A stretch of DNA of 64,000 nt, from NCBI GenBank assembly GCA_964106915.2, contig OZ066922.1, one strand, 5' to 3'. The DNA comes from Podarcis gaigeae. Its lineage: Eukaryota. Below the pieces are notes generated by a model. The model had not been told where the DNA came from. It ran no database searches and saw only the letters and a program-made list of their open reading frames with translations. The position numbers and the translations under genes were made by a program. This document shows positions 1 to 64,000 of this stretch, one piece after another. Within the stretch, counting starts at the first letter, position 1. Every line of letters starts with the position of its first letter.

Positions 1-205
1 GAATTAATTCAGATCTCCAGAGCCTGATGAGCTGCACACAAGGGTGTGAAAGGAGCTTGCTGGTATAATATCAGAGCCTCTGCCTATAATCTTCGGGAAT
101 TGTTGGAGAACAGGTGAGGCTCCTGCAGACTGGAGTCCAGCAAATGGGGGTCAGACTTGATGACCCTTGGGGTCCCTTCCAACTGTAAAAGTCTCTGATT
201 GTTTG
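1..205 (+). mobile_element. CR1 LINE remnant (ORF2 segment joined to the CR1 3' end)
   Basis: Degenerate SP.PDELH.RV.KELA.II.EPL.IIF...WRTGE.P.DW, followed by GATGACCCTTGGGGTCCCTTCCAACT, typical of the CR1 3' end. Confidence 0.7.
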
Positions 206-1023
206 TTTATATGGTGCCATCAGTATGAATGACACTTTACAGAGTACAGGTCCCTGTCCCAAGGGGCTTATCATTCAAAACTCGACAGAGGGGAGAAAAC
301 AGAGGAAGGAGAGGCACAGTTATACATGCTTAGGGTCAGCTATAGGGCCTGGGAGGTAGAGGAAAGGGGTTAGTTAGATGTTAGGAAATGGGCCTCACAG
401 CCGGTTAGTGAGCTCTGCAGGGCCATCCGACTGGCCACTCTTGGGGACCAGACCCTTGACCAGCCAAACAAGATGAGGCAGCCTGGCAAGGCCCATGTTC
501 CCACCAACCACGCAGGTCCGGAGTGTCTTGCTCTTGCAGTGGACAGGAAGGCCAGTTCTGTGGAAGGCCTAGTCAGGACTCAGGGAAGCACTGTCTAATT
601 TGCCTTCTAGTGGGTTATTTAACAGGCCCCAGTTCTGGAGTTAGCCCAAGAGAAGGTTAATAAAAAGCTGTCTGAACATATTCTGGATGTGCCTTTACAA
701 GCTGGTAGATGCAACCCTTTTATCTCACCATCAAAGGCAGAGCAAAAGCCAGCAGATTAAGGTAATAGTTCAACAGACTGCAGTTCTGTGGCCTCTGCTG
801 CCAAGCAGGCGTCCAGGCCATGGCCACAACTGCAGCAGGTCAGAAAACAAGCCGCAGCCAAGTTGTGCAAGCTCTTGCCCCCAGGAGGTCATCTCGGGAG
901 GCTGTTCCCCAGGGGCTGCCCAAGCCGCTTGTCATGGCTTATGGGACTTGCAACTGTACTTTCACTCTCTCTCTCTCTCCAAAGAGCTCAAGGTTGCATG
1001 CATGACTCTCCCCCATGGGACAC

Positions 1024-1147
1024 GATCCTCACAACAACCCTGAGAGATGGGCCAAGTCTAAGAGACCGTACCTGCCCCAAGGCTCATAGCTGAGTGGGCA
1101 TTTGCACCCTGTCTCCCAGCTCCTGGTCCCACACTCTGCCCCACACT
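1024..1147 (-). mobile_element. CORE/MIR-like SINE fragment
   Basis: CCTCACAACAACCCTG...CCCAAGG...GCTGAGTGGG.ATTTG.ACCC pattern typical of reptile tRNA/CORE SINEs in reverse orientation. Confidence 0.55.
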
Positions 1148-2167
1148 GACTGTTTCTGATGTAACGCGCCCCGGGTGCAAAGCAGAAGGGCTGCTGCCAA
1201 ATTCCAGCATTTCTGCTTCTTTGTTAATCAGCAAGTAGATGGAGGCTCCAGCTGCAAGAAGAGTCGTCAGCCAGGAGAGAGGTGCATTGTTCACAGGAAA
1301 AGGGGGCTTCTCACGTGATGCCAGTCGCCCCCATTTTGGCCTCAGACGGGGGAAACTTCCCTCCAACCTGCCTTCCCCACGTGCGCAGAAGTCCCCCATC
1401 ATCCTACCTGTTACACGAAGGAAAAGCCTCTCGGCCCAAAGCAGACCTGGAATGGAGACAAGAGAGGAGAGACCGAGTCAGAGGCAGGCAGGCAAAGGCC
1501 ACCAAGACCAGTCCCAGCCCAGGCAAAGGGGGCTCCTGTGCCCCCACCAGACATTCAGGAGATGGTGCCTGGCATGGGGGGGGGGGGCTGACTAGACCAG
1601 GCCAGTGGCTTCCCCAGGGGAGGGGAGGACTTTCTCACCCCCCAGGTGCAGGGGGGCTGATGTGGCCTTCACTGCCTGAGGGCTGGGGGCCAGGCCACTG
1701 TGGCTACTGGGGGGGGCAGACATGGGGGGGATGGCAAAGCGGCTTCTCCCTGCTCTGCCCCCAAGACAAGGCCCAGCCAGCCTCCGCCCCTCCACCCCCA
1801 GCCCAGATTCCCCCATGGGGGGTCCCCAGATGAGGCAGGAGACCTTGGCGGGGAGTTGCGGCTCCAGCTGCCAAATGGCCCCCCTGCTGCCCCCCTTCAG
1901 GGCAGGGCCAATTGGGGGTGCCCCCTCCCCGAAGGGGCGGCTCTGGGCCTGCCGGTCCTGAGGGAGCAGTGGCAGGAGGGCAGGCAAGGCCCCAGCCTGG
2001 TCTGGGCCTCCACCTGGGCCTCCCCCCCCCCCCCAGTCAGGCTCCTGGGCCTGCAGCTGCCATCTAGTCTGTCCCTTTGAAAGCATTTCCGGTGCTTCTT
2101 ATCTTAGGTCTTGTCTGTTTTATGCCTGCGGTTTCTTGAAACCTTGAACAAATGAAAAGAATAAGAA

Positions 2168-3228
2168 TACCATATTTACACGAAACTAAATGCACACCCT
2201 AATTTTTGCGACATACCGTATTTTTCCGTGGATAACACCCCCTTGTAGAAGACGCCCCTTATTTTGGGGGACTCAAATTAAAGGAAATGGGGGGAGATGG
2301 CCCATAGTTGTTGAACTTTTTTTGGGGGGGTTGCCAATATTTCTTGAGCTTCTTGGGGGGGGGGGCGCATAAAATCGCTAACCAGAATAGAAAACGCTCA
2401 GATTTGCTCGTGACGTGGAACACAGGAGCGTCTTCCCACTCGCCAACAGCAGCCGGATATCGAACGCCCGATTGTGGCAGCAACAGCCAACCCACAGCAG
2501 CACTTGCCGCAGCAGCCAACAATCACCCACCAAATCACTAATAATAATAATAAATTTATACCCTGCCTATCTGGCTGGGTTTCCAACAAAATATTAAAAT
2601 ACAATAGTCCTTCAGATATTAAAAACTTCCCTAAACAGGGCTGCCTTCAGATGCTTCCTGAAAGTCTGGCAGTTGTTTTTTCCCTTGACGTCTGGTGGGA
2701 GGGTGTTCCACAGGGCGGGCGCCACCACCAAGAAGGCCCTCAATGACAAGCTGAAGCTCGCAGCTGCAACCAATCACCCGGCCCCACAATGCACTGCCTG
2801 TGTGTAAGACGAGTCTCATTTTTTTTAATAAATAATTTTTATTATTTTCCAACACAAATATACAATTCTGTCAAATTCTCACAAATTTTATTCTTTTTAG
2901 ACTTCCTTCGGCTTCTCTGACAATCATCCATAATTACTTCTCAGTTTATGCATTCCTCTGTTTATATTGCCATTAAACTTCCCTTCCACTCCTATTTCTT
3001 TTTAACAATATATCTCTGCTTTCACAGTGCTTCTTGAAATCCCACCAGTGTTATTTGCACATCACATGTTCTTTTCAGATATTCAACAAATTTCCCCCAG
3101 TCCTCGATGAACTTTGATGAGTCCCATTTTTTAACCTTATCTTTGAGTAAAAAAACCTCATCTTATACAAGGAGAAGTATGGTAATTTGGACAAAAAAGG
3201 TGCGCATGACATTTGAGTAAATACGGTA
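2168..3228. mobile_element. Tc1/mariner (Tc2/pogo-type) non-autonomous element with a second one nested at 2214-3184, which itself contains L2 (~2540-2745) and L1 3' (~2820-3090) fragments
   Basis: Outer ends TACCATATTTACACGAA / TTTGAGTAAATACGGTA; inner ends TACCGTATTTTTCCGTGGATAA / TTATACAAGGAGAAGTATGGTA. All are flanked by TA. Confidence 0.65.
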
Positions 3229-3884
3229 ATAACCACCCTGGGGGCAGAGGAAGGGTCAGCTGGGGGGACACCCCCTAGGAGGGGGGGGGGGTCCTCTGCC
3301 TGAGAGACCCCATATCCCTTTTGTGCCTGGGGTGACTCTGGGCAGGAGGCAGGGGGACCCCAACTCTGGGGGAGCCCCACTTACACCACCTTAAGCTGAA
3401 CCCCAAGCAAGAGGGCCTCAGGCGGCAGTATCCGCCCTCCCTTCCCCCACAGGTGGGCAGGGTTTGCAGCACCGAGCGAGGCTCACCTGGGCGGGTGCCA
3501 CCCATAGGCGCCGACTCCATGGGGCCTGAGGGGGCCCGAGCCCCCTCAAAAATTCGTTTGGGGGCCTCTGCCCCCCCAATAATTTAAGAAAATTATTACC
3601 GTAAAATAAGATTGGGCGGTCGGGCGGAGGGAAGGCAGAAGCTGCTGCTTTCCTGCATTCTGCCTCAGGGTCTTACTGCCCACCCGCTTCTGTTGCTGCG
3701 TTTGCTCAAACTCAACAAAGAGCAGGGAATCCCCTGCCCTCCTGGCAAGCAGAGGGTCAAGGAAAGGATCGAGTCCTTCCTTCTAATTCTTTCCTAGTCA
3801 CACTGCTTGCAGGCTCCAGCCCACCACCTCCTGCAGGCTCCAGCCCACCACCTCCTCCTCTCCGTGCTCTAGGGACTCGCAGGT

Positions 3885-3885
<1 letters not shown>

Positions 3886-3932
<47 letters not shown>
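3886..3932. repeat. (GA)n microsatellite
   Basis: Read directly. Confidence 0.95.
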
Positions 3933-3935
<3 letters not shown>

Positions 3936-4075
3936 CTGGCTTGGGGGGGGACTTTTGCCTTCCTTTCCTCCCCCCACCCCATTAAACTCCTCCCCTGCAT
4001 TCTTAGCCAGCTGCTTCTCTGCAAACCCCTCTTGTGCTTCTTGTCCCTTCTGTGTTTTTCCTTCCCTCCCCATTT

Positions 4076-4615
4076 AAAACGTGGTGACAAAGCATGGGTC
4101 CACATGGATCCTCAGGATTTTTGCATTGGGTCACCCCAAATTCACCATCAGATCACATAGCATGTTCATGGCTACATCTTGCACCAAAAAAATCACGCAC
4201 CCACTGTTGCCTAGGGTCACAGTGGTGCAAAAACGTGGTTATAAAGCACGGATCCACATGGATCCTCAGGATCTTTGCATTGGGTCACCCCAAATTCACC
4301 ATCAGATCACATAGCATGTCCATGGCTACATCTTGCACCAAAAAAATCACGCACCCACTGTTGCCTAGGGTCACAGTGGTGCAAAAATGTGGTTACAAAG
4401 CACGGATCCACATGGATCCTCAGGATCTTTGCATTGGGTCACCCCAAATTCACCATCAGATCACATAGCATGTCCATGGCTACATCTTGCACCAAAAAAA
4501 TCACGCACCCACTGTTGCCTAGGGTCACAGTGGTGCAAAAACGTGGTTACAAAGCACGGATCCACATGGATCCTCAGGATTTTTGCATTGGGCTACTCCA
4601 AACTCACTGTCAGAT
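4076..4615. repeat. 154-bp tandem repeat, about 3.5 near-identical copies, inside the hAT element
   Basis: CACATGGATC recurs at 4101, 4255, 4409 and 4563. Confidence 0.95.
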
Positions 4616-6083
4616 ATTAAAAATCTTTATAAAATAGAGAATTAAATACATACAGAATGTTAAATTTTCAGTTTTGAAATATTAGTACTAGTTTAGTACT
4701 GTATTTCTATATTACTATAGTACTGTATTAGTTATTTTCAAATACTTAAATATTTTTAGGGTGTAAGACCCAATTAAAGCCCGTTATTTACATACAGTAT
4801 TACAGTATTTACATACAGTATTAGGCATACTGTATTAACTTTATTAACTGTATTAAAGCATTAACTTTAAGATATTATATTTATTTAATGAACCCTCAGC
4901 CTTATTCAAAGTAAGCTTAAATTAGCTATTTCACTTATTAATCAAAGTGCTGTTACTGTGCGACAGCAATATTTTGTTTTATTCTTTTAATGATAGTTTA
5001 GGATTTATTTAAATATCATTTCAGTCTTTTCAGAGCTATATATTCACTGCTCTGTAATAGTCTATAAGCATAATTGTTACTGTAAATTAAATTAGCTTTT
5101 TACGAAAATACCGTGCGTGTTTTTGTTTTGTTTCTTTTTTCAAAGCCAAAAAGTGTTTCAGGCTTGTCGAGTTTCCCGGAGTGTGGAGTTATAGAGAGTC
5201 GAGTTTTCGGGGTTCTAATGTTGATCATATGACTCTAAAATACTTTTAAAAAACTTTAAAACTCACTAATTTTCATCTAAAATTTAGAAAACTTCCCGGG
5301 GCAGGACCCCGGTATGGGCCCCCCCAATATTTTTTATAAGTCGGTGCCCCTGGTGCCACCCACCTGCTTGAGCTGGCCTTTGACCCGCCCTCGGCCAGAG
5401 GGGACAATGGATGGCCAAAAGAAAGGAGGCTGACTCCTGGGCTCAAGCCTCTTTTGCTGTTCTTCCTTCCAGGACCCCAAGCAAGAGGGCCTCAGGCAGA
5501 AGAACGGCTGTTCTCCCATAAGTGCCCCCCCTGGAAAAAAAACCCCACCCTGGACACCAAAAGGCACCCAGTCATGGAGAGCGCTGCTGCTTTCAAAAGG
5601 ATTTTTAATAGATTTCTTACACGCAATTAAACCCCTCCCCCGCCCCCAATGATTTTGAAAAGTTGTCAGACTTAATGCCAAAGCAGGGAACCTGGATCTA
5701 GTGCCAACTGGCACTTGATTCTTCTCTGGGTTCCTGGGTACCGCCCCCACATTGGGCCCCAGATTATGAAGAGTTTGTGGGTACCAGACTCCCCTAAATT
5801 CCTGGGTCTAGTAGGTGTTAGAATGTAATCAATGTTGGAGTGTTGAAACTGGATACTAGACCCATGTGTATTAAGCTGAGTGCTAGACATTTCTTTTTAA
5901 AAAGAATATTTTATTGGTTTTCCTAACAACACCACCACCACCACAATAAAACAAAACAAATTGATTTCCCTCTAGTCCCTTCCCTGGTTCCATTATTTGT
6001 CCATATACTGCATGTCCATTATTAAATTTATAATTTATTTAAATCACTGTTGTTCATTCATTCTGAAATTACAAGTACTTTTA

Positions 6084-6949
6084 TTTATTTTTCCCCAGTA
6101 CATTTTTATTCAAATTATGCAAAAAAACAACAACATAACAGTATAAATAAATATAAGATATAGAAATAAACATAAACATACCGGTAGCTATATCAGTATA
6201 CATATAAATATAAGTATAATTCATTTACATAATTTATTATTTCCCTTCCCCAAAATATACAAAAAAAATATAGAAGAAAATCATAATGTTTTAGGCTCTA
6301 CCGAGCCTTGGACTCCCCTCCACCCTTTTGGTAAGTATCGAATAAATTCCGGAGTCACATATTTGATTTTTAATTTTAGAACCAATCACTGTTAGAATTA
6401 TTCCAACCCCGCCAGTTCCCTTTAAAAATTTGTTCCAATATATTTCCAATATTTACTCCAATTTTTCTGAAATTTCTGTTCATCTTGGTCTCGTATTCTA
6501 CCTGTTAGTCTATCAAGCTCGGCGTAGTTTACCATTTTAACCTGCCAATCACTTATGCTGGGTATAGTTTCCGTTTTCCAGTTTTGTGCCAACATAGTTC
6601 TTGTGGCTGTGGTGGCTTAAGAAATATTGTCTTATCTTCTTTTTTAATTTCTTTGCCCATCATTCCTAGCAAAAAAGCTTCAGGTCTTTTGGGAAAGGTA
6701 TATTTAAGTATTTTTTAAAGCTAATTGTAGATTAATTCCCAAAAGCCTTTCACTTTGTTGCATAGCCACCACATATGGTAAAAATCGCCTTCCGCTTCAC
6801 CACATTTCCAATATCTCTTATTCTTTAACCTGTACATTTTGGCCAATTTCACCGGCGTATGATACCACCTGTATGTCATTTTCCAGATATTTTCTCTCAA
6901 TGCCATACACGCCGTAAACTTTATATTACTATTCCACAGTTCTAACCAC
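6084..6949 (-). mobile_element. Second L1 nested in the first
   Basis: 21-bp TSD CTGAAATTACAAGTACTTTTA at 6063-6083 and 6950-6970; ORF LRENIWKMTYRWYHTPVKLAK...WKC...HMWWLC. Confidence 0.85.
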
Positions 6950-7164
6950 CTGAAATTACAAGTACTTTTAAAACCCTGCTAATGTATTAACCTGTGTACA
7001 ATGCTTCTGTATATATGCAATAAACATCTTCCATTCTTCCTTAAATTCATTGTCGTCTCTGTTTCTTAGTTTCACTGTCAGTTTTGCCATTTAACTTGCC
7101 AATCTTCTTTAGTTAGGGCACCATCTTCTTTCCAAAGTTGTGCTAGTAATGTCCATGTGGCGGT

Positions 7165-7402
7165 TGTTGTTGTTTAGTCATTTAGTTGTGTCCGCCTCTT
7201 CGTGACCCCCTGGACCAGAGCACGCCAGACCCTCCTGTCTTCCACTGCCTCCCGCAGTTTGGTCAAACTCATGCTGGTAGCTTCGACAACACTGTCCAAC
7301 CATCTCGTCCTCTGTCGTCCCCTTCTCCTTGTGCCCTCCATCTTTCCCAACATCAGGGTCTTTTCCAGGGAGTCTTCTCTTCTCATGAGGTGGCCAAAGT
7401 AT
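7165..7402 (-). mobile_element. BovB (RTE) LINE 3' end
   Basis: [36 protein letters not shown] and a (CAA)n tail; approximate TSD TGGCGGT(T/A)GTTG. Confidence 0.9.
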
Positions 7403-8800
7403 TGGCGGTAGTTGCATACATAAATAAATAATGTTGCGCGTTTGGTAAGTCCACTTCTGTAATACCTAGTAGGAAAGCTTCTGGATTTTTTTTTAAACAA
7501 AGTTTATTTTAAACATCTTCAGTTCATTATAAATCATTTCCCAATTTTTTTTTTATAATTTTACAATCCCACCACATGTGGAAAAAAGTCCCTTCTGTTA
7601 TTTTACATTTCCAACACTTGCTTTCCTTAGTTTTATACATTTTTGCTGGTTAAGTACCATCTATACATCAATTTCATGTAATTTTCTTTAATCGCCACAC
7701 GTGCTGTAAATTTAAACTAATTCTTCCATAATTTTTCCCATTCCTCCATCTGAATATTATGTCCCACATCTTGTGCCCAATTAATCATAACTGATTTAAC
7801 CTCTTCATCTTTTGTTTCCCATTCTAGCAACAGATTGTACATTTTTGATATTAACTTTATATCATTTTCTATTATTTATCTCTGAAAAATTGAAATCCTA
7901 TCTTTTTATGATTCTTAAATATTTCATTTAACTGTAAATATTGTAACCAATCTGTTACATTCTCTTTAACTTTGTTAAATTCTTTCAATTTTAATTGACT
8001 TTCTGATTCTATTAACAACTCTCTGTACGTAGCCCATATTTATCCCCTCCCCCCCCCCCCCGATATTGCCTCTAGTGGAGAAAGCCACCATGGTGTTTTT
8101 TGTTCTAGTATTCCTTTATACTTCTCCCAAACTTTAAATATTGCTTTTTTTATAATATGATTTTGAAAACTTTGATGTACTCTTGCCTTTTTGTACCATA
8201 AGTATGGATGCTAGCCAAATCTATTGTCATGACCTTCCAAATCTAATTGATCTGTATTTTTTAATTTTATCCCTTCCCGGATCCAACAAATACCGTACAT
8301 TTGTATTTGTTGGGTGCTAGACATTTCTAATCCCCTGGAATCAGCAAATTTTAAGACCTAATTAAGCTAGGCTAAGCTTCCCATGTCCAGGAAATAGCCC
8401 GGTTGAAGGGCCATTAAGACTCAAAGGATCAAAAGGACTTGGTGTGAGACGTGGTGCCTTTCCCTAAACAGATAAAGCCAGAGCTTAGAGAGGTTAGAAT
8501 CAGGAGTTGTGTGACTGAGATGCAAAGCAGCAGAGAACAATATCTGGTGTCTGTCTGGATCCAAGGCTGTGCCCATGGGAGAAGCAGAACCCCCTCGGAG
8601 TGCCGATGCAATGAACCCCTCCATCATTGGGGCTTCCAAAAGGAACCACTGGGATCTGGCACTCTTGAGATTGGGGTGGTATACAGCAATAGGTGTGATA
8701 AGTTGCCTGCCCTTCACCCTAAGGTCCCAGGGCGGTTTACGACAATTAAAACGCCATGTTAAAAGCAGTTTAAAAGCACCACAGATATAAGGTGGGTTCT

Positions 8801-9245
8801 TTTTTTTTTTTTTAAAAAGTAATATTTATTAAGGTTTTAAGGATTACAAAAAGCAAAAGTAAAAACACCATATTAAACAAAAATCTTCCTCCACCGACTC
8901 TTCTCCCTGGTCTCGGATTCTGCCAGTCATTTCCGCCAGTTCCATGTAGTCCATCACCTTCATCTGCCATTCTTCCCGGGTAGATCTTGTGTCTTCTAGT
9001 GCTTTGCAATAAGTATTCTTGCTGCTGTTGTAGCATACATAAAGAAAGTTCTATCCTTCTTTAGCACCAATTGGCCGACCATGCCCAGGAGAAAGGCCTC
9101 TGGTTTCTTCAGAAAGGTATATTTAAATACCTTTTTCATTTCATTATAGATCATCTCCCAGAAAGTCTTAATCCTTGGGCATGTCCACCAAAGGTGAAAG
9201 AATGTACCTTCAGTCTCTTTACATTTCCAACATTTATTATCGGGC
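8801..9245 (-). mobile_element. Short, internally deleted L1 fragment with a ~30-bp flanking duplication
   Basis: TAAAA(G/C)CACCACAGATATAAGGTGGGTTCT at 8771-8800 and 9246-9275; poly(T) at the left end; closely similar to the L1 at 56780-57140. Confidence 0.85.
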
Positions 9246-9979
9246 TAAAACCACCACAGATATAAGGTGGGTTCTACACCTGTCCACCCCAGGTGTCAAA
9301 CATCCTGCCTGTCTCATCCTGGCTCTGTCCTCTCTATGAACCCACAGGCTGACCCACTCGGCTTCTGCCTGGAAATGCCCCCCAAGTGACGCTGCTCTTG
9401 CCAAGGCAGAGCAGCTGCACTGAGCGGACACCTGTAAAGGAAGCACCTGGGTGATTGGGCTTGCTGGGGTTGCCACAGGATCCTGTGGGGCAGCCAACCA
9501 GAGGGAGCCGCTCCAAGGGGAACCAGGGCCTGAAAGCGAAGCAGGGGCAGAAGTGGGTCAGCCCCCTGCTCAGCCGAATTCCCCCTTCTGCTGTCCTTGC
9601 CTCAGGCCAACTTCCTTCAGGTAGAATGAGCTGGGTTTGGCAGTGAGCAGCTTATTCCTGCCATTCAAGGAGCTCTCAAATGAAGCCCCCCCCCCCCCTT
9701 TCACAATCTGCCGCTCCAGCCCTCCAAGGAAGCAGCAGCTGCAGCCTCTAATCCGGAGGCCTTTCACCAACCTGACCTACATTCTCCGTCCGGAGAACAT
9801 GGGAGCCGCTTCAGACCCCCCCCCCCCCCGCCAGCTGGAGATGCGCCACCATCACTCTCGCCTACTTCGGATCCAGACGCCGGTCCAGAAGCATCTTGCA
9901 ACCAGGAGCAAGAGCAGCCTCTGGGCTGAGCAGCCTCGCCTTGGCACGGGCAGGATCTGGCCCTGCCCACCCCCCACCC

Positions 9980-11110
9980 CCCGACTCAGGGCTGACCTGG
10001 CGGGCCCATCTCCCCCTGTCCTGCTGGGGTTCCTTCCTTAAGGCGTTGCTGCTCCTCTGCCCCACGGAGGGGGGGGGCGTTGCCACCTCGGGGCCAAGGT
10101 GCCTGCGGAACCTCCTGCCGCAGGAGGGAAGCTCTGGGCCGGGAGCCTCCTCCGCCCGCCGTGGCCTGGGGCGCCGCGCTTCTGCCTGGGCGGAGCCAGC
10201 CCCGCCAAGCCCCGCCCCGGCCGCACCTGATCCGCGGCGGGCGGGCGGGCGGGGCTGGGAGTGCGGACCGGGTGACGTCAGCGCCCACCTGGGGGTGGGC
10301 GGGGCCACGCGGCAGCCAGCGAGCAGCGAGGAAGGAGAAGGACGACGACACGCCGCCGCCGCCGCCGCCGCCGCCAGAACCGGGAGCGAGCGAGAGAGCG
10401 CGCGCGCGCCCCGACGGCTGGGTGGGCCTGGCTGTGGCCGGGATGGGGCTGGCGCGGCGCCCTCCGCCCGCGCCCCTCCGCCGCCTGCTCCTCGCGTGCC
10501 ACCTCCTGCTGCTCCTGCCGCCGCCGCCGGGGTCCTCGGGGGCGCCGCCCGCCGCGCGGCCCCGCATCGCGCGCCTCTTCCCGGGTAAGACCCCCGGGAT
10601 TGCCGCCCGCCCGGCACGCCCAGGCGCGGCGCGCGCTCCCGCGGGAAGCGGCGTCTCGGGGCGCCCCGCCCGCCTGGCACGGCGATGCCCGAGCGCCTTT
10701 GCCGCAGCCGCAGCGGCCGGGAGGGGTGGGGAGGGGAGGGGGGATGCCCGCGCCTGGGCCATTGTCTCGGTCCCCTGCTGCGCGGACCCGGCTGGGCGAG
10801 GCTCGGAGGGGGGCTGCCCGGTCCCCCGGCAACGGCACTTGCTGCAGCGGGTCCCGGGGCAGGTGGCGCCCGCTCGGAAGCCAGCATGGCCAGCCCCGGA
10901 GCAAGACTCCCCCAGGGGCAAGGGTCCCTCGCGGGCCGGAGCGCTGGGTGCTTGGGGTGCTGTTGGCCTCGTCGCGCTGGAAGCGCCTCCCTGGGCCAAG
11001 CCCCGACCCCTCGGCCTCTCAGACCCCCGAATAGAAGGAGTGGGACGGGGCGGGTTGAGCGTCCAGGCTTTGCTGGAACAGCAATGCGCAACAAGCAGCG
11101 GGAGTGAGGC
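9980..11110. promoter_or_regulatory. CpG island / SEMA4F promoter, with a full CRE palindrome TGACGTCA (10273-10280), GC boxes and a (GCC)n run in the 5' UTR (10351-10375)
   Basis: Very high GC and CpG density around exon 1; motifs read directly from the sequence. Edges approximate. Confidence 0.85.
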
Positions 11111-14100
11111 AAATGAATCCAGCAGAAAAGGGTGAGGAGGCCACCTTGGACAAGAGGGTGGAGGATTTAATGGCAAGAATGGTTGCAGAATTTTAAGGAG
11201 GGGGTTAGAATAATCCAGCACTTTGGCAAGTCAGAATGCAGGATTGAAAACAGCAAATTACAAGCAAGCAGCATGTGGTCAAACTCGACTTCACTGGCAC
11301 AAGCTGTAGTGATGATCCTCACCTTGGGGGGCTTTAAAAGAGAATTAAGACAAATTAATGGGGGATGAGACTATCGGTGGCTCCTGCCATGACAGCCATG
11401 TTCTGTCTGGGGATGGCCAGCAACTGGCAGCCTCAGGCCCCAAAGGCCTCTGGGAATCCCAAGCAGGGAGCGGCTCCTCCCAGGTCCTGCTTCCTGGAAT
11501 AGGCATTGACAAGCTTGATCCTATACTGTGCAGGACCAGCTATGGAAGGGAGATGCTCTTGCACCATCCACTTGCAGCTGAAATGTGCTCTTTGTGGGGC
11601 TGCCCTTGAAGACTATGCAGAAGACACATATTGTACCAGGACTGGTTGGTGCTGTGCTTGAGGGCCTGAGTCAAAGTGCTTCTGTGGCTTCTGTTTGCTT
11701 TTTAAATATGTTTTTATTAAGATTTTCCAAATGTAATAAGTGTGTGTCTATTTTCAAATCTTCTGTGGCATGCAGAGCCCTCATTGACTTGCCCCCAAAC
11801 ACCTGAAGCAGCAACATCTGTCCAGACCCACCTAGATGTTGGGGTCTGCAGGGAGGCCTTGCTGGCAGCTCCACTGGGGGGGGGTGTATGAGAGAGAGGG
11901 GGGGTCTTCTTCCTGGTGGCCCCTGAGATGGTGGGATGCCCTTCCTGGCATCCAGCAGCACCTGCCCTTATTACTGTATTGATGTCATGTTAGGTAACAA
12001 TGAGCCTTTTGGGGTGAAGGATGAGATCAGAATATCCCTCCTCTCATCATAGTGTTGTTGCTGTTTCTGACTCCTCTTGATTCAGTTCGTTTATGGTCTT
12101 ATAACATTTCTGTCTTGCATAGTTTGCTTCTTGTAATAATGTGTTGTCCGTCATCCACCCTTGGACTGCATGGTGAAGGGCAGGCTGTAAATGCACAGCA
12201 ACATATAAAATCCTGCAGCAAAGCGTTCTGCAAGTGTTGCATCTCTTTGGCTTGATTCTGCCGCTGGTTGTTTTGGCTGTGTTTGCCCAGGGCTGCCATG
12301 AAGAACGCTTGGTTCCCTCTGCGCCTTGCAAGTCCTGCTATGTCCTCTAATTGGTTCCTTCCCAGCAACTGCTCGGGCTTCCTCCTTGAGGACGTTGTGC
12401 AGGTTGTGGTTGCTTGAGTTGCCCTGCATTTTTAGTTATGCTCCTGGAGGCCCTTAGTCCTACTCACTTCATTCCAGACACGAGCCAGGGCAGGGGGCGC
12501 ATCTAGAAACTTTGCATTCCTCCCTACTTTAGTGCAATGCAGGGGGCCCAGGAGAAGGAAGTCTCTTGTTCAAATCTCACTTCTGGCCTGAAGTGACTAA
12601 GTAGCCTCGGGCATCATCATGACTTTCCCGCTTTACCCCAGTGATGGCTAAGTGTGATGATGTACAGGAAGTGCTTAGCACACTCTAAAGCTTTATACCA
12701 ATGCTCAGGGCTGTTACTTATTTTCAACTCACATAAGATGAAGCAGCAAACACAGCTGATGTGATCAGTTCTTGTTTTTCTCTCTGTTCATTAACCTCCT
12801 GGTATCTCAGGGAACAAACAGAGCGGAGGAGAATCCCTCTCCCTTGTTCTGCCAGAGGGCAAGGCAGGTGTGATGGGCCAATGCCCCCCCCTTGCTTCTG
12901 GCTTGGTTTATAAGACCATCAGGAGGACCTGACTGCTGCTGAGTCAGACCACTGGGGGCTTGGCTAGCCAGCCGGTGGGTAGAAGTTCCCGTGCAGGACG
13001 TGAGGGCGATTCCCAGCTTCCTCCCACTGCAGAGGGAGACTTCCTAGCCTAGCTGCTGAGCACTTGCTTCAGGCCCTGCTATACTGGAGAGCTCCAGTTG
13101 GGGACTCCAGGGAGGACCCATTCCCATGGCAGTGCCTAATGCAAGCCCCCCTCCCCCAACAACAGGGAGCACATTTTAAGGCTCCCAGTTCTTCCCTTTA
13201 CTTGCCCCACACCCGACCCCCTGCTGGGAGTCCCCAGTGAATATGTTCAAAAGCGCTGGTCCCATATGGACCTTTGGGGGACTCCACTTTCTACATCCCT
13301 CCTTTTGGAGAATTTATTCCCACGCTCTGCTTCCTGCTTATTAAGCAGTTCCTGGGCTCCCTGGGGCCTCTCCTCTTATTCCTCTGGAGTCTTTGGCAGG
13401 TAGTTGACATTTGAAGTGTGGTGTCTGTTAGATCCGTTCAGTCCATGGCTTGCAGATACTCTTCAGAGAACCCCAAGAACAGCTGGGAGGCAGGAGCTGC
13501 CCTGCCCTGCTTCAGTCCTGCCTGCTCTGCTATCTGCTTGGTCATTGTGTCTCTGACAATATGTTCCACCACTTAAGCTAAGCGGTTAAGCGGTTTGTAA
13601 TTTCCAGGATCCTCCTGGATCTCTTTAAAAACTGGTCTGTGTTGGTCATGTTCCAGTCCTCAGATATGGAGGCTGATCTGAGGGACAAGGGACATTTTTT
13701 TGTTTGTTGACCCGCCATTTCACATTTTTGCTCTTTGAGAACTCTCGGGTGGGCCAGAGGTTTGGGCCAAAGTGTGTGTTCCCTTTTTGCCTCATTTCTC
13801 AGGGAAGCTGCTCTGACTCTGCTCATTCACCATGCTGGCATCCTCTTGGCCTTCCTTGATCTGCAGATATATGGAGATATTAGCTTTCATTATTGTGGCT
13901 TTGAAACACCCCCAGGCATTCCAGAGCGAATGGCCCTTTTTACACCCCCTTTTTAACAGCCCCCTCATTTGGGGAAAGTTTCCTCTTTTGAAGTCAAATG
14001 TTGACCTTATCTCGAATGGGAGAGCACTTGGGTCACTGTTCTCAGTCCATTCAACAACACCTAACATTTCACACCAAGTGCTGGGAACCACTTTGGATTA

Positions 14101-17100
14101 AGCCCAAGATCGCCCTGTCTCTGGTTGCTTCCTTGGCCAGCTATTCTCGCAGACAGTGCTGGTCTAACTGAAATTGCCCATGGCCGCAGCACTTCCTCCT
14201 TGGGAGGCCTCTCTGAGTTCATTCTCCATCTCAAGATCACCCTGGGCGTTTGGGTCCCCAGGACTAAATGTCTTTAGGGCCCCCCACTGTGCAGGCCCTA
14301 CGCTTGACTCCCTGCATGTAGATTGGCATCCTCACATCTGCAGCCAGCCAGCATCCAGGCCAAGCAGCCTGAGGGCCTGCCCCCTTGGCAAGGGCTTGCC
14401 TGGATCAGGGCTGCCCTCCTCCCGAAGCCAGGTCTGGTGGGAGAGCTGAGCCGAGGTGCCCACTGTCCTCCGAAAGGGAACAAGCCTGGCCGGGCTTTGT
14501 GGGCAGTGGGGATAGGCTGCATGCCTGGCAGGGGTGAGGCCTTGCTTCTCTTCAGGGAAGGACTCGGCCGCTTCCCACCCGACTGGGGAGCCTGGCCTGC
14601 CCCCCCCCCCGGCCTCTGGTCACACACGGCCTGCCTTGTCTCTGTGTTGTGCCTGAGGCCCTTAGCCTTGGCCTCCTGCCCCTGGAGCACACTGGGGTGT
14701 TTGTCTGGGGGCTGTGAAGGGGCCGCCCTGCAGCTCAACCCCCGTGGAATGTGGGGCCACATCCAGCTGGGTGCTCAGTAGCTTGCCGGGAAAGGGCAGG
14801 GCTGAGTGCTGGGATTCTGCTGCAAGAGGGCGGAGGCCGGGATCTCTGGGGTGCCCAGCTGGGCCCTCCCCTGGGGCTGCTCCGAAAGGGGCCTGGGCTG
14901 GGGCAGGATGGCTCCCTTACCCTGCCTGATCTGACCACCTCCAGAGTTCCTCCTCTGGGGTGCTGAGGAGACGTGGGGCAGCAGGAGCCTCTGCAGGGAG
15001 GGGCCCCATTGTCTGGGCAGGAGTCACTGTAGCAAGGGCTCTTCTCCTGGTCACTGCCTGGCAGCGTGTTGTGATGGCTGGGGGCCTGTGCCAGGTTTCC
15101 AGGGCTGTGGGTTTAGGCAAGCCACTGAACAGTGCTGCACAGGGAACCGCAAATACCTGCAGAATAAGGAGCCAAAACGGACTGAATTCTGTACATCAAT
15201 AGATTTTAGCAGGGAGGCAAAACCTTTCAGTGTAGGAATGCTGCCTTAAGCCAAGTCTTAGCCAGTGGGGTCCCTGTAGCTCAGCATGGGCAGGCAGCAG
15301 CAGCCCTGCAGGGCCCAGGCAGATGTCTCAACCGACCCTCCTGGCAGCCGCCGATGGTCTTCTCCTGGGCTACAGGGTCTCTGGGTGCTCCTTTCCCATG
15401 GCTTTGGGGTGTGCCCTCCTGTGTAGCTCCCCAGGCCTGCAGTCGGGGGCAGATCCTCCGCCTTCCTCTGCAGTGGCCAGGAGGGTGATGCTCCTTGGCC
15501 AGGTGGGCAGGGACGTTCTTGCCTAGGCGGCATGATGTGGCCTGTGCATCTGACTGTGGCCCGGGGCTAGTTTAAGTGGCGGCTGCCAATCCCTGAGAAG
15601 GGAGGAGCCAGGCGGCAAGAGGCCCCAGGGGTAGGCTGGTTCTCTGGCATCTTCACGGGGCCGCCCAGGTTTTGGGAACAAGCCACCGGCAGATGGGTGG
15701 GGCTGTGGGTGGGGAGTCCCTCTTGGCACTGGGGAGTGCCTGGCACAGGGGGGTGGCATGTATGAGCCCCTGGGCCCCGTTTCCCGTGGTCTAGAGGGGT
15801 GGGGGGCTGGCACTTCTTGCAAGGGAGCTGCTTCCCTTGGCCCCACTCCCTCCAGCTGCCTGACCTACTCTGCAAAGTGGAATGGGGCTGCTTCCTCTCT
15901 GGGGCTGCATGCCCTCCATTGGCCTGCCTGTCGAGCAGACGCAGGATCTCTCCCTCTGGCATCAGCAGGGCAGCCCTGCCGTGAGGAAGGGCCCTTTGCT
16001 GTGAAACGGCCGCCCTGGGGCTGTGGGGCTGCCGCTCTGGGACCGCCAGAGCCCCCAGCCCTGCTTTGCCCCCCCAGCCCTGCTTTGCCCGTTGTGCGGC
16101 ACCTGACTGCTTGCAGCCACGGAGGTTCCTCTTTAATTAGCAGCAGGGATTTCTCCGAGCAAAGCCAGCGGCCGCCTTATCTGCTGCTGGGAACTGCCAT
16201 CACCCACAGAGATCAAGTTCCCACACTCTGGTGGCTTCCCACACAGGCTCTTGCTGGGGGGGGGGGGGTGCTTGGGGGGGGCTCAGTGGTTACTTGAAGG
16301 CTACTGAAATGGCAGACTTGACACTGATTCCTTCCTGGGCGGGGGCAACTCCCTTTGTCTCCAGTGAGTCTTCAGCCCCCCCCAATGCAACCCCCCATGC
16401 TGTTCAGATGGCCCTTCCTGGAGCTGAAGAGCTTTGAGAAGCAGTTGTGGGTGTTGTGGGAAAGGGGCAGGATGGGGGGGACCCAAGGAGAGGGGGGCCC
16501 CACATGCTCTGGGTCCTCTCCTCAGGTGCTTCTGAGACTGGCTGGGGGTGCCAGGCCCCTTGGTTCTGCTTCTGTTGTGGGGGGTGGTGGTCCCCAAGCA
16601 GAGCAGAACAGCTTTTGAGGGACCCTCCTTCCCTCATTGTGAAGCCCCCCAATATCTACTGATTCTTCTTTCCACTTCTTCATTCACCTGCCTGCCTTGC
16701 CTGAGCCCTGATCTCTCACTGGCTCAACCTGGGGATCAGTAGCAGAACCCCCCCCCCCAATGATATGGTTGCAGTGGGGAGGGGGCCCCTTTGCAAGGCA
16801 GACCCCCCCTGCAAAGGGCCTTGACTCAGAACCTGCTTTCTGTGTGGAAGCTTCCAGGTTCAAGCCCCAACTGCTGCCAGTCAGTGTGGGCAGTGCTGAG
16901 CTTGATGGACAACGGGGTCTGACTCAGGCAAAGGCCACTGCCTCCATTTGCCCCGCTTGTGTTGCTGCTGCTTTAAGGGCCGTGATGACAGATGTGCGCA
17001 GAGAGCAGAGCAGGATCCTTGCAGCTACAGCACTCCTTGCAGATGTCCCCCCCTCACTGGTTGAAAACCTCCAGAGGTGGGATGGGGGAGAGTCCACATC

Positions 17101-20100
17101 CCGGACGGGTGGCTCTCCAGTCTCTGCTCTAAATCCTCCACCCTTTGTGGTTCCCAGGCAGAATCTGCTCCTTTGCAAGTGGCTCACCCTTCCTAGTGTT
17201 GGGTCTCAATCCAAACTCTCTCCCTTGTCATTTGAACCCTCAGCAGCAGAAAGCAGATCTGCTCCATCCTCCTGCAAAGTGGCAGCGCTTCCAATGCCCG
17301 CATGTGGCTGTTGTGTCACCCCTTCTTTGGGTGGAGCATCTCTCATAGCTTCCCACCGACAGGATTTTGTCTTCAGCCCCCCATCCTTGCGGCCGTCCTC
17401 TGGACACTTTCCCATTTGTCCAGCCCTAGATATGGCCCTTTAGGTGAGATGGCAAGGCTAAGCGAAAGCGAGTGGGTCCATTAGGACAGGTCTCCGTCAG
17501 GCCTTTGGGCTGCCATATCCCACAGCTGACTCATTCTGTAACGCGTGGTCTCCTCCGAAACCCTGAGTTCCTTTCTATATGACTGGATGACCTTTAAGGT
17601 TCCTCCCAATTCTCTGATTCTATCAGCCAGATGACACCCATCCTGTTTTTTGTGCATCAGCTTATTCTTCCCTGCTTAAGTGCAGAAATTTACATTTAAT
17701 CTCTGTTGAAATTCCTTTTGTTAGTTTTCTCCATCTGTTTCTGTTGACTTCAAACTCCAGCAATGGCTGGACTTCACCATCTCAGGCCTTTTGTAAAGGG
17801 CGGCTGGAGGCAGTGATGGCTACCAGCTTGAATGGCTTTAAATGAGGATTAGACAAATTCATGGCGGAGGAGAGGGCTCTTGGAGGCTCCTAGCCCTGGT
17901 GACTCTCTTCCTCCTCAGCTACCAGGGACAGAATCCAATGAAACTGAATGTTGGAAGATTCAGATAGATAAGAGGAAGGAGGCAGAGGCAGTAATGTCTC
18001 TGAAGGCCAGTTTCTGGAAACCACGGGAGAGACCTCGTTCTCACATCCTGCTTGTGGTTCTCGTCAACTTCGATGGCTTCTGAAAAAAGGCTATTTAACT
18101 CACATGGTAGATTCTGGTGGCAGACGTGGCGTGCAGAGCCCGGATGGAGGTGGGGGCAGGTTGGGAGAGGGGCCCTCCTTCCGTGGGGCAGCATGGCTTG
18201 TGCTGTGGGAGTGGGCTCAAAACAAGGTGTGGAAAGATGGTTTCCTGCCTTGGATGGCCACGTGGGATTATCTGGGCCATGGGCTGGGACATTGAGCCCT
18301 GAGCCAGAAGAATGTGGGCCCAGCCCAAGGCTTTGCTGTCTGAGCCCTAGCCTAGCTACAGAGCCACCGCCGCTCCCTGCAGACCCAGCCATGGGGGACT
18401 TGGCTGTGCCTGGCCACCTTGCATGCCACTCTGGCCACGGCCTGCTGTCACCGCGGAGCATCTGGCCTGGCCGGGGACGATGGTGGCAGCTGCCCCTGCC
18501 TCTCTTCCCCCACTCTCAGCAAGGCGGTTAGTGCAGAAGCCTTTCTGCAGCGCTGCTCTGGCCTCTGGTTGCTCCTTCAGATTTCTGCTCTCAAAAGATG
18601 TGATTGTTTGTGGCTCTCTGCGTGCTTGTGCTCAGACAATGCCTGCCAGGCCAGGCCCTGAGGTGCCAGGCCCCTCACAGGCTGCCCCACCCGCCCTCAG
18701 CCTTGAGCCTCTGTGCGCTGACAAGGAAGCAGTTTGAAAACATACCAGGGCTGGTAGATAAATCGGTATAGCTGCAGCAGGAAGGCAAACGGCATTTCTC
18801 TGCGCTCTGCTTTCTGTCACGGGTCCCGTTGTGCCAGAAGCGGCTTAGTCCTGCTGGCCACATGACCCGGAAAGCTGTCTGTGGACAAACGCCGCTCCCT
18901 CGGCCTGAAAGCGAGATGAGCGCTGCAGCCCCAGAGTCGCCTTTGACTGGACTTAACCATCCAGGGGTCCTTTGCCTTAGATCCTCTGGAGTGGGCCCAC
19001 AGAAGGAGTGCCTGGGGTGGCTGGGGGGGCAGGCCACCCCATTCCCACCAGTTCACTGGCTGCAGCAGCACTGGAACTTGTCAGATGGGGAGGGACAGGC
19101 CTTGTCTGCATCACTTCTGCATGCACACAAACGGGAAGGGAGGGGAGCAGTGGCCTTTGGGGTGCAAGGAAATTGAAGGAAGGTCTGCTTGCTTCCGCTC
19201 AGAAATATTGCAGAGCTGCGCGGGGGTTGACTCTCCTGCGAGGGAAGGACTTTTTTGTTTAGGGAAAAGGCAAGGGAAGTGGGGCATGGAAGAGGTGCAT
19301 AGAGCCAGGCCTGGCCGGGAGAGCATGGGTAGAACAATGTTTTCCTCTCTTTCTCTTAACCCTGGGAGTTCTGGGCATCCGGTGAAGCTGAGGGTTGGGA
19401 GGTTCAGGTCTCCTCTGCAAGTGCCACCAGCTGCCCACCTGGGTGGCAGTCCCTGAAGGCGACTGGCAGGCAGTCTCTGGGCTGCCGCCCTTTTCTGTTG
19501 GCCCTTCCTGCAACGCCCTTCCCCTGCCAAGAGCCTCCTGGGATGTTTGCTGAGAAGTCGGTGGCTGCCAAAGGTCAGCCTAATAATCTTTCTTGGGAGC
19601 TTCCTGCTGGCAGCGCTGCCCCTTTTCTTCCTGCTCCTGAGGGGGGCTGGGAAATGTCCTGATAACTGCCCCTCAACAGCCTTCTCTTTGTTGGGGCTTT
19701 CTCTTTGCCTTTTATAGCAAAATAGGGACCCCATCAGCTGCTATGCGAAAAAGGAAAGGAAAGCAGCAGTTAAAGCACAGCCTGTTGAAAGTGGCTGATT
19801 CTGCAGCAAAAGCCCAGCCCTTCCCCATGAGGCCCCTCTCTCGCTCCCCACTCCAGGGACCCCCACCCCACAGCAAGCAGGAACTTGTGGTGCCCCACAT
19901 CCAGCCAGTCACTGAGAGCCAGGCCCCACAGCAGGAGATGAGGGGATCCTGCAGCCCTTCTCCGGGTGAGAGCAGTGTGGCCAGAGGACTGTCATCTGCT
20001 GGGTCCTCCCTTGGCCTAAGAGGCTGCGGATGAGCTACTCAGGCAACCCTGCAAGTGGTCCAGGACTGGGAGCGTGGCGACTGCCTCTGTGCCCGGGCAG

Positions 20101-21505
20101 CTCTGGACAGCATTGGGTGGGTGCAGCTGGCACAGGCTGTGGCCCCACTCCTTGGAGGGCGAAGGCTGGAGGTGATGCTTGCTGTCACCATTTATTTTAT
20201 TTTATTTTTACTGAATTTTTATACCTCCCTATAGCTGGATGCCTCTGGCAGTTCACAGAAAATATCACAATATATAAAGTCAAAATAAGAACAATAACCC
20301 AGTAACACCCAGTAACATGGGAGGGAGGGTGGCCTTCCTGTCTGAACATGCCCAGTCCCCTCTCTGCCCAGGGCTGCACACAAGCCCTGTGGGGATGGAG
20401 GCTCTGGGGCAATGCCTCCCCAGGACTAAAGGGGGCACTCCTGCCCCCCGACCCCTTCTCCTATGCTGCGTCTTTCAGTGCACTGTGGGGAGGGGGGCAG
20501 AGCTGGCCCCTCCTGGCACTGGCCGGGGCTTGCATGTCTTTGGCTGCTCCCCACCTTTGAATTGCTGCCCCCATGCCTGGCATACGCCCTGGGTGCTGTG
20601 TGCCAGCCAGTCACCCGTGGGTGCTCTCTTTGCAGAGGTGGAGGGTCTGGTGCAGCGATTCTCTCACGAGGCCATTTCCAACTACAGCACCTTCCGGGTG
20701 GATCCCCGATCCCACACGCTCTACGTGGGAGCCAAGGACACCCTCCTCGCTCTGCCTGTGGGCACCATCAGTCAGGGGGCCAAGAAGGTGAGCTGGTTGG
20801 CAGCCGAGTCCCCAGGGATGGTTGGGGGGTCTGAGCCCTGTGGCCCCTGCCCTGCTTTTACCTCTGTCGCTTGAGCAGGGAGCAATTGGGGGGGCAAGGC
20901 GGGGGGTTTTTTTGGTGGGGGGAGGTGTTTCTGCCATCCTGGCCAAGGTGCCTCTCTGCTGGGCCAGGAGCATCAGATGGTGGCCCTGCCTGCCTCCCCC
21001 TTCTTTGGGTGGGGGTCACAAGCCCCGCCACATGGGGCAGGAAGGGTCCTCTTTGCCCCACTCCCCTGGTGGTGGTGGGGGGGGGAGATGGCCACTGGCA
21101 AGCCTTGGGCTTTTCTTTTCCAGATAGCTTGGAATGTGCCTGAGAATCTCCAGATCTCTTGCACCTTGAAAGGGAAAAAAGAGGTAAGTGCTGCTGGGGG
21201 CTTGTGGGGGGGACGACCCTTGGCCTCTTCCTCCTCATCTTCCCGAGGGCTCCGAGTGTTGCTGTGGAGCTGCCCATATCCTGGAGCCCCACAGAGCAAA
21301 AGGCTCCCCTCAGAGCCAGGAGGGTGGGGGGTTGCTGGCCTCTCCCTCGCACTCGGCTGACGGCTGCTTCCCTCTCGCCTCTCAGGCCGAATGCCACAAC
21401 TTCATTCGCATCCTGGAGTTTGCCAACCAGACGCACCTCTTTGTCTGTGGGACCTTCTCCTTCAGCCCCCAATGTGGCTACATTGTGAGTGGCTGCCTGG
21501 CTCAG

Positions 21506-21544
<39 letters not shown>

Positions 21545-24500
21545 TTGCAAGTGCTATCCTTCAACTTGGGGGGGGGGGTCTGTATTGCTTCCACCCTGAC
21601 TGGGACAGATGTCTTTCAGCCTTGGGGAGGGGCAACTCCACAAAATCCCTTGGCACCTGCTGGAGGGTTTCAGAGGGTAGGGGCCCCACACCCCCTTCCA
21701 TGCCATTCACGTGCAGACATGGCTGGGGGGTCCTTCCTCTCTTGCAGAAAGTGAGCGACTTCCGCACTGTGGAGCGGCAGGAGAGCGGGCGGGGGAGGTG
21801 CCCCTTTGAGCCCCTGCAGCCGTCTGCAGCCATCATGGCAGGTATGGGGGGAGGGGCGCATCAAGGGGGGGCTTGTGAGGGTCTGGCAGAACAGTGCAGC
21901 ACCCACAAGCCAGGGGCCACCTCAGGGGCCTCCGTGGGTGGCTGGGGAGTGCCAAGCCCCTTGTTCCTGCTTCTGTTGTGGGGTGGGGGCCAGATCCTTC
22001 CCTGCCCTCGTCCTGATGCCCTTCTGGCTCCTCCTTGCCATGGATGTAGCTGCCCTGGCGTTTGCCCCTCTTGGCTCCTCCCCTTTCGTCTTCAGCCTGG
22101 CTGCTCTGCTGGGGTGCGGCCACTTGCACCCCCATCTATGAAGCCTTGAGGTGGCCCTTCCCGCCCCCCCATGTCCTGCCCTTTCCTGCTATGCCTCTTT
22201 GCCCCCTAGATGGCGTCCTGTACGCAGCCACAGTCAACAACTTCTTGGCCACGGAGCCCATCATCTCCAGAGCCACAGGGAATCCGACAGAGTTCATCCG
22301 AACAGAAAACTCCGTGGCCTGGCTGAATGGTGAGCTGGCGAAGGCAGCGGCTGCTGTGGTTGGGCAGGGTGGTGTCTTGGGATCAGGGCCTGGCGGGGGG
22401 GCTGGAGAAGTCCTTGCATGGAGCTTTGCTTGTTTCTTCCGCTGCCCAGATCCCGAATTTGTGGCCTCGGCTTTTGTGCGGGAGAGTGAGAACGGCGAAG
22501 ATGACAAGATCTACTTCTTCTTCACGGAGACTGCGCGCGAGTATGACTTCTACGAGAAAGTCAAGGTTGCGCGCGTGGCCAGAGTCTGCAAGGTCAGTGC
22601 CCTGATGGGGGGCGGGGGGCTCTGGGGCTGAGGCCTGGTGCCCAGCTGGTTCTCCCTCTTCCCTGGAAGCCCCATGTTCTCCTTATGGGCCTGTGATCCA
22701 CTTCCTGCTTCAGCCGGCCTTCCACTCTTTGCCCCAGCCACCTTGGCTCAGTCCCCCTGCACCATCTCCCCCAACCCAAAAGGTCTGCTGGGGTGGGGGC
22801 TCCTTGCTGTGCCTGCATTGCCCCCTCCATCTCTGCCCACTTGTCTGCAGGGAGACTTGGGAGGCCAGAAGACGCTGCAGAAGAGGTGGACAACCTTCCT
22901 CAAGACGCAGCTGGTCTGCTCAGACCCTCAGAGCGGCACCGTCTTTGGCATCCTGAAGGACGTGGTCACTTTGTCGTCAGACAACTGGAACACCACTGTT
23001 TTCTATGGGGTCTTTGCAGCTCACAGGTGAGGGAGGCGAAACCCATGGCAAGGCCACCTTTGGGGCGGGCAGGGTAGGAGGGAAGGTGCCTCCCTCTGGG
23101 CTGCTCCACCAGGCAGGCTTTTCTCTGCCCAGATGTGGGTGCTCTGTGGGGGGTGAGGCGGCAACATCAACATGGGCTCTTGCTTCTCTCTTGCTGGGAC
23201 ACCTTGTCCTGCCAGCCAGCCTGGGCAGAGGCAGCCAGCACTGAAGAGGGAGGAGCAGGACTTGGCTTGGTCTGTTTCTGGAAGGCGGAAGGAGCGGCAG
23301 GACACCTTTGCAAGGCTTGGCTGCAGGATCAGACCAGAGGGGAAGCCCCAAAGCTTCTTTCCTTGCTCCTTTCCAAGCCATCCCTGCTTGGTGGTTGGGC
23401 TCAGTCTCCACAAATCCTTTCTGGGTTGCATAATGGAGGACTTTGCTCTCGACTTTCCTGGATTCCTTCCCAGCCAGTTTCATTGGGGAAGCCCAGTGGC
23501 AGAATGGCTGGCCTGGCAGGGGGAGCCTGCTTTGCTGGGGGGTGCTGTCTCAGCTGGCAGAGCAGGGCTCCACTCCCCCCGCCCCCCTGAGTGAGGCTGC
23601 CTTGCTGGTGCCTTTCAGGAAGGAGGGGAGTGCCATTTGCGCCTACAGCCTGCAGGATATCCAGAGGGCCATGGCTGGACGCTTCAAGGAGTTCCGGCGC
23701 GACTGCGACAAGTGGACAAGTGTCATGCAGGACGATGTTCCTGACCCACGGCCGGGGGCAGTGAGTGAGGCCCAGGGGGGTGCTGCATTGGGTGCTGGGT
23801 GGCCTGGGTCCCCTGGGCTTGAGCAAAGCCCCCTGATCCTGAGCCCCCCACCCTCTCTTCCCCTCAGTGTGTCACCAAGAGCCTGAAGCTGGAGGGGATC
23901 GGGTCCACGCTGGCCCTCCCAGACCGAGTCCTGACCTTTGTTCGTGACCATCCTCTCATGGACGAGCCTGTCCACCCGCAGCAGGGCTCTCCGCTGCTGG
24001 TCCAGCTGAACACCCAGTACTGCCGGCTGGCTGCCCACCGGGTCAGGGCGCTCTCTGGGCAAGAGTATGATGTCCTGTACCTGGGAACAGGTAAGGTGGT
24101 GGCTGGGCAGCAGGTAGGCATGCCAAGTGGGGAGGCAGGTATCGGAGGGGGCCAGGCTGAACTGCCCTTCTGCTCCCCCAGAGGACGGACACCTGCACAA
24201 GGTGGTCAGGACCAGCCAAGAAACCTCCTGGGTGATAGAGGACCTGGAGCTGTTTGCTGAACCTCAGCCCATCCGCAACCTGCAGCTCCACCAGGTGAGT
24301 GGCTGGTGGGTCTGGCCTGGCTCAGAAGGCTCAAGGGGGACAAGGGCCAATGGGATCTTCTCTCTCTGGCCCTGGGACCCCCATCCAAAAGGGCTGGACT
24401 TGGCCTTCCTTGCCCTCCTTTTGGAGGAAGCGGGGAGCCTGGCTCCTCTTCAGGGTCCAGCCCTTCGTGGCCCCTTCCAGACAGTGGGAAGCTGAACTGG

Positions 24501-26466
24501 GAGCTCACTGGTTGCCAAAGCAGTTTTTTTTGGGGGGGGGGCTGTGAACTGCCATGGAAGGTCCATTCCCCAAACAGCCAGGATGGCGGCTTGTTGAGTG
24601 AACAGGGAAAGCTGCCCCTCCTTCCTTCTTGGAAAGGGAACAGTTCCTGATCCTCCCAACTCTGCTTCTCTGTCTCTGCAGAATGGCCAGTGCAGCACTT
24701 GGGCGGTGGCGGCTGCTCCGCATTTGCCCCCCAGTGGCCACAGCTGGCCCCATGTGGGAGATGCTGCGCACCTGAGGGACCTTTCCCTCACATGCATCTT
24801 TGCAGACTCCCTCCCTGGGACACCCCCCCCCCAATCTCCCAATGAGCAACTGTCTCTTCTTGCTTCCTCTGCAGAACTGGCTCTTTGTGGCTTCCGACAG
24901 CGAAGTGACCCAGATCAGCACCTCCACCTGTGCCACGTACAGGACATGCCAGCAGTGTGTCCTGGCCAGAGACCCAGCCTGTGCTTGGAGCAGGGAGCAG
25001 GGGGCCTGCAGGGACCACCACAGGCAGGCTGGGTGAGTGAGGGTGGGGGCTTGGGGGCCCAGCTGCGAAAGCAGAGCTGCCAGGGCCCCAATGCAGCCGG
25101 CAGGCCATTCTAGGTGCAGCTTCAGGAGCACCTCTGCTTGGAGTTGGGGGAGCCTGGAGGGATAGACTCTGCTGCCAGCCAGTGTTGGGGTTGGGGAGGT
25201 CACCACGGACATTATTACTATTAATTATTGAACTTATATACTGCCCTATATTGGGGGTCTCAAGGTGATTCATAAAATAAAATAGATATAAAACCAGAAA
25301 ATACCTAATAAAAATAAAACCAACCCAATAGCCCCCCCCCCCCAACCACATCTTAAAAGGACATCACTGTGCACGGCCAGCGGGCAGCAAGCAGAGCCTT
25401 CTCTCAAAGCAGGAGGCTCGTTGGGTGCTGGGCCTTTCGGAAGGCTGCCTCTTTGCCCAGCTGCTTTGCTCAGCAACTGCCCCCATTCCCTCTCCTCAGC
25501 CTGGTCCAGGATATGACGGCAACCAAGGTGCTGGCGCTGTGCCCCACGGAGGAAGGCCTTGCAGGTGCGTCCGACCTTCTCCTGCAGAGAGGAAGTGCCC
25601 AGGGAGCTCCCTCTGACAGTCAGCTGTGGGGCGGGAGAGATGACCTGTGGGGGGCTAGAGGGGGAATTGTGAAGCGGGGAAGGAGGTTTTGGTGGGGTGA
25701 CGCCTGGGCATCAGCTGCCACAGTATGAAGATTTGGGGGGATGGGCACCTCAGCCTCTGCTCATGGGCTGTCCTGGTGCTTCCACCCTCTCCCCAGTTCC
25801 TGCTGCCCTCTGACTCCCTTGCCTGCCTCTTCCCCGACAGAGGCTGCCCCGGTGGTCGAAATCCTGGCCCCGCTGTCTGCCCGCGTGGTCCTGCCTTGCG
25901 CCCCACAGTCTGCCTGGTCCAGCTGCGAGTGGCAGAGGCCTTCCCAAGACACCTCCGCCTACGTCCTGCGCAGGGATGGGCTGGAGTTCACGGCTGCCGC
26001 AGCCACGCTGGGCGAGTACACCTGCCGCTGCACAGAGCGAGGGGTGGGCGGGGTGGTGGCTGCCTACAGCCTGGTGCTTGGCGGGCGGGGGGCCAGCAGT
26101 GCCCCTCGCTCAGAGGAGCGCAGCTACAGCGTCCTGGTGGGGGTGCTCTGCTTTGTGCTGGGTGTCCTGGTGAGCAGCGGCTGCCTCCTCCTGCACGAGC
26201 GGCGGCGGAGGGAGCGCCTCCAGCGGGAGCTGATCTGCCGCGAGCGGAACGGGCTGGACCTGATGCAGTCGACCACCACCAGCTGCAGCCACGAGCCCCA
26301 GACGCCCAGCTCCCCCGAGGATGAGCGCCACCCGCTGGCCAACAGCAAGAAGAACGGCAGCCTCAACGGCTACCCCCACCTCTACATCAACGAGCTGGAC
26401 ACGGAGCAGGCCCGCATCTACCTGGCAGGGGTCCCCCTGGCCAAGTGTGACGAAACCTCCATCTAG
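10443..26466 (+). CDS. SEMA4F: Semaphorin-4F, 14 coding exons: 10443-10584, 20636-20787, 21124-21183, 21386-21484, 21748-21841, 22210-22329, 22450-22592, 22851-23026, 23619-23760, 23868-24090, 24182-24294, 24875-25032, 25500-25564, 25841-26466 (2313 nt, 770 aa)
   Basis: All introns are GT-AG and phases are consistent, giving one ORF. Signal peptide [25 protein letters not shown]. Sema-domain motifs: [90 protein letters not shown] domain [14 protein letters not shown], an Ig-like domain, TM segment [21 protein letters not shown], and C-terminus CDETSI as recalled for SEMA4F. Confidence 0.96.
13590..14130 (-). mobile_element. Degenerate CR1 ORF2 fragments in SEMA4F intron 1
   Basis: Fragments such as [24 protein letters not shown] and ISEDWNMTN resemble the CR1 EN-RT linker. 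Confidence 0.6.
21507..21543. repeat. (GT)n microsatellite in SEMA4F intron 4
   Basis: Read directly. Confidence 0.95.
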
Positions 26467-27339
26467 AAGGGGGCATCCAGCGCACTCTTGCCGGATGGCT
26501 CTCTGGAAGTGGCTGGCCCACTGCAGCCAGGCTGCCGAGATCTCTCTGGGGCCAGGGCAAGTTTGTTTGGGGGCCAGCTGGGCTGCTGCTGCTCCTGGCA
26601 GAAGGCCAGGCTGAGCAACTCCTTCCTATGCTGGTGAGACCAGAGGGTCCCCCTGGCTTTCTGGTGGCCAGGGAGAAGCAGGGGGCTGTGAGAGAGGCCG
26701 CAGGGCTGGTTTCCAGGGCCTGGAGAAGCCCCTGACTGTGCCTGTGTGATGCGTACTGGAAAGTTTGGTTTGCCTGCCTGCCGCCCTCTCTGCAGAGGCT
26801 CAGCCATGTTGCCCAAGGGGGCCGTGAGCGCCTGGCCCTGGGACCTGCTGTGAAGGACGTGCCAAAGTGCCCAGTGAGGGGCGGTGCCTTGGCACATGGA
26901 GCCCCCTTGCCAGCTGCAGCAGCAGCACCTGGAATGTTTACTGAGGGGTGACCTGTTTCCCTCACCACCCACCTCCATTTCAATCCCTGCAGCTGCTCTT
27001 TGGACAGAAGAAGGCAGGCAGACTGCCCCCCCTTCCTAGCAGATTCGGACTGATAAATGTGAAGGATGCCCCATGTGGGAGCAAAGGACATTTTGGAATA
27101 CCTCCCTCCTGCTCAGTCTCGGAGGGACAGACTCTGTGGTTCCCCACCTTTTGAATGTGGCCAAATGTGTACCCTCTTTGATCTCATATCCTGGATCTCT
27201 GCCTCCCCCCCCCCTTTGATGTCCCACAGGGTTTTTGCTTCCTAAGAAGCTGTACCAGGGGACCATCTTTCTGAGAAACGGGTGTTGTGCTCTCCTACTG
27301 TTGTATTTTGGTTGTTTTAATTTCTTGGTTTTGTGACTT

Positions 27340-27345
27340 ATTAAA
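27340..27345 (+). terminator. Probable SEMA4F polyadenylation signal ATTAAA
   Basis: About 870 nt after the stop codon, preceded by a U-rich tract. Confidence 0.55.
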
Positions 27346-28179
27346 AGGGATGAAACTTAGGAGCCCAGTCTCTCTTGTGCTCGAATCCTGCTTGCTGGTT
27401 TCCCACAGGCTGCTGCTTGGCAGCTGTGAGAACAGGATGCTGCTCCAGGTGGGCCAGTGGTCTCACCCAGCAGGCCCTGCTTATCCTTTTAGTTCCAACT
27501 AGCAGGAGTGGCCTGGCCAGTGGGGGTGGCTTGTGCTAGAAGTACCCCTCCCCCTGCTGGCCTGGCCACAATCCCAAACAAGCCAAGTTGCAGCAGGGAG
27601 CATAGGCTGTGAACCCTCCTGCCTGGCCCTGCCACAGCACCCGCTTAACTGCCTGCTCTGCAGCCTTTCAGAGAGCCTTTGTGTCTGTCTCCAAGGCATG
27701 TTTCTTCACCTGCTCTGAAGTGCATTTGTGCCCAATTGTTTGAAATTCACCAGAGCTACCTGGTTGGCATAATTGGAAGGGATCAAAGGATCATCTAGTC
27801 CCACCCCCTAAACATACCCAGCTCCTTCAAGCACTCCTTCTAAGGCTGTTTCCAGAGCCTTGATCATCTTGGTTGCCCTTCTGTGCACGGGCTCCGCATA
27901 AAGTGGGACAGTCGGAAGGGGACCCCAAGGGTCATGTAGGCCAATCTGGAGAAGCCCTGCCAGAGGACCGCACCATCTCTGCAGAAGGTGCCTGAAGTTT
28001 TATGCAGCGATGATTCTCCCGACCCCGCCTGTTACACAATCAAGCCAGCTTCCGGCTTCGAAGTGGAATTGTGTTATTTGTGTACCAAGGGTGCGACTCC
28101 GGCCTGGTTGTCGTTAGGGGAAAGACTGCAGCCCTTTGCCCCAAAGAACAGCCGCTCCCAGCTGGGCTTGCATCCTTCT

Positions 28180-29560
28180 CCCATGTCACGCGGGAGGCGC
28201 TGAGCTCTGCTCGCTGCCTCTGCTCCTTCCACGAGGGTCGACCCACTGAGGCTTCCGCTACATGCCCTCCGGGTCCCCTTCCAGCCTTGTACTTCGGTGA
28301 GGCGCCCCCTCGCCGCCCCAGCTCCACCTCCACCTCCCGGCCAGAAGGAGGCGCAGCTGTGGGGGGGGGGGGCGGAGGGACGAGCCTAAGCACCGCCCCC
28401 TCATGCTCGCGTCACGTGACAGCGACCCTTCGGCTGCCCCTGCGCCATGACTGCGGCGCCGCCTTTGCTTCCGAATCTTCGCCCTTCGCGGCCTCTTTGC
28501 CGCGGTCCCGCTTCTCTTCCTGCTGGTGCAGCCGGGACTCGCCTCCCGCCCCTCGACCTCTGGGGGCGAGGAAAACAACAAGGCAGTTTAACCCGGAAGT
28601 CAGATGGAGGCGCCTCCTCTTCCTGTTTCTATCTCTGTGGGCCACGGCGTGTCCGCTTCTTTTTCCGGGGCGTATCTCGGGATCCGGATGCTGAGGCGGG
28701 AGCGCCGCGGAGGTGCTTTCCCTCCTCCTCTCTGTGGCAGGAAGGAGGCCAGGGAGGCGCCCGGCGCGAAGAACGAAGAACGACGGCGTCCCGGGGGCGA
28801 GGCGCGTTCTCTTGACGAGAAACTCCCAGCCAATCGCCTTTCGAAGAGGCGGCGCTGCTCCACAAGGTCGAATCAGCGGCTGCGGCGCTTTCCTCGCCAC
28901 CAGCCAATGAGAGGAAATGGAGGCCTCCTGGGGGCGTGGCGGTGGGCGATGGTGCGTCCGTTGCCAAGGCGACCGCTTGAAGGAGGCGCTCGAGGCGGGC
29001 AGGTGAGCCGAAAGGCGGTGATGGTCCCGTGACGTCATCCTCCCTCGCTCTCCCCCTCCCCAACGGAGCGGCTCGCCTGCGGAACTCGCGGCCTCGGGAC
29101 GCGGCGCCGAAGAGCGGGCCAAGCCGCAGAGGGAGCCTCCACGCCCGGCGGCAGTCTGTCTGCGCGGAAGGGGGAGTGAAGCGCAGCAGGCGGGACTCGG
29201 CTCTCCGTCCCCGTCTGATCCTGCAAGAGCCTGGCTGGGGAGCGGAGCGGACCCCTTGGAAGGGGCTGGGGGAGCGCGTGACCCCCCATGGCTCCCCCCG
29301 CCAGGCCCCTCTGCCCCTGCGGCCGTGGGGTAGGGGGTGTTTCCCGCTGCCCCCCGCCTCTGACCTCGAGCGCCCTCTTCCACTCCCTCTCCCCCCAGGG
29401 ATCTCCCGGGGCTCATGGCCCACCGGCGCCTGGCGGAGGCGCTGCAGGTCTCGCGGGACTTGGTGGTGAGCGGGTGCGGCAAGGACGGGGTGTGGCCGGC
29501 CGACGGGGACTCCTGCTGCCCCAGCAGCCTGGCCTGCCTGCGGCAAGTGCCCCTTGGCAA
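28180..29560. promoter_or_regulatory. CpG-island promoter of the WD40 gene: E-box/CLEAR GTCACGTGAC 28411-28420, ETS CCGGAAGT 28593-28600, CCAAT 28830-28834 and 28904-28908, RFX X-box GTTGCCAAGGCGAC 28960-28973, CRE TGACGTCA 29030-29037
   Basis: CpG-dense region immediately upstream of the WD40 coding exons; motifs read directly from the sequence. Edges approximate. Confidence 0.8.
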
Positions 29561-32500
29561 GGATGCACATGGAATCTACAGCCTCTGCTTTGCCCCCGGT
29601 GGGGGGCAGCTGGCAGCCGGCTTTGGCAACGGCTCTGTGCAGGTGAGCGGGGACAGGGGGCAGCTCCCAAGTGGGCTTGCAGGGTGGAAGATGCGGAAGG
29701 GGTTGGCCTGAGGGGCTCTTGCTGGCGGATTGAGGGTGAGGGGACCTCTGGGGGCAATTGAGCCGCCCTGGGCTCTCCCCGCCTTAGCCCAGTGGGTGGA
29801 GAGACAGCCGAAACTCCTGCCCCCCTCTGCATGGGGCCCCATCTACCCTGCCCTCCTCTCCTTCCCCCAGCTGGTGGATGCCTCCAGGGGCTTGCCCGGC
29901 CCCTCCTTGTTCCCAGGGCACCGCACACGGCAAGCGGTCACTGCTCTGAAGTTCCACCGGGCGAAGCCAGGCCTGTTGCTGGCTGCTGGGGCGGATGGCA
30001 CCATCTCCATCTACGACCTGCTCTCACACTACCCTCTGGCTTCCTGGACAGGTATGGTGGGGTGGGGTGGGGTGGGGAGGGAGTCCAGCCCTCAGGCAGT
30101 GGGCCTAGGCTGGGGGACCCCTGCTGCTGCCCTGGACCTCCCCTCTCCTTGTGCTCCCCAGAGACAGAGAACGAGATCAACGCGATGGACTTCTGCCGGG
30201 ACGGAAGCTCCTTTGCCACAGCAGGCAAAGATCGCCATATCCGACTCTATGACAGCCACACCAACCAGGTGAGCCTGCAGTGCTGGTGGCCTGAGATCTG
30301 GAGATCTGCACCCTCTGGGTCCGTGGGATGCTCTTCGTCCGCCTGCCTCTAACGCTTCTCCCCCACTCTGCAGCTCTTTCACATCATGCATGCCCCAGAT
30401 TTCATGGCCGGGGATGAGTTCACACCCCTCAGCGGACACTCGCGGCGGATCTTTGCCTTGCGCTTCCACCCCACAGAGCTGCATCTCTTTCTGACGGGTG
30501 GCTGGGATAATTCTGTCAAGGTCAGTCCTCGGGAAGGCAATCTGTGTGCACGTGCACTTCCTGACCTTCTCTTGCTGATTTTCTGCACCTGTGGGGGGCA
30601 GTGGGTGGGGACCGGCCTCTGCCTCCTGCATACAGGGGGATACACAGTTCACCCTTTTGCTCTTCCCTGTGCCAGGTGTGGGACAAGCGGGTGTCCAAAG
30701 GTGCAAGGAGTGTGATCAACGGGCCTCACATCTGTGGCCCCGGGATTGATGTGAAGGTGAGGAGCTGGAAGGAGGGGAGCTGGGTTTCCCCCTCTGCGGC
30801 ACAGCGGTTCAGAAGAGCCTCACTGGCTCATCACTTTTATCTAGTGGGGCTATCATGGTCTAGATTTTTATTTATTTACTTATTGGACTTTTTGTCCAGG
30901 TTTCTCTTTCAAAAAAGCCCCGGGTGGCAGAACAGAAAAACTACAACAGAAAAACTTTAAAATATGTTTAAACAATCACACACTTTCACTGCTAAATAAT
31001 ATAAAGGTTGCCAGAAATGATGGAATTCAGGCATCAAGCGTCTGGGTGAACTGAGATGCTTTAACATCCTACCTAAATGTCCATAAGGAGGAAAACAGGT
31101 GCATCTCACCAAGGATGGGGGCATTTCATAAGCAAGAAGCCGCTCTGGAGATGGACTTATGGAGGGTCGGCACCAGTCGGGTACCCCCCCCCGCCTGCAG
31201 TCCCACCATCAGGACCTCCTCCTGCCAAGTGCAAGGTCTGAGGTGGTCCCTCTTGGAAGGGGGCATCCCTGAAGTCCTTCGACCCCAAGCCACTTAGGTT
31301 TTTGTATGGTAGTTCTTGGTTCTTTTAGGATTGGTGACCAAGGGCTCCATTCGTTGAGCTGGTGGCCCCCTTCTGCACTCCGTGCAGCTTCCACACACCT
31401 TCATTCGTTGAGCTGGTGGCCCCCTTCTGCACTCCGTGCAGCTTCCACACACCTTCAAGGGTGGACCCACATGGAGCATATTGCAGTAGTCCAAGCGGGA
31501 GTTCCCTGCAACTATTGCAGTTGAGGAAAAGCTGTGGCTGGCGGAGTCTTAGCCAGGTCCAAGCACTCCTCCACAGAGGCTGGTTGGCCTTCCAATGACT
31601 GGCATCATGATTAACTGTATTTATATAGCACCATCAATGCACGTGGCTTTGCACATTTAAAACAAGAAATTGAACCCTCAAGAGTGCAATCTAAGAACTG
31701 CAGTCTAAGAATTGCGAGAAGGGTTGCTCAGCGACTGATCTCCTCATGTTGCTATCTCTGGCGGAGGAGGGTTTCCTGCTTGTGGGTTTCCCTGTGGGGC
31801 ATTTGGCTGGCTGCTGCCAGAAGAGGGACTGGCGGGCTCACTGGCCTGACGGACCAGGCTCTGCTTCTGCTCTTAGTCCCACCGAGAGGGAGGAGGGAGG
31901 GCAGGGACGGGGGGCGGCAGCCTGTGCCGTTGGCCACTGTGAGAAAGGGGTGCTGGGCTTGCTGGGCCCCTTTTGGCCTGATCCGACAGGCTCTTCTCTT
32001 CCCAGAGAGAGGAGGCCACCAGAGAGGGCCTGGGCTAATGCCTTGGGGGGTGTGCCTGCACATGCTTTTGAGCCAGGAAGCCCGGGAGGGAGACTCAGCA
32101 GAGTTGACTTGTGCCCTTCTCTCTTCCTCACGTAGGGAGACCAGGTCCTGACGGGCTCGTGGGTACCCCGCAATGCCCTCCAGCTCTGGGACCTGCGCCT
32201 GTCTCGCCTGTGGCAAACCCTGCCCTTCCCCTGCAGCCCCACGCAGGGAGAGTTCCTCTACTCGGCCCAGTTTTGCATGGGGGACGTGGTGCTGGCTGGC
32301 GGCAGCGGGACCAGTGGGGCAAGCGCCATCCACATGGGCACAGGCCAGGTAAGAGGACCAGCAGCTCAGGATCCTGCGCCTGCTGAGTCACGTTGCCTCC
32401 TCTGCTGGCAGCCCCACTCCCAGGGCTGAAAATGGAGATGGGGGGTGAGGGGTGGAGCCCACCTGCATCCTTCCCCACACAAGGCACATGCCCTGAACCG

Positions 32501-32728
32501 TCGCTTCTCTCCTGGGCTGCTTCTGCCCCTGCTGGACGGGGCCTGCCTGCCTGCCTACTGCCAGGCTCCTTGCTGACCCCCCTCTTCTTCTCTCCCTCTT
32601 CCTGGCAGGTGGCCGGGGAGATTCTGCTGCCCAACAAGCCCGTCCATGTGGTGGCCTCTGCCCCCGGAAGCCAGGCTGTGGCTGTGGCTGGGGCAGGGGG
32701 CAACCTTCACTTGGCAGAGCTGCACTGA
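29415..32728 (+). CDS. Uncharacterised WD40-repeat beta-propeller protein, coding exons 29415-29642, 29871-30051, 30162-30268, 30374-30520, 30676-30756, 32136-32348, 32609-32728 (1077 nt, 358 aa). Possible upstream exon 28917-29002 spliced to 29399.
   Basis: GT-AG introns with consistent phase. WD-type repeats: IYSLCFAPGGGQLAAGFGNGSVQLVD; VTALKFH...LLAAGADGTISIYD; INAMDFCRDGSSFATAGKDRHIRLYD; GHSRRIFALRFHP...LTGGWDNSVKVWD; VLTGSW...LQLWD. AATAAA follows at 33015. Confidence 0.9.
30860..31510 (-). mobile_element. L2 LINE 3' fragment containing a perfect 54-bp tandem duplication (31348-31455)
   Basis: Minus-strand LDYCN motif (L2 ORF2 C-terminus) and a TTTA-rich tail; the duplicated unit starts at 31348 and 31402. 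Confidence 0.7.
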
Positions 32729-33014
32729 GCCCTGGAAGGAAGAGGCAGAGCATCCTGCAGATGCCCAGCCCTGGAGTTCAGGGGCAGGGAAGCCGTCAGC
32801 CCCACGCTGCCACGGCCAGGGCGGCAGAGCCAAGCTGCTGCCTCTTGCCACAGGGGTGATGAGGGTGGGTGCCACCCCCTTTCCCCTCCTTGCCCTGCCC
32901 AGGCCCCCTGCCCTCCCTACCTCAGTTTCCCTTGTTTGTTCTGCCTGAGGAGGGGGCTCCGCCTGGACCAGGGGATGCCTGGAGCAGAGGCTCTTCCCTC
33001 CTTCGGATCTGTGC

Positions 33015-33020
33015 AATAAA
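33015..33020 (+). terminator. WD40 gene polyadenylation signal AATAAA
   Basis: Canonical hexamer about 290 nt after the TGA. Confidence 0.75.
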
Positions 33021-35667
33021 AGCTTCTTGCATCTGGAGAAGCGGCTGGCAGGATTTGTTTCATGGGTGGGTCAAGCGGATGGGACCCACAGCAAGGCTGG
33101 GTGGGGCACTTGCCTCAGCCAGCAGGGAGGGGTTGGCTAGCTGCAGGTTAGCTCAGCTTTTTGAGGACCCTGAAGCGCATGTGGGGAAGTATGTACGGCA
33201 GAATCCTGGCAAGACTTGAACCCCCCTGCTCAAACCACCACCAGGTCATTTGTCGTAGAGCCAGCTGCTTTGACCAGCGCCTGGAAGCGGCTACTCCCTC
33301 TGCACTTCTGAGTTCACAAGACCTTGTTTTGTGGTGGATGAAAAAACTCCTGAGTCTGCCATCTTTCTGTCCCTGGCTCTGCAGTGGCCCAGCAGCCCTC
33401 CTCACTGACGGGGCTCCATGAGCCCCCCTAGCCCAGGGAAGACAGCCACACAGTGCTGCCTCTCAGGTCAGAGGCATCTGGGGGGCCTGTGCAGGCAGGG
33501 GCGGCTCCATCAGACAGTGGGGTGATGGGCGAAAAGCGCCTGCCGGCATCTAGTTAGTGGCAAAACTGCCTCTCTGCTTGCTAAGTCTCTTTGGAGGCGG
33601 GGGCAGGGGCAGGGGTCCCTCTCCCACAAAGCTCCCTGGATATGTCCTGGCACCACCTTTTGGGCGGTGCCCCCCCAACCCAGAAGGCAAACACCTATGC
33701 AAAGGGATTTGGATGGGTGTTCATTTTCTGGGCTTTTTGGGGGGGGGTGTCCCCAGTTGGGCATTCCAGCAAAGAGGGAATGCACCTTTTCCTGCTTCCA
33801 AAAGGGGGGAGGCAGTGGGAGCTCCCCTAGCCCAGCTTGTTTGGAGACTTCCCTGTTGTTGGAGCCATTGAAGCATTATGGGGTGGTGGCTCTGCTGTCT
33901 GGGACTCCAAGGCAGGAGGTGAGCTGCTGGGGAGGGTCTTTGAGTCCCAGCTAGGAAGGAGGGGGCAGAGGAGGGGGTCCCTTGGCGCTGCTGTGGCCAG
34001 GCGTTCCAGGTGCCCCTCAGGCAGGGTCTCCTGCAAATGGTTCTGGGGAAGCAGTCCTGGCCAGGCTCACCTGCCCTGTGGTGGAGAAATGGCCAGCCAG
34101 ATTCGTGCATATTGATTTATTTTTAACATTTGGATCTTGCCTCGCAGTCCCAGGGAACCCTCAACCCAACTCACAGAGCAACTTCAAACTCAGGTCCTGC
34201 CAGGCCACCAAACTGTTCCTTGCCCTGTGCGCCAGTCAGACGCCGTCCAGTATTGGGGTGGGGGGGTGGGGAAGCTTCAGGGCAGGCCACTCTTGTGGGT
34301 GGGGGGCTGGCATTGGCACTGTGAGTTCTACACGGCAGCTGGGTCCCCCAAAGCCTCTTCCCTCTCCTACTGCTCTTAAATCCGGCGCTGCAGCTGGGCC
34401 TGGCGGCCTTCCTGGTGCCAAAGGCTGCCCACTTCTGGACTACTGCTGAAGTCTAGGCCAGTGCTTTGGCTGGGCCTGCCCTCCTCAGTCCTTGCCCACA
34501 ATCCTTCACGCCTGCAATGTCCATGTGGAGTCGTCTCTTAAGAATTCCCTGCCAGATTTGTTTTCAGAGGCTCGTTCCTTTTGCGATTCGGGGAGGGTCT
34601 CTGGGAAGCAGTGCAGGGAGAGGGATGCCCGCATCCTGCCCACTGCACCCAGGAGGCCCCCCCCCCAAGCTGTGAATGCAGCAGCCCTCTGTGGTGGTGC
34701 TTTTGTGCGGGAGGTTGCTGGTGCCACTGGGAAGGAGACCTGCGTTCCAGAGGAATAGGAGGCAGCTCTGCCACAGCAGCTTGATCCATGAGGGCTCAGT
34801 GCAGAACTGGGACGGCCCTGCTCCAAAGGCGTTTCCCAAGTATGGAAGATGTAGGTCCATGGTAAGAAGTCCCACTTCTGTGCCCTTTGAGCCTTCTCTG
34901 ACTGGCGTAAGGGAAGGGGCTCCTTTCAGAGCCTGGCCCGGCCAGTCACCCAGCTGATACGTGAGGGTGCTGGGTGGGCGCCTACAGTCCAAGAGGGTCC
35001 ATGAAGTCACAATAGACCAAGGGCAGTGGCAAGAGCCTGGCCTTGACTCCGGCGCATCATGGAGCAGCCCTGCTGTCACCTGCGGACGGCAGCAGCCAGG
35101 GCCCTTGGGGGGGGGTCCTTGGAGCACAAGGTGGGGGCCCCCCTTCTGCAGCAGGTGCTTCCAAGCACACCATTTGCAAGCAGCCTGAAAAAGGCAGAGA
35201 GATGTCAGGACCTGGGCTGCGTACTACTACAACAACTTTATTATTTTTACCCTGCCACTCCCCCACCCCTCACGGTGCTGAAAGAGGGCTGGTGTGTGCA
35301 TGCACTGGGGCTGCATCAAGGGATGGGAGTTTCGGACCAAGTGCTTTGGCCATATGGTCGACACCCCGTCTTGGGACGCTGGGAAAAGCTTGTGCCTTTT
35401 TCTCCTGCCTGATGCCCTTGACTGTCATGCACTGGCTGGACGTAAAGGTTAAACATGGGCTCCAGTCTGTTCAGAGGGGCTGAGGCTGAAGGGGGAAGCA
35501 GGTGGGCAATGAATATCAGGAGCTGCTTAAAATATCAGTCATTTTGGTTTCAGTCAGCTGCTGCAACTGGAAATATTCTGCATTCCCCATTTCTAAATAG
35601 AAGAGCCTTCTGCTAATTTCTTTGGCTAGACTCCTTGGCGGAAGGAGGGAAGGTGGACTGGCTCTGC

Positions 35668-36128
35668 TCAGATGCTGGTTATAACCTTTAAAGCCCTATA
35701 CGGCCTAGGACCCTCGTTCCTATGGGCCCGCCTCTCCTGGTATGTCCCATGGAGGACCTTACGGTCTTCAAACAAAAACATCTTGGAGGTCCCGGGCCAC
35801 AGGGAGGTTAGGCTGGCCTCAACCAGAGACAGGGCCTTTTCGGCCGTGGCCCCAATCTGGTGGAACGCTCTGTCCCAAGAGACTAGGGCCCTGCAGGACT
35901 TGACATCTTTCCGCAGGGCCTGCAAGACAGAGCTGTTCCACCAGGCCTTTGGCCAGGACATACCTGACCCCCTCCTTTGGCAATCCTCAGAGAACTCTAG
36001 CCCAATGGTTGCCATTAATCTGATTTGAATTGATTTTATAATGAAATGATTTTAGAATGTTGTATCATTTTTACTGTTGTTAGCCGCTCTGAGCCTGGCT
36101 TCGGCTGGGGAGGGTGGGATATAAATAA

Positions 36129-36175
<47 letters not shown>
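35668..36175 (+). mobile_element. L2 LINE 3' end with (TTA)n tail
   Basis: ITFKALYGLGPSFL..RL...RTLRSS...RAFSAVAPIWWNAL...FRRACKTELF is the typical L2 ORF2 C-terminus. Confidence 0.9.
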
Positions 36176-36291
36176 CCTGCTCTGACGTGGCATGGCTCCT
36201 TTGGGTGCTCTTTGCCCACAGGTGCCCCAATGTCATCAGTCCAGGGAAGGCCCAGCACACTTGGCCTAGAGACTGTCCTAAAGTGATACCT

Positions 36292-37212
36292 TTATGGTCG
36301 ACCGTCCACCTGGCTCAGGTGGGCACCTGCATGCTGAGGGCTCTGCTTCCTCCCACCACTGGCGGTCCTTCTGGAAGGAGTGGAGATCCCGGCCGGGGCT
36401 TCAGCTGAATGCCTTCGGTCTCCTCGGCTGGACTCGGTGGGCTGCTTCCCTGTAATGGGGCAAAGTGGGCAGCATTGGCATGAAGAGCCCCCTTGACCAT
36501 CCTGTGTTCTGGGAGAAGGAGTAAGGAAGACTGGAACCCAAAGCAAGCAAGGGGCCACTTGAACACTGTCCTCTGGCCCTCCCTGCCCTGGAGGCTGAGG
36601 CATGTCTGAGCCAGCCCCCAACCCGCCCCCCCCCCCGCCAGCAATACCTCGCTGGGTGATGCTGCGCTTGGCTCTCCTGGGACTTTCCAAGCCCAGAAAT
36701 GCAGTCCCTTCCAGCAGTGGGGGGCGTGGCGTTGGCGATTCTGGTGGCAGCAACATTGGGCTGGGCGCTCTGCTGTCACACTCGCTGAGCAGTTTCCCTT
36801 TGGGGTGTGAGAGTGAGAGAGACCCAAGGGGTTAACCTCAGCCTGCCCACTTCCCAGCGCTTCTAGCCACACAGCAGCTCAGCTTTCCCCCAGCCAGGCA
36901 GCCACTCCCACATTGCCTCATTAGGGAGACCCGCCCCAGGTGATGGTGAGCAGAGCAGGACTTGGGTCTGGGCCCAATCCACCTACTCCGCAGAAGCCTC
37001 TTGCCCTCTTGAAAACCTGGTGGTCACTATCCTGCAAAGAAGCAACCAGGGCTGTTACAAAGGGAGGAGGGGTGAGTCTGGGTTCTTTCTAGGCCTGTGA
37101 CTGTGCCAAGGAGGGATGGAATCCCGCAGGCTGCTGAACCTGAGCTGGCTGTGTCTCACCTGCAGAGCTGCCCTTGGTCTCTGGAGTGCTCTTCTCTCCA
37201 GCACCTGACAGC
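36292..37212 (-). CDS. Tentative extra 3' coding exons of the MROH5-like gene: 37160-37212, 36648-36797, 36292-36449 (about 120 aa Ser/Pro/Arg-rich tail). Alternative: read-through of the first exon to TAG at 37089.
   Basis: Exon 37543-37636 ends at a GTGAGC donor with no stop. The three downstream segments have pyrimidine-rich acceptors and phase-compatible donors and end at TAA. No homology support. Confidence 0.45.
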
Positions 37213-37542
37213 CTGGAGGGGAGGAAGGGTAGATGGCACTTCAGTCTTTGCTTCTCCAGGCACCTTCCCCATCCTCTGGCTTCTTGTGGACGGCTGGTCC
37301 TGTGGCCCTGGTCAGCCTCGCTCCTCCCTGCCCCTCTCCTCCCTCCACTGGCCTTGTGTCCCTGGCCTTGCACCCATTCATCTGCCCCCCTTGCTCCCTT
37401 GCACAGGCACCCCCACTACACATCCTGCTCATCCCTTGGCACCACTAACGTCTCCACTTTCCCCCGAACACTCCCCATTCTGTTGGCCAAGGTGTCTTTG
37501 GCGCCTGAGGGCACCCACCCACCCGCCCGCCTCACAGCTCAC

Positions 37543-40500
37543 CTCCGCTTCACTGACAGCTTCTGCAAAACCACCCGGTACGTTTTTGCAAAGTGCACCA
37601 TGATGGGATCTGGGCTGGACTCAAACTCCTGGAAAACTAGAGCACAGCAGGTGTGCTGGTCACAGGGCGGTTCCAACAAGGCCTGGCTGCCACCAATCAC
37701 AGTGATGTTGCTCACCTGGCTAGGATTGCAGTCCTATAGAAACCCCTGGAGAAGGTCAGCCTCACAAAGCCCTCGCTCTGGACACAGTCCTGGGAGCAGG
37801 AGCAGCACCAGCCACCGGAGAACCCCTTCCACAACCCTCACGGTGGCCTCTGGGTTGCACAGGGAGGCAGAGGCTGCTTGATCCTCCACTGCCTCCCTCC
37901 AGTGTAGCTTTCACAGCGGATCCATGGGGCTAGGCATCGAGGGGGCCCATCCTGGCTCTCAGCTGCTACTGAGGTGGCCAGAGGGACTCAGGTTCTGTGG
38001 TTGCCCCGTCTGGCTCTTGGGGCAGGAGGCAGAGCCCTGGCCGTCTAACCCCAAACCAGCTACAGGGGCTTTCCTTCCCCTGGAGATGGAGACGGGGTGG
38101 GGGGCATCAGATGCTGCTGCCCTGCAGCCCCACCATCCTCTGGCCCAGAGGATGGGAGCTGTGAGCCCAACAACATCTAAGGCATTTCTAAGTCGTTTGA
38201 CTTTTAAAAGTCCCTCAATCACATGAAAAAATACAAGATGAAGATAATAAAGCAGAAGCACAACGTCATACCAACCAGTGAAACATGATTATAAAAGCAG
38301 AGAGAAGCTGGACTGCAGGAACAACAGGGTTAGGCAGAGGCCCCGGGACACACAAGACCCCTGAACCGATGGGTTGTTTCATGCCTGGTGGAGGGGGCGG
38401 GCATTGGCTCTAGCTCTGGGCCTGCACCAGAAGGTCTTCCTCCCCAAAGTGCGCAAAGCGGAAGGGCACCCCTCCCCCCTTACCTTTGTTCAGGTAGACA
38501 ATGTCCTCCTGCTCAAGGTTTTTTGAAAGCTCAGAGCTGTAGTAGTTGAGAGTGTGACCTACACAAAGAGGAACACGAGGCAGTTTGGGCTGCTTCTCCA
38601 AGGACTGCTCAAGACTCTGCTGGTTTGCAAGCGGAGAGATCTACAAGCCCAAACCCGCACCCAAGTCTGAAGGCACCATTTCAAATGCAAAGGCTTATTC
38701 ATCCTTGTGCGGCTCATTCACAGATTAAGGCAATAAACATTGGGAAAGGGGTCTCAGAAAGAGGGGAGGCCATGTCAGTGGAGGTGAGGCAATGTCAGGA
38801 GGCCTGAGGCTCCCGGTGGCCCTGATTCTGCTCCCCCCTCCATGGGGGTGAAGGCAAGAGCCCACCCACTACCTGTCTCCTGGGCTCCTTCTTACTGGCT
38901 GGGCTGTCACCCCCAGGGATGCACCCCCACACATCCTGCAGGGAGTCCAGCACACTGCATTGTGCTCCCTTTCTTCAGCCACAAAATAATGTCAAATAGT
39001 GAAGGTTTATGGGGCACTTGGGCATCCAGCTGCATTGGCAGAAGTGCTAACTCAGAGTAGGCCTATTTCCCTGTAAGGGAGAGGAGAATTGCTCACCTGT
39101 GAATCGGGCGGCTGCATGACTTATTTCTACCTGGGGGTGATGGAGGTATCCCAAGGCCTGGGATATAAAAACGTGGATGTCATCGTGGTGGTTCCTCATC
39201 TGCAGAGACAGAAAAGGCTGGCATGGATTGCGGAGGCTGCTTTGATTCCTCCTCGATTTTGAGTCTGTTTCCACAGGCAGGTTAACCTGCCCTCTGATCC
39301 GCGGGCAAAGGGGGATATATACATTTAATAAAGAATGATTATTGACATTCCTTTGCTGCTCCTTAAGCAAGCAACCAAGGCGGAAACACAAGAAGGGCCT
39401 TTTCAGGACGCGGCCCCTTGGTGCTGCAGCCCCAGCAGCCAGGTGCACCTTTAGGGAGACTGGCCGGCCATTTGCAGGGCCTGGGGAAGCAGAGACTCCC
39501 AAGCAAGCAGCTCTTTTCTCTCCCTGGCGAGAGGCAGGGCTGGGCCTACTGCATCACACAAGGGAAGCCCTGGCCCTGCAGATGTTGCAGAACTACAACT
39601 CCCATCAGCCCCACCAAACATGGCCAACACCAGGGAGGATGGGAATTGTAGCTCAGCAGATCTCGAGGGCCAGCGGTCCCCCACACCAGTCCCAAAATCT
39701 GTGCCAGAGATGCTCTGGTGTGGCTGTGTCCTTGAATTGGCCTCCTAATCTGGACTCAACCCCCCCCCCCCCTGCTGGGGCCAGAGGCTCCCCGTTCCCA
39801 GTTGCCTGCCTGGTCCAAGTGTCCTGGGATGATGATGATGATAATTTATATACCACCCTATACCCGGAGGTATCAGGGCAGTTCACATAAAAGATCAACA
39901 TAAAAACCACAATATATATAATTAAAATACAAACAACCCAATAACACCCCTCCAAAAACAGCCACATTTTAAAAGGGCATAGGATGTCAATCAATTCAAC
40001 CAAAGGCCTGGTTAAAAAGGAACACTTTTGCTTGGAGCCTAAAGGTGTATAATGAAGGCACCAGGCGAACTTTCCTGGGGAGAGCATTCCACAGACGGGG
40101 AGCCACTGAAGAGAAGGCCCTGTTCTCATAAATGAAGAGGGGCAGCTTGGAAATCAAACAGATAAATGACGGGCAGAGCCACATCTGACAGCAGGGGTGC
40201 CAACCTCAATAAAATATGGGTGGGGGGCAGCAAAGTCCTGTCCTGCATAATCAACCACATGACATGGTGCACCCAAACCATTTGAATGGCAATGCCCATT
40301 AACTTTGGGAAGGCCCAGCCCCCTCAAATAGTTTCGGGGAGGGTGAAGACCCCTCAGCCCCTAGGAATTGGTTCCTATGCTCAACAGCACAGCTTGCCAA
40401 GCTCTTAATCTGGAAACCTGTTTTCTGGGTGGGAGCACCTGTGGGAAGGGAAGGATCCTTTTTCTCTCCTCCTGTGTTTGTCCTCTGCAAGAAAAAGAGC

Positions 40501-43500
40501 AGCTGCCCTCCGCCCCAAAGCTGTGCATCTCCTTCGCTCACAGCAGCAGAAGACTGTGGCTCTGGAGGCCAATTCAAGGATGCGGCCGCACTGGGGGCAG
40601 CTTCAGAGACATCGACAGGGAGGAAATAAAAAAGGCTGGGAAGCTGAGAGGGGGCTGCTGAGCATGATGGGGGTCATTATGGAGGATGAGAAAAATGTGG
40701 CCAGATGGGGGCATGGAGACACATGAATGCCAGTAATTTTGTATCTATCTCTGAAAAACCAAACCTCAGACTCGGTGCCCCACTGACCAGGTATTTCCAG
40801 ACATTCACCACGCAGTTCCGGGAGTCATCCCAGGCCAGGCTCCGGAACATCAGCTTCAGGTGGGCCCACCCGAGGAAGCCCCCGCAGTGCAGGAGGGTCA
40901 ATTTGCAGCTCTGCAAGCAGAGGGAAAGCCAGGGGGTCACCCAGGGAGGAGGAGAGGCAGCTGCACTTGATCCAAAGAGACGCTCCAGAAGACGGCTCCC
41001 CTCGCTTTGCCAGCAGCCGGTATCTCCTTCCCTCTCTGCTCCCCTCCCTGTTGGCTGCCCAGATTCAGGCTGCTTGGTCAGGAGAGATGCTAGGAAGAAG
41101 GAGCGCTAGCTCACCATGGCCAAGTCACCAGCCCAGGACTGTCTGCACGGACCAGCAGCTCTCTCCGAGGTTTCAGGTAGTGGCCTTAGCAGAAACTGCT
41201 GGGAGGCAGCAGGGATTGAGTCTGGGACCCTCTGGGTGGGGGCTGCCCTGTGGAGTGGTGCCCATTTCCCTCAACCCTAAGGGAGATTCCAGCTGGATCT
41301 ACATTGATGCTCTAAACGTCTTAAATTAAAACGTTCTATAAAGCTTAATAGGAGTTTCCCATTGTCACGAATATCTGAGAGATATTGAGTGAATCCAGAA
41401 AATGATTAGAGTGAAAGGAGAGTAAAGCCAAGATAGAAGAAGAGATTAAAGAAATAATGAAATGCGTTTAAGCTAGATGGACAAATAAAGTAGTGTAACA
41501 GGAATGGCTGGAAGTCAAGTCACTTGGTGGGTGTCCGTGAGGTGTGTAGGTATGATGATATGTACAGTATAGGTAGGTAGTATATAGAGTAATGTAGGTA
41601 TGTTTTATGTTATGAAAATAAGGTAGTGTGTTGTGTATGTGTATTGTGTAAATGTATATGTATGTTGTTTTATATGTTAATAATTTTTTTAAAAAAGGAG
41701 TTTCCCATTGTCAGAGGCTTTTTTATTAAATTACGAGTGTCAATCAGTCCTCCACTGCTCACGATGTAAGGGGAGCAGTTTCCCAAAAGCTGCCTTTCAG
41801 TGAGTCAGACTATCAAGTCTGCCTAGCTCAGTGCTGCCCACACTGACTGGCAGCAATGGCTCTCCTGGCTCCAGGCAGGGGTCTTGCTCAGCCTTCCCTG
41901 CAGATGCTGCCAGGCAAAGCATCTTCTGCATGCAAAGCAGGTGTCCGTGACCCCAGAGCGCTGGCCTCGCCAGTGTGCTGGGCCTGCGGATCTGAGGAAA
42001 GGGCTGGGCTCCCTCCCTCGGGGACACTGAGGCTACTTGCCATGGCTACTGTGCCGTCTCGGTCCTTCAGGTGGAGCAGCAGAGAAAGGAGGCTGTAGAG
42101 GACTTCCTTCCTCAGGAGAGGCTTGTCTGCTTCTTTGGCCTTCATAACCAGCTGCCCAAACAGGGAGATGGATGCTGCACGGACGGGGCCTCGCTCCTGG
42201 GAGGGGGAACACCAAGGCGGAAAAGAGGCACCCAGGTCAGGGCCAGGACAACTGCGCAACACAGGGCGGAGATGCAGGAAGGTGGGTCCGGGGGGGGGCA
42301 CTGGGTGACAGGTGCTTCTCGCCCCCCAGCTCTTGGGGGCACTGTGCCTTCTCCAGCACTGTTTAACCGGTGGCCACTGGGATCGGGGTGGAGGAGAAAT
42401 GCATTTTGGCTTGCACCTGAAGCCAAATCAATCAAATCCACACTTTCTAAAGCAATGTGAGAACAGAACCATCCTTTGAAGTTCACATATATTCAAATTA
42501 TGTGATGCAATTCTCCAACCACTGTTTTCAAAATGCATACTTTGGGCAAAAGTGTGCACAAAAATGAAGATATTAGGGGAAACAACTGTCAGAGCTGCCT
42601 CTAGGTCCCAGCTCACAGAGGACCAACGCTAGGCTGTAGTAATGTACAAAAGTCTTTATTGAAGTTCAGTTTCCATTTCAAAGCCACAGCGTGCAGCTCT
42701 ACGTCTTAAACCCTAGATCGGCGAAGTCCCGTCTGAGTCTCCTCCCCTCTGACACCAGTTTAAGATCCTAGCCCTGCTCCACCTTTTCCGCTGCTCTCTC
42801 CTCCTCTGGGTCCTCCTGCCCGCTGGGGCATTGCCCTTTCTGGACTCTTCTGACGCTGAGTCGCTTAGCTCCTCCCCCTGCCTCCGGCGGGCTTTAGGAC
42901 CCGGTTCCCAATCCTCATTCTCTGCTGTCCCGCGCTCCTGTACATTTGAACTTGCCTCTCGCGCCAACCCAGTGACCTTTCTCCTAACCGTTACACTACT
43001 TCTGTCACTGCTTCCCTCTTCCGTGATACTGGCCGGATCTGACCTCCCCTCCGTTGTCCGACTCTCCGTGGTCAGCCCTGCCTCGTCTTCTCTCCCTGGT
43101 GGGGAATGCACTGACCCCGATACTTGGGACTCTTCCCCCCCACTCTGCTCTTGTGGGGAAGCTGGTCCTGATTTCCAACTACTGCTCTGGGAGTCCCTGC
43201 TGCCCCCTTGCTCCTGGGGCGTTCCCCTTGGGAACCCCCTACCCCTGGCCACTGGCGCCCCCTTCTGTGAATCTTCCGATTCGCTGGAGAGGCTCATGGA
43301 ATCCCTCGGGCCACTGTCCTCTTCTCCTACGCTCCCCTCGGATTCTTCCCCTTCGCTCTCCATTTCCTCTCTTCCCTTTGCCTCTGCTCCTGAGCCCCTG
43401 ACAACAACATTTCTCAAAAAGATTTGAACCTGTCCAGGCACTCAGGGGAAAGCGTCTCTGCCTCCAGGCTCCCTTCTCTGCCCTCAACTGGGTGCCTAAG

Positions 43501-46500
43501 CAGCAGCAAAGGCAGTGGCCAGAGGAGAAGAGGCAGGCCCACCCCCTCCCTGGAGGCCAGGGGCCCTCATGGCTGACGCTGACCCTCGAGGCGCTGGCTG
43601 CCTGGCCTTGCGCCTTTGCAAACATCCTCCTTCCCCAAGCGTCCCCCACTCACATCTTCGAAAAAGGAGCGCACATTAAGGGCCAGGTCCATGCAGAGGG
43701 GCCCGATCCCCTGGCCGTCCATCTCGTAGATGGCAGTCATGATGTCCTGCAGACCCTGCAGGATGTCTTGTTCGTGGCCACTGAAGACGGAGCCAATCAG
43801 GGTGGGCAGCTCCTCACGGAGAACCTTGACCTGGGGGGGGGAGGGAGAGAGGGGGGAGGGGCTCAGCATCTGCCACTCACACCAGCCACATCTGTGAGGG
43901 GTGTCAAGCACCCCCTTGCTCAGACAGCCTCCCAACTGCTTCCTCTCCCATCCCAGCTTTGTCCTGACCAGAAGTATTTATTGCCTTGGCAGAGCACCAA
44001 GATGTGGGTAGGGAGGAGAGTGGGCGAAGGCAGGGACACCCCCACCCACCAGGGGCTGGGTGAGGCAGGAAGCAAAGGCTTTGAAGGAGCGGAGGAGGTT
44101 TTTGGGGGAGTCCTGCTGACTCCTGATCTGAGAGGGTTTTCCTGGCTAAAAACTGAACCCCCCATGCCCCCAGAGTCTGCTGCAGCTGCGCTGGCAAGAG
44201 GCTGGCAGGACACTGGCTGTTCCTTCTCCCTGGTGCTTGTTCAGGATCTCCCTTTGGCCCTTTGGCCTGGGGGTTAGGGGCAAAGGGGCTGGAACTGCTT
44301 GGCCACCCCCTCTTGGAAGAGGCTACCTCCCCCCTCCCTCCAGGAGGCTGTGTCCCAGAGGGAGCCTCACCTGAGCTGAGCACAAGGGGCCCAAATGGAA
44401 GCCCTGTTGTGGGGGGCAGAGCATGAGGCCGCTCTTCAGCTCCTGGGGCCCTCCAAGCTCCAGCTGCTTCCTGGGACCCCCCCTCACCTTTGCCGGCTGG
44501 AAGACAAAGCTGCCAAGCCCCTTCAAGCACAGCTCCTTGATGATGGGGTTGGCGGCTGCTGATCCTTCCTCCAGGTGGTCTCGGAGGCTGAACCGGTTCA
44601 TCATCTTGACAGCAGATGGGCTTTTGAGGAACTGAGAGGCAGGAGGGAAGGCTGAGCGGAAGGACCCCCAAGCCCTGATGGGACCCCCTCCCACAGAGAC
44701 GCCAAGAGGCAGTCTGAGAGGAGGCGAGAAACGACTCAGTGAAGCCCCCCCCCCCCCGACTTGCCCTGGACTCCAGGGCCGTCCTTGCGAGAAACCCCTT
44801 TCCCCAGCCCTCCGCTTGCCCTGGCCACTCAGGGCTTCTGAGGGGTGGGAGGAAGAATCCAGCTGGCAGCTGCCCCTCTGCCCCCCTGGCACCGCCTCAC
44901 CTCGATGACGAGAGCCAGCGCAGTCATCTTTTTCATCTCGTCCTCCTCGCTGTTGAGGATGAGCGCCGCTTCCCCAAAGATGCCGGGGATCTGGGGGCTG
45001 TCGCACTCGGTCATGGCCCTGCTCAGGTGACAAGTGGAGAAGGCAGGATGCCTGGGGAGGGCCAAAGTGGGGAGGAGGAGCAAAGGCAGCGGAGAAGGGG
45101 AGCCGGGGAGCCGAGGGGGACCTGCACCCCCCAGGAAGGAGGCCTGGGAAGAGCTGCCTGGCAGGGCTTCCCCTCACCTGGCCATTAGGCGAGTGCCTTG
45201 CAAGAAGCGATCCGGGGTGCTCAGCACCATCCATCCCTGCTGGAACTCAATGCAGGCATAGACGGCCCAGTCTCCAGCCACAGAGAAGAGGTTCTTCATG
45301 ATCTCTACTGAAGTTCTGCAAGGGACCACCAGGAGTCAGATCTCCCCAGAACTCCCCCAAACTCTCCTCCTGCAAGATGCTGCCTTGGGGCTGGCTCTGT
45401 GATGAGGCAGAGAGGCAGGTGCCTCAGGCGGCAGGGGCTGAGGGGAGGGGACTGCGAGGGCCACATCGCCTGCCCTGTAGCCGCCATGCTAGCCTTTAGC
45501 CCTCAAGGGCGTGGGAGATGCTGTCCTTTCACCAGCACTGGAGTGAGATCCGCCTGCCAATCCAAAGGGCATCTCTATGCGCCTGGGGGGAAGGTACCAC
45601 CTTGCCCTTCACCTCATGCAGCAAAACGTCTTGAGAGCCAGCTCTGCTGCCCCATTTCTGAGCAGAATGTGGCAGGAAGAGAAAGCCAGAAGCCTCCTCC
45701 AGGCACCAGTGAACTGCGGCTCCCAAGTCCAAAGGAAGAGGCTTCTTCCCATTTTTAGGAGACGCTGCATTTAGCAACGACTTGAGAACAGGCAGGTGGA
45801 CTCAAAGGCCCCTCCTTCCCCGCTTTCCGCACAAAGAGCCCCAACCCACTTGTTGCATCAGCTCTTTCCTGCCTGCTGGAGGGGGCGGCCTCCATGGAGC
45901 AGGCAGAAGGACCTCCTGTCATGCTGCACCACACAGGCCCCCCTGCCTGCATCCCCCCTCCAGTTCTTCCTGCTGCAGGGCAGGACCCTCCCTGCCCCCC
46001 CCCACAACAGACGCACACCGCTTCCTGCTGGGGACCAGCCTGCCCAACCTTCCCTTACGGATCCTGTCAGGTACCTCTGGAAGCTGAGGGCACTGGTGTT
46101 TTCTCTGAGGAGGATTTCCTGCCTGACTTTCAAAGAGTCGGGCAAGTCCAGCTGCATCACATACAGGACCTGCTTGAGCAACGGGATGAACAACTGCAGG
46201 TGCATCTCTGCCAAGGCTTTGCGGTATCCTGGGATGTGGAAGGTCTCGTAGATGACATTCATGGCCTGGAGAAGAGGAGCACCAGGCACTTGTCCTCACT
46301 GGGCCTCTGCACCCAGCAGCTTATTCTTCTGGAACATGCCATGTCCCCTCAAGGCCATTCACGCCACTGTCGCCTGTCTCCAAGTGCCAGTGCTCACACC
46401 CAAGAGAGAGGGAGGGGCCCTCTGCCTAGAGAAGACCAGCTTCCCACCCGCCATCAGTGGGACACAGCCAGGCCAGGCCCCATTACTCACAGCCAGAGAC

Positions 46501-49500
46501 ATGGTGGCACTTTCTTCGTTGCTCTCCAGGGGATCCTTGACCTGAAGGTGCTTCAGCAGGAGCTGCAGGACTTGGATAGCCACCTGGGGGCCAGAAGCCA
46601 TCACTGTCCAGAGCTCGTTGGCGTGCCTGTGAAGTCAGCCCCGCGGAATGCAGGATCAGTCAGTGGCTTCCCCTGGGAGGAGCAGCAGCAGGGAGCAGAG
46701 CATGGCTGTGGGGGGCAGCCTAGCCACGGTTACCCAGAGAATCAAGCAGCCTACCTGTTGACAGGTATTGAGAAGGACAGGCAGCTCCGCATCACCTCCT
46801 CCATGTGGTAAGGGACCATGAAGGCCAAGGCCCTCAGTACCACCTTCCGGGTCCAGCAGGAGTGCTGGCACTGCTGCAGACACAGGTAGATGGCACCAAC
46901 GATGTCTTTCACCTGGGAGAAGAGAAGCGCTGAAGGCGGCCCAGCAGAGCTGCCGCCCTGTGAAGTGTGGCCCAAACCCAGGTGCCCCTTGGGCTCTCAG
47001 GGGAGGAGTCAGGCCAAGGCTCCTTGTTCTGGCCAGCGCCAGAGATGTTTGGGTCCAAATGCTCTTTGGTTTATGTGAGACCTCAACACACACACTCCAT
47101 TTTTGGCTTTTGTGTCTCAGTGGGGTTCATCATTTGCAAAGGGAAGGCAGCTCTAGCTCCTCAGTTGGAGTCACTGAGCCAGCAGGGTGGAGCAGAGGCT
47201 CCCAGGCTGAGGGACTCTTCTGACCATTAGCTATCTGAAAAGGGGAATCCCCTCACGCAAACCTGCCTGAGCTCTGAGGTTCCAGGGGAGGTCCTTCTGT
47301 TGGTCCCACCACCCTCCCTGGCATGCTTGGTGGGGAGGCAGGACCTGGCCTTCGTGGTGGTTGCGGCTCCCAGGCAATTTTAGAACTCCCTCCCTAGAGA
47401 AGCCATACTGGCTCCCTCCTTGTTGTGCTTCTGCCAGCAGGTGAAGACCTTCTTGTTCCAACAGGCTTTGGGGGACTGACTGCTTTTAATGAAAGGGCTG
47501 GTGCCATGCTGCTTTTATTGTAATTACTTGCATGGTTTTAAAAGACTTTATATATGCATAGAGTTTTACTTCTATCAGTGTTCTGCATTCTGATGACTGA
47601 TTTTTCTATATTTTTAGCTGTTCTTGGTTTTATCTGCAAGCTGCCTTGAGTCCCATCAGGGGAAAAGGTGGGGTATAAAGAAATCTAGAATGATAGTCAT
47701 AATCACCCTTTCCACCTTCAGTGCATGGTTCTTCAGAACGGCATTGAGCACTTCCTCTGCAGCCTTCAGCAGCTCAGCGTTGGAGCCTCTCAGATTATCC
47801 AGAACGGAGAGCAGGAAGTTTGTCAGCTGAGACGGGAACAGGTGGTCCTCACAGTGCTGCAAAGAGTAAAAGGTAAAATGATGGGCCGGACCCACCAGGA
47901 ACCCTCCCTGCTCTGGAAGCGTCCTGGGTTCAACCCCAGAAGCATCTCCAGATGAGAGGACCAGGGAGTAGCAAATGAAAGATCGCAGGACAGACCCCAG
48001 TGAGCCTGAGGGACCGCAATGCCCAGCCTGGCATAAAGGCAGCCTCTTTGGGGCCTTCTTTCAGGAGCAAACAGCTCATGGTGGACGCCTTTTCCTTGCC
48101 ACCCTTTGCTCTCATTTTAAACATCCCATAAAAAACGCATAATTGTTCCCTTCTTAAAAGCTTAGATCTACATCCCCTTGGGAAGGCAGTGAGAGGAGTA
48201 CGGCTGCTCTGCAGGTATGAGGCTGTGTGAGCAGAGGTGGATTTAGGGGAGCACAGCTGCTGGGTGAAGAGCCTTGGGGGTGCTTCAGGAGATTGAAAGG
48301 CAAGAAGTGGTGTGGGGAGCCGAATTTTGGTGTCGCACAGGTCCATGACTGGTGGGAGATGCTGGGTGGTTATCCACATGGTCATAGGGACCAAGCAGAA
48401 CCTTCTTGTTCTGGGAAAATTTTGGCCAAGCTAGAGTATTATTATATCAGAGATCATAGTCCAGAAAATCTGGAGGTGCCTGCCCATCAGCTGCTCCACG
48501 TGAACCCCCACCCTGACCCTCACAAGGACAAAACAATGTTTTTTGTTGGCTGCAGGCAAGTGCCAGGCCCCTCTCCCCACATCACCACCAGGGATCCATG
48601 CCATTGGGGTGGGGCTGGCATGGGATTCAGTTGGAGCCCATGCACAGAAGCCCAGGGGTCTGGAGCCTGGGGGGGGCACTTGGTGCAGGGCACCTGCAGG
48701 GCACCACCTGAACCTCCCTCCTCCCTCCTATAGATCAGAGATCATGTCCAACATTTTTTGTGGTCCTTAATGCTGGCTTTGCACCCCTGCTGTCACCACC
48801 ATGACCCACTCTCATGGCTCCACAGGGGGTGGCATGGGTTTGTGTGTCTGTGCCCGGTCCCTGCTCTGCTGTGCAGGGGGCAACGCATCCTGAGAGGCCC
48901 CCTGCTGCTTTTGCAGAGGCCCCTGATAGTTGCTGCCAACACACACTTTCTAGGGCTGGGGGAATTGTCTGGGTGACACGCAGAGCTGGATTCTGAAACC
49001 AGCCGCCATGGCTGAGCTGTCTGTCCCTCTGTGCGCCAGGGGACTTGTCACCATACCATGGCCATGTGCCAGCTGCTCTCTGGAATCAGAAAAGAAAAGC
49101 CATCCTCTTCCTGGGACCTCGAGTACCTCCTCACTGACCACCTCATCCTCTTCTGCTTGCTCTTCTTCAGCGCTGTTGAAGGAACAGAGGGAAAAGGAGA
49201 AGACTACTCTGGGCAGCAGCGACTTCAGCATTTGCCAGAAGCTGCATATTGAAGATGCCAGGCAGGCACACCCTTGCAGGGAGGGACTTCCACAATTTAG
49301 GGGCCGCCACACAGAAGACCCTCTCCCAGGCCAAGCCTCCAGCTTCTGCAGGTGGAGGAACTACCAAGAGGGCTCCCTCCACGCAACATCTCGGAAGGAG
49401 GCAGCCTTCCAGGTATTTGGGGCCCGAGTCATTTAGTGCCCTAAACACCAATGTAAATGTGGATTGGACCCAAAGGGTGGTCTTTAAGAAATCAGTCTGA

Positions 49501-52500
49501 CACGGCTGACACCCCCTCGCCCCCTGCAGGTGCGATGGGCAACTGTGGGCTCTGGCTCACTCACTATCTGGGCACAGCAGCAAAGAATCACAGAATTGTA
49601 GCATTGGGAGCAATGCCAAGGGCAATCTAGCCCAGTCCCCTGCAATTCAGGAAGCACAGCTAAAAAGATGTGGTGGCGGTGGCAGATCCCCCATGTCTTA
49701 CCTTGCCGACGCAGCAGGACCTCATAGAGGCAACTGACTCCTTGCACCGCAAAGGAACTGATACGCTGCACCGGATCATTGCACAGAGTAATCAGGACAG
49801 CTGTCAGATGAGCCAACTTGCAGAATTCCCCTGAGAACTGATTTACAGAAGGGAAGGGAAGGAGCTGCTGGCAAGGCACCCTCCGGGCTTCAAGGTGGTG
49901 CTGCCTGCTGTTGTGCATGGACTGGGATGCCCACTGCGGCGACCCAACCGCCACAGGACACATGTCTGGAAGCAGCTTGAGCAGGATCAATGCCATGCGT
50001 GCTCAGGAGAAATGCCAGGGGAGTCTGAGTGTGTCTGCTTGAGGGGAGCATTGACCTCCCCCCTCCACAAACCCATGCAGAGTCCAAAGAGGCCTTCATG
50101 GATTCTACCAACGCCCTGAGTCATCATCATCATCATCATCACCATCACCATCACCATCACCATCATCATCTTATTATTACTAATTCAAATTATAAACCAC
50201 CCTTTATTCAAAGATCCCAGGGCAGTGTACAATATTAAGAACTTAATTTACACAGCATAATAAAAAATAATAATACAGAGCATAATAAAACACAGCATGA
50301 TAATAAAATAATCATAATAGCACCCACCCACATGTAACAGGCCATAGATTGCTTAATGGTGAAGGCCTGGGTAAAGAGGACATGTAAAGACATCCAATGA
50401 TGTTGCCAGGTGAGCCTCTCAGGGGGGGAGCATTCCACAGTTGGGGAGCCACCACAGAAAAGTCCGGTCCTGGTCGTGCAAGAGAGCTAACTCTCCTGAA
50501 CGCCCCTGACAGTGTTGGAGGTTTGTCTGGATGCTGCAGCCACCGCTGTGGAAACATCTTCTGCAATTCCCACTGAAGGGGGGCAGAAGAGTCCTCAGGC
50601 CATGCGGGGCTGGAGCAAACAGCCCAGCACCATCCTGGCCCTGTTTTCCTCCCTAGGGAGCCAAGGTTTCCTCTGCCCCTTTCTGCCAGGCGCTGCAATG
50701 GGCTCCAGGGGGCACCGTGCCATATGTGGACAAAGGGGGCAATGAGGAAGGGGCTCAGTAGCCCTAGGGCTGTCCCTGCTGGGCTTCTGGCTGGGAGTGC
50801 GTGAGGAAGAGAGGCCTATTCTGGGCCCAAGGAGACTTTGCTGATACTCACGTCTGAGTGGAAATGTGTAGCGACGAATTTCAAGAGCTTCATGGCTGTC
50901 TCCACAGCATTCTCTCGCACATGGTTGACTTTTGCCTTCATCCAGGGCTCCATGAGCTGGAAGACAAAGGGGAAATTCAGGAAATGTGTCCTGGCTGAAG
51001 TCTGGGACTGAAGTTGAGGGTTGCAGACAGCGCTTCTCTTCCATCAGATTTTGCAGAATTAGCAGGACCAATTATTGGGTGTGTGTTTGTTCCTGTTAGC
51101 ATATTAGCAGTCACCTCTGCATCTTAGAAAACAAATGATTTATGTCACTAAACATGTCTCTGAACACCCCCTGCCCCCTTCAGAGATCTGCTTGGCATCC
51201 TGTGATGTGTGGCCTAAGAGGAGAGAGCCTGAGAACTACAAGAGGTGCCAGCACTTGGCAAAGGCACCAGAGCTCCTTCCGCTGCCCCCTCTCTAGCCGC
51301 ACACCCCCAGCATTGGTGCCCAGGGAGGCGGGCAGGTGAGGGGCTCTGGCACCAGCTCCCATGCTGATGAGCATGCAAAGGATCATGCTGCTTGCCTCAC
51401 CACCATTGCATTCCTTTGCATTCAGTCATACCTCCATCATGTGCTCCAGCTCACTTGGGCTTCGGTTTTCCAGCAGCAGGGCCTGCAACATCTCTTCAAA
51501 GCTGCTGATGGTCTGGAAGTAGAGTCCCTGGAGCAGAAAGAGGCAGCTGCCATTAACCTTGCACAGCCCAACAGAAAAGAGGCATGGGGGCTCTCTCTCT
51601 CTCTCTGTGTGTGATCTACCTACCTACCTACCTACCCCTTGCTAAGAGTTTGTGGGGTGCAAGACATCCTAAATCCCTGGATACAATAACAGAATGAGTC
51701 AGGCTTGGGCGAGTTAAACTGTTCCAGGCACTGAACCCCTGGATAAAGTGGTTATGTTAACAATACAAGCCAGGCCAAATTGGTCATCGCTTCCTGAGTG
51801 TGGGTCATTCAGGAAACAAAGCCTAAAGAGGTAGTTAGCAGGGGACAGAGTTGTGATGTGCTGACAAAGCCTGTGACAACTGTAGGAAGGAGTCAGAGAG
51901 CAGGGCTGATTTCTGTTTTGGATCCAAAGCTATTGCGCCTATTGGAGAAGCAAGATCTCTGGAGCTCAGGTTGTGTACATGGGTAAATGAACCATATACC
52001 ATAAAGATAGAAGGGGAAGAAATGGCGGCAGTAAGAGATTTTACTTTCTTGGTTGGGTTCCATAATCACTGCAGATGGTGACAGCAGTCACAAAATTAAA
52101 AGACGCCTGCTTCTTGGTGAAAAAGCAATGATAAACCTAGACAGCTTCTTAAAAAGCAGAGACATCACCTTGCCAACAAAGGTCTGTATAGTTAAAGCTA
52201 TGGTTGTCCCAGTATGTATGTATGTATCGCCGAAAAACTGATACTTTTGTATTATGGTGCTGGAGGAGACTCTTGAGAGTCCCATGGACTGCATTGGAAC
52301 TAAGTGGTTTCTAGCTGTGATGGGTTAAAAGAATATGAAAAAATGGGTTTATATAAGTAAAAATCTAAGATTGTAATAATTTAAGAATAAGATCTGGGTA
52401 ACAAAAAGAGGGAAAGAAATTGTTGAATTAATAATTTGATTTGGAATACAAAAAAGGGTGGTATGAGGAGGTCCGAGAAACAAGTAAATGAAAAATAAGG

Positions 52501-55500
52501 AGATGGAAAGATTGGTTATTTTTAACAATTTTTGTTGGATATTTTTTCTTTTTTCTGTTTTTTTTTTTTTTACTTTTTGTAATGTAAAATCCTTAATAAA
52601 AAATATTATAAAAAAAAGAGAGAGTCTCATGGACTGCAAGAAGATCAAACCAATCCATTCTGAAGGAAATCAGCCCTGAGTGCTCACTGGAAGGACAGAT
52701 CCTGAAGCTGAGGCTCCAATACTTTGGCTCCTCATGAGAAGATAAGACTCCCTGAAAAAGACCCTGATGCTGGGAAAGATGGGGGGCACAAGAAGATGGG
52801 GGTGACAGAGGACGAGATGGTTGGACAGTGTTCTCGAAGCTACCAACATGAGTTTGACCAAACTGCGGGAACCAGTGGAAGACAGGAATGCCTGGTGTGC
52901 TCTGGTCCATGGGGTCACAAAGAGTCAGACACGACTAAATGACTAAACAACAACAACAAATCATAAAGACTCCATAGACTTTGCTGTGCCTCATTTCCAA
53001 AAGGAAATGCAAGCCTTGTATAAGCCTCAGGACCCTGGAGTCTCACACCAGAGAGATAAAACAGCCTGGCTGACACCCACCCCCCTTGCCACATGGGGTT
53101 GGGGCCTGGTCATTATCCCAAGAAGTCATTTCTCTGCCTGGACTAGCCAGAGTAGAGGAGGAAAAGGTAAGGGGCGTCTGGCTGTTGGCTCCTTTCTGCC
53201 AGCTCTTTGACTACGGAGGGCGAGAGAGCTGGCACAGGCCTCTCCCCACCCAATAAGCAAACTGCAGCTCCATGCCACCCACAAAGCAGCCATATAGAGA
53301 CCATTCTGCACAGAGGAGGAGCTTCTCAATTCACTGATGGAGCCTGGAGCAGTTTTGTGTGCTCTGGTGTTGGTGGCGGATGGGTGGGCGTGAGGGTGGA
53401 GATGCAGTGGGGCAGCACAGCTCCCCATGTTTCCTGTCCTGCGCCCATGAGGAGCCCTTGATATGAAGATTGATCCAAATGACAAGTTCTAAAATGGCAG
53501 CCAAGGTGCTTCCAGGGCCGCATGCAGAGGGTGCTGTCAGAGGGCCCCTTTCCTGTGTGGGGAGAGATCTGCTCCTTCAGCACAAGCACTTTCATCCATT
53601 TGGCTGGTGGCCACTGCCAGACAACTACTGACAAGTTTTAAACAGTAAAATGCAGCTAAAAGCAATTGGTACAAAGAGAAAACAAGCCGACCTGTACAAA
53701 AACATCACAAAACCACCCCAAGCCAGCACAAGGTCAAAACCCACCAGGGTCAAAAGCCAGGCAGCTCAAGGAGCTGCAATTCCAGCCAAAGAGGCCAGGC
53801 AAGGCAGAGCCTGGGGGGCGCACCCCATAAGCACCTGGGGCATGACTGCCAGAAGAGCACCATGCTCAGCCCTGGGAATGCAATGGCAGCAGCCAATGGG
53901 AAGTGGAGGCACGCAAACAGACGTGCATAAATTTGCATGCACAGTTGGTTGGGATTTGCCAGATCTCTCATCTGCTCATTGTAAATTCCAGGGCAGTTCT
54001 CATCCGGAAACTATGTTGCAATGCAAGTGAGATGGCAAAGGGAAGGGCTCACTTTGACGCTGTCTGCCTGCTCATCTGCCGCAATTTGCCCTTCCAGGAG
54101 CTCCAAGGGGGCCAAGCAAAACATGCTTTGGAAGGAAGCACAGAGGAGGCTGGTCTTCTTCTCTGCCTCAAGGGGAGGCTTCAGTTTGCTGAGGAAAAAG
54201 AAACACACCTGAGATTAATCTGTGGCAGCAAATGGTGAAATGATGGTTGTGCTCAAGTTGATTGAGTCACATCCTTCGATTCACGTCCATATCAGTCCGA
54301 CAAAGGCACCTTGGGGCTCCTAAGCACCCTGCAGCTGCAGTCAAGGATGGTAGCAAGGCAGGGAACCCCTCAGCTCTGAGGGCATGTGCCTGGCATGTAG
54401 AAGGCTTGATCTCCAGCATCTTCCCTCAGAGGTTGCCAGGGGCCCCTCCCCTCTGCCTGTCTGGGCCAGTCACACAGGCAAGTTCACCAGTCTCTGAGGA
54501 GGGACCCACTCAGCACATCCCCCCTTCCACTTTCAGTCAGGGGAGCAGTCCTGAATTTTACCCCCCCCCCAGCATCGTTTTGCCCCTACCTGAGTTGTGT
54601 CACGATGTACATGGCGTCTTGGCGCACGGTGTCCGTCAGGGCATGGATGGGCTCTCTCTCAATCAGCACCTGCCAGTCATTGCAGGGACACAGTGTGAGT
54701 GGCATCACTGAGCATGGCAGGCACCCTGGCAGGCAGACCTAGAACTGCTCTGTCACCTCTTGTCACTTCTCTCTTCTCTTTTCCAGGCTAAATACAACCC
54801 AACTCCCTCAACCGTTATTCATAAGGTTTGGCTTCCTGACCCTTGATCATCTTGGTCACCCTCCTCTGAACATGTTCTAGCTTGTCAATATCCTTCCTGA
54901 GTTGTGGCACCCAGATGTGGACCGGGGACTCCTGGTGGGGTCTTACCATGGCAGAACAAAGTAGCACTGTGACTTCTCTTGACCACTTGCAACAAACAAC
55001 CTGTGAGCTGGACAGAGCTGGCCCAAATCAGCCCAGTGAACTTTATGGGTTTGGGTTGTGTCCTACCCCAAACTGTCTCTGGATCAGTGGCCAGGCACTG
55101 GGCAGAGACTTGGTGAGGACCCACCACTGCGATGATCAGGGAGGATGCTTCCTCAGACCACCAGCTTATAGGTGTAGCAAGTCTAGAGAAGCAACCAGAT
55201 TAGTCTGTTCACTTACTACAGGTTTCTGGATACGGAGTGTGCAGCTGACTTACTATCAGGCATTCCACGAGGGGGGATTTCATGTACACTCGAAGGCTGT
55301 GTGCTTTTCCTGTTGCAGAAACGGCTTCAAGGAACATCAGCACCGCAATCAAAAAGGTTTTCTTCAGGCTTATGGTCTAAACCCAAACCCAGAGCAAAAA
55401 ACAGACACTCATTATCAAACAATGCTGAACCCTTATGTAAGCCTCTTTTGTAGGCAAGATATTCTCTAGCGGGGTGGCCAGCTCCCAAGAGGCTGTGATC

Positions 55501-58407
55501 TACTTTCTGAATTAAAATCTTTAAACTATATTATGAGGCAGCAGCTTTTTGCTGGCTGAAGGAATGGTTACTTCTTGAGAATACAGACACTGTCAGAGCT
55601 GCCTCTAGGTCCCAGCTCACAGAGGACCAACGCTAGGCTGTGGTAATGTATAAAAGTCTTTATTGAAGTTCAGTTTCCATTTCAAAGCCACAGCGTGCAG
55701 CCCTACGTCTTAACCCCTAGATCGGCGAAGTCCCGTCTGAGTCTCCTCCCCTCTGACACCAGTTTAAGATCCTAGCCCTGCTCCACCTTTTCCGCTGCTC
55801 TCTGCTCCTCTGGGTCCTCCTGCCCGCTGGGGCATTGCCCTTTCTGGACTCTTCCGACGCTGAGTCGCTTAGCTCCTCCCCCTGCCTCCGTCGGGCTTTA
55901 GGACTCGGTTCCCAATCCTCATTCTCTGCTGTCTCGCGCTCCTGTACATTTGAACTTGCCTCTCACGCCAACCCAGTGACCTTTCTCCTAACCGTTACAC
56001 TACTTCTGTCACTGCTTCCCTCTTCCGGGACACTGGCTGGATCTGACCTCCCCTCCGTTGCCCGACTCTCCGACGGAGGCGTGGTCAGCCCTGCCTCGTC
56101 TTCTCTTCCTGTTGGGGAATGCACTGACCCCGATACTTGGGAACCTTCCCCCCCACTCTGCTCTGGTGGGGAAGCTGGTCCTGATTTCCAACTACTGCTC
56201 TGAGAATCCCTGCTGCCCCCTTGCTCCTGGGGCGTTCCCCCTGGGAACCCCCTGCCCCTGGCCACTGGCGCCCCCTTCTGTGAATCTTCCGATTCGCTGG
56301 AGGGGCTCATGGAATCCCTCGGACCACTGTCCTCTTCTCCTACGCTCCCCTCGGATTCTTCCCCTTCGCTCTCCATTTCCCCTCTTCCCTGTGCCTCTGC
56401 TCCTGAGCCCCTGACAGACACTCTTGATTTGGAAGGACATGATAATGTTTTTGGATGGCATGCACACTTGTGGTACGGTAAGGACAAAGCACATAAGGCG
56501 TTCAAAAACCATATTGTTAGAATTGTTAGAAACCAGTGACATAAGGTATTGTCGAGAATGTATAATCTGCTGTTGAAATGGAATACTGAGGATGAAACGG
56601 TTAAATCTGCTATGATAAAATGGGCACAAGACATTAGTCATAACATTATGTTTGCTGACTGGGAACGGTTGTGGACCACCGGCATGAAATTCACGGCATG
56701 TAATGCCTTAAGAGAGAATATTATGAAAATGATTTACAGGTGGTACATGACCCCAGTCAAGCTAGCAAAAATCTATCATTTGCCCGATAATAAATGTTGG
56801 AAATGTAAAGAAACGGAAGGAACATTCTTTCACCTTTGGTGGGCCTGCCCAAGGATTAAGGCCTTCTGGGAAATGATCTATAATGAGCTGAAAAAAGTAT
56901 TTAAGTATACTTTCCTAAAGAAACCAGAGGCCTTTCTCCTGGGCATGGTCGGCCAACTGGTGCCAAAGAAGGATAGAACTTTTTTTATGTATGCTACAGC
57001 AGCAGCAAGAATACTCATCGCAAAGCACTGGAAGACACAAGACCTACCCACCCTGGAAGAATGGCAGATGCAAGTAATAGACTATATGGAACTGGCAGAA
57101 ATGACCGGCAGAATCCGAGATCAAGGAGAAGAGCAGGTGGAAGAGGACTGGAAGAAATTTAAAGTTTATTTACAAAAACATTGTAAAATTTATGAATGTT
57201 GAAGGCATTGAAAATGAAATGAAGGGGTTCTAGTGATTAAGATAAATAAGAGTACAAAGGGAAGGATAAAGGATGAATTTGAATAATATGATATTGCTGA
57301 ATTAATTTTTAAAGTGGAATACAAGAAAGGAAGGCGGGTGGAAGCAAGGAAAATAAGATTTGGAAGGGTATTAACTTGAAAGAGAGTTTTTTTTATGCTA
57401 AATTTTCTTTTTTATGTTTTTATTTTCTTTTCCGTCTTTTTGTTTGTATTTTTGATGTGTGTGTTTGTTGTTTTTGCGATTTTATTTAATTTCTATTGTT
57501 GTTAACTTTTGTAAAATCTAATAAAATATGATTTTAAAAAAAATCTGGCAGTGATCTACTCCCATTTTGGGGGTGGGTGGGTGGTTCAGCTCATAGTTGT
57601 TGAGCTTTTGATCAGGTTAAAAGTTCTCCCCCCTTTTAACCAGGGAACAGATATTTTAATGGAGCATTGAATACAACTTCTTTTGAAGAAGTGCAAATAG
57701 CAAGCACCTTTTCAAGAGAGGCCTTCATTGTCGGTTCTTTGGCATGTATGTCTGCTATTATTTGGATACCAGTTGAAAGCACATTAAAACCTGCTCAAGT
57801 GTTTGGGTCATAAATTGGCTCTGGGATTCAACTGTTCTCTTGTTATGCTGCTTCTCATGCAATTTTTAGAGGTGTAATTGCTGGCTTTGGATGTACTTTG
57901 GATGTTGTGCCCCATGCCAGGCTCCTTGAGAAGGAAGAGCAAGATATAAATGAATAAAGTCTCTTTTAAGGTGATGCCTTTTGTAGCATACACATTGCTA
58001 TCTGGCATCAGGATTTCCAATTCATGTAGTTAACCAAATAAAATCAACTATTGTCTGAAAGCCCTAAAAGACCTGTTAAAATAAAGGGAACAAGAAAATA
58101 CATTCTTCATTTGAAAAGATCCAGTGCGAGTAATGTAGAGGCCATGTTTGTGGCTGATGCAGCCAGTTATTTGTGGCAGTGAAAATCAAACGAGGAGCTG
58201 CTCAGAATTTGGGGGAAAGTGCCCAGGTTGAACTGGTGAATGAACAAAAGGGGAGGCAAGGAGGTGCAGCTTCAATGTCTCACCAGAATAATGTCTGGCA
58301 CCACAGCTGCTGAGCATGGAGCCAGTGTTTCCTTTGAGCTTTTCCCTCAACCCACCCAGAGCCCTAGCCAGCAGTCAGCTCAATCCCTATTGATGCATTA
58401 CTATTAT

Positions 58408-58449
<42 letters not shown>

Positions 58450-61400
58450 AATTTATATATCACCCTTTATCAAAAGGTCCCAGGGTGGTGTACAACATTA
58501 AAAACACATGTTTTGCTTCAATGGGCATTATGTTACACTTCCTTGCACTGAACCTGCTTTTGCCATTTTCTTGGCAGAGATCCTTCTGCAGCTCTGCAGT
58601 TTGCTAGTGACCTGACGGGGTCTTGACCACTGTCACTGATGCAATGGCAACTGCTAGTTCTGACTCCAAAGGTATTTAACTGGTGGCAGCTGCCCTGGAG
58701 GTTGATCTGTTTTCCAGACCCAGTTCAAGATGCTGGTTTCTACCCACAGATCCCTCAAGGTCAGGGGACCCTCTTATTTCTGCCCATGCCTCCTCCCCCC
58801 ATGCCACAGCCTTCTCCTGAGATTTAAGCTCCACTAAGGAGGCCCTGCAACAAGTGTCACCTGGTTTGCATTCCAGTCTGGCCTCCATGCTGCCAGATTC
58901 CCCAAGCTCTGGCATCTCCATGAACCCGGTTCTCTTCCACCCTTCTGGAAGCAGACCCAGACCTGACCTTGCTGTTGTGATTGTTGTTGTTGTTTAGTCG
59001 TTTAGTCGTGTCCGACTCTTCGTGACCCCATGGACCAGAGAACGCCAGGCACCTCTGTCCTCCACTGCCTCCCGCTGTTGAGATTAAAGTCTGCATATCT
59101 CTGTGCAGCTGTTTATTGTTTGATTTTGCTCTTACTGGGTTTTTGGTTTTAGGAACTTAAAAGGCTGCCTTATATATGCAGAGTCAGACTGATCAATATT
59201 ATGAACCTTACCAGTAAGGAGTTATGAGCTGGTTTCTCCAAGCTCAGAACATGTAGTTGAAACAAGTCACCCTAGTGAGTCTGCACAAATAATTTAGAAA
59301 CATTCACTACTCTGGAACCTAAGTTGTACTGCCTGTGTTTTCTAACTGCTGTGTGGAAAAGCACATGAACCTGACCTTTGAAAAGTTTGTAAAAATATCC
59401 CTTTTAATCTACTAAACATGTGGTCTCTTACTATGCTAAGGGAAGAGAGGAGAAATATAGAAGAGGCTATTTTAAAGGTCTAAGAGCCTATACTTCCACA
59501 CATTACTTTTTTGCATATGTTGTGATTTTAAATTTCTGCTGGGTTTCTCTCACCAAAGAGTACTTGCTCCAAAACTTGATCTTGGCTTCCAAGGCACTCT
59601 TTTTTATATACCTATATAAATCTCATTTAAGCAGAGGTTGGATGGTCATCTCTCAGGGACACGTTCGTTGAGATTCCTGCATAGCAGCGGGTGGACTAGG
59701 GGACTCTTAGGATCCCTTCCAACTCTACAATTCTATTATTCTAATTGGTATAGAAAAGTTATGAAATAAAATAAATCCCACCCTTCCCATGTCACAAAAT
59801 CACATCATTGATATAGAATTAAAAACAAAAACCTGAAAACAATTAAAACATACGAAATACAGCGATTTGTTGATACACATAGTGCATAACACCATTCTCT
59901 TTATCGTAAAGGCAAAAATGGCCACAATACCATTGGGCTGGTGGTGCAATACTCAATCAATTTGGACAGAATCAGGTCCACTCTCGGGAGAACTTCATCT
60001 TTGATCCCCAGGGCCACCTGCCCATAGCAGAGCAGAAGGGTGTTCCACTTGAAGTCCTGGGGGTGGGGGAGACAGTCAGTGTTGCCAGGATCCTGTCCAG
60101 CATTACAGGGAAGCCAAAGTCAATGGGATTACCCTCCTTCTATCATTCTCCCAAAGGTCCTTCCCTTCACTCAAGCAGCAGAGAGTTTGACTTTCTTTTT
60201 TGAGAAGACAAGATCCCTGGAATCCCTGCAGACAGAGGTGGCTCCTTAGTGCCCGCCTAGTGGAGAACGAGGTCAGAGGCCTCCCTGGTGAGACTGTGGA
60301 AAGTTCTGCAGCACCTCTCTGACTGCAGGCAGAGGTGGGGGTGGAGAATGACATGAATCAGCACAGTGCTGAATTCAGGGTGGTGAGGGCAGCTGCCTTG
60401 CGTGTCTAATGCATCCTGCAGGCACTCTGCCTTCTGTCCAGCCTTGGGCCCATGATGAGCCAGAGGTCACCAGGAGGGACTACGCAAAGCCTCCATTACA
60501 GGACTTGCCACACTTGCTTAAGGCAGTCTCATATGTTCTGGAGTCATTGCGACACAGAGAGACATTGCCAAACAGAGTGGAGCAGAGCAAGGAGTTTGGG
60601 AAGCCACAGCCAGCAGCAAGGAGGACCCAATGGCAATCAAGCACTTTTGCCGACAATGCAGAAGTCGCCTCACCCTCCCTGAGAACCAGTGAGAGCACCA
60701 GACTTTGGCTGTGTCACGAGCAGTAGGCTCGTGCTGTAACCAGTAGGCTAGTCTTTGCAGAAGTACAACATAGCCATGTCCAAGAGAAACTCATAACTTC
60801 CATATTTATACTTGGGAATAAAAATTGTCTAATTTCAACAAAATATTTTGTTGTTTAAGAATATAAAAAGGAGAGGAAAATACAATACCTTGAGCATCTC
60901 CCCTCCCCGCTGCCCCGGCAATGTATTACTTTTCTGAAAGAATACCTGGCTGCTGCTTTCTGTAGATGTTTCATGGGTGGAATAAGCCTTGCTGAAGTTC
61001 TCCAAGGTTTTGAAAACCTCATCAAGGTGGCGAGACGCAGCCAAGCCAACTGCAGAAGCAATGCCCTGAAGGAGGAGGAACCAGCCAAAGGAAACAGGGT
61101 GAGGAGGGAGCAGGGTGTGTCCGGACATGGCCCCATCTCTGCACAAGTAGATGAGCCAGATCAGACCATGTTTATCCTGAGTTACACAAAACTCTTCCCT
61201 GGGCAGAGGAGCCAGGCAATGGGATTCTCTGAAAGGTTCCAGAAACAGATGATTATAAATGCAAACATTTTAGGCACTTCAGCAGATCAGCACCCTTGGA
61301 CAGCAAAGGGCTGCACACGACATAAACAACACGCTAAAGATCTCTGCTAAATCCACTAGCCTTTTAGGATACAATTCTCAGGCAAGTCTCTCAAGGTGAC

Positions 61401-63183
61401 CAAGAGACTGATGGCACTCCAAGGACTAACCCAAAATGTATTGTGATATCAGCATTCATGGATCAGAGGCCACCTAGTCAGAGACATGGAACGGCCACCT
61501 AAGTGGGCGAGGAGACCACTTCTGAGGTTGCAGGGTTTGAACTCTATCCAGGTGGCTCTCCACCTGCTCACTGACTGCTCACTTGGTGCACCTGGCAATG
61601 AAACTCTGGCCCCAGCCTTTCAGATGCCATAGGATTCTTGACTGTTGCAACAGAGCAAACCAACAAATCCAGCTCTTGTTCCTAGTCAGTCACCACCACT
61701 TCAGACTCCATGATTAGACTTCTTTGCCCCAATATACATCGCTTGATACTTGCACCTGCCGTTTTGCTGCCATTTCACTCATTTCAGACTCTTTCTACAG
61801 CTTCTTACAATCCTGTGGTTTTTTAAAAAAAATCACGCTAAATAACATAGTATCATTGTTCATCCCCAAATTTGGCCACCTCACTGCTCATCCCCAACTC
61901 TAGATCTTTCATGAACAAGTTAAGAAGCAGAGGTCTCTCCTTTCTTGTAACTTGAGTCCATTGGCATAGGCCCTACCCTCCAGAGCAGGCGAAAACAAGC
62001 TTGCCCCACCTACTTCCTTCCAATGGGAGAACTGCCTCTGCTTCCTGTTTCTTAACCAGTTATTGATCCACAAGGGGACCTTTATCCCATGACTATTGAG
62101 CTTACTCAGGGGTTTCTGGGATGCAGCATTTTATCAAAAGCTCTTTGAAAGCCCAATTACACAATGTCAACGGAATCACCCCTATCTGTATGCTTGTTAC
62201 AAAACTCTCAAGGTTTTGTAAACTGTTTGAAGGTTTTCTTACAATCAAGTTGTACTGTATAAGAATTGTGTGGGACGGAAATATACAAATAAAAGAATGC
62301 TAAAAGGTTAATGAGACAGGACCTAACCTTGCAGAAGCCATGCTGGTTCTGTTTCAACCAGGCTTGTCCTATCTGCTTCATAATTCCACATTTCATAATT
62401 CTTCCCACCAGTTTCCCCAGGGCAGACATTCATCTAACTGGCCTGTCATTTCCCAGATCTCTTCTGGGGCCCTTTTTGAAAACTGGTGATCCATCAGCTA
62501 CTTTCCAGCTTGACTGCTGCATTTCCCATTGCCTTGCCCTTCAGAGAACTCCCTTCTGCTGGTCCTGTGAACAAGGAGGAGGCTGGAAACCTCTCACCTT
62601 TTGCTTTCCTCTTGGATTACTGAGCTGTGCCAATGGCCCAGCTTTAGCCTTGGGTCCCCAGGGATGTGTCCAGGCCCTTGTGATCATGTCAGATTGGGCA
62701 GGAAATCAGGTGACAGATGTCTCAAGGGAGCCAGCTCAGAGGCATTTCTTCCCTCCCACACTCAGAGCCACTTTTCTCCGGGACAAGCAAAGCTCAAATT
62801 CTTTCACCTGGTTAATGAAATGCCCTGAGGATGGGTGCTCCTCTTTCTCCTCTGGGCCTCCCCACCTGCATTTCCCATGCCAGCCCAGCCCCCTATTCCC
62901 TCCCTCAGAAAGTGCAACACTTCACAGGCTGCTCTCCTTCTCCTGACCCACACTTCGCCCTAAGGTCCAAGCTGGGCCATCAAGGACAGCAGGAGGATGT
63001 GGGGCTTGTCTACAAATGCAGTGATGGAGCCCCTTTCCTGGGAGGAGATCAGCTGCCTTGCCTCACCGTGGCTTCCCAAGGTCCTCTGTGGTGCAAGGCC
63101 AGGAGATGGCTGAGCTGCTCCTGGACTAACTGAGAGTCATCTGAGACACGCAGGATGGCCCCATAATACTGATAGAGAAAGAC
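37543..63183 (-). CDS. MROH5: Maestro heat-like repeat protein, MROH5-like (5' part outside the window). Exons 5'->3': 63067-63183, 60946-61065, 59931-60056, 55254-55376, 54590-54669, 54053-54188, 51432-51527, 50852-50956, 49702-49837, 49057-49172, 47707-47856, 46755-46912, 46491-46626, 46075-46265, 45178-45315, 44901-45018, 44488-44631, 43654-43830, 42041-42196, 40788-40910, 39097-39199, 38484-38558, 37543-37636
   Basis: The 23 exons join in phase (2918 nt, no stop). Peptides [109 protein letters not shown] and GHTLNYY are colinear with human MROH5 as I recall it. Strict orthology versus a paralogue is not established. Confidence 0.85.
39830..40127 (-). mobile_element. L2 LINE 3' end
   Basis: [15 protein letters not shown]...[14 protein letters not shown] and a simple-repeat tail. 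Confidence 0.85.
41368..41695 (+). mobile_element. L1-type 3' UTR insertion
   Basis: 18-bp TSD AGGAGTTTCCCATTGTCA at 41350-41367 and 41696-41713; A-rich tail. Confidence 0.75.
42587..43403 (-). mobile_element. Solo LTR, copy 1 (817 bp; Gypsy-like or ERV), containing a 216-aa ORF (43363-42713)
   Basis: TGTCAG...CTGACA termini, 5-bp TSD ACAAC, minus-strand AATAAA at 42655-42660. Confidence 0.9.
47240..47690 (+). mobile_element. L2 LINE 3' end
   Basis: Degenerate L2 C-terminus, including CCAGCAGGTGAAGACCTTCTTGTTCCAACAGGCTTT. Confidence 0.7.
50121..50480 (-). mobile_element. L2 3' end with (CAT/CAC)n microsatellite tail (50121-50170)
   Basis: [11 protein letters not shown] motif on the minus strand plus a simple-repeat tail. 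Confidence 0.75.
52008..52960 (+). mobile_element. BovB (RTE) LINE 3' portion interrupted by an L1 3' UTR (52294-52619)
   Basis: [40 protein letters not shown] and a (CAA)n tail. The inner insertion is flanked by GAGAGTC(C/T)CATGGACTGCA (52275-52293, 52620-52638) and ends in poly(A). Confidence 0.9.
55522..57543 (+). mobile_element. 5'-truncated L1 (ORF2 C-terminus open at 56549-57202 with zinc knuckle), split by solo LTR copy 2
   Basis: [22 protein letters not shown]|TLDLEGHD reads through once the LTR is removed; CWKC...HLWWAC motif; AATAAA and poly(A); short TSD AAAATCT. Confidence 0.88.
55591..56416 (-). mobile_element. Solo LTR, copy 2 (826 bp), same family as copy 1
   Basis: Same termini, its own 5-bp TSD GACAC, and a 9-bp insertion relative to copy 1. 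Confidence 0.9.
58397..58449. repeat. (TAC)n microsatellite, probably an L2 tail
   Basis: Read directly; followed by L2-like 3' sequence. Confidence 0.9.
58980..59075 (-). mobile_element. Very short BovB 3' end
   Basis: GTTGTTGTTTAGTCGTTTAGTCGTGTCCGACTCTTCGTGACCCCATGG, closely matching the copy at 7165. Confidence 0.85.
61690..62500 (-). mobile_element. Degenerate CR1 reverse-transcriptase fragment
   Basis: GKLVGRIMK...[18 protein letters not shown] (RT N-terminal motifs) and a FGDEQ remnant of FADD. Confidence 0.75.
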
Positions 63184-63680
63184 CTGTTGGAAGAAGAGGA
63201 AGAAAACAAACACCCACAAGATCACAGGGAGAACCTGGGGTGTGTGTGTGTGTGTGTGTGTATGGGTGGGTGTGGGTGTGAGGGTGTGGGTGTGGTTGAC
63301 TGAGATTTCTTTTCCAAAGCATGTTACAATAGTGTTGTGAGCCTTGGTGGTAGTGGGCTGGGATAGGTGGTATTCCCAAGTCCCTTCTAATTCCTGGATC
63401 CAGCAAGGATTCAGTTGTTGGAATAGCCAGGCCAGTTTCTTGGCAAATTAATAGCCCCTAAGTATGTGCAGCTGGGGTAACAAAGGAAGTGGCTTTGTGC
63501 TGGTAGCTATCCCTTCCTCAACTGGCTTGTAGTTAGAAGGAGAAAAGGCAGAATTGAGGCATGCGTGAGCTGGGCTGGAAGCAGGAGGCTGGCAGAAGCC
63601 TGAGAGGGAGAGACACGCTTTATTTCTGCTTGAAACCAAGGCTGTGACTATGGGAGAAGCAAGACCTTTTGGGGTTAATA

Positions 63681-64000
63681 CATTGGTACCTTGGTTTTCA
63701 AACTTAATCCATTCCGGAAGACTGTTCCAAAACCAAAGCATTCCAAAAGCAAGGTGCGCTTTCCCATAGAAAGTAATGCAAAATGGAATAATCTGTTCCA
63801 GACTTTTAAAAACAACCCCTAAAACAGCAATTTAACATGAATTATACTATCTAACGAGACCATTGATCCATAAAATGAAAGCAATAAAAAATGTACTGCA
63901 GTCACAAACACAAAAAAGAGCTACAAAAACAAAATAAATAGCAAAAACAGACAGACCTCAGAGTAACACTCAAAATGGAAGTGTGGCACTCAAATCGGAA
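63681..64000. mobile_element. Tigger/mariner-type non-autonomous element, running off the window
   Basis: TA followed by CATTGGTACCTTGGTTTTCAAACTTAATCCATTCCGGAAG resembles the CAGTGGTACCTCGG-type TIR. Confidence 0.55.

Follow-up and report, generated by a model that had tools for sequence, protein, structure and literature searches.

What is the WD40 gene that follows SEMA4F in the lizard Podarcis gaigeae? An earlier reading of a 64 kb stretch of DNA (hereafter the window) had proposed that it is an unrecognised gene for cilia or flagella, driven by an RFX X-box and possibly lost in mammals. I performed a computational analysis of the gene, its promoter, and its relatives. In this study, the window was searched exon by exon, while full-length searches were made with natural orthologues.

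An intact seven-exon gene

As listed in Table 1, the gene lies 3′ of SEMA4F on the plus strand. The seven coding exons add up to 1077 nucleotides and encode 358 amino acids with zero internal stops, all six introns (6/6) are of the GT-AG type, and WD40 domain matches were obtained from coding exons 1 to 4 in an exon-wise search. The dN/dS ratio is 0.13-0.21, which rules out a pseudogene; the gene is under purifying selection. Thus, the predicted intact open reading frame was borne out. The same seven coding exons were found from lizards out to Xenopus, and the amphioxus orthologue also has seven exons.

Table 1. Features of the WD40 gene and its promoter in the window
Feature	Position	Strand	Remarks
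CpG island	27900..29600 (about)		spans promoter, 5′ exon, first intron, and start of coding exon 1
Distal CCAAT box	28830..28834	+	promoter motif scan
Proximal CCAAT box, NF-Y-type	28904..28908	+	similar spacing to X-box in Lacerta, gecko, and turtle
5′ exon, 3′ part, probably non-coding	28917..29002	+	donor GTGAGC at 29003; junction in RefSeq P0183 and P0191
GC box, SP/KLF-type	28931..28939	+	order CCAAT, GC box, X-box common to Lacerta and gecko
RFX X-box GTTGCCAAGGCGAC	28960..28973		counterparts in Lacerta, gecko, snake, and turtle
CRE-like TGACGTCA	29030..29037		start of intron 1; after donor in Lacerta and gecko (7/8 bases)
Coding exon 1	29399..29642, coding from ATG 29415	+	N-terminal helix, linker, blade 1 strands a-b
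Coding exon 2	29871..30051	+	blades 1-2
Coding exon 3	30162..30268	+	blade 3
Coding exon 4	30374..30520	+	insert loop, GH dipeptide, blade 4 up to GGWD
Coding exon 5	30676..30756	+	near-invariant WDxR and GPHICG family motif
Coding exon 6	32136..32348	+	blades 5-6; LTGSW, LYSAQF, and AGGSG motifs
Coding exon 7	32609..32728	+	blades 6-7, stop TGA
Poly(A) signal AATAAA	33015..33020	+	sequence context kept in relatives

There is a 5′ exon beyond the seven coding exons, because the junction of the 5′ intron (donor GT at 29003, acceptor at 29398) is used in the RefSeq models of Lacerta agilis and Podarcis raffonei. The gene start had been placed at 28917, where an upstream in-frame ATG would add 34 residues. 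This ATG was rejected as the conserved start, since it lies out of frame in Lacerta; the conserved start is the ATG of coding exon 1. At the other end of the gene, the context TGCAATAAA around the AATAAA is common to Lacerta, a gecko, a snake, and the Logan contig L001. Both the CpG island and the poly(A) signal that had been assigned to the gene were confirmed.

An ancient WD40 family under contradictory names

The Podarcis gene is intact and belongs to an ancient WD40 family that carries no name of its own and whose proteins have a single propeller. It is already in RefSeq, under arbitrary "-like" names. Orthologues of this gene are called POC1A-like, WDR38-like, WDR12 homolog, coronin-7-like, RACK1-like, THOC6 homolog, all2124/alr2800-like, and SIT1, names which contradict one another within a single orthologous group of the tree; SIT1 is in fact the neighbouring gene in turtles. 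The tree was built in a fast mode, its deep branches are weak, and the insect clade is placed oddly; it serves only to show one vertebrate orthologous group. PF00400 scored above its cut-off (84 bits on the orthologue P0154), while the specific Pfam models for THOC3, WDR5, WDR55, CDC20, and Prp19 stayed far under theirs (86 bits versus 305 for THOC3; 39 versus 250 for WDR5) and the family-level Pfam score for EML did not exceed the curated cut-off. A named WDR orthologue was ruled out on these scores, in agreement with the original prediction that no named human WDR protein matches. An NCBIfam search found nothing, and a search of bacterial and archaeal genomes gave generic WD40 matches only (best E 7e-20). 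A literature search found no mention of the family gene ids, the Naegleria accession, PTHR47822, or the pattern. PANTHER PTHR47822, which collects uncharacterised WD40 proteins, many of them from ciliates and parabasalids, is possibly this family.

The predicted fold is a seven-blade WD40 beta-propeller. In a model of the Hemicordylus orthologue (pLDDT 84.6), an N-terminal helix (residues 2-21) is predicted to accompany the propeller, with 27 long strands in register and an N-terminal closing strand. The loops of the top face are more conserved than those of the bottom face (0.54 versus 0.40, p=0.006); in the model, they carry a ring of near-invariant residues, with a conserved aromatic pocket.

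Is the protein a ubiquitin-ligase receptor of the DCAF type? This reading is compatible with a ciliary role: the WDxR motif of blade 4 and the N-terminal helix, as a putative H-box, would dock to DDB1-CUL4, and a substrate held in the pocket of the top face would be ubiquitinated. As in DCAF/DWD receptors of CRL4 such as DCAF1, a helix stands ahead of a seven-blade propeller (PMC3928422) and the WDxR arginine is near-invariant. Among 67 family members, the core DWD residues D217, W223, D224, and R226 (Hemicordylus numbering) are 96-100% conserved, R226 is kept in 66, and the 16-residue DWD box is matched in 57 if one position is left free. However, a strict match is found in only 21 of the 67, and the vertebrate members, lizard included, depart from the full pattern at position 15. 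The helix is animal-specific and is missing from protist, insect, and snake members, no DCAF family model scored above its cut-off, and a DWD box occurs in about a third of WD40 proteins, for example in 161 of 471 in soybean (PMC5460815). A DCAF-type receptor is rather unlikely, and binding to DDB1 is hypothetical here.

Less probable still is that the protein repeats along the axoneme as a structural subunit, in the manner of CFAP52, PF20, or WDR78. WD40 propellers are frequent among axonemal parts, and the RFX promoter and the flagellate distribution described below would suit such a subunit. However, none of the 177,635 PDB sequences is a family member, the CFAP52 chains from several axoneme structures match generically only, and a Foldseek search against solved structures, axonemes included, gave nothing but generic WD40 matches at 13-21% identity. 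The top PDB match for exon 4 was the dynein-transport adaptor DAW1/ODA16, yet this is generic repeat similarity with no single stretch significant. Like the Podarcis protein, DAW1/ODA16 is a stand-alone WD40 propeller, and it has the RFX-type ciliary gene and the adaptor role that are proposed for the Podarcis protein; at 16% identity by structure, the likeness is a functional analogy only. A further difference is that mammals and fish have retained DAW1.

The promoter and its X-box

In 200-bp windows, the CpG island has a GC content of 0.55-0.75 and a CpG observed/expected ratio of mostly 0.54-1.1, versus 0.08-0.36 outside. Besides the island, the promoter has CCAAT, GC box, ETS, and CRE motifs, while the motif scan found neither a TATA nor a forkhead motif. 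The distal CCAAT box is deleted in Lacerta and thus is not essential.

The X-box and the GTGAGC donor that it precedes were both confirmed at their predicted positions, 29 bases apart, which puts the X-box close to the putative transcription start. On the minus strand, the X-box matches GTNRCCNNRGYAAC with 0 mismatches. It is the single occurrence of the perfect 14-bp RFX consensus in the whole 64 kb, and the chance expectation of such a match is about 0.0015 per kb of this CpG island. In Lacerta, gecko, snake, and turtle, a counterpart precedes the start codon, and Xenopus and amphioxus have weak ones. When the upstream kilobase was shuffled, the site was equalled in 0/300 shuffles for Podarcis, gecko, and turtle, in 1/300 for snake, and in 15/300 for Lacerta. 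The candidates of Xenopus and amphioxus are not above chance, as 155/300 and 132/300 shuffles do as well. Thus, the conservation of the X-box among orthologous promoters held for the amniotes, with significant sites in Podarcis, gecko, snake, and turtle. The upstream DNA of gecko and Podarcis does not align apart from the X-box, which is the best-kept promoter element across amniotes.

The RFX site is the most enriched motif in the promoters of motile-cilia genes from sea anemone to human (PMC5245798). In mouse ependymal cells, RFX1 was found at 7,440 sites and RFX3 at 9,318 sites (PMC7498320), so that an X-box is not specific to cilia. Might this be an RFX-bound gene with no ciliary function, encoding a general cytoplasmic or nuclear WD40 adaptor, whose link to flagellates merely reflects which genomes were sampled? 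The thousands of RFX sites per genome and the promoter of housekeeping type speak for this, as does the lack of a family match in axoneme structures, while the preservation of the X-box above all other amniote promoter elements speaks against it. The distribution of the gene bears on the same question.

Distribution, apparent losses, and a possible role

Orthologues were found by protein searches in squamates, turtles, alligators, all amphibian orders, lungfish, coelacanth, and sharks, as well as in amphioxus, a tunicate, echinoderms, molluscs, and cnidarians. The gene had been described as kept in reptiles; reptiles do have it, but so do amphibians, lungfish, coelacanth, sharks, and most invertebrate phyla. 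More distant members were found in an insect and in the protists Naegleria (jgi_61394), Tetraselmis, Pigoraptor, and Salpingoeca, as the proposed likeness to WD40 proteins of flagellated protists had anticipated. These four protists are flagellated lineages of four separate groups. The family is thus present in flagellated eukaryotes from several supergroups, i.e. in four protists and animals. No non-flagellated organism was found among the named matches, and most protist-like matches carry no taxon name. A non-ciliary WD40 adaptor would be consistent with there being just four nameable non-animal members. However, non-flagellated organisms are absent from the named matches, and a triple loss in vertebrates would be rare for a housekeeping WD40 gene. 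On balance, I regard the non-ciliary reading as unlikely, though a serious competitor.

Was the gene really lost in vertebrates? The original prediction had taken the human SEMA4F-HK2 interval as a sign of loss. The SEMA4F neighbourhood is confined to lizards, so that this interval is uninformative. Synteny with SEMA4F beyond lizards was rejected; the turtle orthologue has a BTB-zinc-finger gene and a SIT1-like gene as neighbours, and the Xenopus orthologue has clusterin. No mammalian orthologue was found by the protein searches, as the original prediction had supposed. In a word search of proteins in which 8,000 candidates were scored, mammals, birds, and ray-finned fish were 0 among 108 matches, and none was found among the best 150 of 208 representative matches. 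Vertebrate-like matches without a name turned out to come from salamander, lungfish, frog, lizard, and alligator. Birds and ray-finned fish, too, appear to be without the gene. Mammals, birds, and ray-finned fish all possess motile cilia and sperm, which speaks against the ciliary reading.

The absence could be an artefact of detection, if the gene is missing from assemblies or annotations or has diverged. The gene has a high GC content, and in all tetrapods examined it sits close to the end of a chromosome; such genes are a class often missed in bird assemblies, and the searches covered proteins only, within the limits given above. However, the same word search recovered sharks at 50% identity, cnidarians at 35%, and transcript-derived proteins of salamander and lungfish, and hundreds of annotated mammals and teleosts would need to have been overlooked jointly. 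An artefact is thus the least probable of the alternatives.

Relatives in flagellated protists and a conserved RFX-type promoter suggest that the protein is probably one of cilia or the sperm tail. Judged by promoter and distribution, an RFX-driven adaptor of cilia or flagella is the best reading and a reasonably probable one. RFX2/3 would bind the X-box together with NF-Y and SP factors and activate transcription in ciliated cells and spermatids. The WD40 protein would have no enzymatic activity and would act as an adaptor, holding a peptide of one partner in the pocket of the top face and docking on a second partner via the arginine of the bottom face or the N-terminal helix peculiar to animals. 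It would more likely help to assemble, move, or turn over the parts of cilia, or work in a region that varies between lineages (tip, base, or rootlet), than form a repeating piece of the doublet. Separate losses may then have occurred in mammals, birds, and ray-finned fish. A fuller proposal is tentative and may well be wrong in part: the protein might belong to cilia or flagella and date back to LECA, having gone unrecognised because human, mouse, chicken, and zebrafish lost it in three separate events. It would possibly act as the receptor of a ciliary ubiquitin ligase or as an adaptor for cargo, in the service of a structure with which mammals, birds, and ray-finned fish dispense.

A precedent for a motile-cilia protein that mammals are without is Jhc1 of the distal ciliary tip in Xenopus (bioRxiv 10.64898/2026.02.04.703868). 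Jhc1 is likewise an uncharacterised LOC gene of non-mammalian vertebrates. It differs in being a vertebrate-specific thiamine-triphosphatase-like pseudoenzyme that is present in bony fish and has been placed in cilia experimentally, whereas the WD40 family has protist members, gave no match in birds or ray-finned fish, and has a ciliary role predicted from sequence. Ciliome catalogues are built around the genes of human, mouse, and zebrafish and so would pass over an ancient component that none of these species has. If the ciliary reading is true, three independent losses in vertebrates would mark a lineage-variable feature of cilia or sperm; if not, there is still a deeply conserved, unnamed WD40 family with many wrong RefSeq names. 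The gene is intact in Xenopus, whose multiciliated skin offers a direct test system.

Among Atlas clusters, the nearest with recorded taxa are of arthropod, ciliate, rotifer, and mollusc origin, in keeping with the ciliary reading, and one ciliate-dominated cluster may serve as a lead. Fungal WD40 clusters appear among the lower Atlas rows and, if related, would speak against it. The alligator copy is possibly decaying.

Gene model and family

The original prediction of an intact seven-exon, 358-aa WD40 ORF with its own CpG island and poly(A) signal was borne out exactly. Its start at 28917 did not hold as the conserved one: the ATG there is in frame and would extend the protein by 34 aa, but the frame is not kept in Lacerta. 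Two more upstream ATGs, at 28907 and 28949, are both out of frame with the ORF. In RefSeq, Lacerta agilis and Podarcis raffonei both have models that span the same first-intron junction. The gene is already present in RefSeq as an uncharacterised gene, with exon identities of 96-100% to Podarcis muralis LOC114604519 and the P. raffonei models and 92-100% to L. agilis LOC117052641, which mark the window as wall-lizard DNA; a literature search found no paper on the gene or its family. Coding intron 5 carries a perfect 54-bp tandem duplication (31348-31457). RefSeq isoforms among the orthologous protein models (P0181, P0178, P0197, and P0210) skip exon 5 in Zootoca, Crotalus, and Alligator and exon 4 in P. 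muralis without breaking the frame; such skipping would delete part of a blade plus the WDxR or GGWD motif.

Features of the WD40 gene and its surroundings in the window
Feature	Position	Strand	Remark
CpG island	~27900-29600		
Upstream ATG	28917-28919	+	in frame
RFX X-box	28960-28973	-	zero mismatches to RFX consensus GTNRCCNNRGYAAC
First-intron donor to acceptor	29003 to 29398	+	upstream of coding exons
Coding exons (n=7)	29415-32728	+	introns all GT-AG; 358 codons, no stop inside
AATAAA poly(A) signal	33015	+	
MROH2B-like (Maestro HEAT) gene	~37500-51000	-	tail-to-tail with WD40 gene

Seven exons are common to the window gene and its Lacerta, gecko, snake, turtle, and Xenopus orthologues, and the amphioxus orthologue has seven too. 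The dN/dS values of the window gene are 0.14 (Lacerta), 0.13 (gecko), 0.14 (snake), 0.21 (turtle), and 0.17 (Xenopus). Homologues were searched for exon by exon and then with natural full-length relatives as queries. Exon 6 as a query retrieved orthologous genomic contigs, and an HMM search from it, run unindexed, yielded 208 representatives. A word search of protein sequences with a 19-sequence profile recovered 108 proteins (E up to 1e-40). The gene had been described as kept in reptiles, which is true of squamates, turtles, and alligators but too narrow: the matches include frogs, axolotl, caecilians, lungfish, coelacanth, sharks, chimaera, amphioxus, Styela, echinoderms, Priapulus, molluscs, and cnidarians. 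As suspected for mammals, no mammal, bird, or ray-finned fish is among the 108 matches (8,000 protein candidates scored), and unnamed vertebrate-like matches could be assigned to salamander, lungfish, frog, lizard, and alligator. The vertebrate family sequences form one supported clade. The expected resemblance to proteins of flagellated protists was also found. Most protist-like matches are nameless; the distant members assignable to an organism are from the wasp Orussus, Naegleria gruberi, Tetraselmis, Pigoraptor, and Salpingoeca, all of which have flagellated stages. Among ESM Atlas clusters that have taxa on record, the nearest are those of arthropods, ciliates, rotifers, and molluscs, and prokaryotes yielded generic WD40 proteins but no family member.

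The alligator models P0200, P0204, and P0279 begin at blade 3 or later, without exons 1-2, and the A. sinensis model has Ala where the GH dipeptide otherwise has a near-invariant His. These models possibly reflect archosaur decay preceding the bird loss, or incomplete annotation.

The X-box

The X-box predicted just 5′ of the GTGAGC donor proved to be a perfect consensus match, the sole zero-mismatch 14-mer in the 64-kb window, 29 bases from the donor; the chance expectation is ~0.0015 per kb of CpG island. Counterparts precede the start codon in four other reptiles: the Lacerta site has one change, those of gecko and snake match the consensus perfectly and differ in the central bases alone, and the turtle site departs from the full palindrome at one base. 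When each upstream region was shuffled 300 times, equally good sites arose in 0 (Podarcis), 15 (Lacerta), 0 (gecko), 1 (snake), and 0 (turtle) shuffles. Support for the predicted conservation does not rise above chance in Xenopus and amphioxus, whose candidates are leads only, since 155/300 and 132/300 shuffles equal them. The gecko retains the order CCAAT, GC box, X-box, donor, CRE even though its upstream DNA gives no blastn alignment to that of the lizard. Judged from these comparisons, the X-box is under selection, and RFX, whose binding I infer from the consensus match, would act on the gene through it.

The snake Ahaetulla (locus L009:9965-10117) has lost its 5′ exon and intron as well as the N-terminal helix but retains the X-box, whose start lies 36 bases before the ATG. 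In the hawksbill turtle (L005:9499-9960), a minisatellite with a 41-43-bp unit lies between the promoter and the ATG and contains ten perfect X-box consensus matches. A 154-bp tandem repeat in the window (4076-4615, 3.5 copies) holds three X-box-like 15-mers on the minus strand.

Protein and possible role

Since the X-box is conserved and the distribution of named members is flagellate, a ciliary or sperm-tail role is the best reading and a reasonably probable one. Across animals, promoters of motile-cilia genes have RFX sites as their leading motif (PMC5245798). RFX factors also occupy thousands of sites (PMC7498320), which would suit a non-ciliary role, though this seems rather unlikely. This is a real, conserved gene and a new candidate for the class of ciliary WD40 genes driven by RFX. 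Motile-cilia proteins missing from mammals are already a known kind, as Jhc1 is one (bioRxiv 10.64898/2026.02.04.703868).

In an AlphaFold2 model of the orthologue from Hemicordylus (64-97% identical per exon to the window gene; pLDDT 84.6), a seven-blade propeller follows an N-terminal helix (2-21) and a disordered linker. Over 67 members, loop conservation is 0.54 on the top face versus 0.40 on the bottom (p=0.006). WD40 adaptors usually bind peptides on the top face. Top-face residues conserved at 88-100% are E137, N140, D160, W216, G237-P238, C241, S256-W257, Y290, and GGSG 303-306; the bottom-face R226 of WDxR is present in 66/67. The RRRL-type helix is common from cnidarians to lizards, and protist, insect, and snake members are without it. 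In keeping with the claim that no named WDR matches, the lizard protein hit no specific Pfam family at cut-off. Searches of the PDB, its axoneme structures among them, recovered none of the family by sequence or by structure. An accessory adaptor is favoured over a core axonemal repeat subunit, because the protein is missing from solved axonemes and was lost in three lineages that keep motile cilia; it might serve in assembly, in transport, in turnover, or in a variable region, for instance the tip or base. A DCAF-type role, a variant of the adaptor reading, would fit the helix and WDxR (PMC3928422), but one third of WD40 proteins also match the motif (PMC5460815), and I consider it quite unlikely. 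DCAF and DAW1/ODA16 are at best working analogues; the protein belonged to neither by any test run.

Chromosomal neighbourhood

The Lacerta gene order is that of the window: SEMA4F, the WD40 gene, then the MROH2B-like gene on the opposite strand. The proposed synteny with SEMA4F holds in Lacerta and in gecko, where SEMA4F is still upstream, and one snake keeps MROH2B downstream; it fails in turtle, whose neighbours are a BTB-zinc-finger gene (presumably ZBTB9-like) and a SIT1-like gene, and in Xenopus, whose neighbour is clusterin. Thus, the gene has moved, each time staying close to a chromosome end, and the human SEMA4F-HK2 interval, formerly taken as a sign of loss, is uninformative. All five tetrapods compared (loci L004, L005, L006, L008, and L009) have it close to a chromosome end despite differing neighbours, at ~0.03-0.2 Mb in squamates, 0.9 Mb in turtle, and 4 Mb in Xenopus.

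Follow-up and report, generated by a model that had tools for sequence, protein, structure and literature searches.

The open reading frame of a lizard solo LTR as the probable tail of a chromoviral pol gene, kept under selection

The U3 part of a long terminal repeat (LTR) is usually regarded as non-coding promoter DNA. A solo LTR of Podarcis gaigeae, lying in the 64,000-nucleotide stretch of contig OZ066922.1 that was analysed here (the window), is nearly all open reading frame, which raises the question of what this frame encodes and why it lies in an LTR. A sequence-only reading of the same DNA had suggested an undescribed disordered accessory protein encoded in U3, with the side guess that the frame could be the tail of an internal ORF. 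Our analysis favours the side guess: we give a probability of about three in four to the explanation that the pol frame of whole elements runs through the polypurine tract (PPT) into the 3′ LTR, where it is kept by selection as a disordered tail with a role in import or targeting. The features concerned are the following.

42587..43403, minus strand: solo LTR copy 1, 817 bp, TG..CA, of a Tf1/sushi-type Ty3/Gypsy chromovirus; the same LTR flanks the gag-pol elements L031-L033
43404..43408, minus strand: target-site duplication (TSD) GTTGT, upstream copy
42582..42586, minus strand: target-site duplication GTTGT, downstream copy
42713..43402, minus strand: U3 reading frame, 229 codons plus stop, very probably the C-terminal part of Pol/integrase in whole elements
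42713..43363, minus strand: ATG-started ORF of 216 aa (ATG 43363, TAG 42713); the ATG is not conserved across lineages
42752..42781, minus strand: conserved C-terminal motif behind the Arg-rich run, the sole predicted helix, overlapping the TATA-like TCTTAAA
42765-42759, minus strand: TATA-like TCTTAAA
42724..42734, minus strand: self-primer of 11 nt, AGACGGGACTT, complementary to the PBS in whole elements; both the start of transcription and the U3/R border are predicted here
42655..42660, minus strand: poly(A) signal AATAAA, 52 nt past the ORF stop
42753..43427, plus strand: open antisense frame, sharing third codon positions with the sense ORF
55591..56416, minus strand: solo LTR copy 2, 826 bp, TSD GTGTC; the frame is that of copy 1, with a premature TGA at 55965-55963

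The basic description of the locus was reproduced. Copy 1 has TG..CA ends with GTTGT on either side, the 216-aa frame runs from the ATG to the TAG that had been named and is open from LTR base 2, and its stop, placed about 50 nt ahead of the poly(A) signal, lies 52 nt from it. Copy 2 keeps the frame over an in-frame 9-bp difference and carries the CGA>TGA change; the difference represents a private in-frame deletion of copy 1 (one of 129 LTR sequences). The description of the protein as acidic at its N-terminus and Arg-rich at its C-terminus is accurate in so far as the charges lean that way (14 D/E and 6 K/R in residues 1-60, 6 D/E and 13 K/R in residues 166-216), yet the protein is rich in Ser, Glu, Gly and Arg throughout.

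Since the LTR is 66% purine and 14% T, the open frame could follow from a U3 rich in purines and poor in T, or from promoter constraint at the DNA level, and neutral substitution would keep the ORF free of stops in 4-26% of lineages. Base composition alone, which had been put forward as a possible cause, is however a poor explanation. Among shuffled sequences (3000 shuffles each, preserving mono-, di- or trinucleotides, of the whole LTR and of its first 693 nt), an open frame of at least 229 codons had a probability of 0.0003-0.010, and an ATG-started ORF of at least 216 aa one of 0.0003-0.0013. The evidence given below, from codon-position bias, from dN/dS against a neutral control, from indels that stay in frame and from amino acids retained through codon change, also stands against a by-product, and we consider this explanation very improbable.

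The nature of the element became apparent from its complete copies. A search of the own genome with the LTR returned 2379 candidates, and the 40 that were scored were all 97-100% identical. LTR pairs about 5.9 kb apart enclose gag, with a CCHC finger, DUF4939 and Ty3 capsid, and a pol in the −1 frame with the order protease, RT, RNase H, integrase, SH3_Tf2-1 and a weak Chromo match; gag and pol overlap at a GGGAAAC or GGGAAAT heptamer in 8 of the 11 elements inspected, and a domain search of the whole elements found no env. The 5-bp TSD is identical in 21 of 26 whole elements and has one mismatch in the other 5. With TG..CA ends, a short TSD, gag, the PR-RT-RH-IN order and no env, the element is a Ty3/Gypsy LTR retrotransposon, and it is a Tf1/sushi-type chromovirus with a derived tail. 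An identity as an ERV, considered from the start next to Gypsy, is rejected by the Gypsy domain order and the lack of env. The 5′ and 3′ LTRs of the 26 whole elements differ at 0-17 sites per element, and therefore the family of the window is young. The 129 distinct LTR sequences form seven clusters that are 10-22% apart.

Comparison of these subfamilies shows that the U3 ORF is under purifying selection at the protein level. Values of dN/dS between subfamilies were 0.30-0.55 in 14 of 15 pairs and 0.77 in the remaining one, third codon positions were about twice as divergent, and in the +1 frame the ratio was 1.3-2.3. With CpG sites removed, dN/dS came to 0.36-0.56, and 7 of 7 pairs reached significance (binomial p 0.005 to 4e-5). 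For the window copy against five subfamilies it was 0.39-0.62 at kappa 3, and the bootstrap interval lay below 1 in 14 of 15 settings. As a neutral control, the 125 differences between 5′ and 3′ LTRs of the 26 elements were used; these split 39/45/41 over the codon positions and gave an omega of 0.82, or 1.12 without CpG. Indels at the subfamily level measure 3, 24 and 63 nt within the ORF, and 1 nt past its stop, so that both the dN/dS (about 0.4) and the indel-length comparison that had been proposed for this frame speak for coding. The U3 frame is open in 105 of the 129 LTR sequences, a sample biased by protein searches, and in 34 of 67 3′ LTRs collected by an internal DNA pattern. U3 dS (0.11-0.49) is within the range of RT and integrase, and U3 omega (0.40-0.69) resembles that of the Pol linker ahead of the PPT (0.25-0.56), falling to 0.19-0.42 over the last 48 columns. 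Selection is weak, with a U3 omega of about 0.4 versus 0.1 for RT.

The opposite strand is open as well, over 217 codons within the LTR and 224 from stop to stop rather than the 198 first counted. A gene on this strand is rejected: synonymous-codon shuffles of the sense ORF yield equally long antisense frames (P 0.17-0.43, six subfamilies), subfamilies differ in where the antisense stop lies, and any Met in a subfamily's commonest pattern comes late in the frame. The antisense frame is a by-product of the sense ORF.

In whole elements, the frame can be followed from the integrase through the chromodomain, some 155 aa of linker and a G-rich polypurine tract into the LTR, which it enters as D|V-R to continue as the U3 ORF. 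The LTR is almost wholly coding because the integrase frame of whole elements continues into the repeat. To score this passage, 70 of 103 pattern matches were fetched, giving 67 scorable junctions between pol and U3. The frame is maintained in 30 of these, with 26 sharing the commonest length, and is shifted in the other 37; in-frame junctions were found in every subfamily scored, and junction and U3 frame are both open in only 14 of the 67. The Podarcis muralis proteins P0006-P0009 (813-1498 aa) pass from the integrase into a tail that is 55-58% identical. A protein database search with the U3 tail gave 5 matches of near its length, 4 longer ones and 4 representatives, and every named one is from Podarcis; the U3 protein had no match in Pfam and no usable one in the ESM Atlas (where leads covered the chromodomain only, under 0.9). 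Together with the sister lineages described below, the in-frame junctions and the Podarcis proteins bear out the side guess of an internal ORF, and the U3 ORF very probably makes up roughly the final 230 codons of the pol (integrase) frame, kept by purifying selection.

The shifted junctions arise by length changes in four G-runs, which differ among copies in both of the best-sampled subfamilies, and are read as decay at these runs. Another possibility would be that the G-rich junction is a slippage switch giving a long and a short integrase, in which case out-of-frame elements would be functional; the 37 shifted junctions, among which one pattern occurs 14 times across subfamilies, and the potential of the four G-runs to form a G-quadruplex would fit such a switch. 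However, copies become fewer with distance from the in-frame junction length, which is the mode (26 at 0 nt, 23 at −1 and 9 at −2), different runs are affected, and one junction is common to all 24 fetched copies of the young sister lineage B, a selected sample, which makes a switch improbable. Assembly error is unlikely to be the sole cause of the shifts, because the G6/G7 runs are uniform in these 24 copies. On the short contigs of four DNA sequencing runs placed across the pol-LTR junction, too short for a verdict, no G-run indel was listed at a level of at least 5%. The database proteins and the 24 lineage B copies are in frame by sampling, because they were chosen by tail similarity or ORF length.

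The position of the transcription start bears on how the frame could be expressed. The bases behind the 5′ LTR (PBS) are complementary to the 11-nt stretch within the LTR, with 11/11 nt paired in 23 of 34 5′ LTRs, one mismatch in 10 and three in 1. Four primer types covary with four PBS types through compensatory changes, and the pairing is present in the predicted RNA fold. The genomic RNA would begin at this self-primer near the end of the ORF, at about 42734 and some 20 nt upstream of the stop codon, and the TATA-like TCTTAAA sits about 30 nt upstream of this presumed start. A start at the end of the ORF would place the ORF in U3, and therefore a solo LTR would have no promoter of its own able to express it. 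With the RNA starting at the self-primer, U3 would be found only at the RNA 3′ end and would therefore be translated as the end of Gag-Pol, past the −1 frameshift. The solo LTR of the window is probably left over from recombination, with the frame as a passive passenger that is unlikely to be translated.

MMTV sag and lentiviral nef are ORFs overlapping the U3 of the 3′ LTR that give separate proteins from spliced or internally started RNAs, and the lizard frame could in the same manner yield a separate accessory protein from its own U3 ATG. Of the 105 open copies, 89 retain this MESE ATG, most family-A junctions have a second ATG within the PPT, and over half of them are out of frame with pol. 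On the other hand, the ATG is replaced by Thr in subfamily 6 and by Thr, Ile or Leu in the Podarcis proteins, the three sister lineages (B, B2 and C), whose U3 frame continues that of pol, lack any equivalent codon, and the presumed RNA start lies at the end of the ORF. We regard a separate protein as quite unlikely. Of the accessory protein proposed from the sequence, selection and predicted disorder are thus upheld, and independence in the manner of sag or nef is not. In four sequencing runs (presumed RNA, kept as contigs), 25-30 of 30 bins of the whole element were covered, and none of six joints had GT..AG ends, a result that bears neither on expression nor on splicing.

That the LTR frame belongs to pol is also suggested by related elements. 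The three sister lineages came up in a search with SH3_Tf2-1; their LTRs are different, and their Pol shows 50-60% identity. In all of them the frame enters the LTR as D|V-R, as in the family of the window, adds 71-109 aa from U3 and stops near the self-primer of the lineage concerned. The U3 dN/dS in B, B2 and C was 0.32-0.91 and significant in 6 of 12 pairs. A basic run and, after it, L-x-[NC]-W close the tail in all four lineages; L-L-C-W is retained even where codon changes abolish the TATA-like sequence. Lineage B has one 1331-aa frame in 98 of the best 150 SH3_Tf2-1 matches, and in 23 of the 24 fetched copies, which were picked for long frames, its Pol stop lies 289 nt inside the 3′ LTR. 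It is very young, with identical LTR pairs in 21 of these 24 copies; the flanks of young B copies average 43% GC and give no hint of gene-dense targeting, and no tRNA genes were found in a search of 20 lineage B loci. In a tree made with sequences of this study, rooted at the midpoint and without a Sushi-ichi reference, the four tail lineages group as a single clade (100/100), to the exclusion of a lineage in which Pol stops after a chromodomain with an intact cage and before the PPT. The outgroup copies L120-L122 are old and decayed.

What the tail might do can be approached from its composition. The Pfam Chromo match has an E value of 1.4e-9 in lineage B, where the domain is folded in the model, and of 0.036, below the cut-off, in the family of the window. 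Judged against passages of PMC3605345, in an alignment read by eye, the window's family has lost all three cage aromatics and lineage B the first and third, so that neither has the three aromatic cage residues of a type I chromodomain; these residues are intact in L120 and in the frog protein P0017. Since the cage aromatics are lost, as in the plant type II domains described there, the reading of methyl-lysine is improbable. AlphaFold predicts a folded chromodomain, then disorder and one terminal helix (pLDDT 50 and 57, with low confidence outside the chromodomain).

Just behind the chromodomain, upstream of the LTR, is a motif F-x(6-10)-FxGF, consisting of a Phe, an acidic or Ser/Thr linker and FxGF, with 6-9 aa between the two Phe. 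All 12 genome copies that were checked have it, as tandem motifs in 7, and so do 15 of 15 tail-clade proteins; it is absent from P0017 (two other outgroup proteins were unparsable). The FxGF segment fits the S/E-x-F-x-G-F consensus for binding of the LEDGF/HRP2 TND given in passages of PMC7337902 and PMC9987994, and its spacing lies at the short end relative to the linker of 8-16 that PMC9987994 gives in part of its text for TND-interacting motifs. Shuffling gave P = 0.001-0.006 for FxGF, values that are optimistic because the pattern was defined post hoc. In the unbound model there is no helix ahead of the FxGF linker (pLDDT <50), where TND-interacting motifs have an obligate alpha-helix, and such helices may form only upon binding; a PDB sequence search with the FxGF segment gave no matches. 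The host genome encodes two LEDGF-family domains, with the IBD split over exons, which we take to be LEDGF and HRP2; an unspliced LEDGF domain was not found in the genome or in 3 metagenome loci. As FxGF sits outside the LTR, it leaves the U3 part itself unexplained.

The whole tail, with its cage-less chromodomain, one or two F-linker-FxGF motifs, Ser/acidic spacer and basic L-x-[NC]-W helix, could form an import and targeting module, in which the FxGF motifs would likely dock on LEDGF/HRP2 and the basic end helix would serve nuclear import or chromatin binding. An import-and-tethering tail is proposed because of the FxGF match and because the U3 part contributes a Ser/acidic spacer with a basic end resembling the Ty1 and Ty3 NLSs; a role in import or targeting has slightly less than an even chance. 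The Arg-rich end might act as an NLS, or as an RNA-binding module. We put forward more tentatively, from the same sequence motifs, that the lacertid clade may have dropped the reading of histone marks and gained an FxGF tether to LEDGF/HRP2, together with a basic helix, encoded in the LTR, that would serve nuclear import or contact with nucleosomes.

It could also be that the tail is made within Gag-Pol, cleaved off by the protease and active alone in the particle, where it would chaperone RNA or, by analogy with MLV p12, tether chromatin. A long, disordered and charge-segregated sequence with an Arg-rich end would suit such a product. However, no cleavage site was identified, and the LTR-encoded extension of plant CRM elements is described, in passages of PMC3059260, as part of the integrase. 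A cleaved tail is therefore unlikely, and we prefer an extension that remains the end of the integrase.

Under this reading, a large solo-LTR family (2379 search candidates) consists nearly entirely of selected integrase-coding sequence, with promoter, self-primer and stop on the same bases. It also accounts for Podarcis database entries whose sole label is 'Gypsy retrotransposon integrase-like protein 1' or 'hypothetical protein'. To our knowledge, nuclear entry and target choice of vertebrate Ty3/Gypsy elements have been little studied. The tails supply short, named motifs for testing, and lineage B, with its identical LTR pairs, is young enough for insertions to be mapped before selection filters them.

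How do these elements compare with known systems? They share a U3-overlapping ORF with MMTV and the lentiviruses, but their frame is continuous with pol and they have no env. With the V-clade of Tf1/sushi elements, as described in parts of PMC6317226 and PMC7175516, they have in common 11-nt self-priming, gag and pol in two frames, PR-RT-RH-IN and a chromodomain after the integrase. In the canonical lineage of the same genome, Pol stops right behind a chromodomain with an intact cage, whereas in the tail clade it extends by 190-390 aa, into the LTR. The best PDB match of lineage B Pol is Ty3 Gag-Pol. Ty1 and Ty3 integrases have basic C-terminal NLSs (PMC7175516, in part), and they offer further parallels in the phosphorylation of the Ty1 C-terminus by CK2 and in the vestigial chromodomain of Ty3 with its non-histone contact (passages of PMC7175516, PMC9673352 and bioRxiv 10.1101/2021.07.27.453949); in those passages, LTR-encoded tails or FxGF are not described for either element.

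In our literature search, no vertebrate chromovirus with pol entering the LTR was found, although Butler et al. 2001, Repbase or Dfam may mention an overlap, nor was a retrotransposon TIM; the available text of PMC3601003, on the modelling of Sushi LTRs, does not contain 'ORF' or 'open reading'. The passage of pol into the 3′ LTR is known from plants. According to passages of PMC3059260, pol of the CRM group A chromoviruses enters the 3′ LTR, where the CR targeting motif is encoded, and this layout is also that of the lizard elements. However, CRM group A elements are primed by tRNA-Met and the lizard elements prime themselves; the CR motif replaces the chromodomain (PMC3605345 and PMC3059260, in part), whereas the lizard elements keep a cage-less chromodomain upstream of the PPT; and the LTR part of the lizard elements comprises 70-230 aa of disordered sequence, unlike that of CRM. 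The two are set side by side by their layout and not by the CR sequence, and the likeness is most likely convergent. The closest counterparts of the FxGF motifs are the TND-interacting motifs of the host proteins DPF3a, JPO2, IWS1 and PogZ, which in passages of PMC9987994, PMC7337902 and bioRxiv 10.1101/2023.01.30.526367 likewise consist of Phe, an acidic or Ser/Thr linker and FxGF in disordered, sometimes tandem, sequence; the tested DPF3a peptide ends in STFHGFDEDD, and P0007 reads STFHGFDSDE. Unlike those host motifs, FxGF here lies in the integrase tail of a retrotransposon, where it is a candidate for such binding by sequence alone. Should the proposed role be correct, a vertebrate retrotransposon would have converged on the lentiviral tether, that of HIV integrase, by way of the motif of the host partners themselves, and on the layout of plant CRM.

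Among the internal-region matches listed for the window's own family (family A) in its genome, 40 of 100 sit on contig C32 alone, which at 29.5 Mb makes up about 2% of that genome and is possibly a W chromosome or some other non-recombining region in which whole elements persist. On this contig, two of the loci, L002 and L003, have the look of a segmental duplication in inverted orientation; at L002/L003, L045 and L124, LTRs or elements from different subfamilies are nested or a few kb apart. One of the sister chromovirus lineages, lineage B, is present in the same genome as follows:

L116-L119 and L190-L209, many contigs: very young chromovirus family, 5485 bp

LTR pairs are identical in 21 of the 24 copies fetched, which were chosen for long frames, and a single 1331-aa Pol frame occurs in 98 of the best 150 SH3_Tf2-1 matches, only one of these 98 being located on C32.

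Several other features accompany the two solo LTRs (copies 1 and 2) in the window:

49487-50002 (-): HEAT_Maestro match
29715-30272 (+): weak WD40 match (E 0.002)
56540-57202 (+): 220-codon frame close to copy 2
4076-4615: tandem array, 154-bp period

Exon-like frames flank copy 1 on both sides (41888-50002, -) and, together with the HEAT_Maestro match, suggest that an MROH-family gene carries this LTR in one of its introns, in the gene's own orientation; the two frames nearest to it have no Pfam match. The WD40 segment probably represents one exon from a gene of the WD-repeat type. The 220-codon frame, which gave no Pfam match, resembles a LINE ORF2 C-terminus, and fragments related to it occur at about 6650-9250. 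Copies in the tandem array are 94-100% alike.

Elsewhere, the searches also recovered a gene and two element sites:

L180:1417-2472: intronless gene, 351 aa
L075:1550-1595 and equivalent junctions: polypurine-tract region with four G-runs of 5-7 nt each
L031:2251-2257: GGGAAAC heptamer where gag and pol overlap

The L180 product combines TFIIS N-terminal, central and zinc-ribbon domains, and the gene is TCEANC-like. At the polypurine tract, the four G-runs fit a G-quadruplex-type pattern within a region that is protein-coding, and it is mainly here that family A loses its frame. In the whole element L031, gag also carries a DUF4939 match, and the heptamer is identical to the -1 frameshift site of PEG10.
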